A DNA stretch of 64,000 nt from Candidatus Uhrbacteria bacterium (GTDB lineage Bacteria > Patescibacteriota > Patescibacteriia > UBA9934 > GWF2-40-263): NCBI GenBank assembly GCA_023246355.1, contig JAHFIQ010000001.1, forward strand, positions 145,887 through 209,886, written 5' to 3'. Both the position numbers and the translations under genes were made by a program. Every line of letters starts with the position of its first letter. Within the stretch, counting starts at the first letter, position 1. The notes beneath the pieces were generated by a model. That model made no database searches, was not told the DNA's origin, and saw only the letters and a program-made list of their open reading frames with translations. Positions 1 through 64,000 of the stretch are shown piece by piece.

Positions 1-1875
1 CGTTCCAGTCCAGGCGCCGGTTGTTTCTGTGCGCCACAGGGCTCCGCTCATGGTTCCGGTGTGTGTGAGATAAAAACCATTTCCTGAAGTCAGACCATCA
101 ACCGTGTAGTCGATGCCGTTGGCTGTGGTCACGGAATCAAAGAAGATATCCATCGTATCGTTGGTGGTCTCTGACGAGAAGAAGTTGAACATGTCGAGCG
201 ATCCGGCAGACTGGGTGCCGAAGTTCATCACATCAGCGCCTGTGCCTGTTCCCATGTTGATGGTTCGAGCCACAGAAGTGCTTCCGATCGTGATCGTACG
301 ACTGGCTGTTTGTGTGTCGAGTGAAACATCATTTTGGGCACTAGTAACCGCAACTGATCCACCTGAACCACCAGCGGTAACGGAGATAGCTCCGTCCGTT
401 GTGTCCATGGCAATGGTTCCGGCGCCGGCCACGTTTACATCAAGTCCAGCCGATCCAGGACCAGCCGAGTTGTTGGTGTTGATCTGAACATACGCGGCAT
501 CCAAACCAATGGCACCGGTTGTATTGTTGGTTGCATCGTAGGCATCAAGCTCAATACCTGAGCCAGCAGCGCCATCTGCATCAAGATAAATAGCGACGCC
601 TGTTGGATCTGAGGCAAGAGTTGTCGTGTCCAGGGAGCGCAAAACCACCGTGGACGAAGTGCCGCCAGCACTCGTCGAAAGGGTGAGTCCGCCTACGGAT
701 GTTGAAAAGTTTGAAGCAGCTCCGCCGTCGATGGTGACACCGCCAGTACCACCGTTGATGTCGACGAGAAGCGCATTGATTTCAGATTCTGTGGAAGCAG
801 CATTACCCATGGTGATGGTCTTGGCTGCTGCACCTGTTCCCAAGTTGACCGCGCCGGTTGAACCAGAATCCACTGTGACCGCGCCGGTTGTTCCAGAGGT
901 AATGTTCAAAGCAGAAGCAGCTGCGGAGGCAACCGTTCCAGCTCCAACAAAGGTCAAATCGTTAATATCTAAGTTTGTGCCCTCGACGAGGATTGCACCA
1001 GCATTCCCACCGTCGTCAATCGTGATGGCACCAGTGCCTGGTGTGATATCAAACTCTGGACCATCAACGCCAAATCCACCGGTACCGGTGTTTATTTGAA
1101 CCGCTGTTGCTCCTGTGGTGTTACCAACCGTAACCGTGTGGGCAATCGCGTTGGTACCAATGTTCAAGGCGCCAGTTCCAGCGTTCAATACGACCGATGT
1201 GGCACCGGTTGAGTTACCGACCGTGACGGTCTTTGCAACCGCGCCAGCACCAATGTTGATGGCTGTGGCAGCCGAGTTGTCAAGTGTCAGAGTGGCTGTG
1301 TCGGTGATACCTTCAACGAAGTTCCAGGAATCGCCATCGTAGAAGCGAATCTTGTCGTTCGTGGTGTCGTAGAACAAACGACCATCAAACGTATCGTCTG
1401 TTGGGGCGCTTGAGACAGCCTCAATGGCTTGAGTGAAGATAGAGTAAGGCGTCTTGGTTACCTCCACGCGAGGGGAAAGGGTTTCAGCTGAACCAACCGC
1501 ATCAGAAGAGTTCACCTTTAATTCAAGAAAAAGATTGTCTGAAAAATCAGAGAGGCTTGCTCCAAGCGGGATCTGCAAGGAGAAGAAGCCGTTGGTGACT
1601 GTAATGGCCGATGTTGGTGTGGCCAAGAAGTTTGTACCTTGGATATTGCTTGAGGCAGTTGTACCACCTGTGAGTGCGCTCTCCAAGTCAAACCAGAAAT
1701 AGTACGTTCCTGTGAGGGCCGTACCGGATGAGTTAAAAAGGCGTCCGTTGTAGCCGATCGATGTCGGCACCTGCGCTTGGGCAGCGGACGGGACTGCAAG
1801 AAGGGCAAAAGCCAGTGTGTAGAACACCATGGCCACTGCCACAAACGTGTGCAGAATGAGTTTGGCGGTTCGCAT
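1..1875 (-). CDS. Large secreted cell-surface repeat protein (N-terminal ~625 aa; gene continues past the window start)
   Basis: An ATG at 1875 (minus strand) opens a frame I translated by hand with no stop down to position 1. The track omits it only because it is incomplete. The N-terminus MRTAKLILHTFVAVAMVFYTLAFALLAVPSAAQA is a signal peptide. The body is Gly/Thr/Ala/Asn-rich with reiterated units (TVTVGNSTGATSVVLNAGTGALNIGTNAIAHTVTVGNTTGATAVQINTGTGG), which reads as beta-helix or adhesin-like. It also carries the motif GRLFYDTTNDKIRFYDGDSW. The plus-strand track ORFs here are out-of-frame or antisense artefacts. Confidence 0.6.
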   Translation of the reverse strand, partial: MRTAKLILHTFVAVAMVFYTLAFALLAVPSAAQAQVPTSIGYNGRLFNSSGTALTGTYYFWFDLESALTGGTTASSNIQGTNFLATPTSAITVTNGFFSLQIPLGASLSDFSDNLFLELKVNSSDAVGSAETLSPRVEVTKTPYSIFTQAIEAVSSAPTDDTFDGRLFYDTTNDKIRFYDGDSWNFVEGITDTATLTLDNSAATAINIGAGAVAKTVTVGNSTGATSVVLNAGTGALNIGTNAIAHTVTVGNTTGATAVQINTGTGGFGVDGPEFDITPGTGAITIDDGGNAGAILVEGTNLDINDLTFVGAGTVASAAASALNITSGTTGAVTVDSGSTGAVNLGTGAAAKTITMGNAASTESEINALLVDINGGTGGVTIDGGAASNFSTSVGGLTLSTSAGGTSSTVVLRSLDTTTLASDPTGVAIYLDADGAAGSGIELDAYDATNNTTGAIGLDAAYVQINTNNSAGPGSAGLDVNVAGAGTIAMDTTDGAISVTAGGSGGSVAVTSAQNDVSLDTQTASRTITIGSTSVARTINMGTGTGADVMNFGTQSAGSLDMFNFFSSETTNDTMDIFFDSVTTANGIDYTVDGLTSGNGFYLTHTGTMSGALWRTETTGAWTGT

Positions 1876-2028
1876 ACGATTGTGATGCGTAGTCTCTTAG
1901 GAGACTTGAAATTATTTAAAAGGATTGGACGGCTCAGTGATTCTGGTAAAGAAACGATGAAACCCAAGGCGCATGCCTTGTTCATTCCTTTACCAAATCA
2001 CTTAGCTCATGCCTCGATCCATGAGAGA

Positions 2029-3261
2029 TTAATTAAGTTTTTTCTTTTTCCTTGCGGAAATTATACCAACAATGACGATTGCTCCCAAGATCAGAGTTAT
2101 CAACAGCTTCTTTGGTGTCGACAAACTGTTCACGGCTGCGCCAGCGCGTGCGATGGCTGTGAGCTCCTGATTCTCCTCAAATCCATCAGGACGACTCAGA
2201 TCGGTTCCTTCTGGGTACACACGGATTGACGTGCTTCCATAAGAAGCGTTCCCTGCTCGATCAAGCGCTGCGACTCGGAAAAAGTAGGTCCCAACAGCCA
2301 AGTCTGAGATTTCCAGCGGACTCTCTTGCACCTGATACTCACTATCGTTGATGGCCACTTGGTACTGAAGTACGCCTGAGGTCTCATCAATGGTCGCAAA
2401 GGTAAACCAGGCAGATTCGCCTTCTAAAATCTTGTTTGTTTGGGCGACAAGTTCGATCGCATGTGGCGCCGTGGTGTCGATGTTGACTCGACGATGGGCG
2501 ACAGCTGTCTGCTTTCCGTTTGCTTGAACGCCCTTCAAGTGGAGGTAGTGGACCCCGTCTGCCACACCGGTAAATGAAAGCTGAGATGTGGACCCGTCCA
2601 CGTATGTGCTTGGTTCCGTATCTGAGTTCTCATCAAACGTGTAGTAATAGGCTGTGATGGGACTGTCTCCTTGCAGCGCCGTCCAGGTGAAAGCGACATC
2701 ACTCACAGTGAACCAGTCGACTTCGTTTGGATGACTCTCGCTCTCCACAACAAGCAGCGCTGTTCCAGCTTCTGCTGTGCTGGAGGCTCCTACCGTTACT
2801 TGCGAGCTCCCCAAATTCCCCGTGTCTATTTTCTCCTCTCCGTCCTCGATCGCTCGAGAGTCCGCAGAGATTTCTACGTCACCACTTCCCTCTTGCAGCG
2901 CAAGAAAGGTGATGGTCGCAAATGGTCCTTGTGCGGTCACTGGACCTTCCAGCGTAAAGGCTCCCCATGAAATTTTTCCGGTTTCGTTGTTGTACTCATT
3001 GCCTGGCGCCACACGATCGAAGGCTCCCACAAGAGAGACATTTCGAACTTGCAGAAGCGTTGGATCAAACGTGACCACGGCACGAGCTGTATCGAGCAAT
3101 GCCCCGCCTGGATTCACGCTCACGATCACATCGAATTGTTCGCCGCGTTCCACGGAGTATTCGCTCTGATCCAGACTCATCGATGCGGCTCCTTGTGCCT
3201 GAGAAATCCCAGGCAAGAGAAGCATCATCCCGACTACGACAACCGAAAGGAATTGTTTCAT
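2029..3261 (-). CDS. Cohesin-domain cell-surface protein with Ig/FN3-like region and a C-terminal TM anchor
   Basis: The 425-aa track ORF is trimmed to the start MKQFLSVVVVGMMLLLPGISQAQG (signal peptide), which is preceded by AGGAGG. The N-terminal domain (FDVIVSVNPGG...VVTFDPTLLQV...GKISWGAF...ATITFLALQEGSGDVEI) has the cohesin pattern. The C-terminus reads LLITLILGAIVIVGIISARKKKK. Confidence 0.6.
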   Translation of the reverse strand: MKQFLSVVVVGMMLLLPGISQAQGAASMSLDQSEYSVERGEQFDVIVSVNPGGALLDTARAVVTFDPTLLQVRNVSLVGAFDRVAPGNEYNNETGKISWGAFTLEGPVTAQGPFATITFLALQEGSGDVEISADSRAIEDGEEKIDTGNLGSSQVTVGASSTAEAGTALLVVESESHPNEVDWFTVSDVAFTWTALQGDSPITAYYYTFDENSDTEPSTYVDGSTSQLSFTGVADGVHYLHLKGVQANGKQTAVAHRRVNIDTTAPHAIELVAQTNKILEGESAWFTFATIDETSGVLQYQVAINDSEYQVQESPLEISDLAVGTYFFRVAALDRAGNASYGSTSIRVYPEGTDLSRPDGFEENQELTAIARAGAAVNSLSTPKKLLITLILGAIVIVGIISARKKKKLN

Positions 3262-3362
3262 ACGTACTTCTTGTCCTCCTGTGAATGTTGGCTTGGTGAG
3301 GGACATGTCGGATCAAAAACGTGTTTTGAGGCGGCATGTCCCTCACCAGAGCCAACGTACTG

Positions 3363-4244
3363 TTAAACACTTGTTCCCCATCGTGCGACCATCATCGAGA
3401 AGTCATAGTCGTCCACGATTTCATCTTCATTGAAGTCCCCGGCACGATTGTTATCGCCCCAGATTTTCACCAGCTTGCTCAAATCGTAATCGTTGACTGT
3501 GTCGTTTCCTGTGACGTCGCCGATCAGTCTTCGATAGAGTTCGTAGACGGTTTCGTCTGAGTCCTTAGAACCATTACTGGCGACAATCGAGAAGCTATTG
3601 AGTCCGTATGAAAGCGATACCATCGAGGACCAAGAATCATCGTCGACCAGTTCTACATCCTCTGAGGAATCGTTAATCGTGATCTCGTCAGTGTCTGTAT
3701 CCATGGTTCCGTACAAAAGGAAGGATGTTTTGTAGCTGTATTCAAGTGAGGCAATCTCGTCGGAAACTTCTGGTTCATCTGGCGCGGATCCGCCTCCACC
3801 ACCGCCACCGCCTCCACCACCGCCGCCTCCACCAGAGGCTGTTGAACAGCTTGACGTGACATAGGCACAGGCTGAGCTACAGGAAAGCGTTCCGGCATCA
3901 AACCCTTGGCTGGCACAGGTGGCGCTGTTCAAGTCTGCGCCATCACATGTTTCAGAGGAATCGCGGAAACCATCACCACAGTAGAACTGGAACGCGCCTC
4001 CGCCCTGCTCTTGATAGGTTGTGCTTGAGACGCTTCCTGTGTACGGCTCAATAGCTCCCTGCGCTCGATAACTTGAGGAGGTAAGCATCCCGGAGGCATT
4101 GGCTCCAGCGTTGGCCGAGGGAGACAGGTAGCCTTCCTCTGGATTGATCTGGTAGGTCGTTGAGGAAACCGTCGCTCCCGCACTCAGAGGGAATGCGACC
4201 AGACTGAGCGCCACCAGCAGTACAGGTAATTTTTTATATGTCAT
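3363..4244 (-). CDS. Secreted Cys-rich protein with a poly-Gly linker and a C-terminal dockerin-like duplicated Ca-binding repeat
   Basis: Signal peptide MTYKKLPVLLVALSLVAFPLSAGA. The central domain is Cys-rich (CGDGFRDSSETCDG...CSSACAYVTSSC). There is a run of fifteen Gly. The C-terminus reads GDVTGNDTVNDYDLSKLVKIW...GDFNEDEIVDDYDFSMMVARW, which matches the dockerin D-x-N-x-D-x-x-V-N-x-x-D pair. Confidence 0.6.
   Translation of the reverse strand: MTYKKLPVLLVALSLVAFPLSAGATVSSTTYQINPEEGYLSPSANAGANASGMLTSSSYRAQGAIEPYTGSVSSTTYQEQGGGAFQFYCGDGFRDSSETCDGADLNSATCASQGFDAGTLSCSSACAYVTSSCSTASGGGGGGGGGGGGGGGSAPDEPEVSDEIASLEYSYKTSFLLYGTMDTDTDEITINDSSEDVELVDDDSWSSMVSLSYGLNSFSIVASNGSKDSDETVYELYRRLIGDVTGNDTVNDYDLSKLVKIWGDNNRAGDFNEDEIVDDYDFSMMVARWGTSV
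3787..3834 (-). repeat. (GGN)n simple-sequence tract encoding poly-Gly
   Basis: The tract ccgcctccaccaccgccaccgcctccaccaccgccgcctccacc is in-frame. It encodes GGGGGGGGGGGGGGG in the dockerin-like protein. Confidence 0.8.
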
Positions 4245-4262
4245 ATGCGGAGTCGCTCGCCA

Positions 4263-6011
4263 TTAAAACGCTCCTGAGTAAGCAATCGCTGCAACGATAT
4301 TCCAATCTTGATCTGAACTTGGAAGGGCGCCGAACGCGGAAACATACGTGGTGATCGCGGCGGACTCGGCCTCCAAGTCGCGCTCATCATCACTTGGGGT
4401 GTAGCCGTTCACCATGTAATCGATGGCGACCCAATCAGCATCCTCAGATGGAAGACGACCGGTGATGGTTCCAAACCAACCAATGGCTTGCTGTTCAAGT
4501 GTCAGCGCTGTTTCTTCTTCTGCGACCACCTCTTCTACCTCTGCCACCTCATCCACCTCTTCCTCATCTCCTGACTCTAGGAAGTCTGTGTAGGCAAGCG
4601 TGTGTACGACATTCCATTCCATGTCCGTCGATGGCATCTTGGCGTACTTGGCACCGAAGATGACGAGTGCTGCTTGCTCGGCCGCCAGATCTTGTTCTTC
4701 TTCTTCACAGCCGCCGTAGGCAATGCAATGCAGAGCTGCCCAGTCGTCTTCTGAGGAAGGCATGCGAGCATAGAACGCTCCGAAGTAGACGAGCGCTTGC
4801 TGCTCAAGACTTGCAGATGTTTCTTCCTCGACTACCTCTTCTACCTCGTCCACCTCGGCCACCTCTTCCTCCTCTCCTGAGTCAAGGAAGTCCGTGTAGG
4901 CAAGCGTGTGGATGACATTCCATTCCATGTCTGTGGATGGCATCTTGCCGTACTTCGCGCCGAAGGTTACGAGTGCTGCTTGCTCGGCCGCCAGATCTTG
5001 TTCTTCTTCTTCACAGCCGCCGTAGGCAATGCAATGCAGAGCTGCCCAGTCGTCTTCTGAGGAAGGCATGCGAGCATAGAACGCTCCGAAGTAGACGAGG
5101 GCCTGTGCTTCAAGAGAGGCGGAAGATTCGGTGGTTGTTTCTTCTTCGGTCGTCTCCTCTTCTGTTGTGGTTTCTCCCTCTTCAAGAGGTTCAAGGCCTA
5201 GCAATTCCTGTCCAGCCGTTGTGTAAGCCAGTGCGTGAACCGCCTGCCAGTCCATAGAAGAAGATGGGTTGGCACCGTACTTGCTATTGAACTTGGCAAG
5301 CGCGGCAACTTCGTACGTGAGATTGCGATTGTCCGAGTCATAGCAACCGTCATCAGCAATACAGTTATTGGTTTCCCAATCGTCATCACTGGATGGAAGG
5401 CGTCCAAACAAGGCGCCGAAGTAAACCAGGGCAGCTGCTTGATCACTCTCACTTGCACCGTTGCTGTTTGAGCTACTTGTATCTTCTTCGTCAGTTGTTG
5501 CTGGAGCTTCTGATTCAACATCAGCGCCCGTGATCGTGATCCTGGACGATCCAAGTTCACCTGTATCGATGGTTTCTTCACCATCGGAAATCAAACGTGA
5601 TGAATCCTCAACCGCGATCGTTGCTGTTCCGGAGGACAGCGCATGAAAGGTCACGGTCGCAAGGGTGCCAGAGCTCGTCACCGGAGTGCCGAACTTGTAC
5701 GCGCCGTAGCTGAGTGTGCCTGCATCGTTGTCGATGTCATTGGAAGGTGAAAGATTTGGAAACAAGCTTCCAAGATCAAACGACAGCACCTCGACCATAT
5801 CTGGATCGAAGGAAAGATCGACACGAACCGTGTCGAGCGACTCGTCGTTGGCGTCCACGAGTACGCTTAAACTAAAAGAGTCCCCTGTCTCAACGGACGT
5901 GTTGGTAGGAGACAACGACAACGTGGCCGTGGTACCGGCATGCGCCGCTGGAATGCCAACGTTCGCGATTCCCATCGCGAGTCCGAGGAAGAGGACGGCA
6001 ATCTTCTTCAT
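4263..6011 (-). CDS. Cohesin-domain surface protein followed by seven ~45-aa acidic repeats
   Basis: Signal peptide MKKIAVLFLGLAMGIANVGIPAAHA. The cohesin-like N-terminal domain reads SFSLSVLVDANDESLDTVRVDLSFDPDMVEVLSF...GTLSYGAY...TVTFHALSSGTATIAV. It is followed by seven repeats of the unit A-[AL]-V-x-F-G-A-x-Y-x-x-M-P-S-x-[DE]-x-[DE]-W-x-x-[IVA]-H-x-[LI]-A-Y, separated by Glu/Thr-rich linkers. Confidence 0.65.
   Translation of the reverse strand: MKKIAVLFLGLAMGIANVGIPAAHAGTTATLSLSPTNTSVETGDSFSLSVLVDANDESLDTVRVDLSFDPDMVEVLSFDLGSLFPNLSPSNDIDNDAGTLSYGAYKFGTPVTSSGTLATVTFHALSSGTATIAVEDSSRLISDGEETIDTGELGSSRITITGADVESEAPATTDEEDTSSSNSNGASESDQAAALVYFGALFGRLPSSDDDWETNNCIADDGCYDSDNRNLTYEVAALAKFNSKYGANPSSSMDWQAVHALAYTTAGQELLGLEPLEEGETTTEEETTEEETTTESSASLEAQALVYFGAFYARMPSSEDDWAALHCIAYGGCEEEEQDLAAEQAALVTFGAKYGKMPSTDMEWNVIHTLAYTDFLDSGEEEEVAEVDEVEEVVEEETSASLEQQALVYFGAFYARMPSSEDDWAALHCIAYGGCEEEEQDLAAEQAALVIFGAKYAKMPSTDMEWNVVHTLAYTDFLESGDEEEVDEVAEVEEVVAEEETALTLEQQAIGWFGTITGRLPSEDADWVAIDYMVNGYTPSDDERDLEAESAAITTYVSAFGALPSSDQDWNIVAAIAYSGAF
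4560..5170. repeat. Near-perfect 306-bp (102-aa) tandem direct duplication inside the cohesin-repeat gene
   Basis: Sequence 4681-4796 is identical to 4987-5102 (gccgccagatcttgttcttcttcttcacagccgccgtaggcaatgcaatgcagagctgcccagtcgtcttctgaggaaggcatgcgagcatagaacgctccgaagtagacgag). The flanks are about 90% identical. Track ORFs 4667..4915 and 4937..5257 translate to the same peptide, which confirms the period. Confidence 0.85.
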
Positions 6012-6318
6012 AAGAAAATTTTTTAGGGCGGTTAAATGTAAAAGGATTTTGATGGCGCAAGTGACATCAAAAAAAGTTCATCAAAATTATACATGCAACG
6101 CGCAAGACCGACAAAGAAAATCTGTGTATAACCTGCGAAGTTCATCAAGAAATAATTCCGGAGAGCACAACCGTTATCGGTCACTTTCATCCCAACAACA
6201 AACTTCTCGACAAGGAAGCATTCAACGGCAAAATGGGATTTCTCTATTGCGCTGCTGCTGGTAATGACCTAAAAAGTCCACGCCAGTATAGACAAAAAAG
6301 GTTTTCCACAGCCGATTT

Positions 6319-7629
6319 TTACTTTTCTCCTCTGAACAAAAGCTGAACGGTTTTGAGAAGAATCAGGAAATCAAGAACCAACGATCGGTTTTTTATATAG
6401 TACAAATCGTATTCGAATTTTTTTTGAGAGTCCGTGACAGAACGAGCATAGCGAAATTTAATTTGCGCCCAACCGGTGAATCCTGGTTTTACAAAATGAC
6501 GAACACGATAATGGGGAATCTCTCGCTCAAGCGTTTCCACAAACATCGGTCGCTCTGGTCTTGGTCCGACCAAACTCAACTCCCCTTTCAACACATTCAA
6601 CATCTGCGGCAGCTCATCCAAGTGACTCTTACGCAACAGGTTGCCCACCCGTGTCACACGATCATCGTTCTTTGTCGCCCACTGCGCTCCACTCGCTTCC
6701 GCATCTGCTCTCATGGTACGAAACTTTTTAATCAAAAACGGCTGACGATTTTTCCCAACACGTTCCTGTGTGTAAAAAATAGCTCCGCCTTCCATCTTGA
6801 TCAAAAGGGCGATGAACATCCACAGCGGCAAGGTAAGAAGCAACAGACACGCCGCGACCGACACATCAAAGACACGCTTCAAACGATGCGAGAGACCTTG
6901 ATTGCGCTCCTGAACATGACGAATGAACCACGCGTGATCGATCGTGGAGAGTGGAATTCTCCGTGCGAATAATTCATAGGCTTGGGCGAGATCCAAGAAG
7001 GTCACACCCGTTCCAAGACACGCATAGAGTGATTGAAGGTGGTCACCTTGAGACAAAAATGCGTTAGGAACAATAACCACATCGAGATGATGTCGTTGGA
7101 TCTGACTCACAAGATCCTCTCCTGATGATGTGAGAGACACAGACTCATATCCATGATGCTTCAATGACTGGATAATTTCTGCTAACTCCCCCTCTTGATC
7201 TTGGAGATCCAACAGACCAATCCGCCAAGGAACAAGAGAGGAGATCTTCAGCGAGAATACCAAGCGCCACAGGTACGCGAACAAGCCAAACAGCAGGACG
7301 TGGATAAGGAGGTTCGTCTTAGGACTCAAATCTGTGAGTGTCGTTGCATAGAAAAACAAAACCCCTGTCCCAAACAGCATCACCACTGCAACGCCAAAAC
7401 GCGCCATAAACGACGTTGAGGTCGGCGGCAGAGAGAGGTCGTAGAGATCCATCACATAAAAAACCGCGAGCCAAACCAGATACAGAAAAGAGAACGGGAC
7501 GGCGTGAGCCAAAAAACGCTCTGTATCAACCTGCCCCCAGAACCCAATAAAAAGAGCCAACCACAATGTCCCGTAGAGTAATGCTACGTCTCCTGTTAGG
7601 AGAGCCATTTTCCGAAAAATGAAGCCCAT
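6319..7629 (-). CDS. Undecaprenyl-phosphate sugar phosphotransferase (bacterial sugar transferase, WbaP/WcaJ-like)
   Basis: N-terminal TM segments. The C-terminal catalytic domain reads KRVFDVSVAACLLLLTLPLWMFIALLIKMEGGAIFYTQERVGKNRQPFLIKKFRTM...LDELPQMLNVLKGELSLVGPRPERP...KPGFTGWAQI. Confidence 0.8.
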   Translation of the reverse strand: MGFIFRKMALLTGDVALLYGTLWLALFIGFWGQVDTERFLAHAVPFSFLYLVWLAVFYVMDLYDLSLPPTSTSFMARFGVAVVMLFGTGVLFFYATTLTDLSPKTNLLIHVLLFGLFAYLWRLVFSLKISSLVPWRIGLLDLQDQEGELAEIIQSLKHHGYESVSLTSSGEDLVSQIQRHHLDVVIVPNAFLSQGDHLQSLYACLGTGVTFLDLAQAYELFARRIPLSTIDHAWFIRHVQERNQGLSHRLKRVFDVSVAACLLLLTLPLWMFIALLIKMEGGAIFYTQERVGKNRQPFLIKKFRTMRADAEASGAQWATKNDDRVTRVGNLLRKSHLDELPQMLNVLKGELSLVGPRPERPMFVETLEREIPHYRVRHFVKPGFTGWAQIKFRYARSVTDSQKKFEYDLYYIKNRSLVLDFLILLKTVQLLFRGEK

Positions 7630-7635
7630 ACTACA

Positions 7636-9669
7636 ATGCCGTTATCATACACTATGGCTATACAAACAGAATCCTCTCTGAACCGATTCCTCCTGACAGC
7701 AACAAGAGTCGGAATGTTCTCCACCTTGCTCACTCCCCTGCTGTACTGGAGCAAGCTCATGTTCCTTCAAAACTCAACCAAAACATACTTCATCTACATC
7801 ATGAGTGAAATTACGCTTGTGCTCTTTCTCTGGCTCATCGCAAGAGCGCCAGAGTGGCGGCCGCGTATCACGCTGACCACGAAACTTTTCTTTCTCTACA
7901 TCCTGATCCTTGTCCTTGCATCCTTGCTGGGCGTTGATCCATCTTATTCTTTCTGGGGGAGTTTGGATCGGATGGGAGGAATCCTGACATGGCTGCATCT
8001 CACTGCTGTGTTTGTGGTTCTCACAAGCTTGATGCGCACACAAGAAGATTGGGTAAAATTTTTTTCCTTCTCGACTGCGGTTGCCGTCATGATCGCTTTT
8101 ATCCATCTCTTCTCCTTGGGTGGAACGGCGCTCATACCTGAAGCCCGAGGCGGAGCGACCCTGGGCAACTCTTCTTTCTTGGCTGTGTACTTGCTCTTCC
8201 ACACCTTTTTTTCGCTCTTTCTCGCCTCACAACAAAAAAAGAAAGAACGGCTCTACACCTGGCTGAGCGTCTGTGCCTTCTTTGCTCTGACTCTTTCCAG
8301 CGTAAGCGCCGTGGCCGTTCATTTCAGTTTGATCGGTGGAATGGTCCTGCTTTCCATTCTCCTGCTTATCGTCCATGGACGCTCCAAAACAAAAAAACAG
8401 CTTGGGATCGTTCTGCTCGTCCTCTTGTCGATCGTCTTTCTGACCACAACGATTCTGGCCTTCTTGCCTGAGAGCTCTGTGCATCAAAAATTTATCGACC
8501 TTTCCTCTGGGTCGCGATTTGCCCTTTGGGATAGTGCTTGGCAGGGCATCAAAGAAAAACCCTTGTTTGGCTGGGGCTTGGAAAACTTCGGCGTCGTAGC
8601 CCTGACGCACTACAACCCCTGCTTTGGATCTCAGGCGTGTGGGTTTGAAATGTGGTTTGACCATGCACACAATAAACTTCTGGACGTTTGGATTGAGTCC
8701 GGCATTCTGGGACTCCTGCTCTATCTTGGAATTTGGATATCCAGCATTCGCGAGCTGTGGCTGGCGCGACAAAAAAAGAACATCACAGGAACCACATTCG
8801 CCATTTTCAGCGCTTTGCTCGCCGCCTACTTTGTCCAAAACCTGACCGTCTTGGATACGATCACGAGTCTCTTGTTGTGGATCATGGTTCTCGCATTTTC
8901 AAATTCTCAAGAAGAGCCAGCCGTAAAAAAATCACGACCCTTGCCCCTGGCCATCCCGACGATCGCAACGATGTTCCTTCCCTTCGCCTTCTTTTTTTTC
9001 GTGATACAGCCCCTGCGCGGCAACCTGGGATTTGAACATGTGCTGAACGCCACAGATCTAGACACTCGGCTTGAAGCCTACGAACGCGCCACCACCCTCT
9101 CCCCTCTTGGCATTGACATGCGTCGGATTTTTCTCGGCGACCAAACGTCCAGCACCTACTGGAAAATCCCGGTCGAGACATTGAGGAGCATCGAGCCTCA
9201 AGCCCGCCTAGAGCTCGGACTCGCTCAAGCTGGTCTCATGGACAGTCTCGGTCACAAGAATCAAGAATTGCGAGCCCACATCGCTCTGGGAATCATGTAT
9301 CAAACTGAGGGACACTTTTTTGATCCTGCGGCCTTTGAGAAAGCCGAAGAAATTTTACTCAAAGCGATTGAACTCTATCCGCTGATCCCTCAACCTAAAT
9401 GGACCTTGGCGGGTGTGTACCTAGACGAAGGAAAATTGGATGAAGCGCTTGCCATGACTCAGTCTGTCTTAGATGCTTCACCTCTTTCACCCCAGGCTTA
9501 CAACTATCAACTCATTGTCCTTAAATGGATGGACGATACTGATGCCTTTGAAAAACTTGCCGCTCAGGCACTTCAGCTCATCCCTAATCTTCAATCAGAC
9601 ATCGACCAACTCACCGCGGTCGACCTGCAAACACGCTCCCAAGAAGTTCTGACCTCATTCCACCGTTAG
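7636..9669 (+). CDS. O-antigen ligase (Wzy_C) family polytopic membrane protein with C-terminal TPR repeats
   Basis: Multiple TM helices. The core reads HAHNKLLDVWIESGILGLLLYLGIWISS. The C-terminal ~250 aa are TPR-like (LGIMYQTEGHFFDPAAFEKAEEILLKAIELYP). Confidence 0.7.
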   Translation: MPLSYTMAIQTESSLNRFLLTATRVGMFSTLLTPLLYWSKLMFLQNSTKTYFIYIMSEITLVLFLWLIARAPEWRPRITLTTKLFFLYILILVLASLLGVDPSYSFWGSLDRMGGILTWLHLTAVFVVLTSLMRTQEDWVKFFSFSTAVAVMIAFIHLFSLGGTALIPEARGGATLGNSSFLAVYLLFHTFFSLFLASQQKKKERLYTWLSVCAFFALTLSSVSAVAVHFSLIGGMVLLSILLLIVHGRSKTKKQLGIVLLVLLSIVFLTTTILAFLPESSVHQKFIDLSSGSRFALWDSAWQGIKEKPLFGWGLENFGVVALTHYNPCFGSQACGFEMWFDHAHNKLLDVWIESGILGLLLYLGIWISSIRELWLARQKKNITGTTFAIFSALLAAYFVQNLTVLDTITSLLLWIMVLAFSNSQEEPAVKKSRPLPLAIPTIATMFLPFAFFFFVIQPLRGNLGFEHVLNATDLDTRLEAYERATTLSPLGIDMRRIFLGDQTSSTYWKIPVETLRSIEPQARLELGLAQAGLMDSLGHKNQELRAHIALGIMYQTEGHFFDPAAFEKAEEILLKAIELYPLIPQPKWTLAGVYLDEGKLDEALAMTQSVLDASPLSPQAYNYQLIVLKWMDDTDAFEKLAAQALQLIPNLQSDIDQLTAVDLQTRSQEVLTSFHR

Positions 9670-11642
9670 TAGAGTTCAAAAATAAGCTGGGCTCGCTTCT
9701 GGTTCACGTCCGCGTTAGAGATGAGACGTATTTGATCTTCCAAGCTTGAGGAAAGCGCATAGGCTTCATTGGCATAGCGCAAAAACAACTCCTGATCACC
9801 CAAAAACTTTACAGCGATCAAACGTTGAATCTGTGATTCAAGAACTGAGGGATCGAGATCAACAGCGGCCTGTGTAAGAGCTACCGCCTCTTCAATTCGA
9901 CTTTGATCAAGAAACACAGCGGCGAGCGCCCAGAGGGGGTGAGGATTGCGTGGATTCAGGTCAATCGCTTTTTTCAGCACTGTTTCTGCATCCTGAAATT
10001 TTGCCGAATTGAAAAATCTCGCCTCTGTGTGATAGAGCAGGCCTAAATGCAACAACGCAATAAGATCATTGGGTGCTCTGGAGGTCGTATCAACGAGGGC
10101 GGTTTCTGAGAGACTGAGCTCTGCGAGGAACTCCGTATTATCCTGGGAAGGATCCGAGAGCATGTCTTTCCAGACCTTTCCCGCTGTTTGACGAGCCAAG
10201 TACCACCGACGCATATCGATGCCAAGTAGAGACCCGTTCACAGCTCGCTCATACAAACTCAATCGTTCCTGGGAGGTTTGAGCCAAGAGAACCTGATCAA
10301 CCGCAAGGTTCCCAAGCACAGGTTGAATCACGGAAAAAAATAGCCCGAAAGGAAGGACGACCGTCGCGACCATTGGAAACCAAACAGGGACAGGCTTGAT
10401 TGGTGAGTGAGCCGACTCCCCTAACCCAGCATATGAAAGCAAGAGGATCCAGAAAAGAAGTGTCACGCCATCATCAAAGCCGGTAAGATTCTGAACAAGA
10501 GAGCCGGCCAAGGCACAAATCACGATCAGAGGAATCACGCCTGAGAAACGACTACGCCACAAGGTCCACAACGTGAGGGCGAAAATACTGAGATAAGAAA
10601 AAAGTCCCATCAATCCTGATGCAACAAGCACGTCAAGAATGATGTTATGAGCACGGTCATACCAAACCTCAATCCCGCAAGGAAGTGACCCAAGACAGGA
10701 ATCATAATGCTGAAAAAACGCTGTCTGAAAATTCTCGAGTCCCCATCCCAACCAGGGGTGTTCTTGCAATGCTTGCCACGCAATATTCCACACAACAAAT
10801 CGCCCACCGTTTGACCTGGAAACAAACGTTTCACGAATCCAACTCGTAGGGTCAGCAAGAGACAGCAGAGCAACAAGAAAACTCAATCCAAGAATGCCCA
10901 GCATACACCAACCGATCTGTTGTATCCCTCTGGTCTTTCCCTTGACGATCAAAAACAAGGAGAGGAACAACACGAGACTCCCCAAAAACGCACCAATGGA
11001 GGCCTGTGCCGTTGAAAGGAAAAGAGCGAGGATGAGGACAGCCGTAGCGATGGCGCTCATCACCCGCAATCGGCCAACGGATTGAGTAGCCAACACGAGA
11101 CTAAAACAAATTTGAAACAGCAGATAGGCACCAAAAAACGTTGAGTTTCCAATCGTTGAACCTGAGTGAGTGGATGAGAGGAGATCAATACCTGCGAAAG
11201 AAAACAGATGCACAGTAGAAACAAGAACCCCAACGATCGTTGAAAGAAGAAAGAATGGTTTCCAATCTTGTGCGGTGCGAAAAACGGAGGAGACGACAAA
11301 AAAAATCAGAACAAGATGGATCCAAAGCAACACGCCAGCCATGCGATCAAGACTCCCCCAAAAACTCAGGACCGGATCACTGCCAAAAAATGCAGAGAGA
11401 GAAAGGACGAGGAGGAATACAACGAGGGCTTTCCCTACACGGTTCGCTCGATACCCGATGGGAGGATGCAAAAAAAGAGACCACACAAAAAAAACGAAAA
11501 TACATTCGCTCACTCCCATGATGAAAAATGTCTTCGTTGACTCAAAATAATACTGCAACGGAGTCCAAAAAAAGAGCGGTGTAAACGCAAGGGCATAAAT
11601 CCCTAAACGAACGAGACGAAGTGAAACAGGCTCTTCTTTCAT
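9666..11642 (-). CDS. O-antigen ligase family + TPR membrane protein (paralog of 7636..9669)
   Basis: RAHNIILDVLVASGLMGLFSYLSIF aligns with the paralog. The C-terminus is TPR-like. The track ORF starts at 11807 but would overlap the divergent gene at 11698. I trimmed the start to M at 11642 (MKEEPVSLRLVRLGIYALAFTPLFFW), which aligns with the paralog N-terminus. M at 11681 is an alternative. The two paralogs overlap tail-to-tail by 4 bp. Confidence 0.65.
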   Translation of the reverse strand: MKEEPVSLRLVRLGIYALAFTPLFFWTPLQYYFESTKTFFIMGVSECIFVFFVWSLFLHPPIGYRANRVGKALVVFLLVLSLSAFFGSDPVLSFWGSLDRMAGVLLWIHLVLIFFVVSSVFRTAQDWKPFFLLSTIVGVLVSTVHLFSFAGIDLLSSTHSGSTIGNSTFFGAYLLFQICFSLVLATQSVGRLRVMSAIATAVLILALFLSTAQASIGAFLGSLVLFLSLFLIVKGKTRGIQQIGWCMLGILGLSFLVALLSLADPTSWIRETFVSRSNGGRFVVWNIAWQALQEHPWLGWGLENFQTAFFQHYDSCLGSLPCGIEVWYDRAHNIILDVLVASGLMGLFSYLSIFALTLWTLWRSRFSGVIPLIVICALAGSLVQNLTGFDDGVTLLFWILLLSYAGLGESAHSPIKPVPVWFPMVATVVLPFGLFFSVIQPVLGNLAVDQVLLAQTSQERLSLYERAVNGSLLGIDMRRWYLARQTAGKVWKDMLSDPSQDNTEFLAELSLSETALVDTTSRAPNDLIALLHLGLLYHTEARFFNSAKFQDAETVLKKAIDLNPRNPHPLWALAAVFLDQSRIEEAVALTQAAVDLDPSVLESQIQRLIAVKFLGDQELFLRYANEAYALSSSLEDQIRLISNADVNQKRAQLIFELY

Positions 11643-11697
11643 AGGATGTATTTGCAAATTGTGTGCCTTTTTTGAAAACATGTAAAATACGGCCGCT

Positions 11698-12660
11698 ATG
11701 CAAAAGAACGTCATTCTCGTCACCGGCGGAGCTGGATTTATTGGTTGCCATGTCGCCAAACGACTTATCGAGCTAGGACACGACGTTGTCATTGTCGACA
11801 ACTTCAATCCTTACTACGATCCATCCTTGAAAGAGGCAAGGATCGCCACACTGCTCAAAGACCTGCCTTTCACTCTGTACAGAAATGACATTCAGGACGA
11901 GCACGCGATGCGGAAAATTTTTGACAGGCACAAACCCAATCTCCTCTGTCACCAAGCAGCCCAAGCTGGTGTGCGCTATGCCACTCAAGATCCTTTTGCC
12001 TACGGACAGTCAAATCTGATGGGCACGCTCACTCTCTTGGAACTGGCTCGAGAGTTTCAGGTACAAGGCATTGTGATGGCTTCAAGCTCGTCAGTCTATG
12101 GCGACGCCGCACACTATCCAGTCAAAGAAACGGACGTGACCGACCAGCCAATCTCTCTCTACGCGGCTACGAAGCGATCCTGCGAGCTCATCGCCTACTC
12201 CTATCATCACCTCTACAACCTTCCTATCACTTGTCTACGCTATTTCACTGTGTATGGTCCTTGGGGACGTCCAGATATGGCGATCTTCTCTTTTACGAAA
12301 GCGGCCATCGAAGGAAAACCGATCAATGTCTACGGTCAAGGCGAAATGGCTCGGGACTTCACCTACATCGATGATATCGTGGATGGTGTCATCAAGGCTC
12401 TTCAAGTGAATCTTCCATGGGCTGTGTTAAACCTCGGTCGTGGAAACGCAGAACCACTCATGCACATGATTCAACTTGTGGAACAAGCGACGGGCGAACA
12501 TCTTGAAAAACGATTCCTCGATATGCAACCAGGAGACGTGAAACAAACGTTTGCGGATGCGAGCCTTGCGAAAGAACGCCTCTCCTGGGAGCCTCACACA
12601 CGCCTGGATGAGGGAGTCGCCGCGTTCGTTGCGTGGTACAAAAAGTACTATGGAGCATAA
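11698..12660 (+). CDS. NAD-dependent nucleotide-sugar epimerase (SDR; UDP-glucuronate/UDP-glucose 4-epimerase-like)
   Basis: VLVTGGAGFIGCHVAKRL is a Rossmann motif. YAATKRSCE is the catalytic Y-x-x-x-K. DNFNPYYDPSLKEAR is typical of the UDP-GlcA 4-epimerase group. Confidence 0.8.
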   Translation: MQKNVILVTGGAGFIGCHVAKRLIELGHDVVIVDNFNPYYDPSLKEARIATLLKDLPFTLYRNDIQDEHAMRKIFDRHKPNLLCHQAAQAGVRYATQDPFAYGQSNLMGTLTLLELAREFQVQGIVMASSSSVYGDAAHYPVKETDVTDQPISLYAATKRSCELIAYSYHHLYNLPITCLRYFTVYGPWGRPDMAIFSFTKAAIEGKPINVYGQGEMARDFTYIDDIVDGVIKALQVNLPWAVLNLGRGNAEPLMHMIQLVEQATGEHLEKRFLDMQPGDVKQTFADASLAKERLSWEPHTRLDEGVAAFVAWYKKYYGA

Positions 12661-13768
12661 AGCTCAAAAAAAAATCGCGGTCTTCTTCACCCACGGGGTC
12701 TCTCTCGAACTCTGGGAAAAACGTGGAATGTTTTCGCGCGAGATAAAATTTTACGAAGCGCTCGCTCATGAGGTCGGTGAAATCTCGTTCTTTACCTACG
12801 GCCGTCACGATGATCGCTACTCCTCACAACTCGATCCTCACATCCGAATTTTTCCCAAACGTCTTCCTGTCCCCAATCTCCTCTACGGAATCCTGTTGCC
12901 CTTTTTACACTGGCGAGAACTTTCCCGAGTCCATCTCATTCGTATCCACCAAGGAGCTGGGGCGATTCCGGCACTCATCGCACATTGGGTCTGGAACAAG
13001 CCATTGATCGTCCGTGCGGGATTCCAATGGTACCTCTTTGCCTCTGGACAACACGCATCACACGCAAAGCTCTGGCTGATCTCGCTTATTGAGCAACTCA
13101 CCTATCGATCCGCGCAGTTTATCATCCATACCACACAACAAGACGCGGACTTCGTCGTGAAGCGCTACCAAATTGACGTGAACAAGCTGCACGTGATTCC
13201 CAACTGGGTCGACACAGACCTATTCAAACCACTGAACATTGAAAAACAGCCGAGGTCCGTCTGCTTCGTTGGGAGATTCGAGGAACAAAAAAACGTTCAG
13301 GTTTTGATCGCCGCTATGAAAGATACTGAGGGAACGCTGATTCTCTACGGCGATGGTTCGCTCAAACGTAAACTCGAAGAACTAGCTCCCGCGCTCCACG
13401 TCAATGCGCAATTCCGTGGTCCCATCGCCAATGAGGAACTTCCTGCCGCGCTCAATGCCTGCGAGATCTTCGTCCTTCCGTCGCTATACGAAGGAAATCC
13501 GAAAGTCCTCCTGGAAGCCATGGCCTGCGGACTTCCAGTCATTGGAACAAACGTTGCAGGAATTCGAGAAGTGATCCATGACAATGAAAACGGAATTCTG
13601 TGCGAACCTCACCAAGAATCAATTCACCAAGCTCTCCAAACCTTGTTGAACGATCGGGCGTCTCATCAGCGTCTTGGATCTGCAGCGCGCAAGACTATTC
13701 TCGCGCACGCGTCCTTACTCAACACAGTGCAGTTAGAAGGGACACTTCTGGACTCCACTCAGGTATGA
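12650..13768 (+). CDS. GT4 family glycosyltransferase
   Basis: The start is trimmed to MEHKAQKKIAVFF. The ATG at 12650 overlaps the upstream stop (ATGGAGCATAA). The C-terminus EGNPKVLLEAMACGLPVIGTNVAGIREVIHDNENGIL is the GT4 E-x7-E region. Confidence 0.75.
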   Translation: MEHKAQKKIAVFFTHGVSLELWEKRGMFSREIKFYEALAHEVGEISFFTYGRHDDRYSSQLDPHIRIFPKRLPVPNLLYGILLPFLHWRELSRVHLIRIHQGAGAIPALIAHWVWNKPLIVRAGFQWYLFASGQHASHAKLWLISLIEQLTYRSAQFIIHTTQQDADFVVKRYQIDVNKLHVIPNWVDTDLFKPLNIEKQPRSVCFVGRFEEQKNVQVLIAAMKDTEGTLILYGDGSLKRKLEELAPALHVNAQFRGPIANEELPAALNACEIFVLPSLYEGNPKVLLEAMACGLPVIGTNVAGIREVIHDNENGILCEPHQESIHQALQTLLNDRASHQRLGSAARKTILAHASLLNTVQLEGTLLDSTQV

Positions 13769-14556
13769 AGTTTTACGATACAACACATCGACGTCTCGCC
13801 GTGTTTGAAAAACAAGCCACACCTGAATTTTGGAATACCCTCTGGAAAAAAGAAGACCTTAAAAAACAGGTAAGCTCTGGAAAAACCTATCACTTCATCG
13901 AAGCGTTCACGAAACGGTACACTCCCCCTGGAGGTCGCATTCTTGAAGGAGGCTGTGGTACGGGACAAGTGGTGAACTGCTTACAGAGATGGGGATACGA
14001 AGCCTATGGCATCGATTACGCAGACAGGACCATCCAAGCTGTGCGTGATCTGTTCCCACATCTGAACCTCTCTGTTCAAGACGTAAGAAAGACGAACTTT
14101 CCGAATGATCATTTCGACGCCTATTGGTCACTTGGGGTCATCGAACATTTTTGGAACGGCTATCATGAGATCACCCACGAAGCCCATCGGGTGTTAAAAC
14201 ACAACGGCATTTTTTTTCTTTCGTTTCCCGCCATGTCACCACTGCGAAAGTTAAAAGCACGCCTCTCATGGTACCAACCGCTGCCGAGAAAAATAGAAAG
14301 CAACGATTTTTACGAATTCATGCTCGATCCCAATAGGGTCATCAAAGATCTGTCTGATCAAGGATTCTCTCTCGTTCATTCCTACTCGTACGATGCCCTC
14401 AAGGGCATCAAAGACGAAATCACTCTGTTCCAACCTCTGACGAAAAAACTCTACGCGAGTAAACACGTGGTTGCCCGAGGAATTCGACTTGCCTGCACCC
14501 TGCTTTTGGGTCGGCTCACAGGACATATGACGTTACTTGTGCTTAAAAAAACCTAA
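13765..14556 (+). CDS. Class I SAM-dependent methyltransferase
   Basis: The start is trimmed to MKFYD, giving an ATGA overlap with the upstream stop. Motif I reads ILEGGCGTGQVVNCL. Confidence 0.7.
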   Translation: MKFYDTTHRRLAVFEKQATPEFWNTLWKKEDLKKQVSSGKTYHFIEAFTKRYTPPGGRILEGGCGTGQVVNCLQRWGYEAYGIDYADRTIQAVRDLFPHLNLSVQDVRKTNFPNDHFDAYWSLGVIEHFWNGYHEITHEAHRVLKHNGIFFLSFPAMSPLRKLKARLSWYQPLPRKIESNDFYEFMLDPNRVIKDLSDQGFSLVHSYSYDALKGIKDEITLFQPLTKKLYASKHVVARGIRLACTLLLGRLTGHMTLLVLKKT

Positions 14557-14558
14557 CT

Positions 14559-15188
14559 ATGTTCCCCATTTTTGTTCGAGCTGCACTCGTCCTCCATAAC
14601 GGGAGTTACAAACTTGCAAGTAAACTTGCAATCAAGGCAGAAGGTGGTTTGCATCCCAAACACCGGCTGATGAACTACCATCAGTTTTTTCTGGACCACA
14701 TTGCATCAACTGATCGCGTCTTGGATATTGGCTGTGGCAACGGAGCTCTAGCGTATGATCTGGCAAAAAAAGCGGAGTCTGTCGTGGGAGTGGATCTCAA
14801 TCCAAAGCATGAGTCTGCCTGGCATGGAAGGTTTGCTGCTCCAAATCTCACCTGTCGCGTCGGCGATGCGACAACACTTAGTACAACGGAAACCTTCGAC
14901 GTCGTCATTCTTTCAAATGTCCTTGAGCACATAGAACACCGCGTCGACTTTTTGAAACGCATCAGGCATCTTGCTCCTCTTTTTCTTCTTCGTGTCCCGA
15001 TGATTGACCGTGATTGGATCACGCTGTACAAAAAAGAACTGGGGATCGAGTACAGACTCGATCAGACACACGTTGTCGAATACACGTTAGAAGGGTTTCT
15101 CCAGGAACTTGAGGACGCTGGACTCGTGTTACAATCGTGGTCCATTCAGTTCGGCGAAATCTGGGCTGTCGTCGACTCACCCTCATGA
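14559..15188 (+). CDS. Class I SAM-dependent methyltransferase (Methyltransf_11/23-like)
   Basis: VLDIGCGNGALAYDLAKKAESVVGVDLNP and FDVVILSNVLEHIEH. Confidence 0.65.
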   Translation: MFPIFVRAALVLHNGSYKLASKLAIKAEGGLHPKHRLMNYHQFFLDHIASTDRVLDIGCGNGALAYDLAKKAESVVGVDLNPKHESAWHGRFAAPNLTCRVGDATTLSTTETFDVVILSNVLEHIEHRVDFLKRIRHLAPLFLLRVPMIDRDWITLYKKELGIEYRLDQTHVVEYTLEGFLQELEDAGLVLQSWSIQFGEIWAVVDSPS

Positions 15189-16255
15189 TGATCAACCGAA
15201 TCCTCTCCCAAATCAAAAGCACCATCGGCAACCTCACCGCCTCGATACGCGGGTTCGATTTGGCATACGTTGTTGAAGGTCACGACTGGTCGATCAAGCA
15301 TGATGGTCAATCGATCACCAAAGCTCTCAACCAACAACAGCTGTTACACGCCCGTACAACATTCACCTCTGTTGGCTTACGTAACCAAATGGTGCATTTC
15401 GGTTCGGTCAATACCTTTTTTACAAAAAAAGGCTGGCATGAACCTCACGCATCAAATCGTGTCATCCTTACATGGTTTCACGTGATAGACGGCGACCCGC
15501 GCATCAACCTTCTCGTTCCCATTCAACACCAGCTCCACGCCATCCATACGTCATGCGAACAAACCAAACGAACACTCACAGATGCCGGAATTGACGAAAA
15601 CAAAATCATCGTCATTCCCCTGGGGGTCGACGTTTCTCTTTTCACTCCCGGGACACCCGAGCAAAAACGAAACGCACGTGAACGATTAGGAATAGCTGCT
15701 GATCGGCTTGTGATCGGATCGTTTCAAAAAGACGGTATCGGATGGGGCGAAGGAGTGGAACCAAAACTGATCAAGGGACCTGACAGCCTTGTAGAAACTC
15801 TCGTCCGCCTCAAGGCGAACAATCCACTTGTTCTTCTGACGGGCCCGGCTCGGGGATACGTCAAACGCGAACTGACCAAACACAGAATTGACTACATCCA
15901 TACCTACCTTCAAGATACAAAAAACCTGCCAGCCATGTACCATGCACTCGACCTCTATCTCATCACTTCACGATTGGAAGGAGGACCGAAATCCCTCTTA
16001 GAAGCATGGGCAAGCGGTGTGCCAGTCGTATCAACACGTGTGGGGATGGTTCCAGACATCGCGATTCATGAACAAACAGTGCTCTTCACTGACGCCGAAG
16101 ATGTTGACGGTCTGGCACAGCTGTCACACAGACTCATGACCGATCAGACTCTCTCTGATCGTCTCGCCCGTCAGGCCCTCATCGTCGTACAGGACCATTC
16201 CTGGGACAAGATCGCTCGCCGGTATGTTGATGAGCTCTACCGTCCCCTGCTATGA
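15185..16255 (+). CDS. GT4 family glycosyltransferase
   Basis: The start is trimmed to MMINRIL, giving an ATGA overlap. The C-terminus reads RLEGGPKSLLEAWASGVPVVSTRVGMVPDI. Confidence 0.7.
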   Translation: MMINRILSQIKSTIGNLTASIRGFDLAYVVEGHDWSIKHDGQSITKALNQQQLLHARTTFTSVGLRNQMVHFGSVNTFFTKKGWHEPHASNRVILTWFHVIDGDPRINLLVPIQHQLHAIHTSCEQTKRTLTDAGIDENKIIVIPLGVDVSLFTPGTPEQKRNARERLGIAADRLVIGSFQKDGIGWGEGVEPKLIKGPDSLVETLVRLKANNPLVLLTGPARGYVKRELTKHRIDYIHTYLQDTKNLPAMYHALDLYLITSRLEGGPKSLLEAWASGVPVVSTRVGMVPDIAIHEQTVLFTDAEDVDGLAQLSHRLMTDQTLSDRLARQALIVVQDHSWDKIARRYVDELYRPLL

Positions 16256-19098
16256 AAATTCACATCCTTCATCCTCTTCGCGATGAACCTTGGGGTGGTG
16301 GAAACCAATTCCTTAAGGCGCTTAAAGCCGAGTGGACACGGCAAGGTGTTTTGAGCCTCACGGCTGAGGAGGCAGATGTGATTCTCATCAACAGTTATCC
16401 GTTTGGTGAGGAACACCTCTTTGATACCTTGTGGCGGATCAAAAAAATGCACCCAGAAAAAATCGTGGTCTACCGATTGGACGGCCCCATTTCTTTTATT
16501 CGACAAAATGATACAGAGGTTGATCGCATCATCCGTACGTGGAATCATCTCATTGCTGATGGAATCATTTTTCAGTCCTCTTGGTGTGAAGAAAAAAATA
16601 GAGAGACGTTTCAAATTTCCTCTGCCTATCAGTCCGTCATCCACAATGCTCCGGATCCAACGATCTTCTATCCAAGTCAAAAGAACCATCTACCCAGCCA
16701 ACGCATCAAACTGATCGCGACAAGCTGGTCCGCCAACCTGCGCAAGGGATTTGATCTCTATACCTATCTCGACCAGAACCTCGACTTCTCTCGGTATGAA
16801 ATGACGTTCGTTGGTAATTCCCCGGTCAAATTTACTCACATCAAAATGATCGAACCCCTTTGCTCACAGGATCTGGCCTCTCTTTTAAGAACACAGGATC
16901 TCTTCATCACCGCATCAAAATCTGATCCTTGCTCGAACTCTCTTATTGAAGCTCTTTCCTGCGGACTCCCAGCCGTAGCCATCAATGATGGTGGACACCC
17001 AGAACTGATCCGACATGGCGGAGAACTTTTCAAGGATACTCAAGACGTCCTGGAAAAAATTGATCGCGTTGCCAATGCCTATGCTTCCTACCGAGCACAA
17101 CTTCCCGTGTTTGATATTTCCACAGTGGCACACCGCTACTTCGACTTCTGCGAAAATCTCTGGCTGGAAACACAAAAAAAGCGATACACCCCTAAACAGA
17201 CTCGTCCTGTCGGCTTGATCAAACTCAAAGGGCAAATCCTTACGTGGACCATAAAAAAGAACCTTGGAGCGATTCGAAAAAAAACGCATTCTTTTCTTCG
17301 CTTCTCGCCTATGCCCCAGCAACGTCTTCCACATCTCATTCGGGTGATCTCTACGGGTTTCCGCGACTATCGAAAGGCGCTCATCATTCTCACGCTTCTG
17401 GGCTTCCTCGGAAGTCTGTTCGAAATTATCGGTATCAATGCTCTCATTCCTCTCCTGAGCTTTGTCCTCAAAGAAACATCGAATGAGATGAATCTCATTA
17501 CGGAGACGACCCAGCGGGTCTTTTCATTCTTCCACGTCAGTTTTGGCATCCAAGCGCTTCTCATTTTTATTTCCCTGCTCTTCATTTCTAAAGCGGCTGT
17601 CCTCCTTTTCTTTCAATACGTGCACATTCACGTCATTACGGATTATGAAAGCCAAGAGCGAAGCAGGTTGCTAAAAAAAATGCTCACGGCTGAGTGGTCC
17701 TTTCTCTCCACGCGAAAAATGGGATACCTAGACCAGGTCATCACACAGGATATTACCTGCGCCACCTACGTACTCAGAGATGTAGGTCGACTTATCCTCA
17801 TCCTCACCAACCTTCTCATCTATACAATCGTTGCCCTCACGATTTCACCAACGATCACCCTGATGACCCTCGTAACTGGAACCCTGTTCTTTTTCGGCTT
17901 TAAACCCTTGTTTAAAAAAACATCCAACACAGCACGAGCGTTTACCAACGACAGCAAACGTGTCTCGCATTTTATCAATCAAATTCTCCTTGGATTTAAA
18001 TCCATCAAAACCCAAGCCACGCTGTCTTTGGTTGTCAGTCAGGGCGAACAGCTATTCAGTCTTCTGAAAAAATCCCGTGTGAACCTCTACCTGTACTCGG
18101 GACTTGGCGGCATTATCGGTGAACCCATGATCATGATCTTTCTGCTACTCATGTTTGCTGTCTCTTACTCCTTACCGAACTTCAACTTTGGTGTTTTCAC
18201 CGTCACGCTCTATCTGATGCATAAAATGTTCAACTACGTACAAAGTGCCCAAGGAAAATTCCAAACCATCAGCGAATACCTTCCACATCTGGAAAGTAGC
18301 ATTCAACATCTTGCCGATGCACAGCAACATCAAGAACAGAAGGAGGGAACCCAACCCTTTACATTTCAGCACACCCTTGAATTTCAAGGTGTTGGATTCA
18401 AATACCAGGATCATCAGGACGTCCTAACGAACATTCAATTCAGAATACACAAGGGAGAAATGATTGGCCTCATTGGACCTTCAGGTTCAGGGAAAACAAC
18501 GATTATTGATCTGCTGTTGCGTCTCCTCGAACCCACGACTGGTTCAATTCTGATGGATGACAAACCTCTCAAAACGATGGCGTTAGACGCCTGGAGAAAA
18601 AACATCGGGTACGTCCCTCAAGATCTTTTTTTGTTAAACGAGTCCATTAAGGAAAACATTCGTTTTTTTGATGAAAGGATCACGGATCAGGACATACAAA
18701 ATGCCGCGACTGCTTCCCATCTTGACGAGTTTCTTAAGAACGAGCCCAATGGACTTGAGACACAGGTAGGTGAACGTGGCATCCACCTATCGGTAGGACA
18801 GCGACAACGCATCGTTCTTGCAAGAGCCCTTGTGAGAAAACCAGAAATTCTCATCCTTGATGAAGCCACCAGTGCTCTTGATCACGCGTCCGAAGAAGCC
18901 GTACAACGCACCCTGAAAAAACTCAAGGGACACATGACGATCATTCTCATTGCTCATCGACCATCAACCCTGCTGGATGTCGACCGCCTTGTGACCATCG
19001 CTCATGGCGTGACGACTGAATGTGGTACTCCAACGGATCTGCTCAATAACCCGTCCTCCTATTTTTCTCAGATGCACCATCCTCAACGGGCATCGTGA
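16252..19098 (+). CDS. Fusion protein: N-terminal GT-B glycosyltransferase domain + complete ABC exporter half-transporter (6-TM MsbA-like TMD + NBD)
   Basis: aa 1-330 are GT-like (SKSDPCSNSLIEALSCGLPAVAINDGGHPELI). aa 350-650 hold hydrophobic ABC_membrane helices. The NBD has Walker A GPSGSGKTT, the signature LSVGQRQR, Walker B ILILDEATSALD and the H-loop IAHR. The start has an ATGA overlap with the upstream stop. Confidence 0.75.
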   Translation: MKIHILHPLRDEPWGGGNQFLKALKAEWTRQGVLSLTAEEADVILINSYPFGEEHLFDTLWRIKKMHPEKIVVYRLDGPISFIRQNDTEVDRIIRTWNHLIADGIIFQSSWCEEKNRETFQISSAYQSVIHNAPDPTIFYPSQKNHLPSQRIKLIATSWSANLRKGFDLYTYLDQNLDFSRYEMTFVGNSPVKFTHIKMIEPLCSQDLASLLRTQDLFITASKSDPCSNSLIEALSCGLPAVAINDGGHPELIRHGGELFKDTQDVLEKIDRVANAYASYRAQLPVFDISTVAHRYFDFCENLWLETQKKRYTPKQTRPVGLIKLKGQILTWTIKKNLGAIRKKTHSFLRFSPMPQQRLPHLIRVISTGFRDYRKALIILTLLGFLGSLFEIIGINALIPLLSFVLKETSNEMNLITETTQRVFSFFHVSFGIQALLIFISLLFISKAAVLLFFQYVHIHVITDYESQERSRLLKKMLTAEWSFLSTRKMGYLDQVITQDITCATYVLRDVGRLILILTNLLIYTIVALTISPTITLMTLVTGTLFFFGFKPLFKKTSNTARAFTNDSKRVSHFINQILLGFKSIKTQATLSLVVSQGEQLFSLLKKSRVNLYLYSGLGGIIGEPMIMIFLLLMFAVSYSLPNFNFGVFTVTLYLMHKMFNYVQSAQGKFQTISEYLPHLESSIQHLADAQQHQEQKEGTQPFTFQHTLEFQGVGFKYQDHQDVLTNIQFRIHKGEMIGLIGPSGSGKTTIIDLLLRLLEPTTGSILMDDKPLKTMALDAWRKNIGYVPQDLFLLNESIKENIRFFDERITDQDIQNAATASHLDEFLKNEPNGLETQVGERGIHLSVGQRQRIVLARALVRKPEILILDEATSALDHASEEAVQRTLKKLKGHMTIILIAHRPSTLLDVDRLVTIAHGVTTECGTPTDLLNNPSSYFSQMHHPQRAS

Positions 19099-20237
19099 AC
19101 TCCCCTATGGTCTTGCTCTATTTATTCGCAAACGCAAAAGCCAGACAACAACCAACCAGTGGCAAGACTCCTTCTTCACAACGATTTTCCTTCTACGGGC
19201 TGGACGCGTTTTCACTGTCTAGCGAACATACGGTCTTAGACACACTCAACGACGAAGCTGCCTTGGAAACACACAGACGTGGAAAAATCATCGACGCCCT
19301 CTGCAATGGGATCCTGCATTACGTGGGTGGATCAGGTGGATCTTGGTACAAGCTCTGGCGCATGCGTAAGGCTATGAGCCAGTCTGATACGGTTGTTGCT
19401 ACCGCAGATCGGGTGGGAATACCTCTTGTTCTGCTTTCCTATTTTCATCTCATCCCCAAACGTCGAATAGTGTATGTGAGTATTGGATTACCAGAAAGAC
19501 TGCAAACCCTTAAACCTTTTTTTCGGCGTCTGTATCTCAACGCATTCCACCATGTGACCGATGAGGTCATCTGCTACGGCCACAAAGAACATCTGTTACT
19601 TCAACACGATCTTGGCCTACAAAAACCCAGGGTTTGGTTTGTGCCCTTTGGCGTGGACACGAACACCCTCATACCACAGGACCCCTCCACAGGACAGACG
19701 ATTGTCTGTGTTGGCGCTGATCCTCATAGGGACTTCCATTCACTCTTCATCCTGGCTGAGCGGCATCCGATGACCCCTTTCTTGGTCATCACCTCACGTG
19801 CACATCAACGGAAATGGAAGAGACTCAAGGTATCGATTCCAACCAACGTCACGCTCCAGTACGATCTTCCCTTTGTTGAAACGATGGAGGCAGTATCCCA
19901 ATCCAAATTTGTTGTACTCCCGGTGTTTGAAAATTCGTATTCCGGAGCAACCACAACCCTCTTGCAAGCGATGGCATTAGGAAAAGCCGTCATTGTGACC
20001 AAGACGGGTGCCATCGCAGATGGCTATCATCTTGCACACGAACAGAATGTTCTTTTCGTGCCACCAGAAGATATCGAGGCTTTAGATGTTGCCTTTACAC
20101 GCCTCTCAACGGACCCAGCATTGAGAATGGCACTGGGGGCAGCTGCCAGAGAAACCGTTGCGCGACATCTGAACTGGCAGAGGTATTCACATCAGATGTA
20201 TTCGATCATTACAGGGCATCAAACGTCTCCTCATTGA
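19095..20237 (+). CDS. Glycosyltransferase (GT-B, GT4/GT1-like)
   Basis: The C-terminal region reads VLPVFENSYSGATTTLLQAMALGKAVIVTKTGAIADGY. The GTG start overlaps the upstream TGA. ATG at 19107 is an alternative start. Confidence 0.55.
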   Translation: MNSPMVLLYLFANAKARQQPTSGKTPSSQRFSFYGLDAFSLSSEHTVLDTLNDEAALETHRRGKIIDALCNGILHYVGGSGGSWYKLWRMRKAMSQSDTVVATADRVGIPLVLLSYFHLIPKRRIVYVSIGLPERLQTLKPFFRRLYLNAFHHVTDEVICYGHKEHLLLQHDLGLQKPRVWFVPFGVDTNTLIPQDPSTGQTIVCVGADPHRDFHSLFILAERHPMTPFLVITSRAHQRKWKRLKVSIPTNVTLQYDLPFVETMEAVSQSKFVVLPVFENSYSGATTTLLQAMALGKAVIVTKTGAIADGYHLAHEQNVLFVPPEDIEALDVAFTRLSTDPALRMALGAAARETVARHLNWQRYSHQMYSIITGHQTSPH

Positions 20238-20284
20238 CCTCTCCACACGTCTGTGAAAACATGCAGACACGTTGGTATTTCTCT

Positions 20285-21358
20285 ATGCAACACATCGCTC
20301 TTATTGGCTGCGGAAGAGTCGCCTCACATATCGCACAATTTTTGGAACAGGGAATGCGCGGCGTTCAGGTCATACACGTTTGTGACATCGTCACCGAACG
20401 AGCAGATGCCATGGCCTTGCGGCTTGGGACTCACGCCGTCTATGACATGAGTGAGGTGTTACAAAACCCCGACGTGACGACGGTTTTGATTCTCACTGAA
20501 TCAGGAAATCATGGAACCCACGCACGTGAAGCCTTGCTTGCTGGCAAACATGTGATCGTTGAAAAGCCGATCGGATTAATTCCTGATGAGGTCATCGAAA
20601 ACGAACGCATCGCGAGAGAGAAAAACCTCCTGTATGCCGCCATCAAACAAAACAGATTTAATCCCGCGATCGAGCAATTAAAAAAAACATCTGACGCAGG
20701 ACGCTTTGGAAAACTGGTCCTTGGAAGTATTCGACTGATCTGGTGCAGACCGCAAGCCTACTACGAGGATGGCTGGCACGGCACCTGGGCCATGGACGGA
20801 GGGGTTATCAGCCAACAAGCCATCCATCATATCGATGCTCTCCAATGGATCTGTGGTCCAATCACCGAGGTTGTGAGCGCACAAACAAATGCGTTGAACC
20901 GCCTGGAAGCTGAGGACACAACCGTGGCTCTTGTTCGATTCCAAAACGGAGGGCTTGGAACGATTGAGGCAACAACCGCCGCACGGCCGACGGATAAAGA
21001 AGCATCGATCACGATCGTTGGAGAAAAAGGCATGGCACAGATTGGTGGCGTGGCACTAAACAACATCACCCAATGGGAATTTACAGAACCACACCCAGAG
21101 GATCAAAACACACAGAAGCACTACTCACAAGAAGTTCCAAATGGATATGGTCTTTCACACGGACCCCTCCTCCAGGAAATCTTCGACCGTCTCAACCGGG
21201 GAAACATCATCCCCCCCATTACGGCATTGGATGCGCTATCGAGCGTACGGATCGTTCACGCCCTGTACAAAAGCGCCGAGGAACATCGCTGGGTAACGGT
21301 GGATGAACAGGTCCGTTCTGCGCGTTTGGGAAATCCATCCACGCGAGCAACTGTATGA
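20285..21358 (+). CDS. Gfo/Idh/MocA family NAD(P)-dependent sugar oxidoreductase
   Basis: The start is trimmed to MQHIALIGCGRVASHIA (dinucleotide-binding N-terminus). LLAGKHVIVEKPIGLIPDE is the EKP motif. The C-terminal alpha/beta dimerisation domain is present. Confidence 0.75.
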   Translation: MQHIALIGCGRVASHIAQFLEQGMRGVQVIHVCDIVTERADAMALRLGTHAVYDMSEVLQNPDVTTVLILTESGNHGTHAREALLAGKHVIVEKPIGLIPDEVIENERIAREKNLLYAAIKQNRFNPAIEQLKKTSDAGRFGKLVLGSIRLIWCRPQAYYEDGWHGTWAMDGGVISQQAIHHIDALQWICGPITEVVSAQTNALNRLEAEDTTVALVRFQNGGLGTIEATTAARPTDKEASITIVGEKGMAQIGGVALNNITQWEFTEPHPEDQNTQKHYSQEVPNGYGLSHGPLLQEIFDRLNRGNIIPPITALDALSSVRIVHALYKSAEEHRWVTVDEQVRSARLGNPSTRATV

Positions 21359-22269
21359 CCAGTCCTCTGCTCAACGCTGTCGACAATGGCGCCGCTTTGA
21401 ATCTGGGTGATTCCCTGTATTACGCCGCCATCCTCGGAACACACCCTTCCAAAGGAGCTCGCTCCCCGGTTTTATGGAATGCGGCTTTCAAAAACCTTGG
21501 AATCGACGCGCAGATGCATCCCATGGATGTCACGGCTGAAAACCTTCCGTTCGTTATAGACGAACTGAAAAAAGACCCTCGATTCATCGGAGGCGCCGTC
21601 ACCACCCCCCACAAACAAACCATCAGTTCACTGTTGGACGCACTCGAGGAAGAGGCCGAACTCATCGGCGCAGTAAATGCTCTCTATCGCAAGGATGGAA
21701 AACTCGTGGGAGCAAATACTGATGGTGCAGCAGCCCTGAAAAGTTTAGAAGCACACGCGGGTTCCATCCATGGAAAGACCGTTCTTCTCCTGGGTCTGGG
21801 AGGAGCCGGACGAGCCGTTGGGATCTATCTTGCCCGAGCGATCGGCAAAGAAGGCAAGCTGCTGCTCAGCAACCGAACGATCGACGTCGCCCAAAACGTC
21901 CAAGAAAAAACAGCATCATTTTGTCCCACAACGGTGATTCCTTGGCCTGTGGATGCGATAACCCTCTCACAATCTGATATCCTCATAAACGCCACAACCA
22001 TTGGCTTTGCAGGATCGGGGCAAGAGGATTTCTCTCCCATTGATGCCACTCTGATGCTGTCGCTTAGGCCAACCTCATTCGTCTTTGACCTCATCTATCA
22101 ACCCTTGGAGAGTCCTTTGCTGCGGCTTGCGCGGACGCGAGGGGCACAAACAATCAACGGCAAAGAGATGAACCTCGAGCAAGCCATCATTGCCTTTGAA
22201 AAAGCTGCTCGTGGAGTGGGGCAACAAGTTCCCGAAGGTTCGGTAAAGCCTCTCATGCAATCCGTTTAA
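21355..22269 (+). CDS. Shikimate/quinate 5-dehydrogenase (AroE) family reductase
   Basis: GTHPSKGARSPVLWNAAF matches G-x-P-x-x-HS-x-SP-x-x-HN. VTTPHK carries the catalytic Lys. NTDG carries the catalytic Asp. LGLGGAGRAVGIYL is a Rossmann motif. NRT and INATTIG are present. The start has an ATGA overlap. Confidence 0.7.
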   Translation: MTSPLLNAVDNGAALNLGDSLYYAAILGTHPSKGARSPVLWNAAFKNLGIDAQMHPMDVTAENLPFVIDELKKDPRFIGGAVTTPHKQTISSLLDALEEEAELIGAVNALYRKDGKLVGANTDGAAALKSLEAHAGSIHGKTVLLLGLGGAGRAVGIYLARAIGKEGKLLLSNRTIDVAQNVQEKTASFCPTTVIPWPVDAITLSQSDILINATTIGFAGSGQEDFSPIDATLMLSLRPTSFVFDLIYQPLESPLLRLARTRGAQTINGKEMNLEQAIIAFEKAARGVGQQVPEGSVKPLMQSV

Positions 22270-22278
22270 CATTTTTCT

Positions 22279-23205
22279 ATGAAAGACATTAGTGAAACCG
22301 ATCTCAAAAATAACCTTCCACTCTCCTGCAAACCTGGAATGAAGATTCCTGTGCACGTAGGCAACACCCAGGTGGGTGGCGAGGGACTCACGATCATGGC
22401 AGGACCGTGCACGGTGGAGAGTCGTGAACAAGTTTTCTCAATCGCGAAGGCTGTGAAAAATGCCGGAGCGACGATTCTTCGTGGGGGCGTCTTCAAACCT
22501 CTCACCTTCCCTTACGGAGACCCACTCTTACTCGCCGACGCTGGGACAGACGGAGAAAACCTTCCTCGCACACACATTCTTTCCAAACAAGAAACCCTTG
22601 AACGGGCAGAGCGCCGATTCAGGTATTTTGCTGAGGCAGGAAAATCCGTTGGACTCCCAATTGTTTCAGAAGCAATTGTGGCGGATGCGATTGAGATGAT
22701 GGAGCCATATGTGGACATGTTCCAAGTCGGCTATCGATCCATGTTCAACATGGACTTGCTCTATCGCTTATGCAAAACCGAAAAGCCCGTGCTCTTGAAA
22801 CGTCATGCGGGAGAATCGATCCGAAGCCTTTTGGGAGTGGTCGAACATTTCTATGCACGTGGAAAAACAAACCTCGTGGTCTGTGAGCGTGGCGTTGCTG
22901 TCCCACACACGCACAATAGTGCTTCTCGCGCCATCCTGGATATCCAAGCGATTGTCGCTCTGAATGAATACGCCCCTACCATTCCGGTGATCGCTGATCC
23001 AAGCCACTCCACGTTTAAACGGTCGTACGTTCAAGCGATGAGCCGCGCGGCGATAGCCGCTGGAGCCGACGGTCTTCTGATCGATGTCCATCCTGATCCA
23101 GAACACGCTTGGGTCGATCCGCTCCAAGCGCTCAATTTTGATCAGTTTGGCGAACTCATGAAGGATGTACGATCCATCGCTCTCACGGTCGGCAGAACTC
23201 TATGA
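22279..23205 (+). CDS. DAHP synthase type I-beta / KDO8P synthase family PEP-aldolase with a divergent phosphate-binding motif
   Basis: [50 protein letters not shown] and [40 protein letters not shown] align closely with type I-beta DAHPS / KdsA. The canonical KPRTSPYSFQG motif is [10 protein letters not shown] here. Confidence 0.7.
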
Positions 23206-24611
23206 CCCAACCGCTCGTCTCCATCATCATACGCACAAAAAACGAGGAGGCATGGATCGGCCGCACCCTTCGTGCTGTTGAAACTCAAACATACCGAAAT
23301 TACGAAGTCATTATTGTGGACACAGGATCTACAGATCGCACGCTTGAAATCGCAAAAAAATTTCCCTGCCAGATTGTGTGCGACGAAACAGTTCCCTATC
23401 GTCCGGGTCGTGTGCTCAACAGAGGCATCCACGCATCGAACGGTTCGTTGTTGGTTCTCTTATCTGCTCATGCCGTCCCAGTGGATGAGACATGGCTTGC
23501 ACAACTGGTCTCCACCATTTTGGAAGACGAACAAACCGCTGGGGTCTATGGGCGTCAACTCCCGCTTCCCGAATCCTCTCCGTTTGATAAGCGTGATCTG
23601 TTGATCACCTTTGGACCAGAAAAAAGGGTTCAGCGAAAAGACAACTTTTTCCATAACGCAAATGCGATTATTCGTCGCGACCTGTGGGAACGCATACCGT
23701 TTGACGAGACGGCAACCAATATTGAAGACCGTCTCTGGACCAAGGCGGTTCAAGAACATGGATTTTCTGTAACCTACGAACCCGAAGCACGCGTCTATCA
23801 CCATCATGGCATCCATCAATACGGAAACGTCAGCCGTTGTGAAACCACCGTGACTATTTTAGAACAGTTAGAAACGGTTGGTGTCTCGGCACAGGAGATG
23901 GATCATCAACTTGCATACGAGGGCGCACAACAGATGCTCACCATCTTGCCTATGAGCCATGAGGACACGGAACGGCTGTTGGAAATCCCCTATGGATCTG
24001 ATCAACCATTTCTTAACCATGTCCTGAGGGAAATCGCGCGATCCTCACTGATCCACCGGGTCGTTGTGGCAACCGCACATCCAATCGCCCTTGAACTGGC
24101 GAAGACGTTTGGATTTGAAACGTTTTTTTATCTGACACCCATGTTCAATGGTCCAGAAGCCTCTTTAGAAGAGGTCCTTCAAGCCACACTCACGTTTGTT
24201 AAAGAAACATCTGGGTTCACCCCTTCGCATGTCCTTTTTTTGAAAGGAACCCACGTCTTTCGCAGCGCGGAACTCATGAATGCGCTTATCAAAAAAGCGT
24301 TCATCGAAAAGGAAGACTCTGTCTTTGTGGCAAGAAAAGAATACCGCGCCGTGTGGGCTTTAGAGCAAGGGACGTTCGTGCGCAAGGACAGTGGCTTTAT
24401 CAAACACGAACAAAAAGAGCCACTCTGGATGGGATACATGGGTCTAGGATGCATCACCAAAACAGCGTTCATCCAAGCTGGAAATCGATTAGGAGAATCG
24501 GTAGCCGTTGTCCCCATGAATAACGCCTTGATGCTCCTGGACATCCAGAATGCTACAGAGCGGGAAATGGCAAAACATCTGTTCGTAAAACGCCACGACA
24601 TGCATCTATGA
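23202..24611 (+). CDS. GT2 (GT-A) glycosyltransferase fused to a C-terminal degenerate NeuA/SpsF-like cytidylyltransferase domain
   Basis: The N-terminus [42 protein letters not shown] is a GT2 signature. The C-terminal half ([20 protein letters not shown]...[24 protein letters not shown]) has the same layout as the next gene. ATGA overlap. Confidence 0.6.
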
Positions 24612-25309
24612 ACCCGCCAAACATTGTCGCCATTGTCCCTGCCAGAGGTGGATCAAAAGGGCTTCCAAAAAAAAATCTGCAACTTCTCAATGGACATCCG
24701 TTGATCACCTATGCGATTGCTGCGGCAAAACGCTGTGAACGAATCGCGCGCGTAATCGTCGCAACAGACGATCAAACAATTGCTGATGTTGCCGTACGCT
24801 CTGGAGCAGAGGTTCCCTTCTTGTTGCCACAGGATCTCGTCCAAGACCATACACGTTTGGAAGACACGTTTGCCTATGTCACGCAGTGGCTGCTCAAACA
24901 AGATCCTACGATTGAGTACATCTGCTTTGTTGATCCCACGCGACCTGTTCGACCACCTCATTTCTTGAATGATGCCCTGGGAGCTCTTCTTGAGAGTGGC
25001 CAGGATTCCGTCATCAGCGGAGTACACGAACATAAGTCGGTCTGGAAAAAAACAGATGCTCGGCTTGAACGGCTGGATAGTGGATTTACTGTTCGGCAAC
25101 TCAAGCCTGACCAGATCTACGTGTGCTATAGCGGCCTAATCACATGCACGAAAGCCTCGTTCATGGCAAAGGGAGAACGTCTGGGTCCCACTGTTCTTAT
25201 CTGGGAATTCGATGACCACAACATGACCGTCGACGTTCACACCAAGGACGACCTGCGTTTAGCCGAGCTGATTCTCAACGAGTGGCGTGACCGCTATGTG
25301 ATACCGTAG
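24608..25309 (+). CDS. CMP-sugar cytidylyltransferase (acylneuraminate cytidylyltransferase NeuA/PseF family)
   Basis: VAIVPARGGSKGLPKKNLQLLNGHPLITYAIAAAKRCERIARVIVATDD is the CTP_transf_3 P-loop. ATGA overlap. Confidence 0.75.
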   Translation: MNPPNIVAIVPARGGSKGLPKKNLQLLNGHPLITYAIAAAKRCERIARVIVATDDQTIADVAVRSGAEVPFLLPQDLVQDHTRLEDTFAYVTQWLLKQDPTIEYICFVDPTRPVRPPHFLNDALGALLESGQDSVISGVHEHKSVWKKTDARLERLDSGFTVRQLKPDQIYVCYSGLITCTKASFMAKGERLGPTVLIWEFDDHNMTVDVHTKDDLRLAELILNEWRDRYVIP

Positions 25310-25313
25310 ATGT

Positions 25314-26840
25314 ATGACCTCATGGCCTACTTCATTTAACGCCCAAGCTCGACACATAAACGACTCTCAGCAACGGGAGTTCGCTGACCACTGGTACCTC
25401 CATCAAGAAAAAGATCTCACGATCCAAGATGGAATTTCTTATGGCGGCCTTCTTCGTTTGCCTGTTTTTTTGTTGATGACTGAAACATTTCAAAAAAAGA
25501 CGCGCCTGGACTCGATATGGAAACTCGTAAAAACGATTGTTGCAATGCTCTGGATGTTTGCCTCTCTTCTTGTGCGCCCCCCAAAAAAAAATCCCCAAAA
25601 CCAACATTCTGGTCGTGAATATGCCTTCCTCTATGCCAAGCACGCGCCTACAGGAGCTATCGCAAAAACGCTCGATCCCATCATCCAAGCACTCAATACG
25701 CGTGGCGAATCCGTCCGTCTATTTACCTTTGACGAGAAGCAGCGCGATGCTCTACAAACCCAGTACCCCACGCTGCCTTGCGTGAATCTATCGGAAGGAT
25801 CCGTTTCCTTCAGTCATGTCTGGTCGCTTTTCAGGATGCTTGTGCGAACCACCTGTATCCTTCTCTTCTCAGCCAAACGCGCGAATCTATTCGATGCCCT
25901 TGGCCAATGGTACTATCATGCTCCAAGATTTCTGCAGATAGATCAGTCCCTGGAAACAGAGCTGCACAAAGACACAATCATCGTTTCAGCGACCGAGATG
26001 CATCCCCATGAACGACTCGTATTTACGCGTGCCAAGACACGAACCATTTCTACCATCCTCATTCAACATGGCGTTACGGACCAGACAATAAAAAATCAGG
26101 TAGTGAACACTCCCTCGATCGCATCACACGTGTTCGTTTGGGGGGAACATGCAAAACGCTATTTTCTCAAACATGGCGTGCCAGAACAACGTGTGACTGT
26201 CACAGGTTCGCCAGCACTCACCTCCCTATTTCACTCTCTCAAACGACCTTCTCGCGAAACAATACTCACACCATTTGCTCTCCCGAATCGTGCATTCATT
26301 CTCTTTTCCGGACAACATTTCGATCGTGAAAAAAATACGGCTCTGTGCACATTGATGCTCGAGGCGTACAAACGCTTCTCCTCAATGACACAAGAACCGC
26401 CCGCACTGCTTATCACTCCACACCCAGCAAAAAGTCCTTACTCCACGGTCTCTTTTTACACGAACCTCGTGGAAAAACATGACCTCAATCTGGAAGGGAA
26501 CGTCTTTGTGAGATCTGCAAAAAACCAAATTGGTGAACTGCTTGAAATGGCGGATCTTCTGATCACCTCTTCCTCGACCCTCCATGTGGAAGCGGCGATC
26601 AAAGGAATCCCTGTGATCCTCCTCAATATCGATGGAGTTCCCGACATGGATATGGTTACGGACAAAGCCGCACGAGCTGCCCATACGGAAGAAGAACTCA
26701 CAGATGCTCTACGATCGCTTCAAAATCCAATCGTCCGGGAATCTCTCCAGACGCATGTGCCTCGCTTTCTTGAGTCCTATATCTCCTACCCTGATAATGC
26801 TGTCACACGAGTCACCGAAAAACTTTTGACCATCCGTTAA
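25314..26840 (+). CDS. GT-B glycosyltransferase with HP and SS motifs (sialyltransferase / KpsC-KpsS capsule Kdo-transferase-like)
   Basis: The C-terminal domain reads FILFSGQHF...LLITPHPAKSP...IGELLEMADLLITSSSTLHVEAAIKGIPVILL. The HP motif and SS(S)T motif are arranged as in CMP-ulosonic-acid-dependent GT-B transferases. The N-terminal ~150 aa are unassigned. Confidence 0.45.
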   Translation: MTSWPTSFNAQARHINDSQQREFADHWYLHQEKDLTIQDGISYGGLLRLPVFLLMTETFQKKTRLDSIWKLVKTIVAMLWMFASLLVRPPKKNPQNQHSGREYAFLYAKHAPTGAIAKTLDPIIQALNTRGESVRLFTFDEKQRDALQTQYPTLPCVNLSEGSVSFSHVWSLFRMLVRTTCILLFSAKRANLFDALGQWYYHAPRFLQIDQSLETELHKDTIIVSATEMHPHERLVFTRAKTRTISTILIQHGVTDQTIKNQVVNTPSIASHVFVWGEHAKRYFLKHGVPEQRVTVTGSPALTSLFHSLKRPSRETILTPFALPNRAFILFSGQHFDREKNTALCTLMLEAYKRFSSMTQEPPALLITPHPAKSPYSTVSFYTNLVEKHDLNLEGNVFVRSAKNQIGELLEMADLLITSSSTLHVEAAIKGIPVILLNIDGVPDMDMVTDKAARAAHTEEELTDALRSLQNPIVRESLQTHVPRFLESYISYPDNAVTRVTEKLLTIR

Positions 26841-26844
26841 CCGT

Positions 26845-27852
26845 ATGACCTGTCCTGTCTGCCACAGTCCAACCGCACGACGATGGTGTTCTTGCCATGA
26901 TCACTTGATGAAAAAACCTCTTCCGGGTCGAACGTTTTATCGTTGTCTTTCCTGCGACTTGGTCTACCTATCACCACAGACGTCGACCACAGACTACGAG
27001 GAACACTACGGTGAAGGGTATATTTCTCACAAGCACGTGCCTTCAAAACCCCCTCGTGAATCGTATGCTTCTCAGAAGCTCCTCCAACTCCGAGGGCAGA
27101 TCTGGCAAGAGCTCTTTCAGGTACCCATGGGTCTGGTATCCTCGGGCCTATTCACTCGATGGATGCTCCTGCTTATACGAAGATCTGTTTTCTTTCGCTC
27201 TACACCACTCAAATGCGATGGGAACGGAAAGAAGCTGTTAGATGTCGGAAGCGGAGCCGGACAGTTCTTGACGGCGCAGTCACAACGAGGCTGGAACGTC
27301 CATGGCTTGGAACCTGCACCAAGAATGGTTGAGGAGAGCAGGGCGCGCGGACTGGATGTTCGCCAGGGATTTTCCATCGCACCGTATTTTCCTACACCAA
27401 CCTTTCATTTCATTGTCCTCAATCAAGTGTTTGAACATCTCACAGACCCACAGGTCATGTTAAAAGAAGGACACGATGCTCTCAGAGAAAACGGAATCCT
27501 TTACATGAACATGCCAAACGCACGCAGTCTTCCCGCATGGCTCTTTCGTGGCTTTTGGTTTAATCTAGATGCACCCCGACATAATCTCCTCTTCTCCCCT
27601 TCGGTCATCAGACGCCTACTCGTACAAGAGAACTTTGAAGTGCTCATGCTCTACACGTCCTCAAGTACAAAGGGGTTCACGGGCTCCATAGAGTACCTGC
27701 TCCGTGATGTATTTCACCTTCCACTCCCCGAAGGATCTGTGAGAAAAAATAAATGGTTCAACCGCTGTTTAGTACCATTCGTTCGCCTTATTGATTGGTT
27801 TGGCGTGGGAGACAATCTCCATGTCATTGCTCGAAAAAAATCCATCCTATGA
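26845..27852 (+). CDS. SAM-dependent methyltransferase with N-terminal zinc-ribbon (sugar C/O-methyltransferase-like)
   Basis: CPVCHS...CLSCDL is a Zn ribbon. LLDVGSGAGQFL is SAM motif I. FIVLNQVFEHLTDP is present. Confidence 0.65.
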   Translation: MTCPVCHSPTARRWCSCHDHLMKKPLPGRTFYRCLSCDLVYLSPQTSTTDYEEHYGEGYISHKHVPSKPPRESYASQKLLQLRGQIWQELFQVPMGLVSSGLFTRWMLLLIRRSVFFRSTPLKCDGNGKKLLDVGSGAGQFLTAQSQRGWNVHGLEPAPRMVEESRARGLDVRQGFSIAPYFPTPTFHFIVLNQVFEHLTDPQVMLKEGHDALRENGILYMNMPNARSLPAWLFRGFWFNLDAPRHNLLFSPSVIRRLLVQENFEVLMLYTSSSTKGFTGSIEYLLRDVFHLPLPEGSVRKNKWFNRCLVPFVRLIDWFGVGDNLHVIARKKSIL

Positions 27853-28826
27853 AGGAAGCTCTTTGTCTTCTGTGCAACCAAGACAACGCATCGGTACTGC
27901 TCATCAATAAAGGGGATCCTTTCCGGACAAGCATCAACGGACGGGAAACACGCTATGTGGTCTGCAACCTGTGTGGTTTTGTGTATCAGAATCCAAAACT
28001 AGATGAACAGGAAATTGAAAACCTGTACACAAAAGAGACCTACGATAAAAAAGACACACGTATCACGGAAGCCTATCAACAGAAAAAAGAAGAATACGCA
28101 AAACAGAGCTTTGACTGGATCGCCAAACACAGACAGGTTTCAACACAGACGAACGAATCTAAAATTCTCGATATCGGATGCAATACAGGCGCCCTCTTAT
28201 CCCTGTTCAAACAGCAAGGTTGGCAATGTTATGGGGTTGAACCTTCACAAAACATGTCGACCATAGCGAAAGAACGCTACGGCCTGACACAGGTCTCAAC
28301 TCACCTTTTTAAAGAAGGACTGTTCGCTCCAGCCTCGTTCTCCTTTGTCTCCCTTCTCCACACGCTTGAACACCTTGAAAACCCAGCGATCATGCTCAAG
28401 GAAATAGCGCAGGTCTTGAATCCCGATGGCACGGTGTACATCGAGGTGCCGGATATCTACCAACCAAAAAGTTGCTTCTATACATCCTACTTTGCCGCAC
28501 CGCACCTCTACGTTTTTTCCCCTCATTCTCTAGAGCGACTTCTCGCCCAACACGGTTTTCAGACCATCGCCCGTGGTGCCGTTCCTCGTGGAATCTGCGT
28601 GCTTGCAAAGAAAGCGGAACCGCGCGACCTTCCCCTCACAGACGATTCCACGAACATCATCTTTCAGATCACACAGTATAAAAAGATTCATGACCGCCAC
28701 GCGTTTCTCTATCGATACATCGCCCAGAGCCTTCCTGCGCGTATCCTCATCAAACTCCGCCTTCCGATTATCAGCTCTGCGCTCTCCCGATGTACAGAAC
28801 GGGTCCGTGTCAATAAAATCATCTAA
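27849..28826 (+). CDS. SAM-dependent methyltransferase with N-terminal zinc-ribbon (paralog-type of previous)
   Basis: The start is trimmed to MKEALCLLCNQ, giving an ATGA overlap. Cys pairs CLLC...CNLC are present. ILDIGCNTGALLSLF is SAM motif I. Confidence 0.65.
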   Translation: MKEALCLLCNQDNASVLLINKGDPFRTSINGRETRYVVCNLCGFVYQNPKLDEQEIENLYTKETYDKKDTRITEAYQQKKEEYAKQSFDWIAKHRQVSTQTNESKILDIGCNTGALLSLFKQQGWQCYGVEPSQNMSTIAKERYGLTQVSTHLFKEGLFAPASFSFVSLLHTLEHLENPAIMLKEIAQVLNPDGTVYIEVPDIYQPKSCFYTSYFAAPHLYVFSPHSLERLLAQHGFQTIARGAVPRGICVLAKKAEPRDLPLTDDSTNIIFQITQYKKIHDRHAFLYRYIAQSLPARILIKLRLPIISSALSRCTERVRVNKII

Positions 28827-28835
28827 ATCATTTCC

Positions 28836-29924
28836 ATGCCCTCCGAGTGGTTGAACAATCTTCGCACACACCTCTTGCTCTTTCTTGAACAACAAAGAGA
28901 TGAAACCATCCCTGGATATTTTCGTTATGCGTTCTCTGGTGATGTCTTTCAAAATAAAAATCGATCAAACCTCGCCGGAAGTATCTTTGCGCTCAAGCTG
29001 TACCACATGCTCAACATGCACCAAGCGGCACCCACGCATTCGGCCATTGAACGCATTCTGAGCTTCCAAAAGTCAGATGGAACGATCTACGATCCGTTTA
29101 TCTATCGAAAAAGTTTTATAAGAAATCTTCTTTCAAATCTTTCAAAAGCCAAGACACACAACCTTAATAACGATGAATACATTCGAGCGGAAACACGACA
29201 GGCCTACTCTGCCCTTCTTCTGTATGACATCATCCCTGATCATCTATACGCCAACATCCCAACACAACCTGATGCAGTCAAAAAATACATTGACACGCTC
29301 GACTGGAAGCGACCATGGGGAGCTGGAAGCCACGTAAGTCACCTCTTGTTTTTTTTGTCCCTCTTGAGAAAGGCAAAACGGCTAGATGAGACAACGTACA
29401 ACGATGCTCGCGAAATGACTCTGAGCTCTCTCTCTTCTCTTCAGCACAACTCTGATGGCACTTGGTATACCGGCCTTCCATCGCCCAGACAAAAAGTGAA
29501 TGGTGCCATGAAAGTGATCACCGGCCTGCTCATCGACAATGTCCCCTTCACGTATCCTGATCGCTTGATTGATCTGTGTCTGCACACTGACACGCAACAG
29601 ACATCCGATGCGTGTGATCAAATAAATCAAGTACTCGTATTGCGCTACGCAGACGAACAGTGCCAGCACAGTCATCGTCGGGACGAGATATTCACATTCT
29701 GCGAAAAAATCCTCTGGCAATGGCAAGACTATTATCATCAAAACGAAGGAGGTTTTTCCTTTCACAAAAATCGTGCGAATGATCGCTATTACGGTGCAAA
29801 CGTAAGCCGTGGACTGAACGAACCAGACATCCATGGGACGGTTCTGTTTGTCTGGGGACTGAGCCTGATGGCGAAACTGATTCCGCTCCCAGAATTGGAC
29901 TGGCTACAAGAAATGAAAAGTTGA
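28836..29924 (+). CDS. Hypothetical protein with repeated Q/S-x-DG-[TW]-[WFY] motifs (possible alpha/alpha-toroid fold)
   Basis: The motifs are QKSDGTIYDP, WGAGSHVSHLLFFLSLL, HNSDGTWYTG and NEGGFSFH. The spacing resembles prenyltransferase, terpene-cyclase or AGE-type (alpha/alpha)6 repeats. The family is not assigned. Confidence 0.35.
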   Translation: MPSEWLNNLRTHLLLFLEQQRDETIPGYFRYAFSGDVFQNKNRSNLAGSIFALKLYHMLNMHQAAPTHSAIERILSFQKSDGTIYDPFIYRKSFIRNLLSNLSKAKTHNLNNDEYIRAETRQAYSALLLYDIIPDHLYANIPTQPDAVKKYIDTLDWKRPWGAGSHVSHLLFFLSLLRKAKRLDETTYNDAREMTLSSLSSLQHNSDGTWYTGLPSPRQKVNGAMKVITGLLIDNVPFTYPDRLIDLCLHTDTQQTSDACDQINQVLVLRYADEQCQHSHRRDEIFTFCEKILWQWQDYYHQNEGGFSFHKNRANDRYYGANVSRGLNEPDIHGTVLFVWGLSLMAKLIPLPELDWLQEMKS

Positions 29925-30757
29925 TGTCTATGACTGTTTCCATTCTCCTTTCCGTCTTCAACGGCGAACGTTTCCTGCGACAAGCTGTCGACAGTCTTCT
30001 GACACAGACCTACCGAGATTTCGAATTGTGGATCGTGAATGACGCATCAACAGATCAAACACCACAAATTTTGGATCAACTCTCCCGTGAAGATTCTCGA
30101 GTCCGTATCATCACAAACGAGAGGAACCTCGGTCTCACAAAATCACTCAACCTCGCCCTTGCCCAAGCTCAAGGCTCCTCCATCGCTCGTATGGATGCCG
30201 ACGATATCGCTCTCCCTGAGCGGCTTGAAAAACAAGTCGCCTATCTTGATGCCCATCCTGATATTGACGTGGTCGGAACCGCCTATCAATTTATCAACGC
30301 ACAGAATCGCGTGATCGGTGAGCGTCATCCGTCGACAGACGATGAACAGATTCGCCGTAAACTCATTATTCACAATCCATTCCTCCACAGCTCAGTCCTG
30401 ATCCGAAGAGCACTCCTTGACCAAGTCCATGGCTATGACGAACGTTTCCGCCGCGCACAAGACTACGACTTATGGATGCGACTGGAGCCTCTGACGAAAC
30501 TCGCCAACCTCCCGAATATTCTCATGCAAAAACGTTTCACAACTGACATGATCTCGTATGCATCTGAACGTGAACAAATCAAAACAGCTGTGACCATCCG
30601 TGTAGCCGCCATCCGTCGAGGTCAGTATCCTTGGTGGTGCGCCATCTATCTGATTAAACCGTTCCTCGCCACCATCCTCCCGCTTCCCTTGGTCCGATTC
30701 TTGCGGACCCACGTCTTTGGACAAAAAATCTATGCTCACCCCTTCGTACAAAAATAG
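29921..30757 (+). CDS. GT2 (GT-A) glycosyltransferase
   Basis: VSILLSVFNGERFLRQAVDSLLTQTYRDFELWIVNDASTDQT and RMDADD match the DxD region. ATGA overlap. Confidence 0.75.
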   Translation: MMSMTVSILLSVFNGERFLRQAVDSLLTQTYRDFELWIVNDASTDQTPQILDQLSREDSRVRIITNERNLGLTKSLNLALAQAQGSSIARMDADDIALPERLEKQVAYLDAHPDIDVVGTAYQFINAQNRVIGERHPSTDDEQIRRKLIIHNPFLHSSVLIRRALLDQVHGYDERFRRAQDYDLWMRLEPLTKLANLPNILMQKRFTTDMISYASEREQIKTAVTIRVAAIRRGQYPWWCAIYLIKPFLATILPLPLVRFLRTHVFGQKIYAHPFVQK

Positions 30758-30792
30758 TGAGCTGAGGACTTGTGTAGCAAAATTTTTCTCAC

Positions 30793-31899
30793 ATGAAAAT
30801 CTTTTTCTTCATCACCAAATCTGAAACCGGTGGCGCGCAGACACATGTCGCGCAGCTCACGAAGTTTTTTCTGTCTCGTGGGGATGAAGTCTGTGTGATG
30901 AGCGCTCCTGGTGGCTGGCTTGAAACGGAAACTCAGCGACAGGGAGCGCCCTTCTTTCCCAATCCTTTTCTCTCTAATGCTCCCAACCCTCTGCGTCTTC
31001 TCAAAGCTGCTTCTGCCCTCACTGATGCGGTCCGTGAATTCCAACCTGATCTCGTCGCCTGTCACAGCACCATGGCCGGCCTCTTGGGTCGTCTAACCAT
31101 CAAAAATCGCATCCCTACGGTCTTCACAGCTCATGGCTGGGGTTTCCTGCCTGGCGCTCCCCGTACACGACGGGTCTTCTTACCGATCCTGGAGCGGATC
31201 GCGGCGAAATTCTGCTCCAAAATTATTTGTGTCTCACAAAATGATCTGAGGCTGGCACGAGCTCATCGCATTGCTCCTGAAAAAAAATTAGTCCAGATCT
31301 ACAACGGTATTGAGATTCCAAATCCCCGTCTTGACCACTTTCGCCGTCTCGACCACCTGGTCCACCTCTTTTTTGTCGGCCGCCTTGCTCCACCCAAAGA
31401 TCCGTTCATGCTCATCCATGCTGTCTCAACGCTCCCCCACGATCTCCAAAACCGAATTACCGTGACCATCATCGGCGAAGGCCCACAGAGGACAGCTCTT
31501 CAACATCTTATCCGTGAGACACACCTGGAGCCATACGTGAATCTTTCTGGAACGCTCGCGCGAGACGAAATCTTGAAACGGCTCCAGACACAAGCTGACA
31601 TCTTCGTGCTGCTCTCCCATTTCGAAGGCTTTCCGTATTCGATCCTGGAGGCCATGGCCTGCGGCGTTCCTGTGATCGCTTCTCATGTAGGCGGTATTAA
31701 AGAAGCCATAACGCCAGACGTTGGCTTGCTCATCTCGCCGTCAGATCCTGAGTCTCTGATGCAAGCTCTGACACGCCTCATTCAAAATCCAGAAGAACGT
31801 CAACACATGGGTGTGCGCGCACGCGAAAAAGCGCAAAACGAATTTTCCGTCGAACGCATGTGTGAAAAAACGCTCGAGGCCTATCAACGTGTCATCTGA
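30793..31899 (+). CDS. GT4 family glycosyltransferase
   Basis: N-terminus ITKSETGGAQTHVAQL. C-terminus FEGFPYSILEAMACGVPVIASHVGGIKEAI. Confidence 0.75.
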   Translation: MKIFFFITKSETGGAQTHVAQLTKFFLSRGDEVCVMSAPGGWLETETQRQGAPFFPNPFLSNAPNPLRLLKAASALTDAVREFQPDLVACHSTMAGLLGRLTIKNRIPTVFTAHGWGFLPGAPRTRRVFLPILERIAAKFCSKIICVSQNDLRLARAHRIAPEKKLVQIYNGIEIPNPRLDHFRRLDHLVHLFFVGRLAPPKDPFMLIHAVSTLPHDLQNRITVTIIGEGPQRTALQHLIRETHLEPYVNLSGTLARDEILKRLQTQADIFVLLSHFEGFPYSILEAMACGVPVIASHVGGIKEAITPDVGLLISPSDPESLMQALTRLIQNPEERQHMGVRAREKAQNEFSVERMCEKTLEAYQRVI

Positions 31900-31913
31900 T
31901 ATACTGATGACGT

Positions 31914-33272
31914 ATGCAGAAGGAGGACACTATTTTGAAACTCATCAAACAACAACCAGTGCTTGCGTTTGTTGATCCTTTTCTCTCAGACCATCCTACC
32001 GCCCAACTCTTTCTTGTCGGCGGCGCTGTGCGTGATGCACTGTTTGGAAGAACCATGACTGAGCAAGATTTTGATTTTGTCATTCGTGGGTTGTCCCAAG
32101 AAGAAATCCAAACCTGGTTTAGCACGCAAGGCGAAGTGAACCTGGTTGGCCAACACTTTGGCGTGTTCAAGTTCATGCCGCGAGGATTCTCACCAGAGCA
32201 CATTTCTTTCATCGATCTCGCTCTCCCAAGAACAGAAGCTGTGTCAGAAGGATCGCTGGGCGGCTACAAAGATTTTGATGTCCAGTCTGATCCATCGCTT
32301 CCCATCGAAGACGACTTGGCACGGCGAGACTTCACCATGAACGCCATGGCCTTTGATATCCGAAAGCAGCACCTGGTCGATCCCTTCCAAGGACAAACCG
32401 ATCTCGCAAACAAAACCATCCGAGCGGTTGGAAATCCAGAAGCACGCTTTCGCGAAGATCTCACACGCCTCCTGCGTGCGATTCGTTTCTCTGCCGAGCT
32501 TGGATTCGACATCGAAGAGAACACGCACCGCGCCATCAAAATACTCCTGCCGGAAATCAATCGAATGCGCGAGGTAGATGGGAAACTCGAATTTGTGGTG
32601 CCAAGAGAAATCGTCGGGGAAGAATTGGCAAAGGCTCTCAATCGAAATCCTCATCGTGCGGTTGAACGACTGCAACAGACCGGAGCTCTCCATGAAATTT
32701 TTCTCGGGATCAAAGACGCTCTTTCAGAGCAGGACTATCTGGATCCTCTTGAACAGACGCATCCCAATGAACTTCTCGTCGTTGTTTCCCTGCTCATGCG
32801 AGGTTTGAACAAAGAACAGCTACACAATGCGATTCACCTTTCAGGGCTGGATCGCCTTCCACGAGATTCCGATATCCGTATTGACACAGGTGATGTGCTT
32901 TGGCTCGTAAAAAGTCTACAAACAAACATCTCTGTCCATGAAATCCAAGGCATGCCTGGATCTGAATTTGAACGACGGTTCATGAATGGTCGTGGCGGGG
33001 CATTGGTTCGCTGTCTCGATCTTCTGGAGAAAAAAAACATCGCGGACGCAGCACGTCAGCGACGAAAACACATTGAAGACCGTTGGCTGGTCGATCACGA
33101 TGAAACGATCGCTCCCCTGCTCTCAGGAAACGACGTGCTGGCCGCCGGCGTTGGTGCCGGACCAAAAGTACGTCTCTGGCTCGACGGCATCCGTGACTTA
33201 CAACTCGATGGCAGACTCATGACTCGCGAAGCCGCGCTGATTTGGCTTAAAGACAACCTTCCACGGGAGTGA
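31914..33272 (+). CDS. cca: tRNA nucleotidyltransferase (CCA-adding enzyme) / PolyA_pol family
   Basis: FLVGGAVRDALFGR is the head-domain GG-x-VRD motif. RDFTMNAMAF and ARFREDLTRLLRAIRFSAELGF are present. Confidence 0.7.
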   Translation: MQKEDTILKLIKQQPVLAFVDPFLSDHPTAQLFLVGGAVRDALFGRTMTEQDFDFVIRGLSQEEIQTWFSTQGEVNLVGQHFGVFKFMPRGFSPEHISFIDLALPRTEAVSEGSLGGYKDFDVQSDPSLPIEDDLARRDFTMNAMAFDIRKQHLVDPFQGQTDLANKTIRAVGNPEARFREDLTRLLRAIRFSAELGFDIEENTHRAIKILLPEINRMREVDGKLEFVVPREIVGEELAKALNRNPHRAVERLQQTGALHEIFLGIKDALSEQDYLDPLEQTHPNELLVVVSLLMRGLNKEQLHNAIHLSGLDRLPRDSDIRIDTGDVLWLVKSLQTNISVHEIQGMPGSEFERRFMNGRGGALVRCLDLLEKKNIADAARQRRKHIEDRWLVDHDETIAPLLSGNDVLAAGVGAGPKVRLWLDGIRDLQLDGRLMTREAALIWLKDNLPRE

Positions 33273-34791
33273 TTTCAAGCCAGGCTGGTAGCGTTGGGTC
33301 TTCAAGATAGCGACCTGGAAGTCTCGCACGAGACCAATTCCATGTTTGCCATTCCCACCCGAGTGACAGTTGGTTGAAGTCAAAAAGTTGGTTCAGATAA
33401 AAATTTTGTAAACTCTCGCGAACATACACCCCATCACAGGCTGTTTGGTCAAAGCCTTGGACATCACTCTGCTGCGCTCCGTCCAAAAACGTCTTGATCG
33501 TGGGATAGGCTTCTTCACTCAAAGACATCAAAGAATACACATCGACCTTGCAAGCTGTGGTCGATTTTTGTTCGCACGCTTCATGTCGTTTGATATTCAG
33601 TGCTGCTGTCAGTTGATCTGAGGGTGTCCAGGCAAAAAGAAGTCCAGAGCAAGCCAGCACGATCAGCCCATGGTGCATCAGGTTTACTTGAGAGGCTTGA
33701 CGCAGAACATTCACGAGCAACAACACCAATAGAATGCCAAGGGTGTCCATCACAAAATACCCAAACAAACGATCTGGTGTGTAGCCGTACGCATCGACGT
33801 ACAGATTCAGCCGTGTAAACGCAGAGAAGAGCACGAGAAGGGTTTCCACGATCAAGGCCCCGTGAAGTCCTGTGAGGACCTTGCTCGTGCGCTCACCGTG
33901 CAAAAGACGCAACGTAAGAATGATGCCGATCACCAAAAATGCCGCGACAACGAGTTGAAAAAAACCTTCACGAGCATACTGTGCATACGTGACATCCATG
34001 CCGACAAAGGCCGCCTCGCCGCCGAACAGCGCATAGCCTTGGACCAGAAGAAAGCTCGCAAACAAAACAGCGATGCCTCCCACGATCACCTGACTTTCAA
34101 GAATAAATCGGGGTTTCAATTCATCCAATGCTGCGTGAGTAAACCGTTGCCAAAACGCGGCGGCAAAAATCGTGGAAAACAACGCCGTCCAAAATCCGAC
34201 GTATAGGACATGACCCAACCAATGTTCAGGTTCAAAGAGAAGATTAAGTTTAGAAAAAACATCACCTGTGTAAGAACGAAACAACACGTCAGCGCTAGAA
34301 AACAACGCAACGAAAAGCAAGAAGATCGGAATCAAGATGACCAAGCCTTTCACCATGGCATTTTGACGCGCAGTAAAACGCTTCGAACGGAGCTCGCGAA
34401 AAATGGTCAGGCGCGATAACAGCTTCCATCCCAACTCAAGAGTCCCGGTTGAAAGAATCTCAAATGGATGCCGCCATTGTCCAGAATGCCCCAGAGCAAA
34501 AACGATAAAGAGCAAATTGGAAATGAAAAATCCAAAAAAGGCAATCGTGAGTCCAAAGCTCCCTGTCCAGACCGCAAACACCGCGCTGTAGGCAAACGCA
34601 AAGCCAGCCGCGACCCAGGCACGGCGTGACAAGTGATGCTTCGTCCACAGGGAAATCCAAAAACTCATAGCCAAAAAAAGAACTTCCGCAACAGGAAGAT
34701 TCAGGCCAAAGCGCATCTGCTCAAAAAAGAGATAATCAAACGCGATTCCAAGTCCAAGCGCTGACAAAGCAATTTTTGTGGGTGTCGTCAT
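33247..34791 (-). CDS. Polytopic integral membrane protein, function unknown
   Basis: A 514-aa ORF with more than 10 hydrophobic helices and a Cys-containing C-terminal soluble tail. Its 3' end overlaps cca convergently. Confidence 0.5.
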   Translation of the reverse strand: MTTPTKIALSALGLGIAFDYLFFEQMRFGLNLPVAEVLFLAMSFWISLWTKHHLSRRAWVAAGFAFAYSAVFAVWTGSFGLTIAFFGFFISNLLFIVFALGHSGQWRHPFEILSTGTLELGWKLLSRLTIFRELRSKRFTARQNAMVKGLVILIPIFLLFVALFSSADVLFRSYTGDVFSKLNLLFEPEHWLGHVLYVGFWTALFSTIFAAAFWQRFTHAALDELKPRFILESQVIVGGIAVLFASFLLVQGYALFGGEAAFVGMDVTYAQYAREGFFQLVVAAFLVIGIILTLRLLHGERTSKVLTGLHGALIVETLLVLFSAFTRLNLYVDAYGYTPDRLFGYFVMDTLGILLVLLLVNVLRQASQVNLMHHGLIVLACSGLLFAWTPSDQLTAALNIKRHEACEQKSTTACKVDVYSLMSLSEEAYPTIKTFLDGAQQSDVQGFDQTACDGVYVRESLQNFYLNQLFDFNQLSLGWEWQTWNWSRARLPGRYLEDPTLPAWLEITPVEGCL

Positions 34792-34794
34792 AGG

Positions 34795-34965
34795 TTATGG
34801 AATCGTGAGTGAATAAAATAATCCGTAGAAGAGAATCAAAATCGCTGAGGCCATGATGATGGCGGTCAGACCGATGATCCCTTCTTTGTCCTGACGTTGA
34901 ACAGCTTTGCGAATAAGAATCACGCTCACGATAAGGAGGCTCACACCGATAAAGAGAAATGGCAT
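34795..34965 (-). CDS. Small 56-aa two-helix membrane protein (below track cutoff)
   Basis: Hand translation gives MPFLFIGVSLLIVSVILIRKAVQRQDKEGIIGLTAIIMASAILILFYGLFYSLTIP. The stop sits 3 nt before the ATG of the downstream membrane-protein gene. The Shine-Dalgarno signal is weak. Confidence 0.3.
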   Translation of the reverse strand: MPFLFIGVSLLIVSVILIRKAVQRQDKEGIIGLTAIIMASAILILFYGLFYSLTIP

Positions 34966-34976
34966 AGAGGTTTATT

Positions 34977-35053
34977 TGGTGGGGGTGGATGGACTCGAAC
35001 CATCGACCGTCGAGGTATAAGCTCGATGCTCTAACCAACTGAGCTACACCCCC
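34977..35053 (-). tRNA. tRNA-Ile (anticodon UAU)
   Basis: Minus-strand sequence GGGGGTGTAGCTCAGTTGGTTAGAGCATCGAGCTTATACCTCGACGGTCGATGGTTCGAGTCCATCCACCCCCACCA. It has a 7-bp acceptor stem, a GCTC/GAGC D stem, an anticodon stem TCGAG/CTCGA with loop CTTATAC, a T arm GATGG-TTCGAGT-CCATC, and an encoded CCA. Confidence 0.8.
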
Positions 35054-35109
35054 GGTTCACACTTTAGTATAGCATCAGGCCCTGTCAATCGTGATATACT
35101 TGGGGCGTT

Positions 35110-35571
35110 ATGGATCCGCAGCTTACTTCACTGATCATTTTGCTGGCTATTTTTTGGTTTCTTGTCTATTGGGTTTTGGGAGGGGTCTTTTTTGCCGCGA
35201 TTGCCCTTCTGCGTCTGGGACGCATCCGCATGGTGCGCTTTAGTTGTTTATTCACACTGCTTGCCTTGTTCCTCGGAGCCGGTGCTGCTTACGGTGGCGT
35301 TGCGCGATCACAGACAGACGTCCTTTCCTGCCTTGAAGAGGCCCAGTCAAAAGCCGAGACAGTCATGGCCGTATTTGGTTGCGGCTTTGCCAGTATCTTC
35401 GGCGTCTTTCTTGTCGGCGCGGCTTTACTCACCCTGGGCGGATTTCTCATCATGTCGATTTCAAAAAGCAAAACCAAGCCTTGGATTATTCTAGAGGAGC
35501 CACAAGAGGAGATCCTTCCTGAGGAGACCGTGTCCGTCGAAACCCAGGTTCCTGAGAGTAAGTTTTTTTAA
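35110..35571 (+). CDS. Hypothetical membrane protein (3-4 TM) with acidic C-terminus
   Basis: A 153-aa ORF. Hydrophobic segments include LIILLAIFWFLVYWVLGGVFFAAIALL. Confidence 0.45.
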   Translation: MDPQLTSLIILLAIFWFLVYWVLGGVFFAAIALLRLGRIRMVRFSCLFTLLALFLGAGAAYGGVARSQTDVLSCLEEAQSKAETVMAVFGCGFASIFGVFLVGAALLTLGGFLIMSISKSKTKPWIILEEPQEEILPEETVSVETQVPESKFF

Positions 35572-35617
35572 GAGTTGACGCGCGGACAACTTTTTCCTAT
35601 TATTCCCCCGCTTCATA

Positions 35618-35694
35618 TGGGCGGTTAGCTCACTTGGTTAGAGCGCTACATTGACATTGTAGAGGTGACTGGTTCGAGTCCAGTACCGCCCACC
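35618..35694 (+). tRNA. tRNA-Val (anticodon GAC)
   Basis: GGGCGGTTAGCTCACTTGGTTAGAGCGCTACATTGACATTGTAGAGGTGACTGGTTCGAGTCCAGTACCGCCCACCA. The stems all pair and the anticodon loop is TTGACAT. Confidence 0.85.
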
Positions 35695-35696
35695 AA

Positions 35697-35724
35697 AAAC
35701 TCCAGACAACTGGAGTTTTTTGTT
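35697..35724 (+). terminator. Rho-independent terminator after tRNA-Val
   Basis: AACTCCAGACAACTGGAGTTTTTTG forms a 6-bp stem followed by a T6 run. Confidence 0.6.
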
Positions 35725-35749
35725 CTCTCTGCTACTATGCCATCTATCT

Positions 35750-36670
35750 ATGCCTGAACTTCACGTCACACAGGAAGCGGAAGGAAAACGATTGGATCAT
35801 TTTTTGACGTCCAACATGGAATCAACACGTTCACAGATTCAAAAGCTCATCGAGGCTGGGAGCGTGCGTGTAAACGGTGACGTGGCAAAATCCAACCGAC
35901 GACTGGAAACAGACGATGTTATTTTTTATCCAGAAGCCGAAGTGATCACACACGCAAAAACCGAAGTCGCTCCGATTTTAGAAATCCTCTACCAAGATGA
36001 CGACATCTTGGTCATCAACAAACCAGCTGGTCTGCTGGTCCATGAAGCTTTCAAAAACGAAATGCGAGCCACGGTTGTAGACGCTCTGTTAGAATCTTTT
36101 CCCGAAGTAGCAGACGTTGGTGATGACCCAAAACGTCCAGGCATTGTCCATCGGCTGGACAAAGACGTTTCAGGCGTGATGGCCATTGCAAAAACCCAAG
36201 CTGGATTTGAACATCTCAAACGCCAATTTCAAGAGCGAACCCTCACCAAAGAATATCTCGCCCTGGTGTACGGATCGCTTCCAAAAGATCACGACGTCAT
36301 TACCCTTCACGTGACGCGTTCCAAAGCCAAGGGGCGCATGGTCGCTCGACCAGAGTCTCAGGAAGGCAAAGAAGCGCACACCGAATATGACGTGCTCGAA
36401 CGACTGAATACGACAACCTATGTTCGCGTGAAAATCTTAACTGGCCGTACACACCAAATTCGCGTGCACTTTCAAGCGATCGGTTACCCGATCGTCGGGG
36501 ACAAACTCTACAAAGTGAAAGGCATGAAATTTCGTCCCATCGAATTGGACCGACTCTTTCTCCATGCAACAAAACTCACCCTGCGTCTCATGAATGGACA
36601 CGAAAAAACGTTTGAGACAGGACTGCCAAATGAACTTGAGAGACTTCTGCGCTCACTGAAAAAACTATGA
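35750..36670 (+). CDS. RluA-family 23S rRNA pseudouridine synthase (RluD/RluC-like) with S4 domain
   Basis: The start is trimmed to MPELHVT. RLDHFL is S4-like. ILVINKPAGLLVH and HRLDKDVSGVMAIAKT carry the catalytic Asp motif. TGRTHQIRVHF is present. Confidence 0.8.
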   Translation: MPELHVTQEAEGKRLDHFLTSNMESTRSQIQKLIEAGSVRVNGDVAKSNRRLETDDVIFYPEAEVITHAKTEVAPILEILYQDDDILVINKPAGLLVHEAFKNEMRATVVDALLESFPEVADVGDDPKRPGIVHRLDKDVSGVMAIAKTQAGFEHLKRQFQERTLTKEYLALVYGSLPKDHDVITLHVTRSKAKGRMVARPESQEGKEAHTEYDVLERLNTTTYVRVKILTGRTHQIRVHFQAIGYPIVGDKLYKVKGMKFRPIELDRLFLHATKLTLRLMNGHEKTFETGLPNELERLLRSLKKL

Positions 36671-37236
36671 GAGGAAAAATCTTTATCATCACGGGCCCCA
36701 GTGGTGTAGGCAAAACGTCCATTGCCACAGAGCTTCTCAAACGTCGACCGCGTTTGAAAAAACTCGTGACGTACACGACGCGTCCGATTCGACCTGGAGA
36801 GACAAACGGCGTCTCGTATCACTTTGTTGATGAAGCCACGCTTACATCCATGCAAAACGCCGGAGAACTTTTCGAATCAGCACGCGTCTACGACACGCTC
36901 TACGGAAGCAAAAAATCAGACGTGGAAGCCCTCCTACACGCTGGCAACGACGTTTTATTTGTCATCGATGTTCAGGGTGCCAAAACGATTCAACAAGACC
37001 ATCCGGAAACGGTCGTCATCTTCATTGATGCAGAATCAGACGAAGCGCTCATGAAACGGTTAGAGGCCAGAGATCAGGGCAAGACGGTCAATCTTGAGGA
37101 ACGTTTACAAGCGATTCAAAACGAACGTGTGTACGGTGCGTCTTGCCAGCACCGAGTCGTCAATCAGGAAGGAAAACTGACGGAAACAGTGGACGCCATC
37201 CTGAACCTCATGGATCATCTTGACGAGAATCTTTGA
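36667..37236 (+). CDS. gmk: Guanylate kinase
   Basis: GPSGVGKTS is the P-loop. TTRPIRPGETNGVSYHFV is present. ATGA overlap. Confidence 0.85.
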   Translation: MRGKIFIITGPSGVGKTSIATELLKRRPRLKKLVTYTTRPIRPGETNGVSYHFVDEATLTSMQNAGELFESARVYDTLYGSKKSDVEALLHAGNDVLFVIDVQGAKTIQQDHPETVVIFIDAESDEALMKRLEARDQGKTVNLEERLQAIQNERVYGASCQHRVVNQEGKLTETVDAILNLMDHLDENL

Positions 37237-37257
37237 ATTCATTATAGTCTGGCCACT

Positions 37258-37662
37258 ATGGAAGAAGAACAAACACAAACACCTGTTTCAACAGAGGCAC
37301 AGGTACCTGAAAAGCCTGCCGCAGCTGGAAACATCCTCGCGTTGGATCAAGTCCGTGCCGGACAGACCGTGCGACTCCATGAGCGCATTAAGGACGTCTC
37401 GGCCAAGGGCGAAGAACGCGAGCGCGTCCAAGTCTTTGAAGGCATTGTCCTGGGTGTACGGGGCTCGGGGATATCCAAGACCCTCACCATCCGCAAAGTC
37501 AGCGATGGCATCGGCGTGGAAAAAATCTATCCCCTGCACTCGCCACTCATTGCCAAGATCGAGCTGGTCAAAACCGCTCGTGTCCGCCGCGCCCGTCTGA
37601 GTTTCCTCAACAATCTCAAAACACGTTTCAAGAGAAAGCTCGAAGAGACGTACGTGAAGTAA
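37258..37662 (+). CDS. rplS: 50S ribosomal protein L19 with ~25-aa N-terminal extension
   Basis: VRLHERIKD...ERERVQVFEGIVLGVRGSGISKTLTIRKVSDGIGVEKIYPLHSPLIAKIELVKTARVRRARL aligns with bL19. Confidence 0.85.
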   Translation: MEEEQTQTPVSTEAQVPEKPAAAGNILALDQVRAGQTVRLHERIKDVSAKGEERERVQVFEGIVLGVRGSGISKTLTIRKVSDGIGVEKIYPLHSPLIAKIELVKTARVRRARLSFLNNLKTRFKRKLEETYVK

Positions 37663-37668
37663 ATAAAA

Positions 37669-37697
37669 TCCCGGCCACACGGTCGGGATTTTGGTTT
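37669..37697. terminator. Bidirectional hairpin terminator between rplS and the minus-strand GC-rich island
   Basis: AAAATCCCGGCCACACGGTCGGGATTTTGG forms an ~9-bp stem flanked by A and T runs. Confidence 0.5.
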
Positions 37698-37770
37698 AAA
37701 AGAAACACCCCGCCGAACGACGAGTCATCCGGGGGATGTTTCTCGCCGTAGGGCGGAGTCGCGTTGATGG

Positions 37771-38190
37771 TCAGCTCTTGGGGGGCTTTGGGACGATCTC
37801 GGCGGCGTAGAAGTACACCTCCCAGCGATATCCTTCATCCTTGCGGATCTCGATACGAACAAGACCCTTCCAAGCCTGCTCGAGCTCGCGCAACGCCTCC
37901 TCGAGCTTGTCGAAGGAAGTGAAACCGTACACGTGGAGTTCGGTCTCTCGGATCTTGTCGCTGTTGCCGCTGCCCAGGAGGGTGTTCGTGACGAGGTACT
38001 CGAGAAACTCGGGGAGCTTCCAGTACTCGGTATCGCCGATGGTGCTTGGGTACCAACCCATCTCATTGGCGTACTTCTGCATCGAAGACGGAATGAGCTC
38101 GACCAGCTCTGAGGCAAGCTGGCGCCAAACCTGGTTGGCCTCCTGCAGAAGACGCTCTCGATGTTCCCAAGATTCGCGGATGGAAGGCAT
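37771..38190 (-). CDS. Hypothetical protein (GC-rich island)
   Basis: A 139-aa ORF. An RBS (AAGAGGA) lies upstream. The codon usage is GC-rich and unlike the surrounding genome. Confidence 0.4.
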   Translation of the reverse strand: MPSIRESWEHRERLLQEANQVWRQLASELVELIPSSMQKYANEMGWYPSTIGDTEYWKLPEFLEYLVTNTLLGSGNSDKIRETELHVYGFTSFDKLEEALRELEQAWKGLVRIEIRKDEGYRWEVYFYAAEIVPKPPKS

Positions 38191-38212
38191 GAATCCTCTT
38201 TCCGGGGGAAAG

Positions 38213-38318
38213 TTCCAACCCAGATCTCTAGCGTCTTGGTTTCAAAACGACGGGGATCCTTGTTGAAGATTGAATATCCCCGTCCGTCTCAAGCGTTGGG
38301 CGAGACGGACGGGGGTCG
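38213..38318 (-). repeat. ~110-bp intergenic tandem-hairpin repeat, copy R1
   Basis: About 95% identical to 38739..38854. Read on the minus strand, it holds CCGTCCGTCTC-N11-GAGACGGACGG and GACGGGGAT-N18-ATCCCCGTC hairpins, then GTTTTGAAACC, then AGATCTGGGTTGGAA abutting the next gene's RBS. Confidence 0.8.
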
Positions 38319-38330
38319 CGTGGCGAGTGC

Positions 38331-38522
38331 CTACTCGCGGAAGACGGCCTGGGGCATGGTGCCCGTGCCTTCGCACTGACCGCCGCCGAAAGACGGTTCG
38401 TGAGCGGCCATGACGTAGTTGAAGGCCTCTCCTTCGTCGAGGTCGAGATCGTCCTCTTCCGAATCGCTGTGGGACGGACGTACTCTGTGCGACTCCTGAC
38501 AAGTACAACAGGCTCCGAGCAT
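38331..38522 (-). CDS. Small acidic Cys-containing hypothetical protein (63 aa)
   Basis: An AGGAG lies 7 nt upstream of the ATG. The ORF sits inside the GC-rich island, and frame choice is uncertain in high-GC DNA. Confidence 0.3.
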   Translation of the reverse strand: MLGACCTCQESHRVRPSHSDSEEDDLDLDEGEAFNYVMAAHEPSFGGGQCEGTGTMPQAVFRE

Positions 38523-38578
38523 GAGATCTCCTAGCTGAACGGAAGTGTGGTGGGTGCGAGTGTCGTCTTCTTAGGCCT

Positions 38579-38718
38579 CTACTGGAAAGCCCAGCCGAAG
38601 TGACGAACGATCAAGCACAGGAGAAGCGTGATCACCCCTGCGGCGAAACCTTGAAAAAATCCGTTGCGGAACCAGCCGCCAGCGAACACGCCAAGCGCGA
38701 TGCCGAGAATGAGATACA
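38579..38718 (-). CDS. Small 46-aa hydrophobic membrane peptide
   Basis: Hand translation gives MYLILGIALGVFAGGWFRNGFFQGFAAGVITLLLCLIVRHFGWAFQ. It is below the track cutoff. Confidence 0.3.
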
Positions 38719-38738
38719 TCTGAATTTCCTTTCTGGAG

Positions 38739-38854
38739 GAAAGAAATTTTCCAACCCAGATCTCTAGCGTCTTGGTTTCAAAACGACGGGGATCCTTGTT
38801 GAAGATTGAATATCCCCATCCGTCTCAAGCGTTGAGCGAGACGGACGGGGGTCG
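38739..38854 (-). repeat. Tandem-hairpin intergenic repeat, copy R2
   Basis: ttttccaacccagatctctagcgtcttggtttcaaaacgacggggatccttgttgaagattgaatatcccc[a/g]tccgtctcaagcgttg[a/g]gcgagacggacgggggtcg is near-identical to R1. Confidence 0.8.
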
Positions 38855-38875
38855 AGGCGGTCGTGGACCGCGAGA

Positions 38876-39184
38876 TCAGTCGCCTCGTGCGAAAGGGACG
38901 GTCGGGACGATGTTGGGTCGCCTCAGCTCCTTCCAGATTCCGGGAGCCAGCACGCCGTAGAGGTAGGAGCCGACCGCACAGACGAAGGTTCCGACGCCCG
39001 CGAGCCATGCCATCTGCCACTCACCGTTGACGATGCAACGGGCCCCAAGGACGAGGAGTCCCAGCGAGATGGCGGCCATGAACAGCGTTGCAACGGCACT
39101 GATGAACAGAAGCAAGATCATGAGCACGAACCTCACGAGCCGTCCGGCCTTGTATCCGATCATCCTGTAAGAGGCTCCGGGCAT
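38876..39184 (-). CDS. Hypothetical membrane protein (~102 aa)
   Basis: The start is trimmed to MPGASYRM, which is preceded by ACGGAGGG. There are three hydrophobic helices. Confidence 0.4.
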   Translation of the reverse strand: MPGASYRMIGYKAGRLVRFVLMILLLFISAVATLFMAAISLGLLVLGARCIVNGEWQMAWLAGVGTFVCAVGSYLYGVLAPGIWKELRRPNIVPTVPFARGD

Positions 39185-39206
39185 GTGCCCTCCGTTTGGT
39201 GAGAAA

Positions 39207-39237
39207 TGTTCCAACCCAGATCCCTGGAGTCGTCTTG
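39207..39237 (-). repeat. Partial third copy (R3) of the island repeat (conserved RBS-proximal end only)
   Basis: gttccaacccagatccctggagtcgtcttg matches the 5' 30 nt of R1/R2. It lies immediately upstream of the 38876 gene's RBS. Confidence 0.6.
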
Positions 39238-39265
39238 CGACAGACTCCAGAAGCTGAATTTGAAT

Positions 39266-40978
39266 TTAGATCGTTCGCACATCGTCACCAGAGGTGACGC
39301 TCACACCTTTGCCGTACTTCCACAGGGCGGTGTCGTTCACTTCGATGATACCTTGGTTCCAGTCGGAACCATAGATTTCATCAGCGACGGTTTCAGAGAC
39401 GATCCAGTGCAAGTCATAGTCTGATCCGACCACGTAGACGCGCTCTGAGCTCACGGTTTTAACCCGTGTGCCAGGAGCGAACTTGAGGTCCCCTTCGTAG
39501 TCAGACGTTTCCAGGTACACATCAATCGTGGCCTGGCTCACTTCGACCACTTGGTCCCATGAATCAAACCAGGTGAAGTACACTTCCTCACTTGGGATGA
39601 GCCACATTTGGTCACCGCTCACAAGATAAATGCCTTCCGAATCGTAGGCGGAAAACGCCTCGACTTCATCGCGCACCAAATCGAGCAAGGGTGAGAACGT
39701 GGCTTCGTAGATGTTGCCATCTTCTCCCTGCCAGTAGGCATGTTCACGGTCTGAGAGAACCGGCACACCGCCGAATCCAACGTTCAACAGACGGCCATTG
39801 GATGTATTCTCATACCAGACGTTCCCATCCTCATCGACACCCACAAGAATATCGTCAAAGGCGTCAGTCACATGAAACGAACGTGTGTCCCATTCAAGGG
39901 TTTCAAAGTTATAACCAACATAGTCGCCATCTTGATTTTGGAAGTAGATGGAATCCTCGGTGAGATTGAAGATGCCGCCCGAAGCAACACCGAGTTTGTG
40001 CACGCCATCGACGTCACTCACATACAAACCGTTTTCGTCATCGATGTAGGCCATGCGGTCGCCCACAATCTGGACAGCGTCTTCTACATCAATGAGCCAA
40101 GACAAGTACGCGCCGCCAGCGTCTGTTGGGGTTTCGTCAACACCTTGGGTGTAGCTCCACAAACGGAAGTTGCGGAAGAAGCGGATGGAACCATCAGAGA
40201 GGTAATGTGCGCCAACAATGTCCGCACCGGGTTCGGTCCAAGAATCAGGAACCGCTTCCATGGTGCGCGCGGTCTGGTCCACAATCCACAACTGTTCAAA
40301 GCCACCTTCAAATTGAAACTTCACAAGAGCGAGTCCGTCTTGGACGTCAACAATCTCTTGCCAAGGGGCTGTGAGGGTATAGGTGAAATCATCACGCTCA
40401 AAACCAGAACCGTAGTCATACACCGAGAGTGTGGATTCCACATCACCGGAGTCTTCATCGGTTTGCAGAGTGGATGTATAGATGCGGTCGCCATCGGTCG
40501 CAAACGTCATAAACGCGACGCCATTGTCAGATCGTGAAGCACCAGCAAGTGTCGCGATCGCTCCAGACTCGGTATCGTATTCGTACATCGTTCCCCACGA
40601 CTCGTCAGAATCGACCGGGATCATATAAATGAACCGACCATCTTGAGCTGTCTGCCAAAATGCGTCTGTCACAGAGTCGTCAACGGAAGCAACCTCAAGG
40701 GCTTCGCCATCTTTGAAGATGGTGAGGTCAACTTGTTCGCACAGGTCTGGATACTCGCAAGACTCAGCCGTCTTCACAACAAAGACTGCGTCGTTAAACG
40801 CGTAGGGACCAGATGTGTCTGCATCGAGCTTCAAACGCTCAACGCGGAAGTAATCGTAATCCCAGGCCGCGGTGGCGACCGGAGTGCTCCACGATCCAGA
40901 ATCCGCAAAAACGGTTGGAAGCAATGGAGAGAGGGCAATCGCAAGCGCGACGGCCAAAATAAGTGTTTTCTTCAACAT
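39266..40978 (-). CDS. Secreted hypothetical protein (570 aa), Asp/Gly/Trp/Tyr-rich, likely beta-propeller/beta-sandwich
   Basis: Signal peptide MLKKTLILAVALAIALSPLLPTVFA. No recognisable catalytic motifs. Confidence 0.5.
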   Translation of the reverse strand: MLKKTLILAVALAIALSPLLPTVFADSGSWSTPVATAAWDYDYFRVERLKLDADTSGPYAFNDAVFVVKTAESCEYPDLCEQVDLTIFKDGEALEVASVDDSVTDAFWQTAQDGRFIYMIPVDSDESWGTMYEYDTESGAIATLAGASRSDNGVAFMTFATDGDRIYTSTLQTDEDSGDVESTLSVYDYGSGFERDDFTYTLTAPWQEIVDVQDGLALVKFQFEGGFEQLWIVDQTARTMEAVPDSWTEPGADIVGAHYLSDGSIRFFRNFRLWSYTQGVDETPTDAGGAYLSWLIDVEDAVQIVGDRMAYIDDENGLYVSDVDGVHKLGVASGGIFNLTEDSIYFQNQDGDYVGYNFETLEWDTRSFHVTDAFDDILVGVDEDGNVWYENTSNGRLLNVGFGGVPVLSDREHAYWQGEDGNIYEATFSPLLDLVRDEVEAFSAYDSEGIYLVSGDQMWLIPSEEVYFTWFDSWDQVVEVSQATIDVYLETSDYEGDLKFAPGTRVKTVSSERVYVVGSDYDLHWIVSETVADEIYGSDWNQGIIEVNDTALWKYGKGVSVTSGDDVRTI

Positions 40979-41074
40979 AGTTTTTTGGTTAGTTTAAGGG
41001 CGCAATATAGCAAAAAACAGCCGTTTTGTCAATGGGACGGCTGCTTTTTTTAGCTTAACAAAGCGAAATGATAC

Positions 41075-43930
41075 TTATTTGAGCAAAGGCTTCAGATACT
41101 GCCCTGTCACGCTTCTCTTTACCTTCACGATATCCTTTGGCGTTCCAACCGCGACGACTTCCCCGCCTTTGATACCGCCATCAGGTCCCATATCGATGAC
41201 CCAGTCCGCGCCTTTCACCACGTCCAAGTTGTGCTCGATGATGACAACCGTGTTGCCTTTGTCCACGAGCTGATGCAGCACACCCAGCAATCGTTTGATG
41301 TCTTCAAAGTGCAGTCCGGTCGTCGGCTCATCCAAAATGTAGAGTGTGCGACCCGTGGCGCGACGTGAAAGCTCGGTCGACAATTTGACGCGCTGTGCTT
41401 CTCCACCGGAAAGCGTGGTCGCGCTCTGTCCCAATCGGATGTAGCCCAGGCCCACCTCGTGCAGCACATTCAACTTATCAAAGATGCTCGTTTGATCCGC
41501 AAAGAAGCGTCGTGCTTCCTCGACTGTCATGTTGAGCACGTCTGAAATGGTTTTTTGTTTGTAATGCACTTCCAACGCCTCATGATTGTAGCGCGTGCCC
41601 CGACACTCGGCACACTCCACATACACGTCAGGCAGAAACTGCATTTCGATTCGGCGCATGCCGTCCCCTCCACATGCCTCACAGCGTCCACCACCCTTCA
41701 CATTAAAACTAAACTTCCCTGCATCATATTTGCGCATCTTGGCTTCGGGCAGATCAGCAAACAAATCTCGAATCGCGGTGAACACGCCGGTGTAGGTCGC
41801 CGGGTTTGATCGTGGAGTACGACCAATGGGAGACTGGTCCACTGCCACAACCTTATCGATATGCTCAATGCCCTTGATCTCTTTGTGCTCCCCTGGGTAG
41901 AGCTTGGCGCGATAAAATTTTCGGCTGAGTGCCTTGCCAAGAATATCCAAGACAAGCGTTGACTTTCCCGATCCTGAAACCCCGGTCACACAGACAAGAC
42001 AACCAAGCGGAATTTCCACGTCCACATTTTTCAAGTTGAACGCGGTTGCCCCAACCACGGTTATTTTCTTCCCGCTGCCCTTCCGATATTTTTTTGGTGT
42101 GGGGATGGATTTCGCACCTGAGAGATATTGTCCTGTAAGCGAATCTTTGTCTTTTTGAATCTGTGCCGCTGTGCCTTCTGACACAATTTGTCCACCATAC
42201 TCGCCAGCTCCAGGTCCGACATCAAACACATAATCCGCGGCACGAATCATCGCCTCGTCGTGCTCGACCACGATTACGGAGTTCCCAAAGGCTTTCAACT
42301 GTCGAATCGTCTCGATCAAACAGTCGTTATCTCGTGGATGCAAACCAATCGATGGCTCATCCAAAATATAAATGACGCCCGAGAGTTGGCTGCCAAGTTG
42401 CGTGGCCAAACGGACACGCTGAGACTCACCACCTGAGAGGGTCATGGCTGAACGATCTAGCGTGAGATAGCCAAGTCCCACTTGGGTGAGTTGATTCAAA
42501 CGAATCTGCACTTCTTTTGCCACGCGCTGTGTGACCAGAAGTTCGTCTGAAGTGAGCCCTTGGTTCCCCTTGGCCACCTTGTCCACCTTGACCACCTCTT
42601 TAAAAAACGCCTTCACATCCTCGACCGGCAAATTCACCACGTCGGCAATCGACTTGCCATCGATGGTGATGGCAAGCACCGCCTTATTCAAACGTGCGCC
42701 ATGACAGGACGGACAAATCATCCGACGCATGTAGCCTTCCAGCTCTGCTCGTACATACTCAGAATCTGTCTCCCGATATTTTTGCTCCAGCTGCATGAGG
42801 ATACCTGGAAACGTCACCGTCTCCCCTTTGAAGGCGTATGTATCCTCCCCTGTGCCATTCAACACCAGATCCATTTTGGCTTTTGGAATTTTCGCCACCG
42901 GCATGTCCATGGGAATGCGGTGCTTCTTACCAACGATCTGAAGCAAGTCCAGGTAACTCGTCTGGTTCCCTGCGATTTTAGTCCACGGACGCACCGCGCC
43001 TTCTTCAAACGTCAGCCGACGGTTGGGAATCACAAGCTCTGCTTCCAAGACCAACTTCTCACCAAGTCCTGTGCATTCCTCACAGGCGCCATGGGGAGAG
43101 TTAAAGGAAAACAATCTTGGCTCAGGCTTGGGAAGATTGATCCCGCAATGGGGACACATGTAGCTTTTGGAAAGAGGAAACTCGTCCCCTGTGTCGTCGT
43201 TTACAAGGGTGATGAACCCATTGCCATAATCGAGCGCCTTGTTCACCTGAGCGGTCACCTGCTCGGCGGAATAGGTCATCCCAGGTTCAAACGCAAACAC
43301 CAGCACATCGATATCGTGATCTTTCTTTTTGTCTTTGCGCATGGCAAGCGCTTCGCTGGTATCGATCACGAGCCCATCAAACCGGACTTGCGTGAATCCG
43401 GCGTTGAGTGCGCCTTGCAGGACATGTTTGTGTTCGCCTTTCAACTGATGCACGACCGGAGCAAACAAAAGCACGCGCTCCTTCCCAATCATGGTCGTGA
43501 CGCGTGTCACAATTTCCGTGAGGGATTGTTCGCCGACAGGCTTTCCACAGGTGGGACAATGCGGCCGACCAGCACGAGCAAACAACACGCGCAAAAAATC
43601 ATAAATCTCCGTCACGGTTCCCACGGTTGAGCGAGGATTATGCGACGAAGATTTTTGGTCAATGGCAATGGTCGGCGAGAGGCCGGTGATTTCATCGACG
43701 TCTGGTTTGTCTTGAAGCTCTAAAAATTGGCGAGCATAGGAGGAGAGCGACTCCATGTAGCGACGCTGCCCTTCTGCGTAAATCGTGTCAAACGCGAGAG
43801 ATGATTTTCCTGATCCGGAAAGTCCGGTCACGACCACAAGCTTGTTCTTGGGGATATCCACGTTCACGTTTTTCAAATTGTGTACTCGCGCTCCACGGAT
43901 GGAAATAACGTCGGCCATAATCGAACACAT
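41075..43930 (-). CDS. uvrA: Excinuclease ABC subunit A
   Basis: 951 aa with two ABC ATPase modules: [51 protein letters not shown] and [15 protein letters not shown]. Zinc-finger Cys clusters are also present. Confidence 0.9.
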
Positions 43931-43943
43931 TCAAAAAATAAAC

Positions 43944-43990
43944 ACGCTGGCAAGGCTACCACAAACAAAAACACAGGGCAAGAGACAAGC
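43944..43990 (-). terminator. Terminator hairpin downstream of the 44011 gene
   Basis: On the minus strand, CACAGGGCTTGTCTCTTGCCCTGTG is followed by TTTTTGTTTG. Confidence 0.5.
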
Positions 43991-44010
43991 CCTGTGGTGT
44001 ATTGAAATCA

Positions 44011-45507
44011 CTAATCGAATAGATCAACCCACCAAGCATTTGAGTCAAACGAAGTGCAGCTATAGGTAACCGCTGAAGTGGCTGCAACAATCGTAGAAAT
44101 ACTTACTGCCGCTAAACCAAGCTGGACCGACTGGATGTCGCAAGCCTGACCTTTATCTGTTGTTCGACTATAACTACAGATATCATTAAGTGCGCTGTAG
44201 CCACAGAATGAACCGAGTGTCAGATCACCGAGCTGATCCATAAGCACCTGAGCCGCACCATTGTCTGACCCGATCAAACCTGAATTCTTCCCAAGATCGA
44301 CTTCACTTAAAGTCGTCTGTCCGCTTCCAGTGCGAACTGGGATAGAACTATAGGCATCACAACTTGTGATGTTGTTACAATCGACGGTCACAAGCGCACA
44401 CGCCGCTCGTCCTGTCGGCTCCCCGCCTGCATCTGGGTCACGTGTAAAAAAACATTGCTGAAATTTGTCTGTTGTCTCCACATGTGGCTGAACAACTTGA
44501 CCATTAGAAAGTGTATAATTAAAGGAAATATTCTTTGTTGTCTTTGCGTAGGACGGCAAACTATTAAACGCCGAGCAGATGCTCTGAGTTACCATCAGGA
44601 CGCTATTGGAACCAGTGAGCTCTTGGCATTCCATACAAGTCGGTGTTTCACCAGGAACACACATCTGCGTGTCCTTCCCACACTTGGAAAAATTACACAC
44701 GGTTCCGTCGGCGACCGCTGCACCATTTTCATCTTTTTGCACGGTCCCGACCGTTCCGCACTCGTGTGCTTTTCCACCATCGTCCACCGTGTAACCTTCG
44801 GTGATCAATTCATCACACGAGGCGTTATCCACTAAGCTGACGGTTTTGATCATGGGAAATTGCGGAACCTGAAGCTTCACCAGATTTGGGTTCACGGTTG
44901 CGAGAATCAGATATGTGGAAAGTAAGAGGACAAGACCCGCGACGCCGTTCATCATGCGTTTTTTCGCTTTGCCGATTTGCTCAGAGCTTACAGCTGCAAA
45001 AGACCATTGAAGGCCTCCAACCATGATGAGAACGATCGCAATCAGCGTTGAGGCTCCAATGAGCCACGAATACACAGCCCCAACGTACTCACCCAGATCA
45101 ACCGGGGACGTGAGCGAACCGATCGAAACTTGGAGAGTGGCTTTTGTGGCATTGCTTCCACTGGGATAACAGTAGTGAAATCCATTCGAACATTCAGGTG
45201 GCTGAAAATCGTCAAACGTCCCTGATACGTCCGCACATTGCTCTGCGGAAAAACAGTTGAGCGTTCTGGAAGGATATTGATTTGCTGAACACGCAAACGC
45301 TGCCACCTGAGCGCCTTTTTTCTGGCAGGTCGACGCACAGGTTGCGGAAGTCATCTTGGTTTGCTGATCGACTGCGCCGTTGGTACTCGTACAAAAACAA
45401 TCGCACGTTGGATCTGCGGCTCGCGTGGCCACGGGCACAGCAAACAAAAAACTCATGGAGACGACCAGGGACATCACAGACAAAATCCATGAACGAATCA
45501 GCGTCAT
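44011..45507 (-). CDS. Cys-rich secreted protein with an internal TM segment, function unknown
   Basis: N-terminal signal [30 protein letters not shown]. About 30 Cys, including CDCFC. Central TM segment [23 protein letters not shown]. Confidence 0.45.
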
Positions 45508-45508
45508 A

Positions 45509-46249
45509 TTATTGAGAGCCGATCACCGATTTCACAATCGCTTCCATCACCTCAGCAGGAATCGATCCAGCGATCAGATTTCCATTGATAAAAAATGTGG
45601 GTGTTCCACGCACCCCAGCGGCAACGCCGGCTTCCAAATCTTCCTGCACTTCATCCACATATCGCTCTTTGGACAAGCAACTCTGAAATTGATCCACGTT
45701 CAAGTTCAGCTCGCGAGCAAAGGTCACAAACGAGTCTGCCGTAAGACTGGATTGTTTTTGATACAGCTTGTCGTGGTATTCCCAAAATTTGTCTTGCTCA
45801 GCAGCACATTCCCCAGAGAGCGCAGCCATCTGGGCAAGCGGGTGGATGTCGGTGAGCGGTAGGTCTCGATACACGTAGTAAATCTCGTTTGGATACTTCG
45901 CTGCTAACTCACGCATCACAAACGAGGCTTCCTGCGAGTACGGACATTGAAAATCGGCAAACTCGACGATGGTCAGCAGCGCGTCAGAATTTCCAAGATG
46001 GGGATCGTCTGTGGTGACCAGATCAAACTCACCGTTGGTTACGACAACATTCGAGAGACCAAGATCAGAGGTGAAGCTACTGTCAAAGTTGTAGGTGGAG
46101 AGATCAATCTCCCCGTTCTTGATTCGGCTGGCGTAATAGAACACACGAGAGGCAAACGCGATCAGGAGCCCTAAGACAACCACCGTCGCGACCGTTGCGA
46201 TCCAACTGCGTTTTCTGTTCACCTGCTCATCTGATTCTGTGGCCTCCAT
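45509..46249 (-). CDS. DsbA-like thiol:disulfide oxidoreductase (membrane-anchored)
   Basis: N-terminal TM helix. EFADFQCPYSQEASF is a CxxC thioredoxin motif. FFINGNLIAGSIPAEVMEAI is present. Confidence 0.7.
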   Translation of the reverse strand: MEATESDEQVNRKRSWIATVATVVVLGLLIAFASRVFYYASRIKNGEIDLSTYNFDSSFTSDLGLSNVVVTNGEFDLVTTDDPHLGNSDALLTIVEFADFQCPYSQEASFVMRELAAKYPNEIYYVYRDLPLTDIHPLAQMAALSGECAAEQDKFWEYHDKLYQKQSSLTADSFVTFARELNLNVDQFQSCLSKERYVDEVQEDLEAGVAAGVRGTPTFFINGNLIAGSIPAEVMEAIVKSVIGSQ

Positions 46250-46425
46250 ACGAGGAACAGTATATCATGGGAGTATTGGTCCTGTATGACCCTCGAACAC
46301 ACACAGCAACAAGAGGAATCACGCGTGACTCGACGTGAAAAAAAACGGACTCCCAAGATGCGCGTGTCCGGTCGTGGCATGAAACGCTTTGGATCTCCAA
46401 AACGAGTACAAGGAAAGCCTGGCCA

Positions 46426-46454
46426 TTGACCTTTGTTCGTGAATTTGATAGTCT
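46426..46454 (+). promoter_or_regulatory. Candidate sigma70-type promoter for secG (TTGACC-17-TAGTCT), short leader
   Basis: The hexamers lie 10-38 nt upstream of the secG ATG at 46464. Confidence 0.3.
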
Positions 46455-46463
46455 CATCGCATT

Positions 46464-46685
46464 ATGAATGTCGACCTCATCCTCAACATCGCTCAAATCG
46501 TACTCGCGGTCCTGCTCGTTGCGGCTATTCTTTTACAAGCCCGTGGCACGGGACTAGGCGCTGCCTTTGGTGGAGGCGGAAATGTCTACCGCACCAAGCG
46601 CGGCGCAGAGAAAAAACTATTTCAACTCACCATTGTCCTGTCCATTTTGTTTTTCGGCGTGGCCCTTGCTAACGCGCTCATCTAG
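46464..46685 (+). CDS. secG: Preprotein translocase subunit SecG
   Basis: 73 aa with two TM helices and a Gly-rich loop (LQARGTGLGAAFGGGGNVYRTKRG), as in SecG. Confidence 0.65.
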   Translation: MNVDLILNIAQIVLAVLLVAAILLQARGTGLGAAFGGGGNVYRTKRGAEKKLFQLTIVLSILFFGVALANALI

Positions 46686-46690
46686 TTTCC

Positions 46691-48511
46691 ATGCGTTCAT
46701 TGTTCTCACAGCGCTCTTCACAGAATCCAGCCGACCAAAAAAAGAACCTGACCATGCGCCAGGTCCTTTCTGTTACCAAAACCCGTGCGTTCCCAAGTTG
46801 GGCGCAATGGAAACAGCTCCCTCGCGTTCTCACGATGGGTGAAAAACGTGTGATGATGAGTGCCCTCTCGGTGATGGTGTTTGCCCTGGTCGCGCTTGTT
46901 GGGACCTATGTCTTTTCTCACAGAGTTGAAATTCCCGCCGTGGGTGGTGACTATACGGAAGGACTCGTTGGCGAACCACGATTTGTGAATCCCCTGTACG
47001 CCTCAGCCAGCGATGTGGATCAAGACCTGACGAGCCTCATCTACTCAGGCCTTCTCAAATACGATCCAGAACAGGGCTACGTTCCGGACCTGGCTGAATC
47101 TCTCACCATCAGTGAGGACGGCCTAACTTACACGCTCAACATCAAAGACCAAGCGAAATTTCACAATGGCGAGGATGTGCGCGCACGGGATGTGCTTTTC
47201 ACAATCGACGCCATCCAAAACCCGGCCTATCGCAGTCCACTCATCGACAACTTCTATAACGTCACCGTTGTTCAAGTAGATGAAAACACGGTTTCATTTG
47301 TCTTGAAAGAACCCTTTGCGCTGTTCAAACAATACCTGACCGTTGGCATTCTTCCTGCCAGCCTCTGGGCAGAAATCCTCCCGCAGAATGCGCCCTTGGC
47401 CGCCCTCAATCTTCAACCGGTTGGTTCAGGTCCGTATCAGTTTGCGGAATTTGCCAAAGACCAACGCGGAAGCATTCGCAGTTACACCCTGACCCGAAAC
47501 AAGGACTACTACGATGAACCCGCATTCATTGAAACGCTCTCGTTCAAATTTTACGCAGACGCAACATCCCTTGGGGAAGCTCTTGAAAATAAAAACGTCG
47601 AAGGGGCATCGGTGATTCCTTCTGATGCACTTGAGGGGGTGGCAGAGAACAGCAATGTCCAACTCTTGCAACCTCTACTTCCACAAGAGACGATTCTCTA
47701 TATGAACCAGTCTGTCCAACCGGTCTTGAAGGATTTGGTTGTACGAACGGCCATTGCGCAAGCCATTCAGAAGCAATCGATTGTGGAAACCCTGGGACAG
47801 GCCAACGCAGAGGTCATCGAAGGACCCATCCTTGAAGGCATGATTGGGTATGACGCAAACCGGCAGAGCGTGTACAATGTCACTCAAGCAAATGAATCGC
47901 TGGAGGAAGCCGGGTATCACCTTGATGCGGGTTCTGGTCTGCGCGGTCTTAAGGAGGAAAAAACCGAGGAATCGGACGAGTCACAAGCGACTCCAAGCAA
48001 CCTCCAACTCACCCTCACGGCCGTTGACTCAACACAGATGCACGAAGTAGCTGATCGTATTCAACAGGACTTGAGTGCGATCGGCATCACGGTCACCTTG
48101 AACTTCATCCCCTCTGACGTCATCTACGCGCAAGTCATCGAACCAAGAAATTTTGAGTTGCTTCTTTCTACGATCTTGCTCAACGGTGATGCCGACCCCT
48201 ACCCCCTCTGGCATTCTTCTCAAGCAAAAAGCGGTGGACTCAACGTGAGCGGCTACGCCAATGCGGACGTGGATACACTCTTAACCGACGGACGAAAAGA
48301 GCTCGATGAAAGCGTCCGTGCGACCAAGTACCAACAATTTGAACAGCTCCTTGCCAAAGACGTGCCTGCTGTGTTTTTATACCAGTCGCGTTTTGCCTAC
48401 GCGGTCGCTGAAAAAATCCATCTTGAGGCTCTCTCACGCATCGTGAGTCCTTCGGATCGGTTTGCGAACGTGACCCGTTGGTACATCAAAACGAAGAAGG
48501 CCTTGCGATAA
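46691..48511 (+). CDS. ABC transporter substrate-binding protein, family 5 (oligopeptide/nickel type), N-terminally membrane-anchored
   Basis: TM anchor MMSALSVMVFALVALVGTYVF. The SBP_bac_5-like body carries GLLKYDPEQGYVPDLAES...DGLTYTLNIKDQAKFHNGEDV. Confidence 0.7.
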   Translation: MRSLFSQRSSQNPADQKKNLTMRQVLSVTKTRAFPSWAQWKQLPRVLTMGEKRVMMSALSVMVFALVALVGTYVFSHRVEIPAVGGDYTEGLVGEPRFVNPLYASASDVDQDLTSLIYSGLLKYDPEQGYVPDLAESLTISEDGLTYTLNIKDQAKFHNGEDVRARDVLFTIDAIQNPAYRSPLIDNFYNVTVVQVDENTVSFVLKEPFALFKQYLTVGILPASLWAEILPQNAPLAALNLQPVGSGPYQFAEFAKDQRGSIRSYTLTRNKDYYDEPAFIETLSFKFYADATSLGEALENKNVEGASVIPSDALEGVAENSNVQLLQPLLPQETILYMNQSVQPVLKDLVVRTAIAQAIQKQSIVETLGQANAEVIEGPILEGMIGYDANRQSVYNVTQANESLEEAGYHLDAGSGLRGLKEEKTEESDESQATPSNLQLTLTAVDSTQMHEVADRIQQDLSAIGITVTLNFIPSDVIYAQVIEPRNFELLLSTILLNGDADPYPLWHSSQAKSGGLNVSGYANADVDTLLTDGRKELDESVRATKYQQFEQLLAKDVPAVFLYQSRFAYAVAEKIHLEALSRIVSPSDRFANVTRWYIKTKKALR

Positions 48512-48596
48512 GCGGACGTGGCGGAATTGGTATACGCGTACGTCTCAGAAGCGTATGGAGTAATCCTTGAGGGTTCGAGTCCCTCCGTCCGCACCA
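48512..48596 (+). tRNA. tRNA-Leu (anticodon CAG), class II with long variable arm
   Basis: GCGGACGTGGCGGAATTGGTATACGCGTACGTCTCAGAAGCGTATGGAGTAATCCTTGAGGGTTCGAGTCCCTCCGTCCGCACCA. It has a 3-bp D stem, the anticodon loop CTCAGAA and a GAGGG/CCCTC T stem. Confidence 0.8.
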
Positions 48597-48689
48597 ACGC
48601 GATTTTTCTCTCCTGCTGTACCTCATGGCAGGAAAACAAAGATCACGTTCTCGAGCTCTTTGTTCTTTCACAATTGAACTTCTCTTATT

Positions 48690-48728
48690 CAACGAACCCA
48701 GGCTAAAGCCTGGGGCTACCTTATTTTT
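48690..48728 (+). terminator. Hairpin + T-run after tRNA-Leu
   Basis: CCCAGGCTAAAGCCTGGGG is followed by CTACCTTATTTTTTT. It ends 2 nt before the rnj ORF start. Confidence 0.5.
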
Positions 48729-48730
48729 TT

Positions 48731-50635
48731 ATGTCCCCTTCTCCACAACAACCACAACGACCTCACCCAGGCCCGCGTGGAGGTAAGCCCAAACATCGCG
48801 GGCGTATTTTCCGATCGCAAAAACCGCGTACGGATCATCCAGCTGCCTCCCATCGACCAGCTCCAGCCTCTCATGCTCCGTTCTCTCTTACGCAAAACAC
48901 ACCAGCAAGTAGCTCCCACCACTCAGCCGAACAGACGCCGCACGCTCCACAGGTCCAAACCTTCTCATCTCCTACTGGGGACACCCTGCGCATCATGGTC
49001 CTGGGAGGCTGTGAGGAAGTCGGTCGCAACTGCACACTGATCGAATACAAAAACGACATCATCTTGATCGACATGGGTTTGCAATTCCCTGAAGAAAACA
49101 TGCCTGGGATTGACTACATCATTCCCAACATGAGCTATCTGAAGGGCAAAGAAAAAAATGTCCGAGGGCTCATCATCACCCACGGCCACTACGACCACAT
49201 CGGCGCGATTCCCCACACCATTCCCCATATCGGGAACCCTCCGATCTACGCGCTGCCCATGTCAGCGGCCATCATCAAACGTCGCCAAGAAGACTTCCAC
49301 ACGCGACCACTCAACATCAAAATCACCAAGGCCAGTGATGTCTTGCGATTGGGAGCGCTGACCGTATCCTTCTTCCACATCAACCACTCGATCCCTGATG
49401 CCGTTGGCATTGTCATTGACACTCCGGTTGGGCGCGTCTGCCACACCGGCGATTGGAAATTTGATTTCCATCCTGTGGGTACAGCGCACGCCGACTTCCA
49501 ACACATTGCCACCCTTGGTAAAGAAGGCGTGTTGGTGCTCATGGGAGATTCCACCAACGCCAACCATCCAGGACAACAGGTGTCTGAAAAAGTCATCGGC
49601 GAAGAACTAGATCTGATCATTGAAAAAGCACCTGGACGTCTCATTGTTGGAACCTTTGCCTCGCTGCTCTCTCGCGTCAAACAACTGATCGAGTCCTCTG
49701 AACGTCATGGCAAAAAAGTCGCCATCGATGGCTACTCCATGAAAACCAACGTGGAGATCGCCAAGGTGATGGGATTTATCAAATGCAATCAGTCCACGCT
49801 CATTAAACCCGAACAGATGGATGCCTACGATGACAACAAAGTCGTTCTCATCTGTACGGGCGCCCAGGGCGAAAAAAATGCAGCGCTCAATCGTATCGCC
49901 AACAACGAACACCGCAGCGTGCAAATCCGAGAATCTGACACGATCATTTTTTCCTCATCCGTCATTCCGGGAAATGAAAACTCCGTGCAACGTCTCATGG
50001 ACACGCTCTACCGCAAAGGAGCCAACGTCATCAACTACAAAATGATGGACGTGCACGCTGGAGGCCACGCCAAAAAAGAAGACATCAAGCTCATGCTGGC
50101 TTTGTTCAAACCCAAGTACTACGTGCCCATCGAAGGCAACCACTTCTTGCTGCGAGAGAACGCCAAGGTCGCCTATTCCATGGGATGGCAAAAAGAAAAC
50201 GTGTTCATTGTGGACAACGGACAGATCATGGAATTTCAAAAAGGCCATGGCGTGCTGCGCAAAGAAAAAGTCCCGACCGATTACGTGTTCGTAGACGGCT
50301 TGGGTGTGGGTGATGTTTCACAAGTCGTCCTGCGTGATCGCCAAGTGCTGGCTGAGGACGGTATGGTGATCGTCATCGTGCAGATCGAAAAGCGCACAGG
50401 CAAACTCATCGGCAACCCTGATATCGTCAGTCGTGGATTCATCTTCATGAAAGACCAACAGGAGTTGATTCGCCTCACACGCGAAGAAGTGAAGAAGGCT
50501 CTGATCGACAACGATCCAAAATCTTCTGCGGATCCCAAGTACACGCGCGAGCGCATCCGTGACGAAGTCGGAAAATTCCTCTTCAAAAAAACCGAACGCC
50601 GCCCAATGATTCTACCGGTGGTGATGGAAGTGTAA
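48731..50635 (+). CDS. rnj: Ribonuclease J (metallo-beta-lactamase / beta-CASP) with ~88-aa Pro/His/Ser-rich N-terminal extension
   Basis: IMVLGGCEEVGRNCTLIEY, ITHGHYDHIGAIP (HxHxDH), the beta-CASP region and the C-terminal domain are all present. M at 48995 is an alternative start if the extension is untranslated. Confidence 0.85.
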   Translation: MSPSPQQPQRPHPGPRGGKPKHRGRIFRSQKPRTDHPAASHRPAPASHAPFSLTQNTPASSSHHSAEQTPHAPQVQTFSSPTGDTLRIMVLGGCEEVGRNCTLIEYKNDIILIDMGLQFPEENMPGIDYIIPNMSYLKGKEKNVRGLIITHGHYDHIGAIPHTIPHIGNPPIYALPMSAAIIKRRQEDFHTRPLNIKITKASDVLRLGALTVSFFHINHSIPDAVGIVIDTPVGRVCHTGDWKFDFHPVGTAHADFQHIATLGKEGVLVLMGDSTNANHPGQQVSEKVIGEELDLIIEKAPGRLIVGTFASLLSRVKQLIESSERHGKKVAIDGYSMKTNVEIAKVMGFIKCNQSTLIKPEQMDAYDDNKVVLICTGAQGEKNAALNRIANNEHRSVQIRESDTIIFSSSVIPGNENSVQRLMDTLYRKGANVINYKMMDVHAGGHAKKEDIKLMLALFKPKYYVPIEGNHFLLRENAKVAYSMGWQKENVFIVDNGQIMEFQKGHGVLRKEKVPTDYVFVDGLGVGDVSQVVLRDRQVLAEDGMVIVIVQIEKRTGKLIGNPDIVSRGFIFMKDQQELIRLTREEVKKALIDNDPKSSADPKYTRERIRDEVGKFLFKKTERRPMILPVVMEV

Positions 50636-50640
50636 GCAAA

Positions 50641-50676
50641 CAAAAAACCGCTCAGCGTTTGAGTGGTTTTTTGTTA
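50641..50676 (+). terminator. rnj terminator
   Basis: AAAACCGCTCAGCGTTTGAGTGGTTTTTTG. Confidence 0.6.
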
Positions 50677-50699
50677 GTCGTAACAGGTAAAGATCTCCT

Positions 50700-50741
50700 A
50701 AAACGATAAATGAAAACGTCCGGGTCTCCCAGACCGGACGT
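50700..50741 (-). terminator. Terminator of GC-rich cassette A
   Basis: On the minus strand, ACGTCCGGTCTGGGAGACCCGGACGT (an 11-bp stem) is followed by TTTCATTTATCGTTTT. Confidence 0.55.
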
Positions 50742-50794
50742 GAAGGAAGAAGGTTGAGGCTCAACGAAGGTTGAACTATGAGGACTAAGTGTCG

Positions 50795-51505
50795 CTACTT
50801 CCGGCGAAGACGCAGGGCCCCGTAACCCGGGTCGGCGCTGTCAGAGCTCCCGCTGAGGTGGATCTCCACCTGACCCCTCCACACCCCGAGGTAGGCACAG
50901 CGCACGCGGCGGGCACGGTTCACCGTCCTGGGGAGATCGATGACGTGCTCGTTCTCCACCACGATCGTTGGGTGATGGGCGTAGGCGAAGACGCCTTCGA
51001 GGGCCGTACCGGCCAGGACGTCGCCGACGAGCTCGCCTCGGCAGTGGTCAGGACGGCGACCGCGGTTCTTGCGTCCGTCGTCGTGGCGGAACCAGAACGG
51101 CTCGGTGGGGAGCGGGAAGCGGTAGTCGAAGGGCTTGACTGAGTCCTCGGCGTAGCCAAACTCCTGAAACTGAATGCCCAGCATCTTGCAGGAGCGCAGC
51201 AGTCCCGGTCGCGGGTCGCACAGGGAAAGGAGCGGCAGCTCGGAGTCCTCGGCGACCAACCCTTCCGGAATCTTGGGGATCCCGGCCAGGTACGCCTTGA
51301 AGTTCTTGGCGCCGACCCTCGGATCACGGCCGAAGCCACGATCCCAAAACCGCTTGGCCATGGCCACACGCGGGTCGGTCATCTTGCCGGCGACTCCGCC
51401 GGAGGTGATCTGACGAATGAAGGACTGGAACTCGTCGTGGAGACCCGGTCCATTCTCGTCGAGCTCCAAGAAGTGCCGGAGCTGTTTGGTATTGATGTGT
51501 CCCAT
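50795..51505 (-). CDS. Hypothetical protein A of GC-rich cassette family (236 aa)
   Basis: About 65% GC against a ~50% background. GGAGG lies 6 nt upstream of the ATG. The C-terminal 180 aa are ~75% identical to the 56711..57418 product (PFWFRHDDGRKN...CRGELVGDVLAGTALEGVFAYA.HPTIVVENEH.IDLPRTV...LRLRRK). No known domain was recognised. Confidence 0.5.
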   Translation of the reverse strand: MGHINTKQLRHFLELDENGPGLHDEFQSFIRQITSGGVAGKMTDPRVAMAKRFWDRGFGRDPRVGAKNFKAYLAGIPKIPEGLVAEDSELPLLSLCDPRPGLLRSCKMLGIQFQEFGYAEDSVKPFDYRFPLPTEPFWFRHDDGRKNRGRRPDHCRGELVGDVLAGTALEGVFAYAHHPTIVVENEHVIDLPRTVNRARRVRCAYLGVWRGQVEIHLSGSSDSADPGYGALRLRRK

Positions 51506-51586
51506 TCTATCCTCCGTCCAAGGTCATCCATCGTGGCACCAAAAGGCGGCACGATCGGTTAGACTCTGGGCAGAATGCACGGTGCC

Positions 51587-51680
51587 GCCGTGCCGGTGTG
51601 TGTGCAAAACCGGAGGATTCCGGCTCTGCAAACGACTGGAGAATATACACCCGTTTGGCGGAAAAGTCAAGAATTCGATA
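51587..51680. promoter_or_regulatory. Conserved ~95-bp promoter/leader element, copy 1 (minus-strand promoter TTGACT-17-TATATT at 51642..51670)
   Basis: About 92% identical to 60933..61027 and partially to 57495..57522. On the minus strand it drives a ~125-nt structured leader. On the plus strand it ends 10 nt before the trpS ATG with TTGGCG-18-TATACT. Confidence 0.6.
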
Positions 51681-51693
51681 TACTGCGCCCTGT

Positions 51694-52686
51694 ATGAGCC
51701 GCATCCTCACCGCCCTCCAGCCTTCCGGCATCCTCCACATCGGCAACTACTTTGGCGCCATTGAGCCCATGGTAAGTCTTCAGTCTGCAGGAAATCAAAA
51801 TCTCTTGTTCATGGTCGACTACCATGCGATCACCGTAGAGCAGGATCCACACACGCTTCGACAAAACATCTTATTTGCGGCTGCGACCTATCTCGCCTCT
51901 GGCATTGATCCTGAAAAGACCATCCTCTTTCAACAGTCACGTGTTTCTGAACATACAGAACTGGCTTGGATTTTGAATTGCTTGGTACGGATGGGCGAGC
52001 TGGAGCGGATGACCCAATACAAAGATAAAGCGCTTGGCAAAGGTCAATCTGTTTCGGTCGGGCTATTCGACTACCCTGTCCTCATGGCCGCGGACATTTT
52101 GCTGTATGACACGAATATCGTGCCTGTGGGGGAAGATCAAAAACAGCATGTGGAACTCGCGCGCGACCTGGCTGAACGCTTCAACAAAAAATTTGGAGAA
52201 ACGTTTGTCGTACCCAAACCGCAGATCCGCAAAGAAGGCGCACGTCTCATGGCGCTCGATGATCCACACAAAAAAATGTCAAAGTCAGCCACGAGTGAAA
52301 AAAACTACCTCTCCCTCATGGACGATGAAAAAACCGTTTTGAAAAAAATCAAAGCAGCGGTCACAGATTCAGAAGGGACGATCCGTCTGAGTCCGTCCCG
52401 ACCAGGGATCGGGAATCTCATCACCATTCTGTCCCTCATCACAAAAAAAACGCCCAAAGAAATCGAAAACGCCTACGAAGGAAAAGGCTATGGCGATTTC
52501 AAAACGGACCTTGCACGCGAGCTTACCGCGTTTCTGACACCCCTCCAGTCAAAGATCAACGCCTTGCTCAAAGATCCCTCTGGGCTCCTGAAGATTCTAG
52601 ACAACGGCGCCTCACGTGCCAAAGCCATGGCAGAAAAAAAGATGATCGACGTCCGTCAAAAAATCGGCGTGACGCTCTCGTCATAA
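51694..52686 (+). CDS. trpS: Tryptophan--tRNA ligase
   Basis: The start is trimmed to MSRILTALQPSGILHIGNYFGA, which holds the HIGH-class motif. KMSKS is present, as is GEDQKQHVELARDLAERFN. Confidence 0.85.
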   Translation: MSRILTALQPSGILHIGNYFGAIEPMVSLQSAGNQNLLFMVDYHAITVEQDPHTLRQNILFAAATYLASGIDPEKTILFQQSRVSEHTELAWILNCLVRMGELERMTQYKDKALGKGQSVSVGLFDYPVLMAADILLYDTNIVPVGEDQKQHVELARDLAERFNKKFGETFVVPKPQIRKEGARLMALDDPHKKMSKSATSEKNYLSLMDDEKTVLKKIKAAVTDSEGTIRLSPSRPGIGNLITILSLITKKTPKEIENAYEGKGYGDFKTDLARELTAFLTPLQSKINALLKDPSGLLKILDNGASRAKAMAEKKMIDVRQKIGVTLSS

Positions 52687-52711
52687 ACCAGCCAACCGGC
52701 TGGTGTTTCGA

Positions 52712-52745
52712 TGCCAAATCAAAACGCCCCTTGAGTGAGGCGGTT
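52712..52745 (-). terminator. Terminator hairpin shared as a repeat (copy 1), downstream of vapC
   Basis: On the minus strand, CCGCCTCACTCAAGGGGCG is followed by TTTTGATTTGG. The 30-nt core aatcaaaacgccccttgagtgagg recurs at 53445..53478. Confidence 0.55.
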
Positions 52746-53148
52746 ACATGCCTAAGAGTTCAAGAAATTCGGATGGATCTGTTATCCGAGTGCCTTTCCA
52801 TTTCTTCAGTGGAAGCAGATGCTTTTTATCGCCTGTCACAAGAACATCAGCATCCGTCGCCTCAGCACAAGCCAGGATCTGATTATCAGCCTTACACGCT
52901 TTAATCTTCTTTGGAATCGTTGTAGGAGTCACGATGGTAGCTTGTTGACGCAGCAATTCCTGAACTCTGTATCTTTGCGATGCAGGCCATTGAAATTTTT
53001 TCTTAAGTACCTCGTCAACTTCTTCCAAAATAAACGGTGAAAGAATGAGTTCCAGTTCAAACACACGAATAAGGTCCAAAACTTTTTGTGGTGTTCCCCC
53101 AAACATCAATGCGGAGATAATCACATTCGTATCCAGGACAACTCGCAT
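52744..53148 (-). CDS. vapC: PIN-domain ribonuclease toxin (VapC-like)
   Basis: RVVLDTNVIISAL holds the first acidic residue, and the LVTGDKKHL region is present. The protein is 134 aa and lies directly downstream of a small RHH/antitoxin-like ORF. Confidence 0.7.
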   Translation of the reverse strand: MRVVLDTNVIISALMFGGTPQKVLDLIRVFELELILSPFILEEVDEVLKKKFQWPASQRYRVQELLRQQATIVTPTTIPKKIKACKADNQILACAEATDADVLVTGDKKHLLPLKKWKGTRITDPSEFLELLGM

Positions 53149-53150
53149 AC

Positions 53151-53387
53151 CTACGATGTACGCACTTCGTCAATAAGACGTTCAACATCCTGGCTCTTTA
53201 ATCCCAATCGCTGAGATTGTCGTTGACCAAACTGATACAGCTCGCGCCACTGTTGTTCTGTTAAATAAAATTGGAACGCCTTGCGTAGGAGCTCAGATCG
53301 AGTGAGTGACTCGCGCTTGGCTTGTGAGGTAATTTTTCTCACAAACGTTTGAGGAAGAGAAATCGTCGTAGGAATCGTTAGGCGCAT
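53151..53387 (-). CDS. Antitoxin-like small protein (VapB/RHH-type)
   Basis: 78 aa, 2 nt upstream of vapC. TISLPQTFVRKITSQAKRESLTRSELLRKAF resembles the ribbon-helix-helix N-terminus. Confidence 0.5.
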   Translation of the reverse strand: MRLTIPTTISLPQTFVRKITSQAKRESLTRSELLRKAFQFYLTEQQWRELYQFGQRQSQRLGLKSQDVERLIDEVRTS

Positions 53388-53444
53388 AAAGTTGAGTATT
53401 ACTTAATCACACTCAGATGATATCGGTGGCAGACAACATCGTCA

Positions 53445-53478
53445 ACAAATCAAAACGCCCCTTGAGTGAGGGGCGGCG
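53445..53478 (-). terminator. Repeat copy 2 of the same terminator, downstream of the Zn-ribbon gene
   Basis: The minus strand reads CGCCGCCCCTCACTCAAGGGGCGTTTTGATTTG. Confidence 0.55.
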
Positions 53479-53479
53479 T

Positions 53480-54664
53480 CTAGAGAGCAGTTGTTGAGAA
53501 GTCGAGCCCGGTGGCAATCGAGTACATCGCCTTGTGCGATGAACCAACGGGATACTGGTGGAACTCGCTCTCGCTCTTGGGTTCATGGTCGAATGTCTTG
53601 GTTCCTTTCTCGTCCACCAACACGACCTTGTAGGTAGCCGCGCGACCAGACTCGCGCTCCTTTTCGCCCGCACCGACTCGGCAGTTGAGACAGAGCTCCT
53701 CGCTATCGGGCCAGGATGTTTCGGTGGTTGTTCCTTGGTGAGGAACCTGGCGTTCAGGCTTCCAACGCCAGACGCTCCAGGAGTAGTAGTCCTCGTAGCG
53801 CGGATCATCGCGGTAGACGGGAACGTCCCTGGTTCGTGGGTCATCGCGATACTTGGTCGTACATTTCTCACCCCCACCTGTGCACACCTCATCGCCACCT
53901 GTACAGGTCGCCGTGCCATTGTCGTTGGGGGTGCAGGTCCGCTGGGTCGTGTGACAACTCCGCTCAACGGCCACGCAGTTTTCACCGTCTTCAACTTGCA
54001 CGGTGTAGTGCTCGACCTCGTTGTGATCGAACACCTTGACGGTGTGATGCACGCGGCTTCCCAGATCTTTGACGTTCTGTGCATCCGACGGACGCGATTC
54101 GTCAAACCCTTCCTCAGCGACCTGCTTGTAACGCTCGACGCTGACGGTCTGTGTCCAAGCAACACTCGTGACCGTGACATCAACCGGCCGCTTGGTAAAC
54201 AGGGCCCAGAGAAGTCCTCCACACAGGGCAGCGACCACCAGAGCGCAGCCGATGAACCTGTAGACCAAGTTGTCACGAGAGGGCGCGGGAGGATCCCCGT
54301 AGCGAGCCCACTGGGAAATCGGTGGTCGATCATCATATTCTGAGCCTGCTTGCTGCCCTCGTCCTGAAACTCGCTCAGCCTGTTCTTCACTCCTGGCGCC
54401 TGCACAGTTGCGGCAAGCGCCATCGGCATTGCGCTGGGTTCCGCCGCAGTACTCACAGGACCAGTTGGGACCATCTTGCGCCTGGCGAAGCTCAGCAGCA
54501 TCCGTGATCCGCCTTTCGTGAGACACGTCCCCTGGCATGTACCAGGGAGCCGACGTGGTGTCATGCGTTGCGCCGCAGGAAGGACAGTTGTCCTTCAGCC
54601 CTCCAATTCCCTTGGTTGAACACCTGGGACAATCCCAGAGCATTTCGATTTGGTCTGTTGGCAT
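53480..54664 (-). CDS. Double zinc-ribbon membrane protein with Cys-rich extracytoplasmic domain (GC-rich island)
   Basis: CPRC...CPSC and CEYC...CRNC form N-terminal ribbons. TM segment FIGCALVVAALCGGLLWALF. C-terminal CTPNDNGTATCTGGDEVCTGGGEKCT. The overlapping 383-aa ORF in another frame is a GC artefact. Confidence 0.5.
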   Translation of the reverse strand: MPTDQIEMLWDCPRCSTKGIGGLKDNCPSCGATHDTTSAPWYMPGDVSHERRITDAAELRQAQDGPNWSCEYCGGTQRNADGACRNCAGARSEEQAERVSGRGQQAGSEYDDRPPISQWARYGDPPAPSRDNLVYRFIGCALVVAALCGGLLWALFTKRPVDVTVTSVAWTQTVSVERYKQVAEEGFDESRPSDAQNVKDLGSRVHHTVKVFDHNEVEHYTVQVEDGENCVAVERSCHTTQRTCTPNDNGTATCTGGDEVCTGGGEKCTTKYRDDPRTRDVPVYRDDPRYEDYYSWSVWRWKPERQVPHQGTTTETSWPDSEELCLNCRVGAGEKERESGRAATYKVVLVDEKGTKTFDHEPKSESEFHQYPVGSSHKAMYSIATGLDFSTTAL

Positions 54665-55256
54665 TCTTGCTCCAGGCCATATCTTCTACACGCTTTTTCA
54701 ATTCCTGTCAACCAAAAACACCCGCGCGGGGCGAGTGTCTGTGGTGTCCAAGGATCTGTCTGTAAGCCGAATTTTGTCTTCCCTGATTGCTCAGAGGAGA
54801 TGGCAATCTATCTAGGCCTGATGTTGCCACCAGGCTCAAGCGAACGACCAAATTTGTTCTTTCACCAGAACCCGCCGCCGCGAGAGGCTTTGGCGGGCGT
54901 GGAGGGTTTGCCACAATCCATGTCACCATGGAGCGAGAAGCGTAGCTGATTGCTCAACACCACTTCACTTTTCACCTTTCACTCCGACGGACGTCGGAGC
55001 TAGTATTGTCTCTGTGGTACTTTCCCTAGGCTTTGATTCAGGAATCATGGAACAGATTTCTCCAATTCCGCGAGCCCCAATTCTTATACCTGGTCGCCGT
55101 TAGCGACTCTCTTTGTTGTCATACCTTGCGGCACAACAGGTGTTCGGACTTTCCTCATGTTCTTTCAAACACGTAGCCATCCGACAGTCCTTGGACCCAC
55201 AAAAGATACCAGAACGTCTAGTCGATGTCAAGCCATTTTGATAGACTACAGCAAGT

Positions 55257-56669
55257 ATGAAACGATCCGAACTTGCTTTTACACTGGCGCTTGTCCCGTT
55301 TGATTTCTTCGCGCTGACGGCTGCTGCCACGGCAGCGTTCTTCGCGCGTTATCATCCAGCCTTCACACAAATCCGTCCGGTCATTTTTGATTTGAACCTC
55401 GACAGCTATTTCACAGTCGTCACACCCATTACGCTTCTGTTCATCCTCATTTTTGCTATCACGGGTCTGTACAGCACAAGACGTTCCTCGGTGGGCCGGG
55501 AACTCTCACGTATTGCTCTTGCATGCTCGGCAGCCATGGCCTTGGTGTTTGCCATTTCCTTTTTTTCTCGTGTCCTGTTTGAATCACGTTTCATCGCGCT
55601 GGCCGCCTGGATCCTGGCAATACTGTTTGTGTGTCTCACCCGTCTCACGGTTCGCGGGCTCCAACGATCGCTTCTTCATGTTGGGATCGGAACGCATCGT
55701 GTCGTGGTGATCGGAGACACGACCGTGGCTCGAGCGCTCATGGAAGAATTCAAACACAAACGTCGTTTGGGATTTCGCCTGGTCGGACACTTCAACACCT
55801 TTAACAAAAACGTCGCCACCCATCTACGTGACATGAAGCGCCGCGATCAGTTGGATGAAATCATCTTGGCCGACCCTGAAGCCACACGCCGTGAAACCCT
55901 TGAGCTCATCGCGTTCACCGAACAAGAACATCTGGTCTTCCGCTACTCGGCCGATCTTTTCACCGCGGCTGTGGGACGCTCGATCATTCACATGTATGCC
56001 GGTGTCCCAATCATAGAAGTCCAAAAAACACCCCTGGACGGCTGGGGGGCGATTTACAAGCGACTCTTTGATGTGGCAGGCGCATCTGTTTTGATCCTCT
56101 TGAGCTCCCCGATCATGCTTGTCACGGCCATTGCCATCAAACTCGACTCACGCGGACCTGTATTTTTTTCAAAACTAGATGACGGCTCACCAGTTGAACG
56201 CATGGGGCAGGGCGGCCGACCATTTCGCTATCTCAAATTTCGCTCCATGCGACCTGGCACACACTCAATGCGCTACGAGGAGTTAGCGGCACACGACACA
56301 CGCAAAGGTTCTCCACTTGTGAAAATCAAAAATGATCCACGCATCACCCGCGTCGGATCCTTCATTCGCACATGTTCGATCGATGAGCTCCCAGAATTTT
56401 TCTTGGTGCTCACGGGTCACATGAGTCTAGTCGGTCCTCGTCCGCATCTTCCTGAAGAAGTCGATCGCTACAAACCTGAACAGCGAAAAGTCATGACCGT
56501 CAAACCCGGCATTACGGGCATGGCGCAAATCTCCGGCCGCGCGGATTTGGATTTCGATTCTGAAGTGCGACTGGACACGTACTACATTGAACACTGGAGT
56601 CCTTGGCTTGATTTGTACATCTTATTGAGGACCCCGTTGGTGGTCCTGTTGGGCAGAGGGGCTTCATAG
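55257..56669 (+). CDS. Undecaprenyl-phosphate sugar phosphotransferase (second copy; WbaP/WcaJ-like)
   Basis: N-terminal TM helices. KRLFDVAGASVLILLSSPIMLVTAIAIKLDSRGPVFF...RYLKFRSM...DELPEFFLVLTGHMSLVGPRPHLP...KPGITGMAQI. Confidence 0.8.
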   Translation: MKRSELAFTLALVPFDFFALTAAATAAFFARYHPAFTQIRPVIFDLNLDSYFTVVTPITLLFILIFAITGLYSTRRSSVGRELSRIALACSAAMALVFAISFFSRVLFESRFIALAAWILAILFVCLTRLTVRGLQRSLLHVGIGTHRVVVIGDTTVARALMEEFKHKRRLGFRLVGHFNTFNKNVATHLRDMKRRDQLDEIILADPEATRRETLELIAFTEQEHLVFRYSADLFTAAVGRSIIHMYAGVPIIEVQKTPLDGWGAIYKRLFDVAGASVLILLSSPIMLVTAIAIKLDSRGPVFFSKLDDGSPVERMGQGGRPFRYLKFRSMRPGTHSMRYEELAAHDTRKGSPLVKIKNDPRITRVGSFIRTCSIDELPEFFLVLTGHMSLVGPRPHLPEEVDRYKPEQRKVMTVKPGITGMAQISGRADLDFDSEVRLDTYYIEHWSPWLDLYILLRTPLVVLLGRGAS

Positions 56670-56671
56670 AA

Positions 56672-56705
56672 AAAGAAAAGCGGCCACCATTACTGGGGCC
56701 GCCGT
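56672..56705. terminator. Bidirectional terminator between sugar transferase and cassette B
   Basis: GCGGCCACCATTACTGGGGCCGCCGTTTTTTTC. Confidence 0.55.
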
Positions 56706-56710
56706 TTTTT

Positions 56711-57418
56711 TCACTTCCGGCGAAGACGCAGGGTCCCGCAACCCGGGCTGGCGATGTCAGATTCCCTGTAGAGACTGATCCTCACCTGACCCCTCCACAC
56801 CTCGAGGAAGGCACAGTTCATGCGGCTGTCACGGAGCACCGTCCTGGGGAGGTCGATGGAGTGCTCGTTCTCCACCACGATCGTTGGGTGAAGGGCGTAG
56901 GCGAAGACGCCTTCGAGAGCCGTACCGGCCAGGACGTCGCCGACCAGTTCGTCCCGGCAGTCGTCGGGACGGCGCTTGTGGTTCTTGCGTCCGTCGTCGT
57001 GGCGGAACCAGAAGGGCTCGGCGGGGAGCGGGAAGTTCTGGTTGAAGGGCTCGGCCGATTCCTCACTGAAGCCCAGCTCCTCGAACTGGATGCCAAGCAT
57101 CTTGCAGGAGCGCAGCAATCCCGGCCGCGGGTCGGCAAGGGAGACGAACTCCAACTCGTCATCAACAACGAGGGAGCCGGGAACCTCTGGGATACCTTCC
57201 CAGTAGGCTCTGAAGTTCTTCGACTGCACGTTTGGATCACGGCCGAAGCCCAGAGTCCACAGAGACAGAGCCTGCATCACCCGCAGGCTCACGGGATCTG
57301 CCTCCAGGCCGCGAATGAACTCGTCTACTTGTTCCCCAATCCCGGAAAGGCTCACTCGCCTTCGGGCATCCTGAATCCGAGCCAACTTGACCAAATGCTC
57401 TGCATCAAACAGTGACAT
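56711..57418 (-). CDS. Hypothetical protein B of GC-rich cassette family (paralog of 50795..51505)
   Basis: 235 aa and GC-rich. It has the same C-terminal block and the same final LRLRRK as protein A. Confidence 0.5.
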   Translation of the reverse strand: MSLFDAEHLVKLARIQDARRRVSLSGIGEQVDEFIRGLEADPVSLRVMQALSLWTLGFGRDPNVQSKNFRAYWEGIPEVPGSLVVDDELEFVSLADPRPGLLRSCKMLGIQFEELGFSEESAEPFNQNFPLPAEPFWFRHDDGRKNHKRRPDDCRDELVGDVLAGTALEGVFAYALHPTIVVENEHSIDLPRTVLRDSRMNCAFLEVWRGQVRISLYRESDIASPGCGTLRLRRK

Positions 57419-57485
57419 GACATTCTCCTATCGGACTTTGATGAGGCCAAGGGGCCTCGCACCACGTGCCGAGAACGGGGGGTGG

Positions 57486-57522
57486 AGTATCGTCCCGTTT
57501 GGCGGAAAAGTCAAGAATTGAT
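57486..57522. promoter_or_regulatory. Conserved promoter element, copy 2 (minus: TTGACT-17-GATACT; abuts GT4 start on plus)
   Basis: cgtttggcggaaaagtcaagaattgata matches copy 1, including the gaatt(c)gata tail, and sits 14 nt before the ATG at 57537. Confidence 0.5.
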
Positions 57523-57536
57523 AGGATGCCGGGGCT

Positions 57537-58646
57537 ATGAAACTGGCACTGGTTCACGACTACTTGATCCAAAACGGTGGGGCAGAAAAAGTGTTGGAAG
57601 TCTTTGGTTCTCTGTGGCCGGACTCCCCCATCTACACGCTCCTGTTTGACCCAGAGCGGCTCCCGACCTTCCAAGGCCGGGATATTCGTACATCGTTTCT
57701 TGAACGACTTCCCTTTGGCCGTCAAAAATATCAGTGGTACTTGCCTCTCATGCCCACCGCCACCGAACACTACGACCTCTCTGACTTTGATGTTGTCCTC
57801 TCATCAACGAGTGCCTTTGCCAAAGGGGTGATCACCCGAGACGACGCTCTTCACATTTGTTATTGTCATACCCCGACGCGATATCTTTGGAGCGACACGC
57901 ACAGCTACGTGGACGAACTGCGTGTTCCGGGATTTGTAAAAATGCTGTTGCCCCCAGTGCTCTCACGCCTTCGACTCTGGGACAAGACGGCCGCTGATCG
58001 TGTGGATGTGTTCGTGGCGAATTCCAAAACCGTCCAAAGCCGCATTCAAAAATATTACCGCCGTGATGCACAGGTCATTCATCCTCCGGTTGATACACAT
58101 CGTTTTCAAATTGCCCCAACCTCTGCCATATCCACCTCCCCCTACTTTCTCACCGGCGGCCGCTTGGTTGCCTACAAACGCTACGACCTGGTCATCCAAG
58201 CTGCCAACCGGACAAAGCTGCCACTGAAAGTTTTCGGCACAGGTCCGATTGAGGATGATCTGAAAAAAATGGCTGGATCTCACATCGAGTTTCTTGGCCG
58301 TGTCTCACAGGAAGAACAAGCACGGCTGTACCAGGGAGCGCTCGCGTTTATCCATCCTCAAGAAGAGGACTTCGGGATTACACCTGTGGAATCCATGGCC
58401 AGCGGTCGTCCGGTCATCGCGTACAAAAAAGGCGGTGCGACCGAAACCGTTGTCGAAGGACTCTCTGGAGAATTTTTTCAAGAACAAATTTGGGAGGAAG
58501 TCGCCGACCTCATGCTGCGTTTTGACGAACGTCGCTACGATCCTCAGGCCATCAAAGCGCACGCTGAACAGTTTTCAAAAGAACGTTTTGAACGCGAGAT
58601 GAAATCGTTTGTTGAATCGCAATGGGAGGCTCATCGCCGCGTATGA
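57537..58646 (+). CDS. GT4 family glycosyltransferase
   Basis: N-terminus MKLALVHDYLIQNGGAEKVLEV. C-terminus QEEDFGITPVESMASGRPVIAYKKGGATETV. Confidence 0.8.
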   Translation: MKLALVHDYLIQNGGAEKVLEVFGSLWPDSPIYTLLFDPERLPTFQGRDIRTSFLERLPFGRQKYQWYLPLMPTATEHYDLSDFDVVLSSTSAFAKGVITRDDALHICYCHTPTRYLWSDTHSYVDELRVPGFVKMLLPPVLSRLRLWDKTAADRVDVFVANSKTVQSRIQKYYRRDAQVIHPPVDTHRFQIAPTSAISTSPYFLTGGRLVAYKRYDLVIQAANRTKLPLKVFGTGPIEDDLKKMAGSHIEFLGRVSQEEQARLYQGALAFIHPQEEDFGITPVESMASGRPVIAYKKGGATETVVEGLSGEFFQEQIWEEVADLMLRFDERRYDPQAIKAHAEQFSKERFEREMKSFVESQWEAHRRV

Positions 58647-59758
58647 GAATCCTGGTCGACATCAGACACTTGGCGAACCCTCATCTCTCGGGCGTAGGAC
58701 AGTACACCGTGCAGCTTCTGCGTGCGCTTTTTGACATTGACCATGAGAATGAATACGTTTTGTTTTCAAGCGGTAGAGTGAAGCCGGATCTTTCAACCTT
58801 TCACCTCTCCACCCCAAACAAAATCTTGAATCTTCGAACCCTTTTGTTTGCCCATCCCACCATCAACTGGCATATCCACGAACCCATTGATCTCATTTTT
58901 CTTCCCAACCTCAACATCACCACTCTGCCTTCTGACATTCCCACAGTCCTCACCGTGCACGACCTCTCGTGGAAACTCTATCCAGAATTTTATTCGCTGA
59001 AAATGCGTGCGTGGCACAAGGCGACTCGAGCTCATGAATTGATTGAACGAAGCCGTGCAATCATCACACCCTCTCTTTGCACAAAGCAGGACGTAAACAG
59101 ATTGTTCAACGTGGACTCTGAACGAACGCATGTGATCCCTCACGGTGTCTCAGAAGAGTTCACACCAAAAATGCAGGCTCAAGATCACGGCGTGCGCTCA
59201 CGTCTCAAACTTCCAAAACATTTTGCGCTGTTCGTCGGAACGATTGAACCACGAAAAAATCTGATCGCCCTTGTGGAAGGCGTAAAAGACTATCGAGAAC
59301 GAACTCGCGACGATCTCCATCTCGTCTTGGCTGGAGGTTGGGGTTGGAAATCGCACGACCTGCGACGACGACTCTGGAAACGCGATACGCAGGGCTGGGT
59401 GCACCAGATGGGCTATGTGAACCCCCACGATCTCCCTGCGCTCTACCGTTCAGCTTCTGTCACGGTCTGGCCGTCTATCTACGAAGGCTTTGGCTTGCCG
59501 ATTTTGGAATCCATGGCCTCAGGCACGCCGGTGATCACCTCCCACACGTCCTCCATGCCAGAGGTCGCGGGCATGGCTGCCATAACGATCGATCCCTACA
59601 ACAGCCGCGACATGGCTGACGCCCTGAAAGGACTGCTTGGTTCCTCTGCTCTGCAGGCACAACTCGTATCCAGCGGACTCGATCGCGCCAAAACGTTCAC
59701 CTGGCACAAGGCAGCACAAGAAACACTCGACGTGTTCCGTCATTCCTGTGATGGATAG
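58643..59758 (+). CDS. GT4 family glycosyltransferase
   Basis: The start is trimmed to MRILVDIRHL, giving an ATGA overlap. The C-terminus reads YEGFGLPILESMASGTPVITSHTSSMPEVAG. Confidence 0.75.
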   Translation: MRILVDIRHLANPHLSGVGQYTVQLLRALFDIDHENEYVLFSSGRVKPDLSTFHLSTPNKILNLRTLLFAHPTINWHIHEPIDLIFLPNLNITTLPSDIPTVLTVHDLSWKLYPEFYSLKMRAWHKATRAHELIERSRAIITPSLCTKQDVNRLFNVDSERTHVIPHGVSEEFTPKMQAQDHGVRSRLKLPKHFALFVGTIEPRKNLIALVEGVKDYRERTRDDLHLVLAGGWGWKSHDLRRRLWKRDTQGWVHQMGYVNPHDLPALYRSASVTVWPSIYEGFGLPILESMASGTPVITSHTSSMPEVAGMAAITIDPYNSRDMADALKGLLGSSALQAQLVSSGLDRAKTFTWHKAAQETLDVFRHSCDG

Positions 59759-59934
59759 TTATTGATACTCATCAATAGTAAAGCATCTGTCGTAACCGGA
59801 AACCTCGACAGTGTTCCAACAGTCCTAAGTACGACGGCATGTTCTCGAGAGTAAGTCTCTTGAACATCCGTTGTTTTGTTTTGTGAGCAAAAAGAAAAGG
59901 ATCCAAGGTTCCAAGAACCAAGGATCCAAGCGTC

Positions 59935-60858
59935 TTAGAGAACGCCGAGGAGGCGGAACCCGACGTCGTCGCCGGGACCGCGCGACCAGCGCCTGCCCAC
60001 ACCCGCGAGCCCACCGTAGCCACGGTTGCCGACGAACACCCGGTGGACAGAACCGTAGGCGTTTTCCGTCCATTCCCAGGAGGCGGTGGCGCCGAGATCC
60101 TGGAACTGCGTCCCATGGAGACGATTGAGCTCGAGCAGGATGTTGCCGAAGAAGTTCCACTCCTGTGCGGTCATGGGGCGCACGGCCGCCTTCTTGAGAC
60201 TCCAGAGCTGGGCCGTCTGCGGACACAGGGTGGCCCGCAGGTGATCCCACGAGATCTTGAAGCGAGTCTGGAGGCCGAGCTCGAAAGCGAGCCGGTCGTT
60301 ACCACCGCCGTAGCCCTTCGGATCGTTCCAATCGGGCTTGCGAACGAGCTCGATCACGACCCAGCGCCCCGGCAGCGGATGATGCGTGATCTGGCTCTCG
60401 TCGATATGGCGACCCCAGTCGGGAGCGATCCAGCCATCCGGACGGGTCGCAGAAGTGAGCGCGGTCGGAAGGAAGATCGGAATCAGATTCCCATCGTCGA
60501 TCCAGCCGCGGGTCCTGGCACTCATGTGCTTCTTCAAGGGCGGCAGTGAGGCACTGACCTTGGGGAACTTCAGCGCGTAGAACTCGCTCCAGAAGGCCTG
60601 CGGATCACTCGCGATCCGACGCAGGAGCGCCGCGGTCGCGTCGATGTTCGGCGGCTGTTCCGACTCGGCCTTGGGTGCGAGCCTGGCCTTCACCCAGGCG
60701 TCGAGCTCAGTGGGGTCGATCAGGTGACGAGCGAGAGCTTCACCTAGCGGCATGGTGACCGCATGGGCGCCCAAAAGGCCGTTCAGGCCGTCCGGGGTGA
60801 GGTGCTCACGCCGCTTGTTGATCTCGTCGGCCCAGCCGGGCAATGCTTCCAGAGTCAT
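59935..60858 (-). CDS. Hypothetical protein C of the GC-rich cassette set; C-terminus weakly FGE-sulfatase (SUMF1/EgtB/PvdO)-like
   Basis: The start is trimmed to MTLEALPGW, with AAGGAG 6 nt upstream. The track's 511-aa ORF extends across the promoter and is rejected. The C-terminus reads RPMTAQEWNFF...ASWEWTEN...RVFVGNRGYGG...VGFRLLG, which resembles the order RLPTEAEWEY...NVWEWT...RGGSW...GFR. Confidence 0.4.
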   Translation of the reverse strand: MTLEALPGWADEINKRREHLTPDGLNGLLGAHAVTMPLGEALARHLIDPTELDAWVKARLAPKAESEQPPNIDATAALLRRIASDPQAFWSEFYALKFPKVSASLPPLKKHMSARTRGWIDDGNLIPIFLPTALTSATRPDGWIAPDWGRHIDESQITHHPLPGRWVVIELVRKPDWNDPKGYGGGNDRLAFELGLQTRFKISWDHLRATLCPQTAQLWSLKKAAVRPMTAQEWNFFGNILLELNRLHGTQFQDLGATASWEWTENAYGSVHRVFVGNRGYGGLAGVGRRWSRGPGDDVGFRLLGVL

Positions 60859-60932
60859 GATTTCTCCTTCCCTTGCGACTTTCTTACCACCCCTTACAAA
60901 CGGGTTGATAAGTACTTGCAAAGGACGAATGC

Positions 60933-61027
60933 GCACGGTGCCGCCGTGACGGTGTGTGTGCAAAACCAGAGGATTCCGGCTGTGCAAACGACTGGAGAAT
61001 ATACTCCAGTTTGGCGGAAAAGTCAAG
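60933..61027. promoter_or_regulatory. Conserved promoter/leader element, copy 3 (minus promoter TTGACT-17-TATATT at 60998..61026)
   Basis: gcacggtgccgccgtgacggtgtgtgtgcaaaaccagaggattccggctgtgcaaacgactggagaatatactccagtttggcggaaaagtcaag matches copy 1. The hairpin CCGGA/TCYGG retains pairing. Confidence 0.6.
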
Positions 61028-61103
61028 CGGTGGACCTGTCGCACGCATTCTATTTCAACGGACAACTTCCCTGTGCATATCCTGGGATCAAACTCGGAAT
61101 TTT

Positions 61104-61119
61104 TTGCTATAATTGCCGC
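61104..61119 (+). promoter_or_regulatory. Extended -10 promoter (TGcTATAAT) immediately upstream of the GT4 start, implying a leaderless or near-leaderless mRNA
   Basis: tttttgcTATAATtgccgcATG. The -10 ends 7 nt before the ATG at 61120. Confidence 0.45.
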
Positions 61120-62280
61120 ATGAGAGTGGGAATAGATGCCAGAATGTTGGGTCCAACAGTGGGTGGAGGCGGACTTGGACGATATGTTGAACAGCTCGTG
61201 CATGAGCTTGGACAGCAGAATCAAAAGAACCGCTTTGTTTTGTTCCTGAAAGAAGCGACACAGGTGGAAAAGGGAGATGAGGGAGACAAGGTGGAAAAGG
61301 GAGATGAGGGAGACAAGGTGGAAAAGAGAATCGTACCTGTCCACTGGTACACACTCAAAGAACAGCTCGTGATGGGACGAGTCATTGATCGAGAGCATCT
61401 TGATCTCGTCCACTTCCCGCACTGGAACGTTCCCCTCTTTTTGAGAACGCCGTTTGTCGTCACGATCCATGATCTCATCTTGCTTGAAGAACCACGATCA
61501 GCCCGCGCCACGACTCGTCACCCTCTTGTCTATGCCCTCAAGTACGCCGCGTACAAAATCATCCTCAAAAACGCTCTTTCAAAATCCCGCGCCATCATCG
61601 CGGTCTCACAATATACGAAGTCTTCGATCCTCAAATTCTTTCCCGAGATTCCCGAAAGCAAAATTTTCGTGATCTACGAAGGAGTAACGAATCTGCCTAA
61701 GACCCCTCCCGACCTCCCCTTGCCAAGGGGAGTAGACACCGTCCTGTACATCGGCAACGCCTATCCACACAAAAACCTCGATGCCCTTCTGTGCGCCTTC
61801 TCGCTTTTCCTCAAGACTCACCCGGACGCCAAGCTGGTCCTTGCTGGACGCGATGACGTTTTCTACCAGCGTCTCCAAAAAGATGCAGCTCAACTGAACC
61901 TCACAGACCACATCCAGTTCATTCCAAATCCGACAGATCAAGATCTTGCAAAGCTCTACCGCAGTGCCACGCTCTTTGTCTTCCCTTCCAAATGTGAAGG
62001 CTTTGGCCTTCCACCTTTGGAAGCCATGAGCTTCAACGTTCCTGTCGTCGCATCCAACACAAGCTCTCTGCCAGAAATTTTGGGCGATGCTGCTGTCTTC
62101 TTCAATCCAAAAGACCCTCAAGACATCGCCAGGGCTATGGAGCACGTCTTTGACAATCCAGCATTACAAGAAGAGCTCAGAAAAAAAGGTCTTGAATGCA
62201 TCAAACGCTACTCCTGGAAGAACATGGCAGAGCAAGTCCTCTCAATCTACGAATCCTGTGACAAAAAAGAAGCCTCTTAA
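61120..62280 (+). CDS. GT4 family glycosyltransferase with an internal KGDEGDKVE tandem repeat
   Basis: The start is trimmed to MRVGIDARMLG. The C-terminus reads KCEGFGLPPLEAMSFNVPVVASNTSSLPEILG. A 27-bp unit recurs 2.3 times at 61263..61325. Confidence 0.75.
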   Translation: MRVGIDARMLGPTVGGGGLGRYVEQLVHELGQQNQKNRFVLFLKEATQVEKGDEGDKVEKGDEGDKVEKRIVPVHWYTLKEQLVMGRVIDREHLDLVHFPHWNVPLFLRTPFVVTIHDLILLEEPRSARATTRHPLVYALKYAAYKIILKNALSKSRAIIAVSQYTKSSILKFFPEIPESKIFVIYEGVTNLPKTPPDLPLPRGVDTVLYIGNAYPHKNLDALLCAFSLFLKTHPDAKLVLAGRDDVFYQRLQKDAAQLNLTDHIQFIPNPTDQDLAKLYRSATLFVFPSKCEGFGLPPLEAMSFNVPVVASNTSSLPEILGDAAVFFNPKDPQDIARAMEHVFDNPALQEELRKKGLECIKRYSWKNMAEQVLSIYESCDKKEAS

Positions 62281-64000
62281 AAAAATCCCAGCCAAAAAAT
62301 CCGGCCTAAAGGCCGGATCCGGCTCCGCCGGAAAGCCATCCGTCTCTAAAAAAACAAAGACGCCTGTTTCGCGTACCAAAAAAACGCTCAAACGTCAGCT
62401 CGTGGTCAATCCGTATCATCTTGAAGCGCGACCACACATTGAACAGAGCAACGCGCACACCGCATCTCCATTCATCCTCTCGCTCAAACCAACGCATGAA
62501 GAAGCGCAAATGGAAGAATCAGCTCAGCGCGTCCACGTCAATCTTCTCACAACGCCTGTCGTGCTCCCTGATCTTTCACAGGATCTCGCGCTCACAAGTG
62601 CTGAACTCATGGATCAACTCGCGGAGGGAGTCACAAGGATGAAACCAACGAAGATTCCCGCTACATGGATCTGTGACCACAAACCCCAGGAGCACGCTCT
62701 GGCCATTCATTCTTCACACATCCCTTCCCTCTCCCACGACATCTTTCTCCCTGCGCAAGTCCCAGAAAATATTTTTGCGCTGTTTGATTTCCCAGAAGAA
62801 GAATCCTGTCCCGAAGCAGAGCTTGTTGATCTTGAAGAACTCCAAACACAGACGGCACAAGAACTCGTGATTCCAAAACGGACCTGGAAATTCACTTTCC
62901 CCTCTGCTCTCTCAAACCTACTCCCTACCACCTACAACCTCCCTCACTGGCAACGTGCGGTCGCTTCATTTGTGGCTGTCTCGTTCCTCTTCGTCCTGCC
63001 CTTGCATGCGATGAACGTGGTGCAAGATCTGCGCGCCACAAAAACAGAGCTTGAACAAACAGGCACGAGTGCTGTTTCTTTTCTGTCAGACGGTGCACAA
63101 GCCGCTCTTGCTTCAGAAAGTGAGAAAGCGCAGAGTCAGTTCGCTCTCTCGAGCGCTCGATTTGATTCTGCACGGTCAACACTAGATGAACTTGGCGCTG
63201 GGACCCGCTTTCTGCTTTCCGTCCTCCCTCTCACCCAGTCGAGCTACAAAACAGGCGAAGCACTCATCGAAGCTGGAAGTGAACTCGCAATCGCCGGCAC
63301 TCGGCTCTCAGAAGGGTATACCGCGATCGAACAGGAACTGAACCCAACACCTGTCTCACGACTGAACCTCTTGGAGGCCTATGTCAGCTCTGCCGCACCA
63401 CATCTTGTGAATGCACAGCAAGCACTTCAGAACATCGATCTCTCTGCCATCCCAGAAGAACATCAATCGGATGTCTCACGACTCACCACAAGCCTTCCCA
63501 AACTCATCTCTGGGATCGACGAATTTCAATCCTTCTTCACTCTGGCACAGCAACTCCTGGGAGCAGAAGGCAGCAAGCGCTACCTTATCGTGTTCCAAAA
63601 CAACACGGAGATTCGTCCCACGGGCGGTTTCATCGGAAGCTTTGCTGATGTGAAAGTGCATGATGGCGTGATTGAGGACATGAACGTTCCCGGTGGCGGT
63701 TCGTATGATTTACAAGGCACGCTTCAGGAAGATCTCATTGCCCCTCAACCACTTCAACTCCTCTCCGCTCGCTGGGAATTTCAGGACGGCAATTGGTTTC
63801 CCGATTTTCCCACGAGTGCCAGACAGCTCATCCAGTTTTATGAGGACGCGGGTGGTCCAAGTGTTGATGGCGTCTTGGCTGTAAACGCAACCTTCGTGGC
63901 AGATCTGATCGGGCTGTTGGGTCCCATCGAGATGCCTGAATACGAACGGACGATCACGCAAGAAAATTTTATCTTCGAAGCGCAGCGCATTGTGGAGATG
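62258..64000 (+). CDS. DUF4012-family-like membrane-anchored protein (partial; runs off window end), Lys-rich N-terminus
   Basis: The frame is open from before 62258 to 64000. RYLIVFQNNTEIRPTGGFIGSFADVKVHDGVIEDMNVPGGGSYDLQG matches the DUF4012 hallmark. TM segment AVASFVAVSFLFVLPL. The start is uncertain. GTG at 62258 (KKIPAKKSGLKAGSGSAGKPSVSKKTKTPVSRTKKTLKRQ) and ATG at 62510 (MEESAQRV) are both candidates. Confidence 0.5.
   Translation, partial: MTKKKPLKKIPAKKSGLKAGSGSAGKPSVSKKTKTPVSRTKKTLKRQLVVNPYHLEARPHIEQSNAHTASPFILSLKPTHEEAQMEESAQRVHVNLLTTPVVLPDLSQDLALTSAELMDQLAEGVTRMKPTKIPATWICDHKPQEHALAIHSSHIPSLSHDIFLPAQVPENIFALFDFPEEESCPEAELVDLEELQTQTAQELVIPKRTWKFTFPSALSNLLPTTYNLPHWQRAVASFVAVSFLFVLPLHAMNVVQDLRATKTELEQTGTSAVSFLSDGAQAALASESEKAQSQFALSSARFDSARSTLDELGAGTRFLLSVLPLTQSSYKTGEALIEAGSELAIAGTRLSEGYTAIEQELNPTPVSRLNLLEAYVSSAAPHLVNAQQALQNIDLSAIPEEHQSDVSRLTTSLPKLISGIDEFQSFFTLAQQLLGAEGSKRYLIVFQNNTEIRPTGGFIGSFADVKVHDGVIEDMNVPGGGSYDLQGTLQEDLIAPQPLQLLSARWEFQDGNWFPDFPTSARQLIQFYEDAGGPSVDGVLAVNATFVADLIGLLGPIEMPEYERTITQENFIFEAQRIVEM

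What the first reader, a model, noticed from the sequence alone, without database searches (positions are those of the whole stretch)
50700..61040. Three GC-rich cassettes sharing a near-identical promoter + structured leader, each inserted flush against the start codon of an unrelated gene
Cassette A spans 50795..51680, cassette B 56711..57522 and cassette C 59935..61027. They are 60-65% GC against a ~50% genome. Each has the minus-strand promoter TTGACT-17-TATATT (GATACT in B), a conserved ~90-nt leader, a strong RBS and its own terminator. A and B encode paralogous 236-aa proteins of unknown function. C encodes an unrelated 308-aa protein with a degenerate FGE-sulfatase-like C-terminus. In A and B the element ends 10-14 bp before the ATG of trpS and of a GT4 gene (the tail gaatt(c)gata is conserved). 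There it supplies a plus-strand TTGGCG-17/18-TATACT/TAGGAT outward promoter. A portable promoter module, compositional foreignness and insertion at gene starts together suggest a mobile or horizontally spread regulatory/defence-toxin cassette family.
Basis: seen in the sequence. Interest (0 to 1): 0.8.

Follow-up and report, generated by a model that had tools for sequence, protein, structure and literature searches.

The report
Orphaned DGR variable-protein genes, shared leader
The three GC-rich "cassettes" are target genes of a diversity-generating retroelement (a reverse-transcriptase system that rewrites the tip of a binding protein) in a Candidatus Uhrbacteria genome. This strain has lost the retroelement next to them, and they share a lineage-specific promoter and folded RNA leader that matches no described RNA family.

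Summary
Three minus-strand genes, A (50795-51505), B (56711-57418) and C (59935-60858), have GC3 of 0.77-0.83 against a window median of 0.53. All three carry the promoter TTGACTTTTCCGCCAAA, which occurs only three times in 64 kb. A and C also share a 95-nt block at 95% identity. B keeps only the promoter.

The interpretation as a mobile defence or toxin cassette is not supported. A/B and C are two families of C-type-lectin-fold variable proteins of diversity-generating retroelements (DGRs).

- In related Uhrbacteria contigs, the same genes with the same leader are followed by a template repeat (TR), Avd and a reverse transcriptase (RT). TR and variable repeat (VR) differ almost only at TR adenines.
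- A sibling-strain contig, 99.9% identical to the window and encoding the identical C protein, still has TR-Avd-RT downstream of C.
- The window keeps only the last ~36 codons of that RT (59772-59882).
- No TR exists anywhere in the window.

Three points are new or unexplained:
- a structured leader with compensatory base changes and a predicted Shine-Dalgarno-occluding hairpin, without an Rfam match;
- extreme whole-gene GC3 in the targets but not in their own Avd or RT;
- a G-run that puts the RT genes of relatives one base out of frame.

The parts
50795..51505 (-). Gene A: 236-aa DGR variable protein (A/B family), with an N-terminal helical part and a C-type-lectin-fold domain
50798..50914 (-). 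Variable repeat (VR) of A, the last ~117 nt before the stop codon
   Evidence: Against the TR of L004, 18 of 30 TR-adenine sites differ but only 11 of 87 other sites. Across 7 family members, hypervariable columns are enriched at TR-A sites (Fisher p = 3e-5). Hypervariable columns are visible in alignment A3.
50718..50734 (-). Hairpin plus T-run about 60 nt downstream of A's stop. The same element follows the VR in L004 and L012.
   Evidence: Terminator-like site. Homologous hairpins are seen in the L004 and L012 spacers.
51506..51574 (-). A-family-specific part of the 5' leader: a long hairpin (P3) whose 3' arm covers part of the GGAGG Shine-Dalgarno sequence
   Evidence: RNA fold of the 148-nt leader: -61.1 kcal/mol, z = -3.6. 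G-C to A-U changes keep the inner stem in L004 (read).
51575..51638 (-). Conserved leader core: P1 hairpin with extended stem, plus invariant P2 hairpin CACGG-N5-CCGUG
   Evidence: Covariance model R1 scores 92.3 bits. Three P1 pairs show changes on both sides and 94% of cells are paired, against 27-39% when the partners are slid. RNAalifold gives the same structure. There is no Rfam match.
51642..51670 (-). Promoter of A: TTGACT-17-TATATT with the conserved spacer TTTCCGCCAAAC
51655..51684 (+). Divergent promoter of trpS (TTGGCG-18-TATACT). Its -35 is the complement of the conserved spacer of A's promoter. The trpS ATG is at 51694, 9 nt after the -10.
56711..57418 (-). Gene B: 235-aa paralogue of A (63% identity). 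The VR is roughly 56714-56830.
   Evidence: VR mismatches to the L004 TR: 14 of 30 A sites against 14 of 87 other sites. At the same site (GT4/Bac_transf), relative L029 has target-TR-Avd-RT.
57419..57485 (-). Shortened, diverged leader of B. P1 is missing and only a CGGCACG fragment of the P2 region is recognisable.
   Evidence: alignment. R1 finds no match. The fold is not better than shuffles, z = -0.7.
57486..57514 (-). Promoter of B: TTGACT-17-GATACT with the same spacer
59935..60858 (-). Gene C: 307-aa DGR variable protein of a second family, with a C-terminal FGE/C-type-lectin-like domain
59941..60067 (-). Variable repeat of C
   Evidence: It is identical to L023:10792-10918, which differs from the TR at L023:11212-11338 at 22 positions. 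Eighteen of these are TR adenines and the other 4 lie at the edges of the scanned stretch.
59899..59927 (-). Hairpin plus T-run directly after C's stop, conserved in L010, L023 and L028
59881..59886 (.). Deletion junction. Sibling contig L023 continues here with a TGCTACAAT promoter-like box, a ~250-nt spacer, TR, Avd and RT. The window jumps into the 3' end of the RT gene.
   Evidence: The blastn match between L023 and the window is 99.93% identical up to 59881. Sequence comparison.
59772..59882 (-). Remnant of the DGR reverse-transcriptase gene: the last ~36 codons and the stop
   Evidence: tblastn gives 70% identity over 30 aa to the C-terminus of the L004 RT, E = 7e-8. The same remnant is in independent assemblies L022 and L024-L027.
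60859..60930 (-). C-family-specific part of the leader: a hairpin in which UUCGUCCUUUGC pairs with GCAAGGGAAGG, covering part of the Shine-Dalgarno sequence
   Evidence: Fold -49.9 kcal/mol, z = -2.1. The inner stem keeps pairing in L006 through a U-A to C-G change (read).
60931..60994 (-). Conserved leader core of C (P1 and P2)
   Evidence: R1 scores 86.5 bits. The block is 95% identical to A's over 95 nt (D4).
60998..61026 (-). Promoter of C: TTGACT-17-TATATT. Homology to A and B starts exactly at the -35.

Best explanation
A, B and C are variable-protein (target) genes of diversity-generating retroelements in a Candidatus Uhrbacteria (Patescibacteria/CPR) genome.

Shown:
- Each gene encodes a C-type-lectin-fold protein whose last ~120 nt is a variable repeat.
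- In relatives, and in a sibling strain, a template repeat about 300 nt downstream, an Avd gene and a reverse transcriptase accompany the same genes. TR and VR differ almost only at TR adenines.
- The RT module next to C has been deleted in this strain, leaving the RT 3' end. A and B have no TR or RT next to them, and the window holds no TR.

Inferred:
- In the intact form, the TR RNA is reverse-transcribed with adenine-specific misincorporation and the cDNA replaces the VR (mutagenic retrohoming).
- In this strain the three VRs are therefore frozen, unless a DGR elsewhere in the genome acts on A and B in trans.

All members of both families in this clade are expressed from a conserved sigma-70-type promoter followed by a ~130-nt leader.
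- Shown: a 5'-terminal extended hairpin P1 with compensatory changes, an invariant hairpin P2, and a family-specific hairpin P3.
- Predicted: P3 covers part of the Shine-Dalgarno sequence.
- Inferred: the leader acts at the RNA level to set translation or stability of all variable proteins together, probably by binding a factor at the invariant P1/P2 nucleotides.

Within the window genome the leader copies are kept alike by gene conversion. The whole-gene GC3 excess is a conserved trait of these targets. Its cause is not established; GC-biased gene conversion among the mosaic paralogues is my preferred guess.
For: DGR identity:
- L004 has A-type target, TR, bAvd and RT.
- L010, L023 and L028 have C-type target, TR, Avd and RT.
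- L012 and L029 have A-like target, TR, Avd and RT. The two share one TR but have different VRs at TR-A sites.
- L030 is a distant member (44% identical) that also carries a DGR.
- VR-only polymorphism is seen in near-identical proteins of relatives: P0016 and P0350 differ at 13 positions, all in the VR, and the P0067 cluster behaves likewise.
- Both proteins have C-type-lectin folds.
- A and B VRs differ from a heterologous TR preferentially at A sites.

Loss in this strain:
- The RT remnant is at 59772-59882.
- L023 is 99.9% identical, with an identical C gene, and still carries the intact module.
- There is no TR in the window.
- No RT on the 414-kb contig appears among the 120 best RT hits.
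- A and C each show a single protein sequence, in 7 and 11 contigs, and each is the only member of its 90% cluster.

Leader:
- Twelve distinct copies lie upstream of three or more gene families.
- Covariation is seen.
- Model R1 hits only these sites.
- The P2 region is still recognisable in the distant L030.

Composition.

Mosaic paralogues.
Against: - No TR, Avd or complete RT is in the window, so DGR membership of A and B rests on orthologues and on the substitution pattern against a TR of another species.
- A fourth A/B paralogue (P0006) lies elsewhere on the same 414-kb contig and its surroundings could not be read. A frameshifted RT there would have escaped, so 'frozen' is not proven for A and B.
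- The leader function is inferred from structure only. P2 never varies, so it carries no covariation evidence. Only 3 pairs covary among 11 related sequences. The invariant stretches could equally be DNA-level protein sites.
- Concerted evolution of the leaders is clear only in the window genome: 95% within the genome against 87-91% to orthologues. It is ambiguous in L006.
- The GC3 pattern (C3 > G3 > T3 > A3) is that of any high-GC genome and does not point to a specific cause.
Confidence: 0.85

Rival explanations
1. A and B are still being diversified in trans. A DGR with an A-type TR elsewhere in this genome, for example next to the fourth paralogue P0006, retrohomes into the VRs of A and B, so only C is orphaned.
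For: - In the relative that carries L004, a B-type gene elsewhere in the genome (P0349/P0016/P0350) varies only in its VR. Its invariant VR residues match the peptide encoded by the L004 TR, which fits one TR serving two targets.
- A and B keep identical 3' VR ends (CTGCGTCTTCGCCGGAAG), and A keeps the downstream hairpin.
- B and P0006 are identical over 59 residues including the first half of the VR. They then differ at 8 variable positions in the last 22 residues, as partial homing from the 3' end would produce.
Against: - No RT with contig length 414,343 is among the best 120 RT hits.
- A has one sequence in 7 contigs. B has two sequences that differ by one residue outside the VR.
- The surroundings of P0006 could not be retrieved.
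Confidence: 0.25
2. One reading: a mobile, horizontally spread cassette family (promoter, leader and a defence or toxin gene) that inserts at gene starts and brings an outward promoter.
For: - The composition differs sharply from the neighbours.
- The shared module has sharp boundaries.
- The same intergenic site holds different families in different genomes: the trpS/RNase J gap has A here and C-type in L006 and L028. The site next to rpiB holds an A-type DGR in L004.
- C carries an unused outward -35.
- The C 3' region is 87% identical in nucleotides to L028, whereas RNase J is 79% and the stretch that includes uvrA is 74% identical.
Against: - No integrase, transposase or flanking repeats are present.
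- There are no defence, toxin or phage family hits and nothing in viral contigs.
- B-type occupies the same site in L006, L007 and L029.
- The genes are DGR targets.
- The element is confined to a narrow Uhrbacteria clade: 3 species representatives in GTDB and 4 true metagenome hits.
- GC-richness is conserved in diverged orthologues.
Confidence: 0.08
3. The conserved upstream block is a DNA-level operator or promoter for a transcription factor and has no RNA function. The hairpins are incidental, or are inverted repeats bound by a dimeric protein.
For: - There are long invariant stretches (AGTCGTTTGC, TTTGCA, CACCGGCACGGCGG) and an invariant P2.
- The promoter spacer is conserved.
- CTGGAG-TATATT-CTCCAG forms a palindrome around the -10 of C.
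Against: - Three P1 pairs change on both sides while keeping pairing. Pairing collapses when the partners are slid.
- In L008 a 78-nt insertion sits in the P1 loop, as in a variable-length RNA hairpin.
- Family-specific P3 hairpins pair with the Shine-Dalgarno sequence in both A and C.
- Part of the spacer conservation is explained by the overlapping -35 of the divergent neighbour promoter.
Confidence: 0.2
4. The GC-rich composition reflects import of the target genes from a high-GC donor.
For: GC3 is 0.77-0.90 with a codon usage typical of high-GC genomes. Avd and RT of the same elements are not GC-rich.
Against: - All 47 close homologues of A and all 23 of C that carry a name are from Uhrbacteria or Patescibacteria.
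- The trait persists across orthologues down to 44% identity, in genomes named as 51% and 59% GC, so amelioration should have erased an old import.
- GC3 is uniform along the genes.
Confidence: 0.1

Closest known systems
DGRs of Patescibacteria/CPR (clade 2 of Roux et al. 2021, PMC8144416; Paul et al. 2017 Nat Microbiol, cited from my own knowledge)
   Same: - Cellular DGRs with RT, Avd, TR and a C-terminal VR in short proteins that lack recognisable domains or transmembrane segments. PMC8144416 describes CPR targets in exactly this way.
- Adenine-specific TR/VR mismatches.
- Groundwater origin.
   Different: - In the window the retroelement part is gone and only targets plus an RT stub remain.
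- The targets share a dedicated promoter and structured leader, and have extreme GC3. I did not find these features described.
DGR variable proteins TvpA (PDB 2Y3C), Mtd (1YU0) and TaqVP (5VF4)
   Different: - Sequence identity is 7-18% and no Pfam FGE-sulfatase hit is found.
- The N-terminal helical domains are unrelated.
- There is no signal peptide, lipobox or phage-tail context.
Remote or orphan DGR targets (one TR serving several VRs, as reported for Legionella, Treponema and CPR DGRs; from my own knowledge, and mentioned in PMC8144416)
   Same: VR-bearing genes lie far from any RT. The relative with L004 seems to serve an adjacent A-type and a remote B-type target with one TR.
   Different: For C, the loss of the cognate TR-RT is directly documented as a within-population deletion polymorphism.
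Shine-Dalgarno-sequestering cis-regulatory leaders (riboswitches, ribosomal-protein leaders, RNA thermometers) and 5'-terminal stabiliser hairpins
   Same: A conserved structured domain at the 5' end is followed by a hairpin that pairs with the ribosome-binding site.
   Different: There is no match to any of 4,227 Rfam families. No ligand or protein partner is known and the distribution is very narrow.
Integron gene cassettes
   Same: Unrelated ORFs share a common flanking module.
   Different: There is no attC, no integrase and no array. The shared module is a promoter and leader upstream of the gene, not a recombination site downstream.

Membership tests
Diversity-generating retroelement (complete system) | DGR-clade reverse transcriptase gene | tested here: not met
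   Only a stub of ~36 codons lies at window 59772-59882. No other RT match is found in the window by tblastn. Complete or G-run-frameshifted RT genes lie next to the orthologous targets in L004, L010, L012, L028, L029 and L030, and an RT 5' part cut by the contig end lies in L023.
Diversity-generating retroelement (complete system) | TR/VR pair whose differences fall at TR adenines | tested here: not met
   No TR is found anywhere in the 64 kb. The feature is met outside the window. The VR of C is identical to that of L023, whose TR differs at 22 positions, 18 of them adenines. The same pattern holds in L004, L010, L012, L028, L029 and L030.
Diversity-generating retroelement (complete system) | Accessory variability determinant (Avd) | tested here: not met
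   tblastn with the L004 Avd finds nothing in the window. Avd is present in all related DGR loci.
DGR variable (target) protein | C-terminal C-type-lectin-fold domain carrying the variable residues | tested here: met
DGR variable (target) protein | Hypervariable positions confined to the VR and matching TR adenines | tested here: met
   See alignments A3 and A4. Enrichment at TR-A sites has p = 3e-5. For C the test uses the cognate TR of the sibling strain. VR-only variants exist in relatives.
DGR variable (target) protein | GC-rich 3' end of the VR (IMH) and a hairpin downstream of the VR | tested here: inconclusive
   In C, the stretch GGGTTCCGCCTCCTCGGC is shared with the TR and followed by the divergent 3' end and a hairpin at 59899-59927. 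A has a hairpin at 50718-50734. B has only a terminator shared with the neighbouring gene. Function was not testable.
DGR variable (target) protein | Ongoing diversification in the population | tested here: not met
   A has one sequence in 7 contigs and C has one in 11 contigs, including the strain with the intact DGR. Each is the sole member of its 90% cluster. Read-level variation was not testable.
Anti-phage defence or toxin systems | Match to a known defence or toxin protein family | tested here: not met
   PADLOC gives 0 families, and Pfam and NCBIfam give 0 for A, B and C. The only toxin nearby is an unrelated PIN/RHH pair at 52744-53392.
Mobile element or gene cassette | Recombinase or transposase, terminal repeats, target-site duplication, empty sites | tested here: inconclusive
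   No flanking direct or inverted repeats are present. There are no viral-contig or phage matches. Site occupancy differs between genomes.
Known structured RNA family (Rfam 15) | Covariance-model match at or near the gathering score | tested here: not met
   There is no match at the gathering score in the window or in 5 related loci. The best match at E <= 10 on the leader scores 16.6 bits against a gathering score of 53, which is chance level.

The most novel reading that the evidence does not exclude
The conserved P1-P2-P3 leader is a new cis-regulatory RNA that switches translation of all DGR variable proteins of a cell in response to one signal or factor. Together with the +1 G-run in the RT genes, it would form a two-level control of when hypermutated binding proteins are made and when they are rewritten. 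The extreme GC3 of the targets would be a by-product of the frequent gene conversion that also homogenises the leaders.
Probability: 0.2. Interest if true: 0.7.

Novelty: new variant of a known kind. Interest (0 to 1): 0.5.

Why it matters
DGRs are abundant in CPR bacteria, but almost nothing is known about how their targets are expressed or how the systems decay.

- This locus gives a dated example of DGR loss. The intact and deleted alleles coexist in one groundwater population and encode an identical target protein.
- Variable-protein genes can outlive their retroelement with the reading frame, promoter and leader intact.
- Two unrelated target families are wired to one promoter and leader module, which points to coordinated control. 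The leader is a concrete candidate RNA motif for experimental work.
- The codon-usage anomaly and the G-run in the RT genes are cheap, testable leads on recombination and on control of mutagenesis.
- For annotation, it shows that short GC-rich orphan genes in CPR genomes can be recognised as DGR targets even when no RT is nearby.

Tried and rejected
- Search for a TR in the window, in two ways: 60-nt windows of each C-terminus, and an all-against-all scan allowing mismatches only at adenines. Nothing was found except an unrelated repeat at 38.2/38.7 kb.
- Pfam, NCBIfam, PADLOC and PHROGs on A, B, C and D gave no family.
- Phage tblastn with A and C gave nothing. A viral-contig scan with the leader pattern gave nothing.
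- Rfam gave nothing at the gathering score or at E <= 10.
- The leader pattern was scanned in GTDB species representatives, giving 3 loci, all Uhrbacteria/Patescibacteria. In metagenomes it gave 10 loci. Six of them were chance hits (L013, L014, L017, L018, L019, L021) and were discarded after inspection.
- I asked whether TTCCGCCAAAC is also an operator upstream of the TR. It is present in the C-type spacers (L010, L023, L028) but absent from the A-type spacers (L004, L012), so I did not pursue it.
- I asked whether A-depletion is strand-specific, as adenine mutagenesis of the whole gene would predict. Overall A and T are equally depleted, and the third-position order C > G > T > A is the ordinary high-GC pattern, so I rejected this.
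- I looked for a GC3 gradient toward the VR and found none.
- I tried to locate the fourth paralogue P0006 and the rest of the 414-kb contig. The look-up found no record.
- P1 plus the U-run as an intrinsic attenuator is unlikely. The U-run pairs within the extended P1 stem, and no alternative anti-terminator pairing is conserved.

Full report
**1. What is in the sequence**

Region 50.7-61.1 kb carries three intact minus-strand ORFs among plus-strand housekeeping and cell-envelope genes:
- A: 50795-51505, 236 aa.
- B: 56711-57418, 235 aa.
- C: 59935-60858, 307 aa.

Names given by sources to the homologues place the window in Candidatus Uhrbacteria (Patescibacteria/CPR).

The three genes have GC of 0.61-0.65 and GC3 of 0.77-0.83. 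The median GC3 of 49 window genes is 0.53. Only two other genes are outliers: D (53480-54664, GC3 0.65) and a 139-aa ORF at 37771-38190 (GC3 0.76).

All three genes are preceded by TTGACT-17-TATATT, or GATACT in B. The 17-mer TTGACTTTTCCGCCAAA occurs exactly three times in 64 kb, with 0.27 expected by chance. It is therefore not a general promoter consensus.

A and C share a 95-nt block at 95% identity (51577-51671 and 60933-61027). B shares only the 35-nt promoter part, and its leader is shortened and diverged.

Two points are not: the leader is absent from B, and C is not flush with a neighbour's start codon.

**2. What the genes are**

Pfam, NCBIfam, PADLOC and PHROGs give no hit for A, B or C. 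Homologues are few, 47 for A and 23 for C. Every one that carries a name is from Uhrbacteria or Patescibacteria. A profile search finds 332 more distant cluster representatives for the A/B family.

The decisive evidence comes from genomic context in relatives.

- **L004** (GCA_016205975.1). The A orthologue is followed by a 131-nt repeat that differs from the gene's 3' end at 25 positions. Twenty-one of these are adenines in the downstream copy. A bAvd gene and an RVT_1 gene follow. This is a classical diversity-generating retroelement.
- **L010 and L028.** These show the same architecture with C-type targets.
- **L012 and L029.** These carry an A-like target. The two contigs share one TR but have different VRs at TR-adenine positions, which is direct evidence of activity.
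- **L030.** This carries a member only 44% identical to A.
- **Near-identical proteins of relatives** differ only inside the VR. P0016 and P0350 differ at 13 positions. The P0067 cluster behaves likewise.

The VRs of A and B differ from the heterologous L004 TR at 18 and 14 of 30 adenine sites. At the 87 other sites they differ at only 11 and 14.

**3. State of the system in this strain**

The window contains no TR and no Avd. Its only RT sequence is a stub: the last ~36 codons and stop of a DGR RT at 59772-59882. The stub begins about 50 nt after C's stop.

Contig L023 comes from the same sample series and is 99.9% identical to the window from 64000 down to about 59881. It encodes the identical C protein. 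It then continues with a TGCTACAAT promoter-like box, a spacer, the TR, Avd and the RT. Its TR differs from the VR at 22 positions, 18 of them at adenines.

The deleted allele is present in the window and in five independent assemblies (L022, L024-L027). It is therefore a real polymorphism, not an assembly error.

The other two sites also hold complete DGRs in relatives:
- The RNase J/trpS gap holds a C-type DGR in L028, and a C-type gene next to trpS in L006.
- The GT4/Bac_transf gap holds a full DGR in L029.

A, B and C are therefore best described as orphaned DGR targets.

No RT on a contig of 414,343 bp, the length of the window's contig, appears among the best 120 RT hits. A and C each have a single sequence across 7 and 11 contigs.

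One caveat applies. A fourth A/B paralogue (P0006) sits elsewhere on the same contig, and its context could not be read. It is identical to B over 59 residues including the first half of the VR. It then differs at 8 variable positions in the last 22 residues. This resembles a partial retrohoming event, so an A-type DGR was active in this lineage not long ago and may still exist.

**4. The shared promoter and leader**

The same promoter and leader precede A/B-type genes, C-type genes and a third kind of ORF (L020). I found them in twelve distinct copies from at least eight related genomes or metagenomes.

The alignment of 11 cores (A2) gives these results:
- P1 is an extended 5'-terminal hairpin. 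Three of its pairs change on both sides while keeping pairing.
- 94% of cells are paired, against 27-39% when the partners are slid.
- P2 is an invariant hairpin, CACGG-N5-CCGUG.
- In L008 a 78-nt insertion sits in the P1 loop.

Downstream, each family has its own long hairpin, whose 3' arm covers part of the Shine-Dalgarno sequence. The folds are -61.1 kcal/mol (z = -3.6) for A and -49.9 kcal/mol (z = -2.1) for C.

No Rfam family matches. The covariance model finds only these sites, plus a weak hit in the distant L030, where the P2 region is still recognisable.

Part of the promoter-spacer conservation has a simple explanation. On the other strand the spacer carries the -35 (TTGGCG) of the divergent promoter of the neighbouring gene. 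That gene's ATG lies about 9 nt after its -10, so the neighbour looks leaderless or nearly so. At C this outward -35 is present but unused.

The A and C modules are closer to each other (95%) than to their orthologues (87-91%). The identity block is sharply bounded. The paralogues are mosaics. Together these indicate gene conversion within the genome.

My reading, which is inferred, is a lineage-specific regulon of DGR variable proteins. The leader would act as an RNA that sets translation or stability.

**5. Composition**

The GC3 excess has these features:
- It covers the whole gene evenly.
- It is shared by orthologues in genomes named as 51% and 59% GC, and reaches 0.90 in L030.
- It is not shared by the Avd and RT of the same elements, which have GC3 of 0.40-0.62.
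- Lys is 96% AAG in the targets against 21% in the neighbours.
- The third-position order C > G > T > A is that of ordinary high-GC genomes, so it does not indicate adenine-specific mutagenesis of the whole gene.

Recent import is unlikely. GC-biased gene conversion, translational selection or continuing cassette exchange remain open.

**6. Comparison with what is known**

DGRs are known to be enriched in CPR bacteria. Their targets are known to lack recognisable domains (PMC8144416).

What I did not find described:
- the shared structured leader;
- the composition anomaly;
- the documented within-population loss;
- the G-run in the RT genes.

Its notion of a portable promoter module is partly borne out.

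**7. Verdict**

This is a known kind of system, a CPR DGR, in an unusual state with unusual accessories. The targets are orphaned and share a candidate new regulatory leader. Interest is moderate.

Noticed in passing
L004:2413-2422, L010:6260-6269, L012:4871-4880, L029:7091-7100, L030:7084-7092, L028:1595-1605: The RT genes of this DGR clade contain a G9-G11 run inside the ORF. In five loci from four species-level lineages (L012 and L029 carry the same TR) the run is exactly one G longer than the in-frame length, so the RT is split into two ORFs. Only L028 (G11) is in frame. Full-length relatives also exist in the protein database. This could be phase variation, programmed transcriptional slippage, or a homopolymer assembly error.
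   Followed up: partly
window 53480-54664 (-): Gene D is a fourth GC-rich (GC3 0.65) minus-strand gene of 394 aa. It has N-terminal zinc-ribbon-like CxxC pairs, one hydrophobic segment and a Cys-rich C-terminal part. It has no family hit, a different promoter, and no TR/VR signature.
   Followed up: partly
window 37771-39231: A second set of small minus-strand ORFs each has a shared upstream element: 30-nt copies at 38206, 38742 and 39202, and 106 nt at 98% identity at 38213 and 38749. The 139-aa ORF 37771-38190 has GC3 0.76 and AAG/AAA 8/0, so it is another compositional outlier with no family hit.
   Followed up: no
window 54746-55192 (-): A bacterial RNase P class A RNA scores 125.8 bits. 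It lies between gene D and the Bac_transf gene.
   Followed up: no
window 52715-52740 and 53446-53471: An identical 26-nt repeat (CAAATCAAAACGCCCCTTGAGTGAGG) contains a terminator hairpin and flanks the PIN/RHH toxin-antitoxin pair (52744-53392). The TA pair may have been inserted together with a duplicated terminator.
   Followed up: no
window 51684-51694, 55230-55257, 61112-61131: Several plus-strand genes (trpS, Bac_transf, the glycosyltransferase at 61131) have a -10-like box only 6-9 nt before the ATG and no Shine-Dalgarno sequence, which suggests leaderless mRNAs. The DGR targets, by contrast, have ~130-nt leaders and strong Shine-Dalgarno sequences (by eye).
   Followed up: no
L023:10971-10979; L010 and L028 equivalents: An extended -10-like box (TGCTACAAT or TGGTACAAT) lies right after the post-VR hairpin. 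It may be the promoter of the TR RNA. The deletion in the window cuts exactly through it.
   Followed up: partly
window 61262-61315: A perfect 27-nt tandem duplication (AGGTGGAAAAGGGAGATGAGGGAGACA, two copies) lies inside the glycosyltransferase gene downstream of C and adds 9 in-frame codons (D12).
   Followed up: no

Follow-up and report, generated by a model that had tools for sequence, protein, structure and literature searches.

A conserved, structured 5′ leader RNA precedes three families of hypothetical genes in Candidatus Uhrbacteria

The minus-strand interval 51506-51640 of the window (the whole 64,000 nt stretch of Candidatus Uhrbacteria DNA analyzed here) is a conserved, structured mRNA leader and not an attenuator, a conclusion that we hold with high confidence. 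A sigma-70-type promoter precedes the interval and the ATG (51505) of a 236 aa ORF follows it; the leader matches no described RNA family. To a fuller reading, in which the leader is constitutively folded, its first hairpin (P1) is protective, and its second hairpin (P2) is bound by a shared factor, we would give an even chance. The first-pass annotation of this DNA had described the same interval as a leader with mutually exclusive hairpins followed by U-runs. The strings that it quoted are all present on the minus strand: CCGGAAUCCUCCGG (51610-51623) followed by UUUUG (51605-51609), the two arms of stem A, GCACGG (51588-51593) and CCGUGC (51577-51582), the stem B arms GGCGGCAC (51582-51589) and GUGCCGCC (51545-51552), the latter followed by UUUUGG (51539-51544), and GGAGG (51511-51515).

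The gene downstream of the leader (family A; 50795-51505, minus strand) encodes a hypothetical protein of 236 aa with homologs in Uhrbacteria and other Patescibacteria only. The 47 homologs of the ORF are all hypothetical proteins from Candidatus Uhrbacteria or other Patescibacteria. The leader is about 132 nt long, upstream of the ATG at 51503-51505, and together with the promoter region it makes up an intergenic region of 188 bp. Its start site is a prediction from promoter geometry alone. The divergent neighbor, which starts at 51694 on the opposite strand, encodes a class-I tRNA synthetase from the Trp/Tyr family and is called trpS here. Directly downstream of the family A gene is an RNase J gene, with RNase J domains in the ORF at 48731-50635. 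The minimum free energy of the leader is −59.6 kcal/mol (z = −4.8), and 0/200 shuffled sequences were equally stable. A Shine-Dalgarno sequence, GGAGG, can be read at 51511-51515. A coding explanation for the leader is opposed by insertions of 27, 28, and 78 nt in relatives, and the mechanical ORF at 51507-51746 was rejected as such an explanation, as the promoter sits inside it. Population variants of the same strain have identical leaders and hence are uninformative.

Several other features of the window were recorded. An RNase P RNA (class A) is found at 54746-55192 on the minus strand (125.8 bits); its length of 447 nt against a 367 nt model suggests sizeable insertions. A tRNA-Ile with anticodon TAT lies at 34977-35053 on the minus strand. 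A direct repeat of 106 nt (98% identical) occurs twice, 536 nt apart, in an ORF-poor stretch (38213-38318 and 38749-38854). Each copy carries, on the minus strand and just after a small minus-strand ORF, a 13 bp GC hairpin (CCCCGUCCGUCUC...GAGACGGACGGGG); the repeat has no Rfam match and may be a repeated terminator-plus-promoter module. A tandem 300 nt repeat (90% identical, 4515-5120) lies inside a 582 aa ORF (4263-6011, minus strand), pointing to a repeated protein domain.

The comparison set comprised 27 related leaders, taken from Uhrbacteria genomes and from metagenomes. Scanning GTDB genomes with the protein as guide yielded 12 loci. A search of metagenomes for an exact DNA pattern returned 59 matches, 11 of them genuine and the rest chance matches without a promoter or hairpin, and further relatives came from gene-context look-ups. 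RNAalifold predicts P1 and P2 from 21 leaders, and a covariance model built from 21 sequences found 27 instances among the collected sequences. The model scores copy 1, the leader described above, at 89.4 bits on this strand vs. 14.6 bits on the opposite strand, and this difference and the frequent G·U pairs fix the strand of the RNA. When the 27 leaders are aligned with the model, pairing holds in 94.7% of the P1 + P2 cells, vs. 26-51% when the partner strand is slid. Two-sided changes occur in five pairs (20 cells), with these counts inflated by non-independent copies from the same genome, and 0/500 shuffles reach the covariation score.

All genuine loci share one layout: promoter, AGUCGUUUGCA, P1, a CA-rich linker, P2, a third hairpin (P3), A(C/U)GGAGG, and ATG. 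Genes of three families follow the P1-P2 block, namely A (236 aa), B (307 aa), and C (310 aa), and each of the 27 copies found elsewhere likewise stands before a gene of one of the three. A phage-borne or mobile element was considered and rejected: viral contigs gave one chance pattern match, 72 chance matches to the promoter pattern, and no covariance-model match. Rfam 15, including its riboswitches, T-box, and ribosomal leaders, has nothing in the leader at the gathering threshold, and permissive searches (E ≤ 10) of copy 1 and of one related leader (L003a) returned noise only (E ≥ 0.07). The search of Rfam that the first-pass annotation had proposed thus gave no known riboswitch or leader family, T-box included. 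In the literature we found no paper linking Uhrbacteria with riboswitches or with this leader motif.

P1 (leader nt 2-40; 51598-51636, minus strand) is a long 5′-terminal hairpin found by RNAfold, RNAalifold, and pair counts. It begins at about +2 of the predicted transcript (P1 starts at 51636; the −10 box is at 51642-51647) and forms a helix of 12-14 bp. The hairpin at 51610-51623, previously taken for a small terminator with UUUUG as its tail, is only the tip of P1. The first U-run (51605-51609) belongs to the 3′ strand of P1, where UUUUG pairs with CAGAG and is not a free U-tail. In three relatives this run is interrupted as CUUUG, which converts G·U to G-C and keeps the pairing. Four apical pairs of P1 covary (CCGG/CCGG, CCGA/UCGG, CCGU/ACGG, UCAG/CUGA, and CUGG/CCAG), accompanied by many G·U pairs, and the covariation score is reached by 0/500 shuffles. 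At least six distinct variants of the apical stem show two-sided compensatory changes. The lower stem is nearly invariant in sequence, and the TGCA in both of its strands is also a direct repeat (GTTTGCA...GTTTTGCA). The loop, RAWCCK, consists of conserved unpaired nucleotides. In the distant loci L074 and L008 the sequence of P1 has changed and there is still a hairpin at the predicted 5′ end. Locus L003 (2789-2928) has a structured insertion of 78 nt within P1.

P2 (GCACGG-CGGCA-CCGUGC; 51577-51593, minus strand) corresponds to the previously described stem A and is the leader element most conserved in sequence. At least 25 of the 27 sequences preserve its five inner pairs, its closing pair alternates among G-C, G·U, and A-U, and its loop is conserved with the consensus CGGNA. 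Since the core is invariant, covariation neither proves nor contradicts the pairing of P2. The hairpin is retained in L074 and L008; in the latter (2800-2850) a hairpin of about 30 nt is inserted in its loop. The linker between P1 and P2 is CA-rich (CACACACACCG in copy 1), with conserved unpaired nucleotides and variable length. Its last four bases are an unpaired ACCG (leader nt 41-44; 51594-51597, minus strand). Some relatives (L005, L006, L011, L032, L056, and L059) carry a 27-28 nt GC hairpin, CCCCGUCGCUCGCGAGCGACGGGG, inserted in this linker. A kissing interaction of UCCG in the P1 loop with CGGA in the P2 loop was not detected, with 69% paired vs. 70% in shuffles, and neither a compact junction nor a pseudoknot was found in the P1-P2 domain.

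P3 (leader nt 63-126; 51512-51575, minus strand), identified by pair counts and folding, is a long imperfect hairpin that is specific to the gene family: family A genes are preceded by three or more forms of it, and families B and C by one form each. For the class of copy 1, represented by five leaders, the P2 + P3 fold is 93% paired with seven covarying pairs, all of which fall in two P3 helices, and 0/500 shuffles reach the score. A third P3 class has one-sided changes only. With covarying pairs in P1 as well as P3, the proposal of a conserved, structured minus-strand leader with a conserved fold stands, and a cis-acting function of this RNA is plausible. The apical hairpin of P3 is AUCGUGCCGCC-UUUU-GGUGCCACGAU. 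The second U-run (51539-51544) includes the loop of this local hairpin and reads CAGAAU, UAGAAU, or CUUGGG in relatives, i.e., it is not conserved, which does not fit its former assignment as a terminator tail.

The antiterminator/terminator alternative previously proposed for this leader depends on stem B, and stem B is perfect in copy 1 only. Its 5′ arm (51582-51589, minus strand) overlaps the loop and the 3′ strand of P2 and is not the conserved partner of its 3′ arm (51545-51552, minus strand), which is part of the P3 apical stem. Over five leaders of the same class stem B is 80% paired, a value matched by 155/500 shuffles. The 3′ arm covaries instead with its local partner (GUG/CAC to GUA/UAC; CCGCC/GGUGC to CCAUC/AUGGUG), and forcing stem B costs 10.4 kcal/mol (−28.0 vs. 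−38.4). Pair counts and energy therefore reject stem B as a conserved alternative, and with it the mutually exclusive structures of the first reading. A stem-B-like pairing of the P2 loop (GGNAC) with a recurring GUACC was likewise rejected, being consistent in only about 4/17 leaders by manual check. The leaders of families B, C, and the other A types have no equivalent of the stem B alternative, and a terminator scan found no terminator-like site on the leader strand of copy 1 or copy 3.

Sequestration of the Shine-Dalgarno sequence by P3 was not detected either: the mean probability of the ribosome-binding site being unpaired is 0.34, vs. 0.34 with shuffled upstream sequence. The apex of P1 in copy 1 has a perfect 8 nt match to the Shine-Dalgarno region (AUCCUCCG vs. 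CGGAGGAU). As an anti-Shine-Dalgarno element the apex was rejected, as duplex energies in 24 leaders were no better than those of shuffles (z from −1.6 to +1.5) and the match is not conserved.

The leader promoter of copy 1 consists of a −35 box TTGACT (51665-51670, minus strand), a 17 nt spacer, and a −10 box TATATT (51642-51647, minus strand), with 10/12 matches in the promoter scan and a predicted start at about 51635-51637. The −35 box is conserved in about 25 related loci, and among relatives P1 keeps a constant distance to the −10 box. The spacer, CGCCAAAC, contains a conserved CGCCAA. Its reverse complement, TTGGCG, is the −35 box (51655-51660) of a divergent promoter on the plus strand (51655-51684), with an 18 nt spacer and a −10 box TATACT (51679-51684); across the modules a −10 box of the form TAnnnT follows 17-18 nt further on. 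With its two −35 boxes interleaved, the module forms a compact promoter for both directions, which explains the conservation of the spacer.

This interleaved divergent promoter is seen in the window at 51655-51696 and 57497-57539 (both plus strand) and in about 20 related loci. At 51655-51684 its −10 box is 9 nt before the trpS ATG at 51694, so that a near-leaderless mRNA is predicted. The divergent gene varies by locus (trpS, a glycosyltransferase, or others), and its ATG is about 8-10 nt past the −10 box in most of the 25 promoter modules inspected. This spacing implies that the divergent genes would have leaderless or near-leaderless mRNAs. Mutual exclusion of the two interleaved promoters is possible.

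An 18-mer, TTGACTTTTCCGCCAAAC, occurs three times in the window, always on the minus strand and as direct repeats. Two of the occurrences belong to full copies of the module, the only two in the 64 kb, each upstream of a family A or B gene. Copy 1 (51577-51671) and copy 3 (60933-61027) are 95% identical over 95 nt, which comprise the promoter and about the first 61 nt of the leader. Within the copy 3 module (60932-61026, minus strand), folds and the promoter scan place the −35 box at 61021-61026, the −10 box at 60998-61003, the predicted start at about 60993, P1 at 60954-60992, and P2 at 60932-60951 (81.3 bits with the covariance model). It had been claimed that copy 3 keeps the first hairpin through a compensatory change and lacks stem B. 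The pairing is indeed retained and stem B is absent, but the change is a single C-to-U that turns a G-C into a G·U pair and is not two-sided. Copy 3 has its own P3, a long hairpin specific to family B (60865-60929, minus strand) that ends at the ribosome-binding site GGAGA (60863-60867), followed by the family B gene (59935-60858, minus strand; 307 aa, hypothetical). Across five family B leaders this hairpin has 25 predicted pairs, three of them covarying.

Copy 2 is a promoter only (57486-57514, minus strand), with TTGACT, 17 nt, GATACT, the same spacer as above, and the 18-mer at 57497-57514. Its short leader is without P1 and P2, has no significant fold (z = −1.3), and gives no covariance-model match. 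The gene downstream (56711-57418, minus strand) encodes a family A paralog of 235 aa with 61% identity to that of copy 1. Two other family A loci, L009 and L077, likewise keep the promoter without P1 and P2, which the two-way promoter accounts for. Because these three loci keep the promoter without the hairpins, the leader is dispensable for expression as such.

The 5′ domain is more conserved than the sequence that follows it. Compared with copy 1 it is 84-94% identical in seven of nine relatives and 79-82% in the other two, while in the same nine the first 300 nt of the coding sequence are 68-82% identical and P3 usually 57-75%. To judge by these comparisons, the 5′ domain is under strong selection. 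Copies of the module within one genome are 87-99% identical though their genes are unrelated, vs. a mean of 70% between genomes. Examples are the two full copies in the window (51577-51671 vs. 60933-61027) and those in L001, L078, and L056/L059. Copies within a genome also share lineage-specific features, e.g., an inserted hairpin. The concertedly evolving block runs from the −35 box to the 3′ end of P2. This pattern points to concerted evolution, by gene conversion, by co-evolution with one shared trans-acting partner, or by both. Optional hairpins are inserted at fixed sites of the leader.

The proteins downstream of the leader give little indication of function. Families A, B, and C have no recognizable domains, with nothing significant in Pfam, NCBIfam, PADLOC, or PHROGs, or in PDB sequence searches. 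AlphaFold models are mediocre (pLDDT 68), and none of the Foldseek matches was significant, a C-type lectin (E = 0.6) being the top one for family A. A profile-profile comparison detected no homology between A and B. The C termini of families B and C have in common the tail ...GGLAxV...W...DDxGFRxL, which resembles the FGE/C-type-lectin folds of variable proteins. A distant family A homolog (P0042) adjoins a diversity-generating retroelement with a bAvd accessory gene and a reverse transcriptase (L074, 4001-6584; L075, 4001-6572).

The simplest reading is that the leader is constitutively folded, because the kissing interaction, pairing of the P1 apex with the ribosome-binding site, and occlusion of that site are all negative. 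The leader would then not be a terminator/antiterminator switch. P1 may be a 5′-terminal protective stem-loop that shields the mRNA from 5′-end-dependent decay. P2, with its conserved flanks and CGGNA loop, may be where a shared trans-acting factor binds; because P2 and its flanks are invariant, that partner should be sequence-specific, and a protein is the likeliest candidate. Such a factor could coordinate the expression of families A, B, and C, and a shared partner or gene conversion would make the copies within a genome nearly identical. Several observations count against this reading: a purely protective hairpin would not need a nearly invariant lower P1 stem, the unvarying P2 core yields no covariation to prove its pairing, the covariation counts are inflated, the domain, sequence, and structure searches gave no candidate binding protein, and some family A genes do without P1 and P2. 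We also entertain, as a tentative and on balance doubtful possibility, a sensory role for the P1-P2 domain: as a new RNA specific to Uhrbacteria it would bind either a ligand or a protein dedicated to it and coordinate a small regulon of the uncharacterized genes of families A, B, and C, which lie amid genes for cell-envelope glycosylation, and concerted evolution with its trans-acting partner would keep it nearly identical within each genome.

A riboswitch, with P1-P2 as an aptamer that alters translation or stability of the A, B, and C mRNAs, would account for the strong conservation of a 5′ domain that is common to several gene families and more conserved than the coding sequences, for the conserved unpaired nucleotides of the P1 loop, linker, and P2 loop, and for the optional hairpins at fixed sites, as in many structured RNAs. 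We consider it unlikely, although not negligibly so. The domain consists of two simple hairpins joined by a variable linker, without sign of a compact junction or pseudoknot, and its loop-loop pairing is no more frequent than in shuffles. A conserved alternative pairing to the ribosome-binding site or to a terminator was not found, the downstream genes carry no annotation for metabolism or transport from which a ligand could be guessed, and Rfam has no match. Clearly unlikely, too, is that the conservation belongs to the DNA, the block of about 95 bp being a promoter, operator, or gene-conversion tract in which the hairpins are incidental. The block does start right at the −35 box, it contains two promoters that interleave, it is homogenized within genomes, its three copies in the window are direct repeats, and so is the TGCA of the lower P1 stem. 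The strand-specific pairing is rich in G·U, however, and these pairs would be C-A mismatches in DNA or on the other strand, in line with 89 vs. 14.6 bits. At least six apical-stem variants with two-sided changes, conservation that extends 60 nt past the predicted start site, and the loci that keep the promoter without the RNA part, which show the two to be separable, also argue against it.

The attenuator of the first-pass annotation, in which stem A is the antiterminator, stem B with its U-run the terminator, and the first small hairpin a further terminator, with a ligand, a protein, or translation deciding between the structures, is very improbable. What speaks for it is confined to copy 1, where the 8 nt complementarity of GGCGGCAC and GUGCCGCC overlaps stem A and U-runs follow both hairpins. 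In the same-class leaders stem B pairs no better than in shuffles, its 3′ arm covaries with the local partner, and the fold that contains it is less stable by 10.4 kcal/mol. Changes in the first U-run, which is base-paired, preserve that pairing (G·U to G-C in three sequences), and the second U-run is a hairpin loop that is not conserved. The terminator scan was empty on the leader strand, T-box and other leader families gave no match, and the leaders of families B, C, and the other A types lack an equivalent. Even less probable is an independent small RNA that ends at the P1 hairpin and UUUU, with read-through producing the mRNA. Most copies do conserve a hairpin with UUUU after it. This U-run is only 4 nt long, is paired within P1, and is interrupted in several relatives with the pairing kept; the P1 hairpin with its UUUU fails the terminator scan, and the same unit continues downstream with a conserved linker and P2.

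Patescibacteria, whose very small genomes hold few recognizable regulators, are uncultivated, and to our knowledge almost nothing is known of gene regulation in this group (the Candidate Phyla Radiation). The module described here is more conserved than the proteins that it precedes, defines a regulon, predicts start sites, and comes with a covariance model. It also reveals a compact two-way promoter that is predicted to give near-leaderless mRNAs. An RNA of about 62 nt could be probed in vitro for a ligand or serve as bait for a binding protein. The case is also instructive for annotation: complementarity in a single copy together with U-runs looked attenuator-like, and comparative data showed otherwise.

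The leader can be compared with several known systems. Like trp leader, T-box, and riboswitch platforms, it is a long structured leader upstream of a ribosome-binding site, with, in copy 1 alone, an 8 bp alternative that overlaps stem A. Unlike attenuators, it has no free U-tract terminator, conserved alternative pairing, leader peptide, or Rfam match. It does not control trpS, because that gene is divergently transcribed. The guanidine-II (mini-ykkC) riboswitch similarly has two small hairpins with conserved loops and a variable linker; in the Uhrbacteria leader, by contrast, the loops are not ACGR, the loop-loop test is negative, Rfam has no match, and the downstream genes are unrelated to guanidine. 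Like pneumococcal BOX and neisserial Correia elements, the module is multi-copy, forms hairpins, is homogenized within a genome, and carries promoter signals. Unlike them, it is found only before families A, B, and C at orthologous positions, and it has neither terminal inverted repeats nor dispersed copies. The many copies at unrelated intergenic sites that characterize dispersed repeats (BOX, REP, or MITE-like) were not observed.

Ribosomal-protein leaders and the 5′ UTR of rne are closer in one respect, as they too have a small invariant hairpin in the 5′ UTR that is more conserved than the coding sequence. The hairpin in the rne 5′ UTR is bound by RNase E. The Uhrbacteria leader differs in that the gene downstream encodes neither a ribosomal protein nor an RNase and in that it belongs to no Rfam leader family.

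In Escherichia coli and Bacillus subtilis, 5′ stem-loops are established mRNA stabilizers (references 93-95 and 109 listed in PMC3997798). Like the 5′-terminal stabilizers of E. coli ompA and papA and of the B. subtilis aprE leader, the long structured leader has a stable hairpin 1-2 nt from the predicted 5′ end and, after it, a strong ribosome-binding site. As in these stabilizer systems, the organism encodes a 5′-end-dependent nuclease, RNase J. Unlike in ompA, papA, and aprE, the Uhrbacteria hairpin is strongly conserved in sequence, is coupled to a second, invariant hairpin, and is common to three gene families. By analogy, the leader appears most like a 5′-terminal stabilizer leader combined with a protein-binding hairpin.
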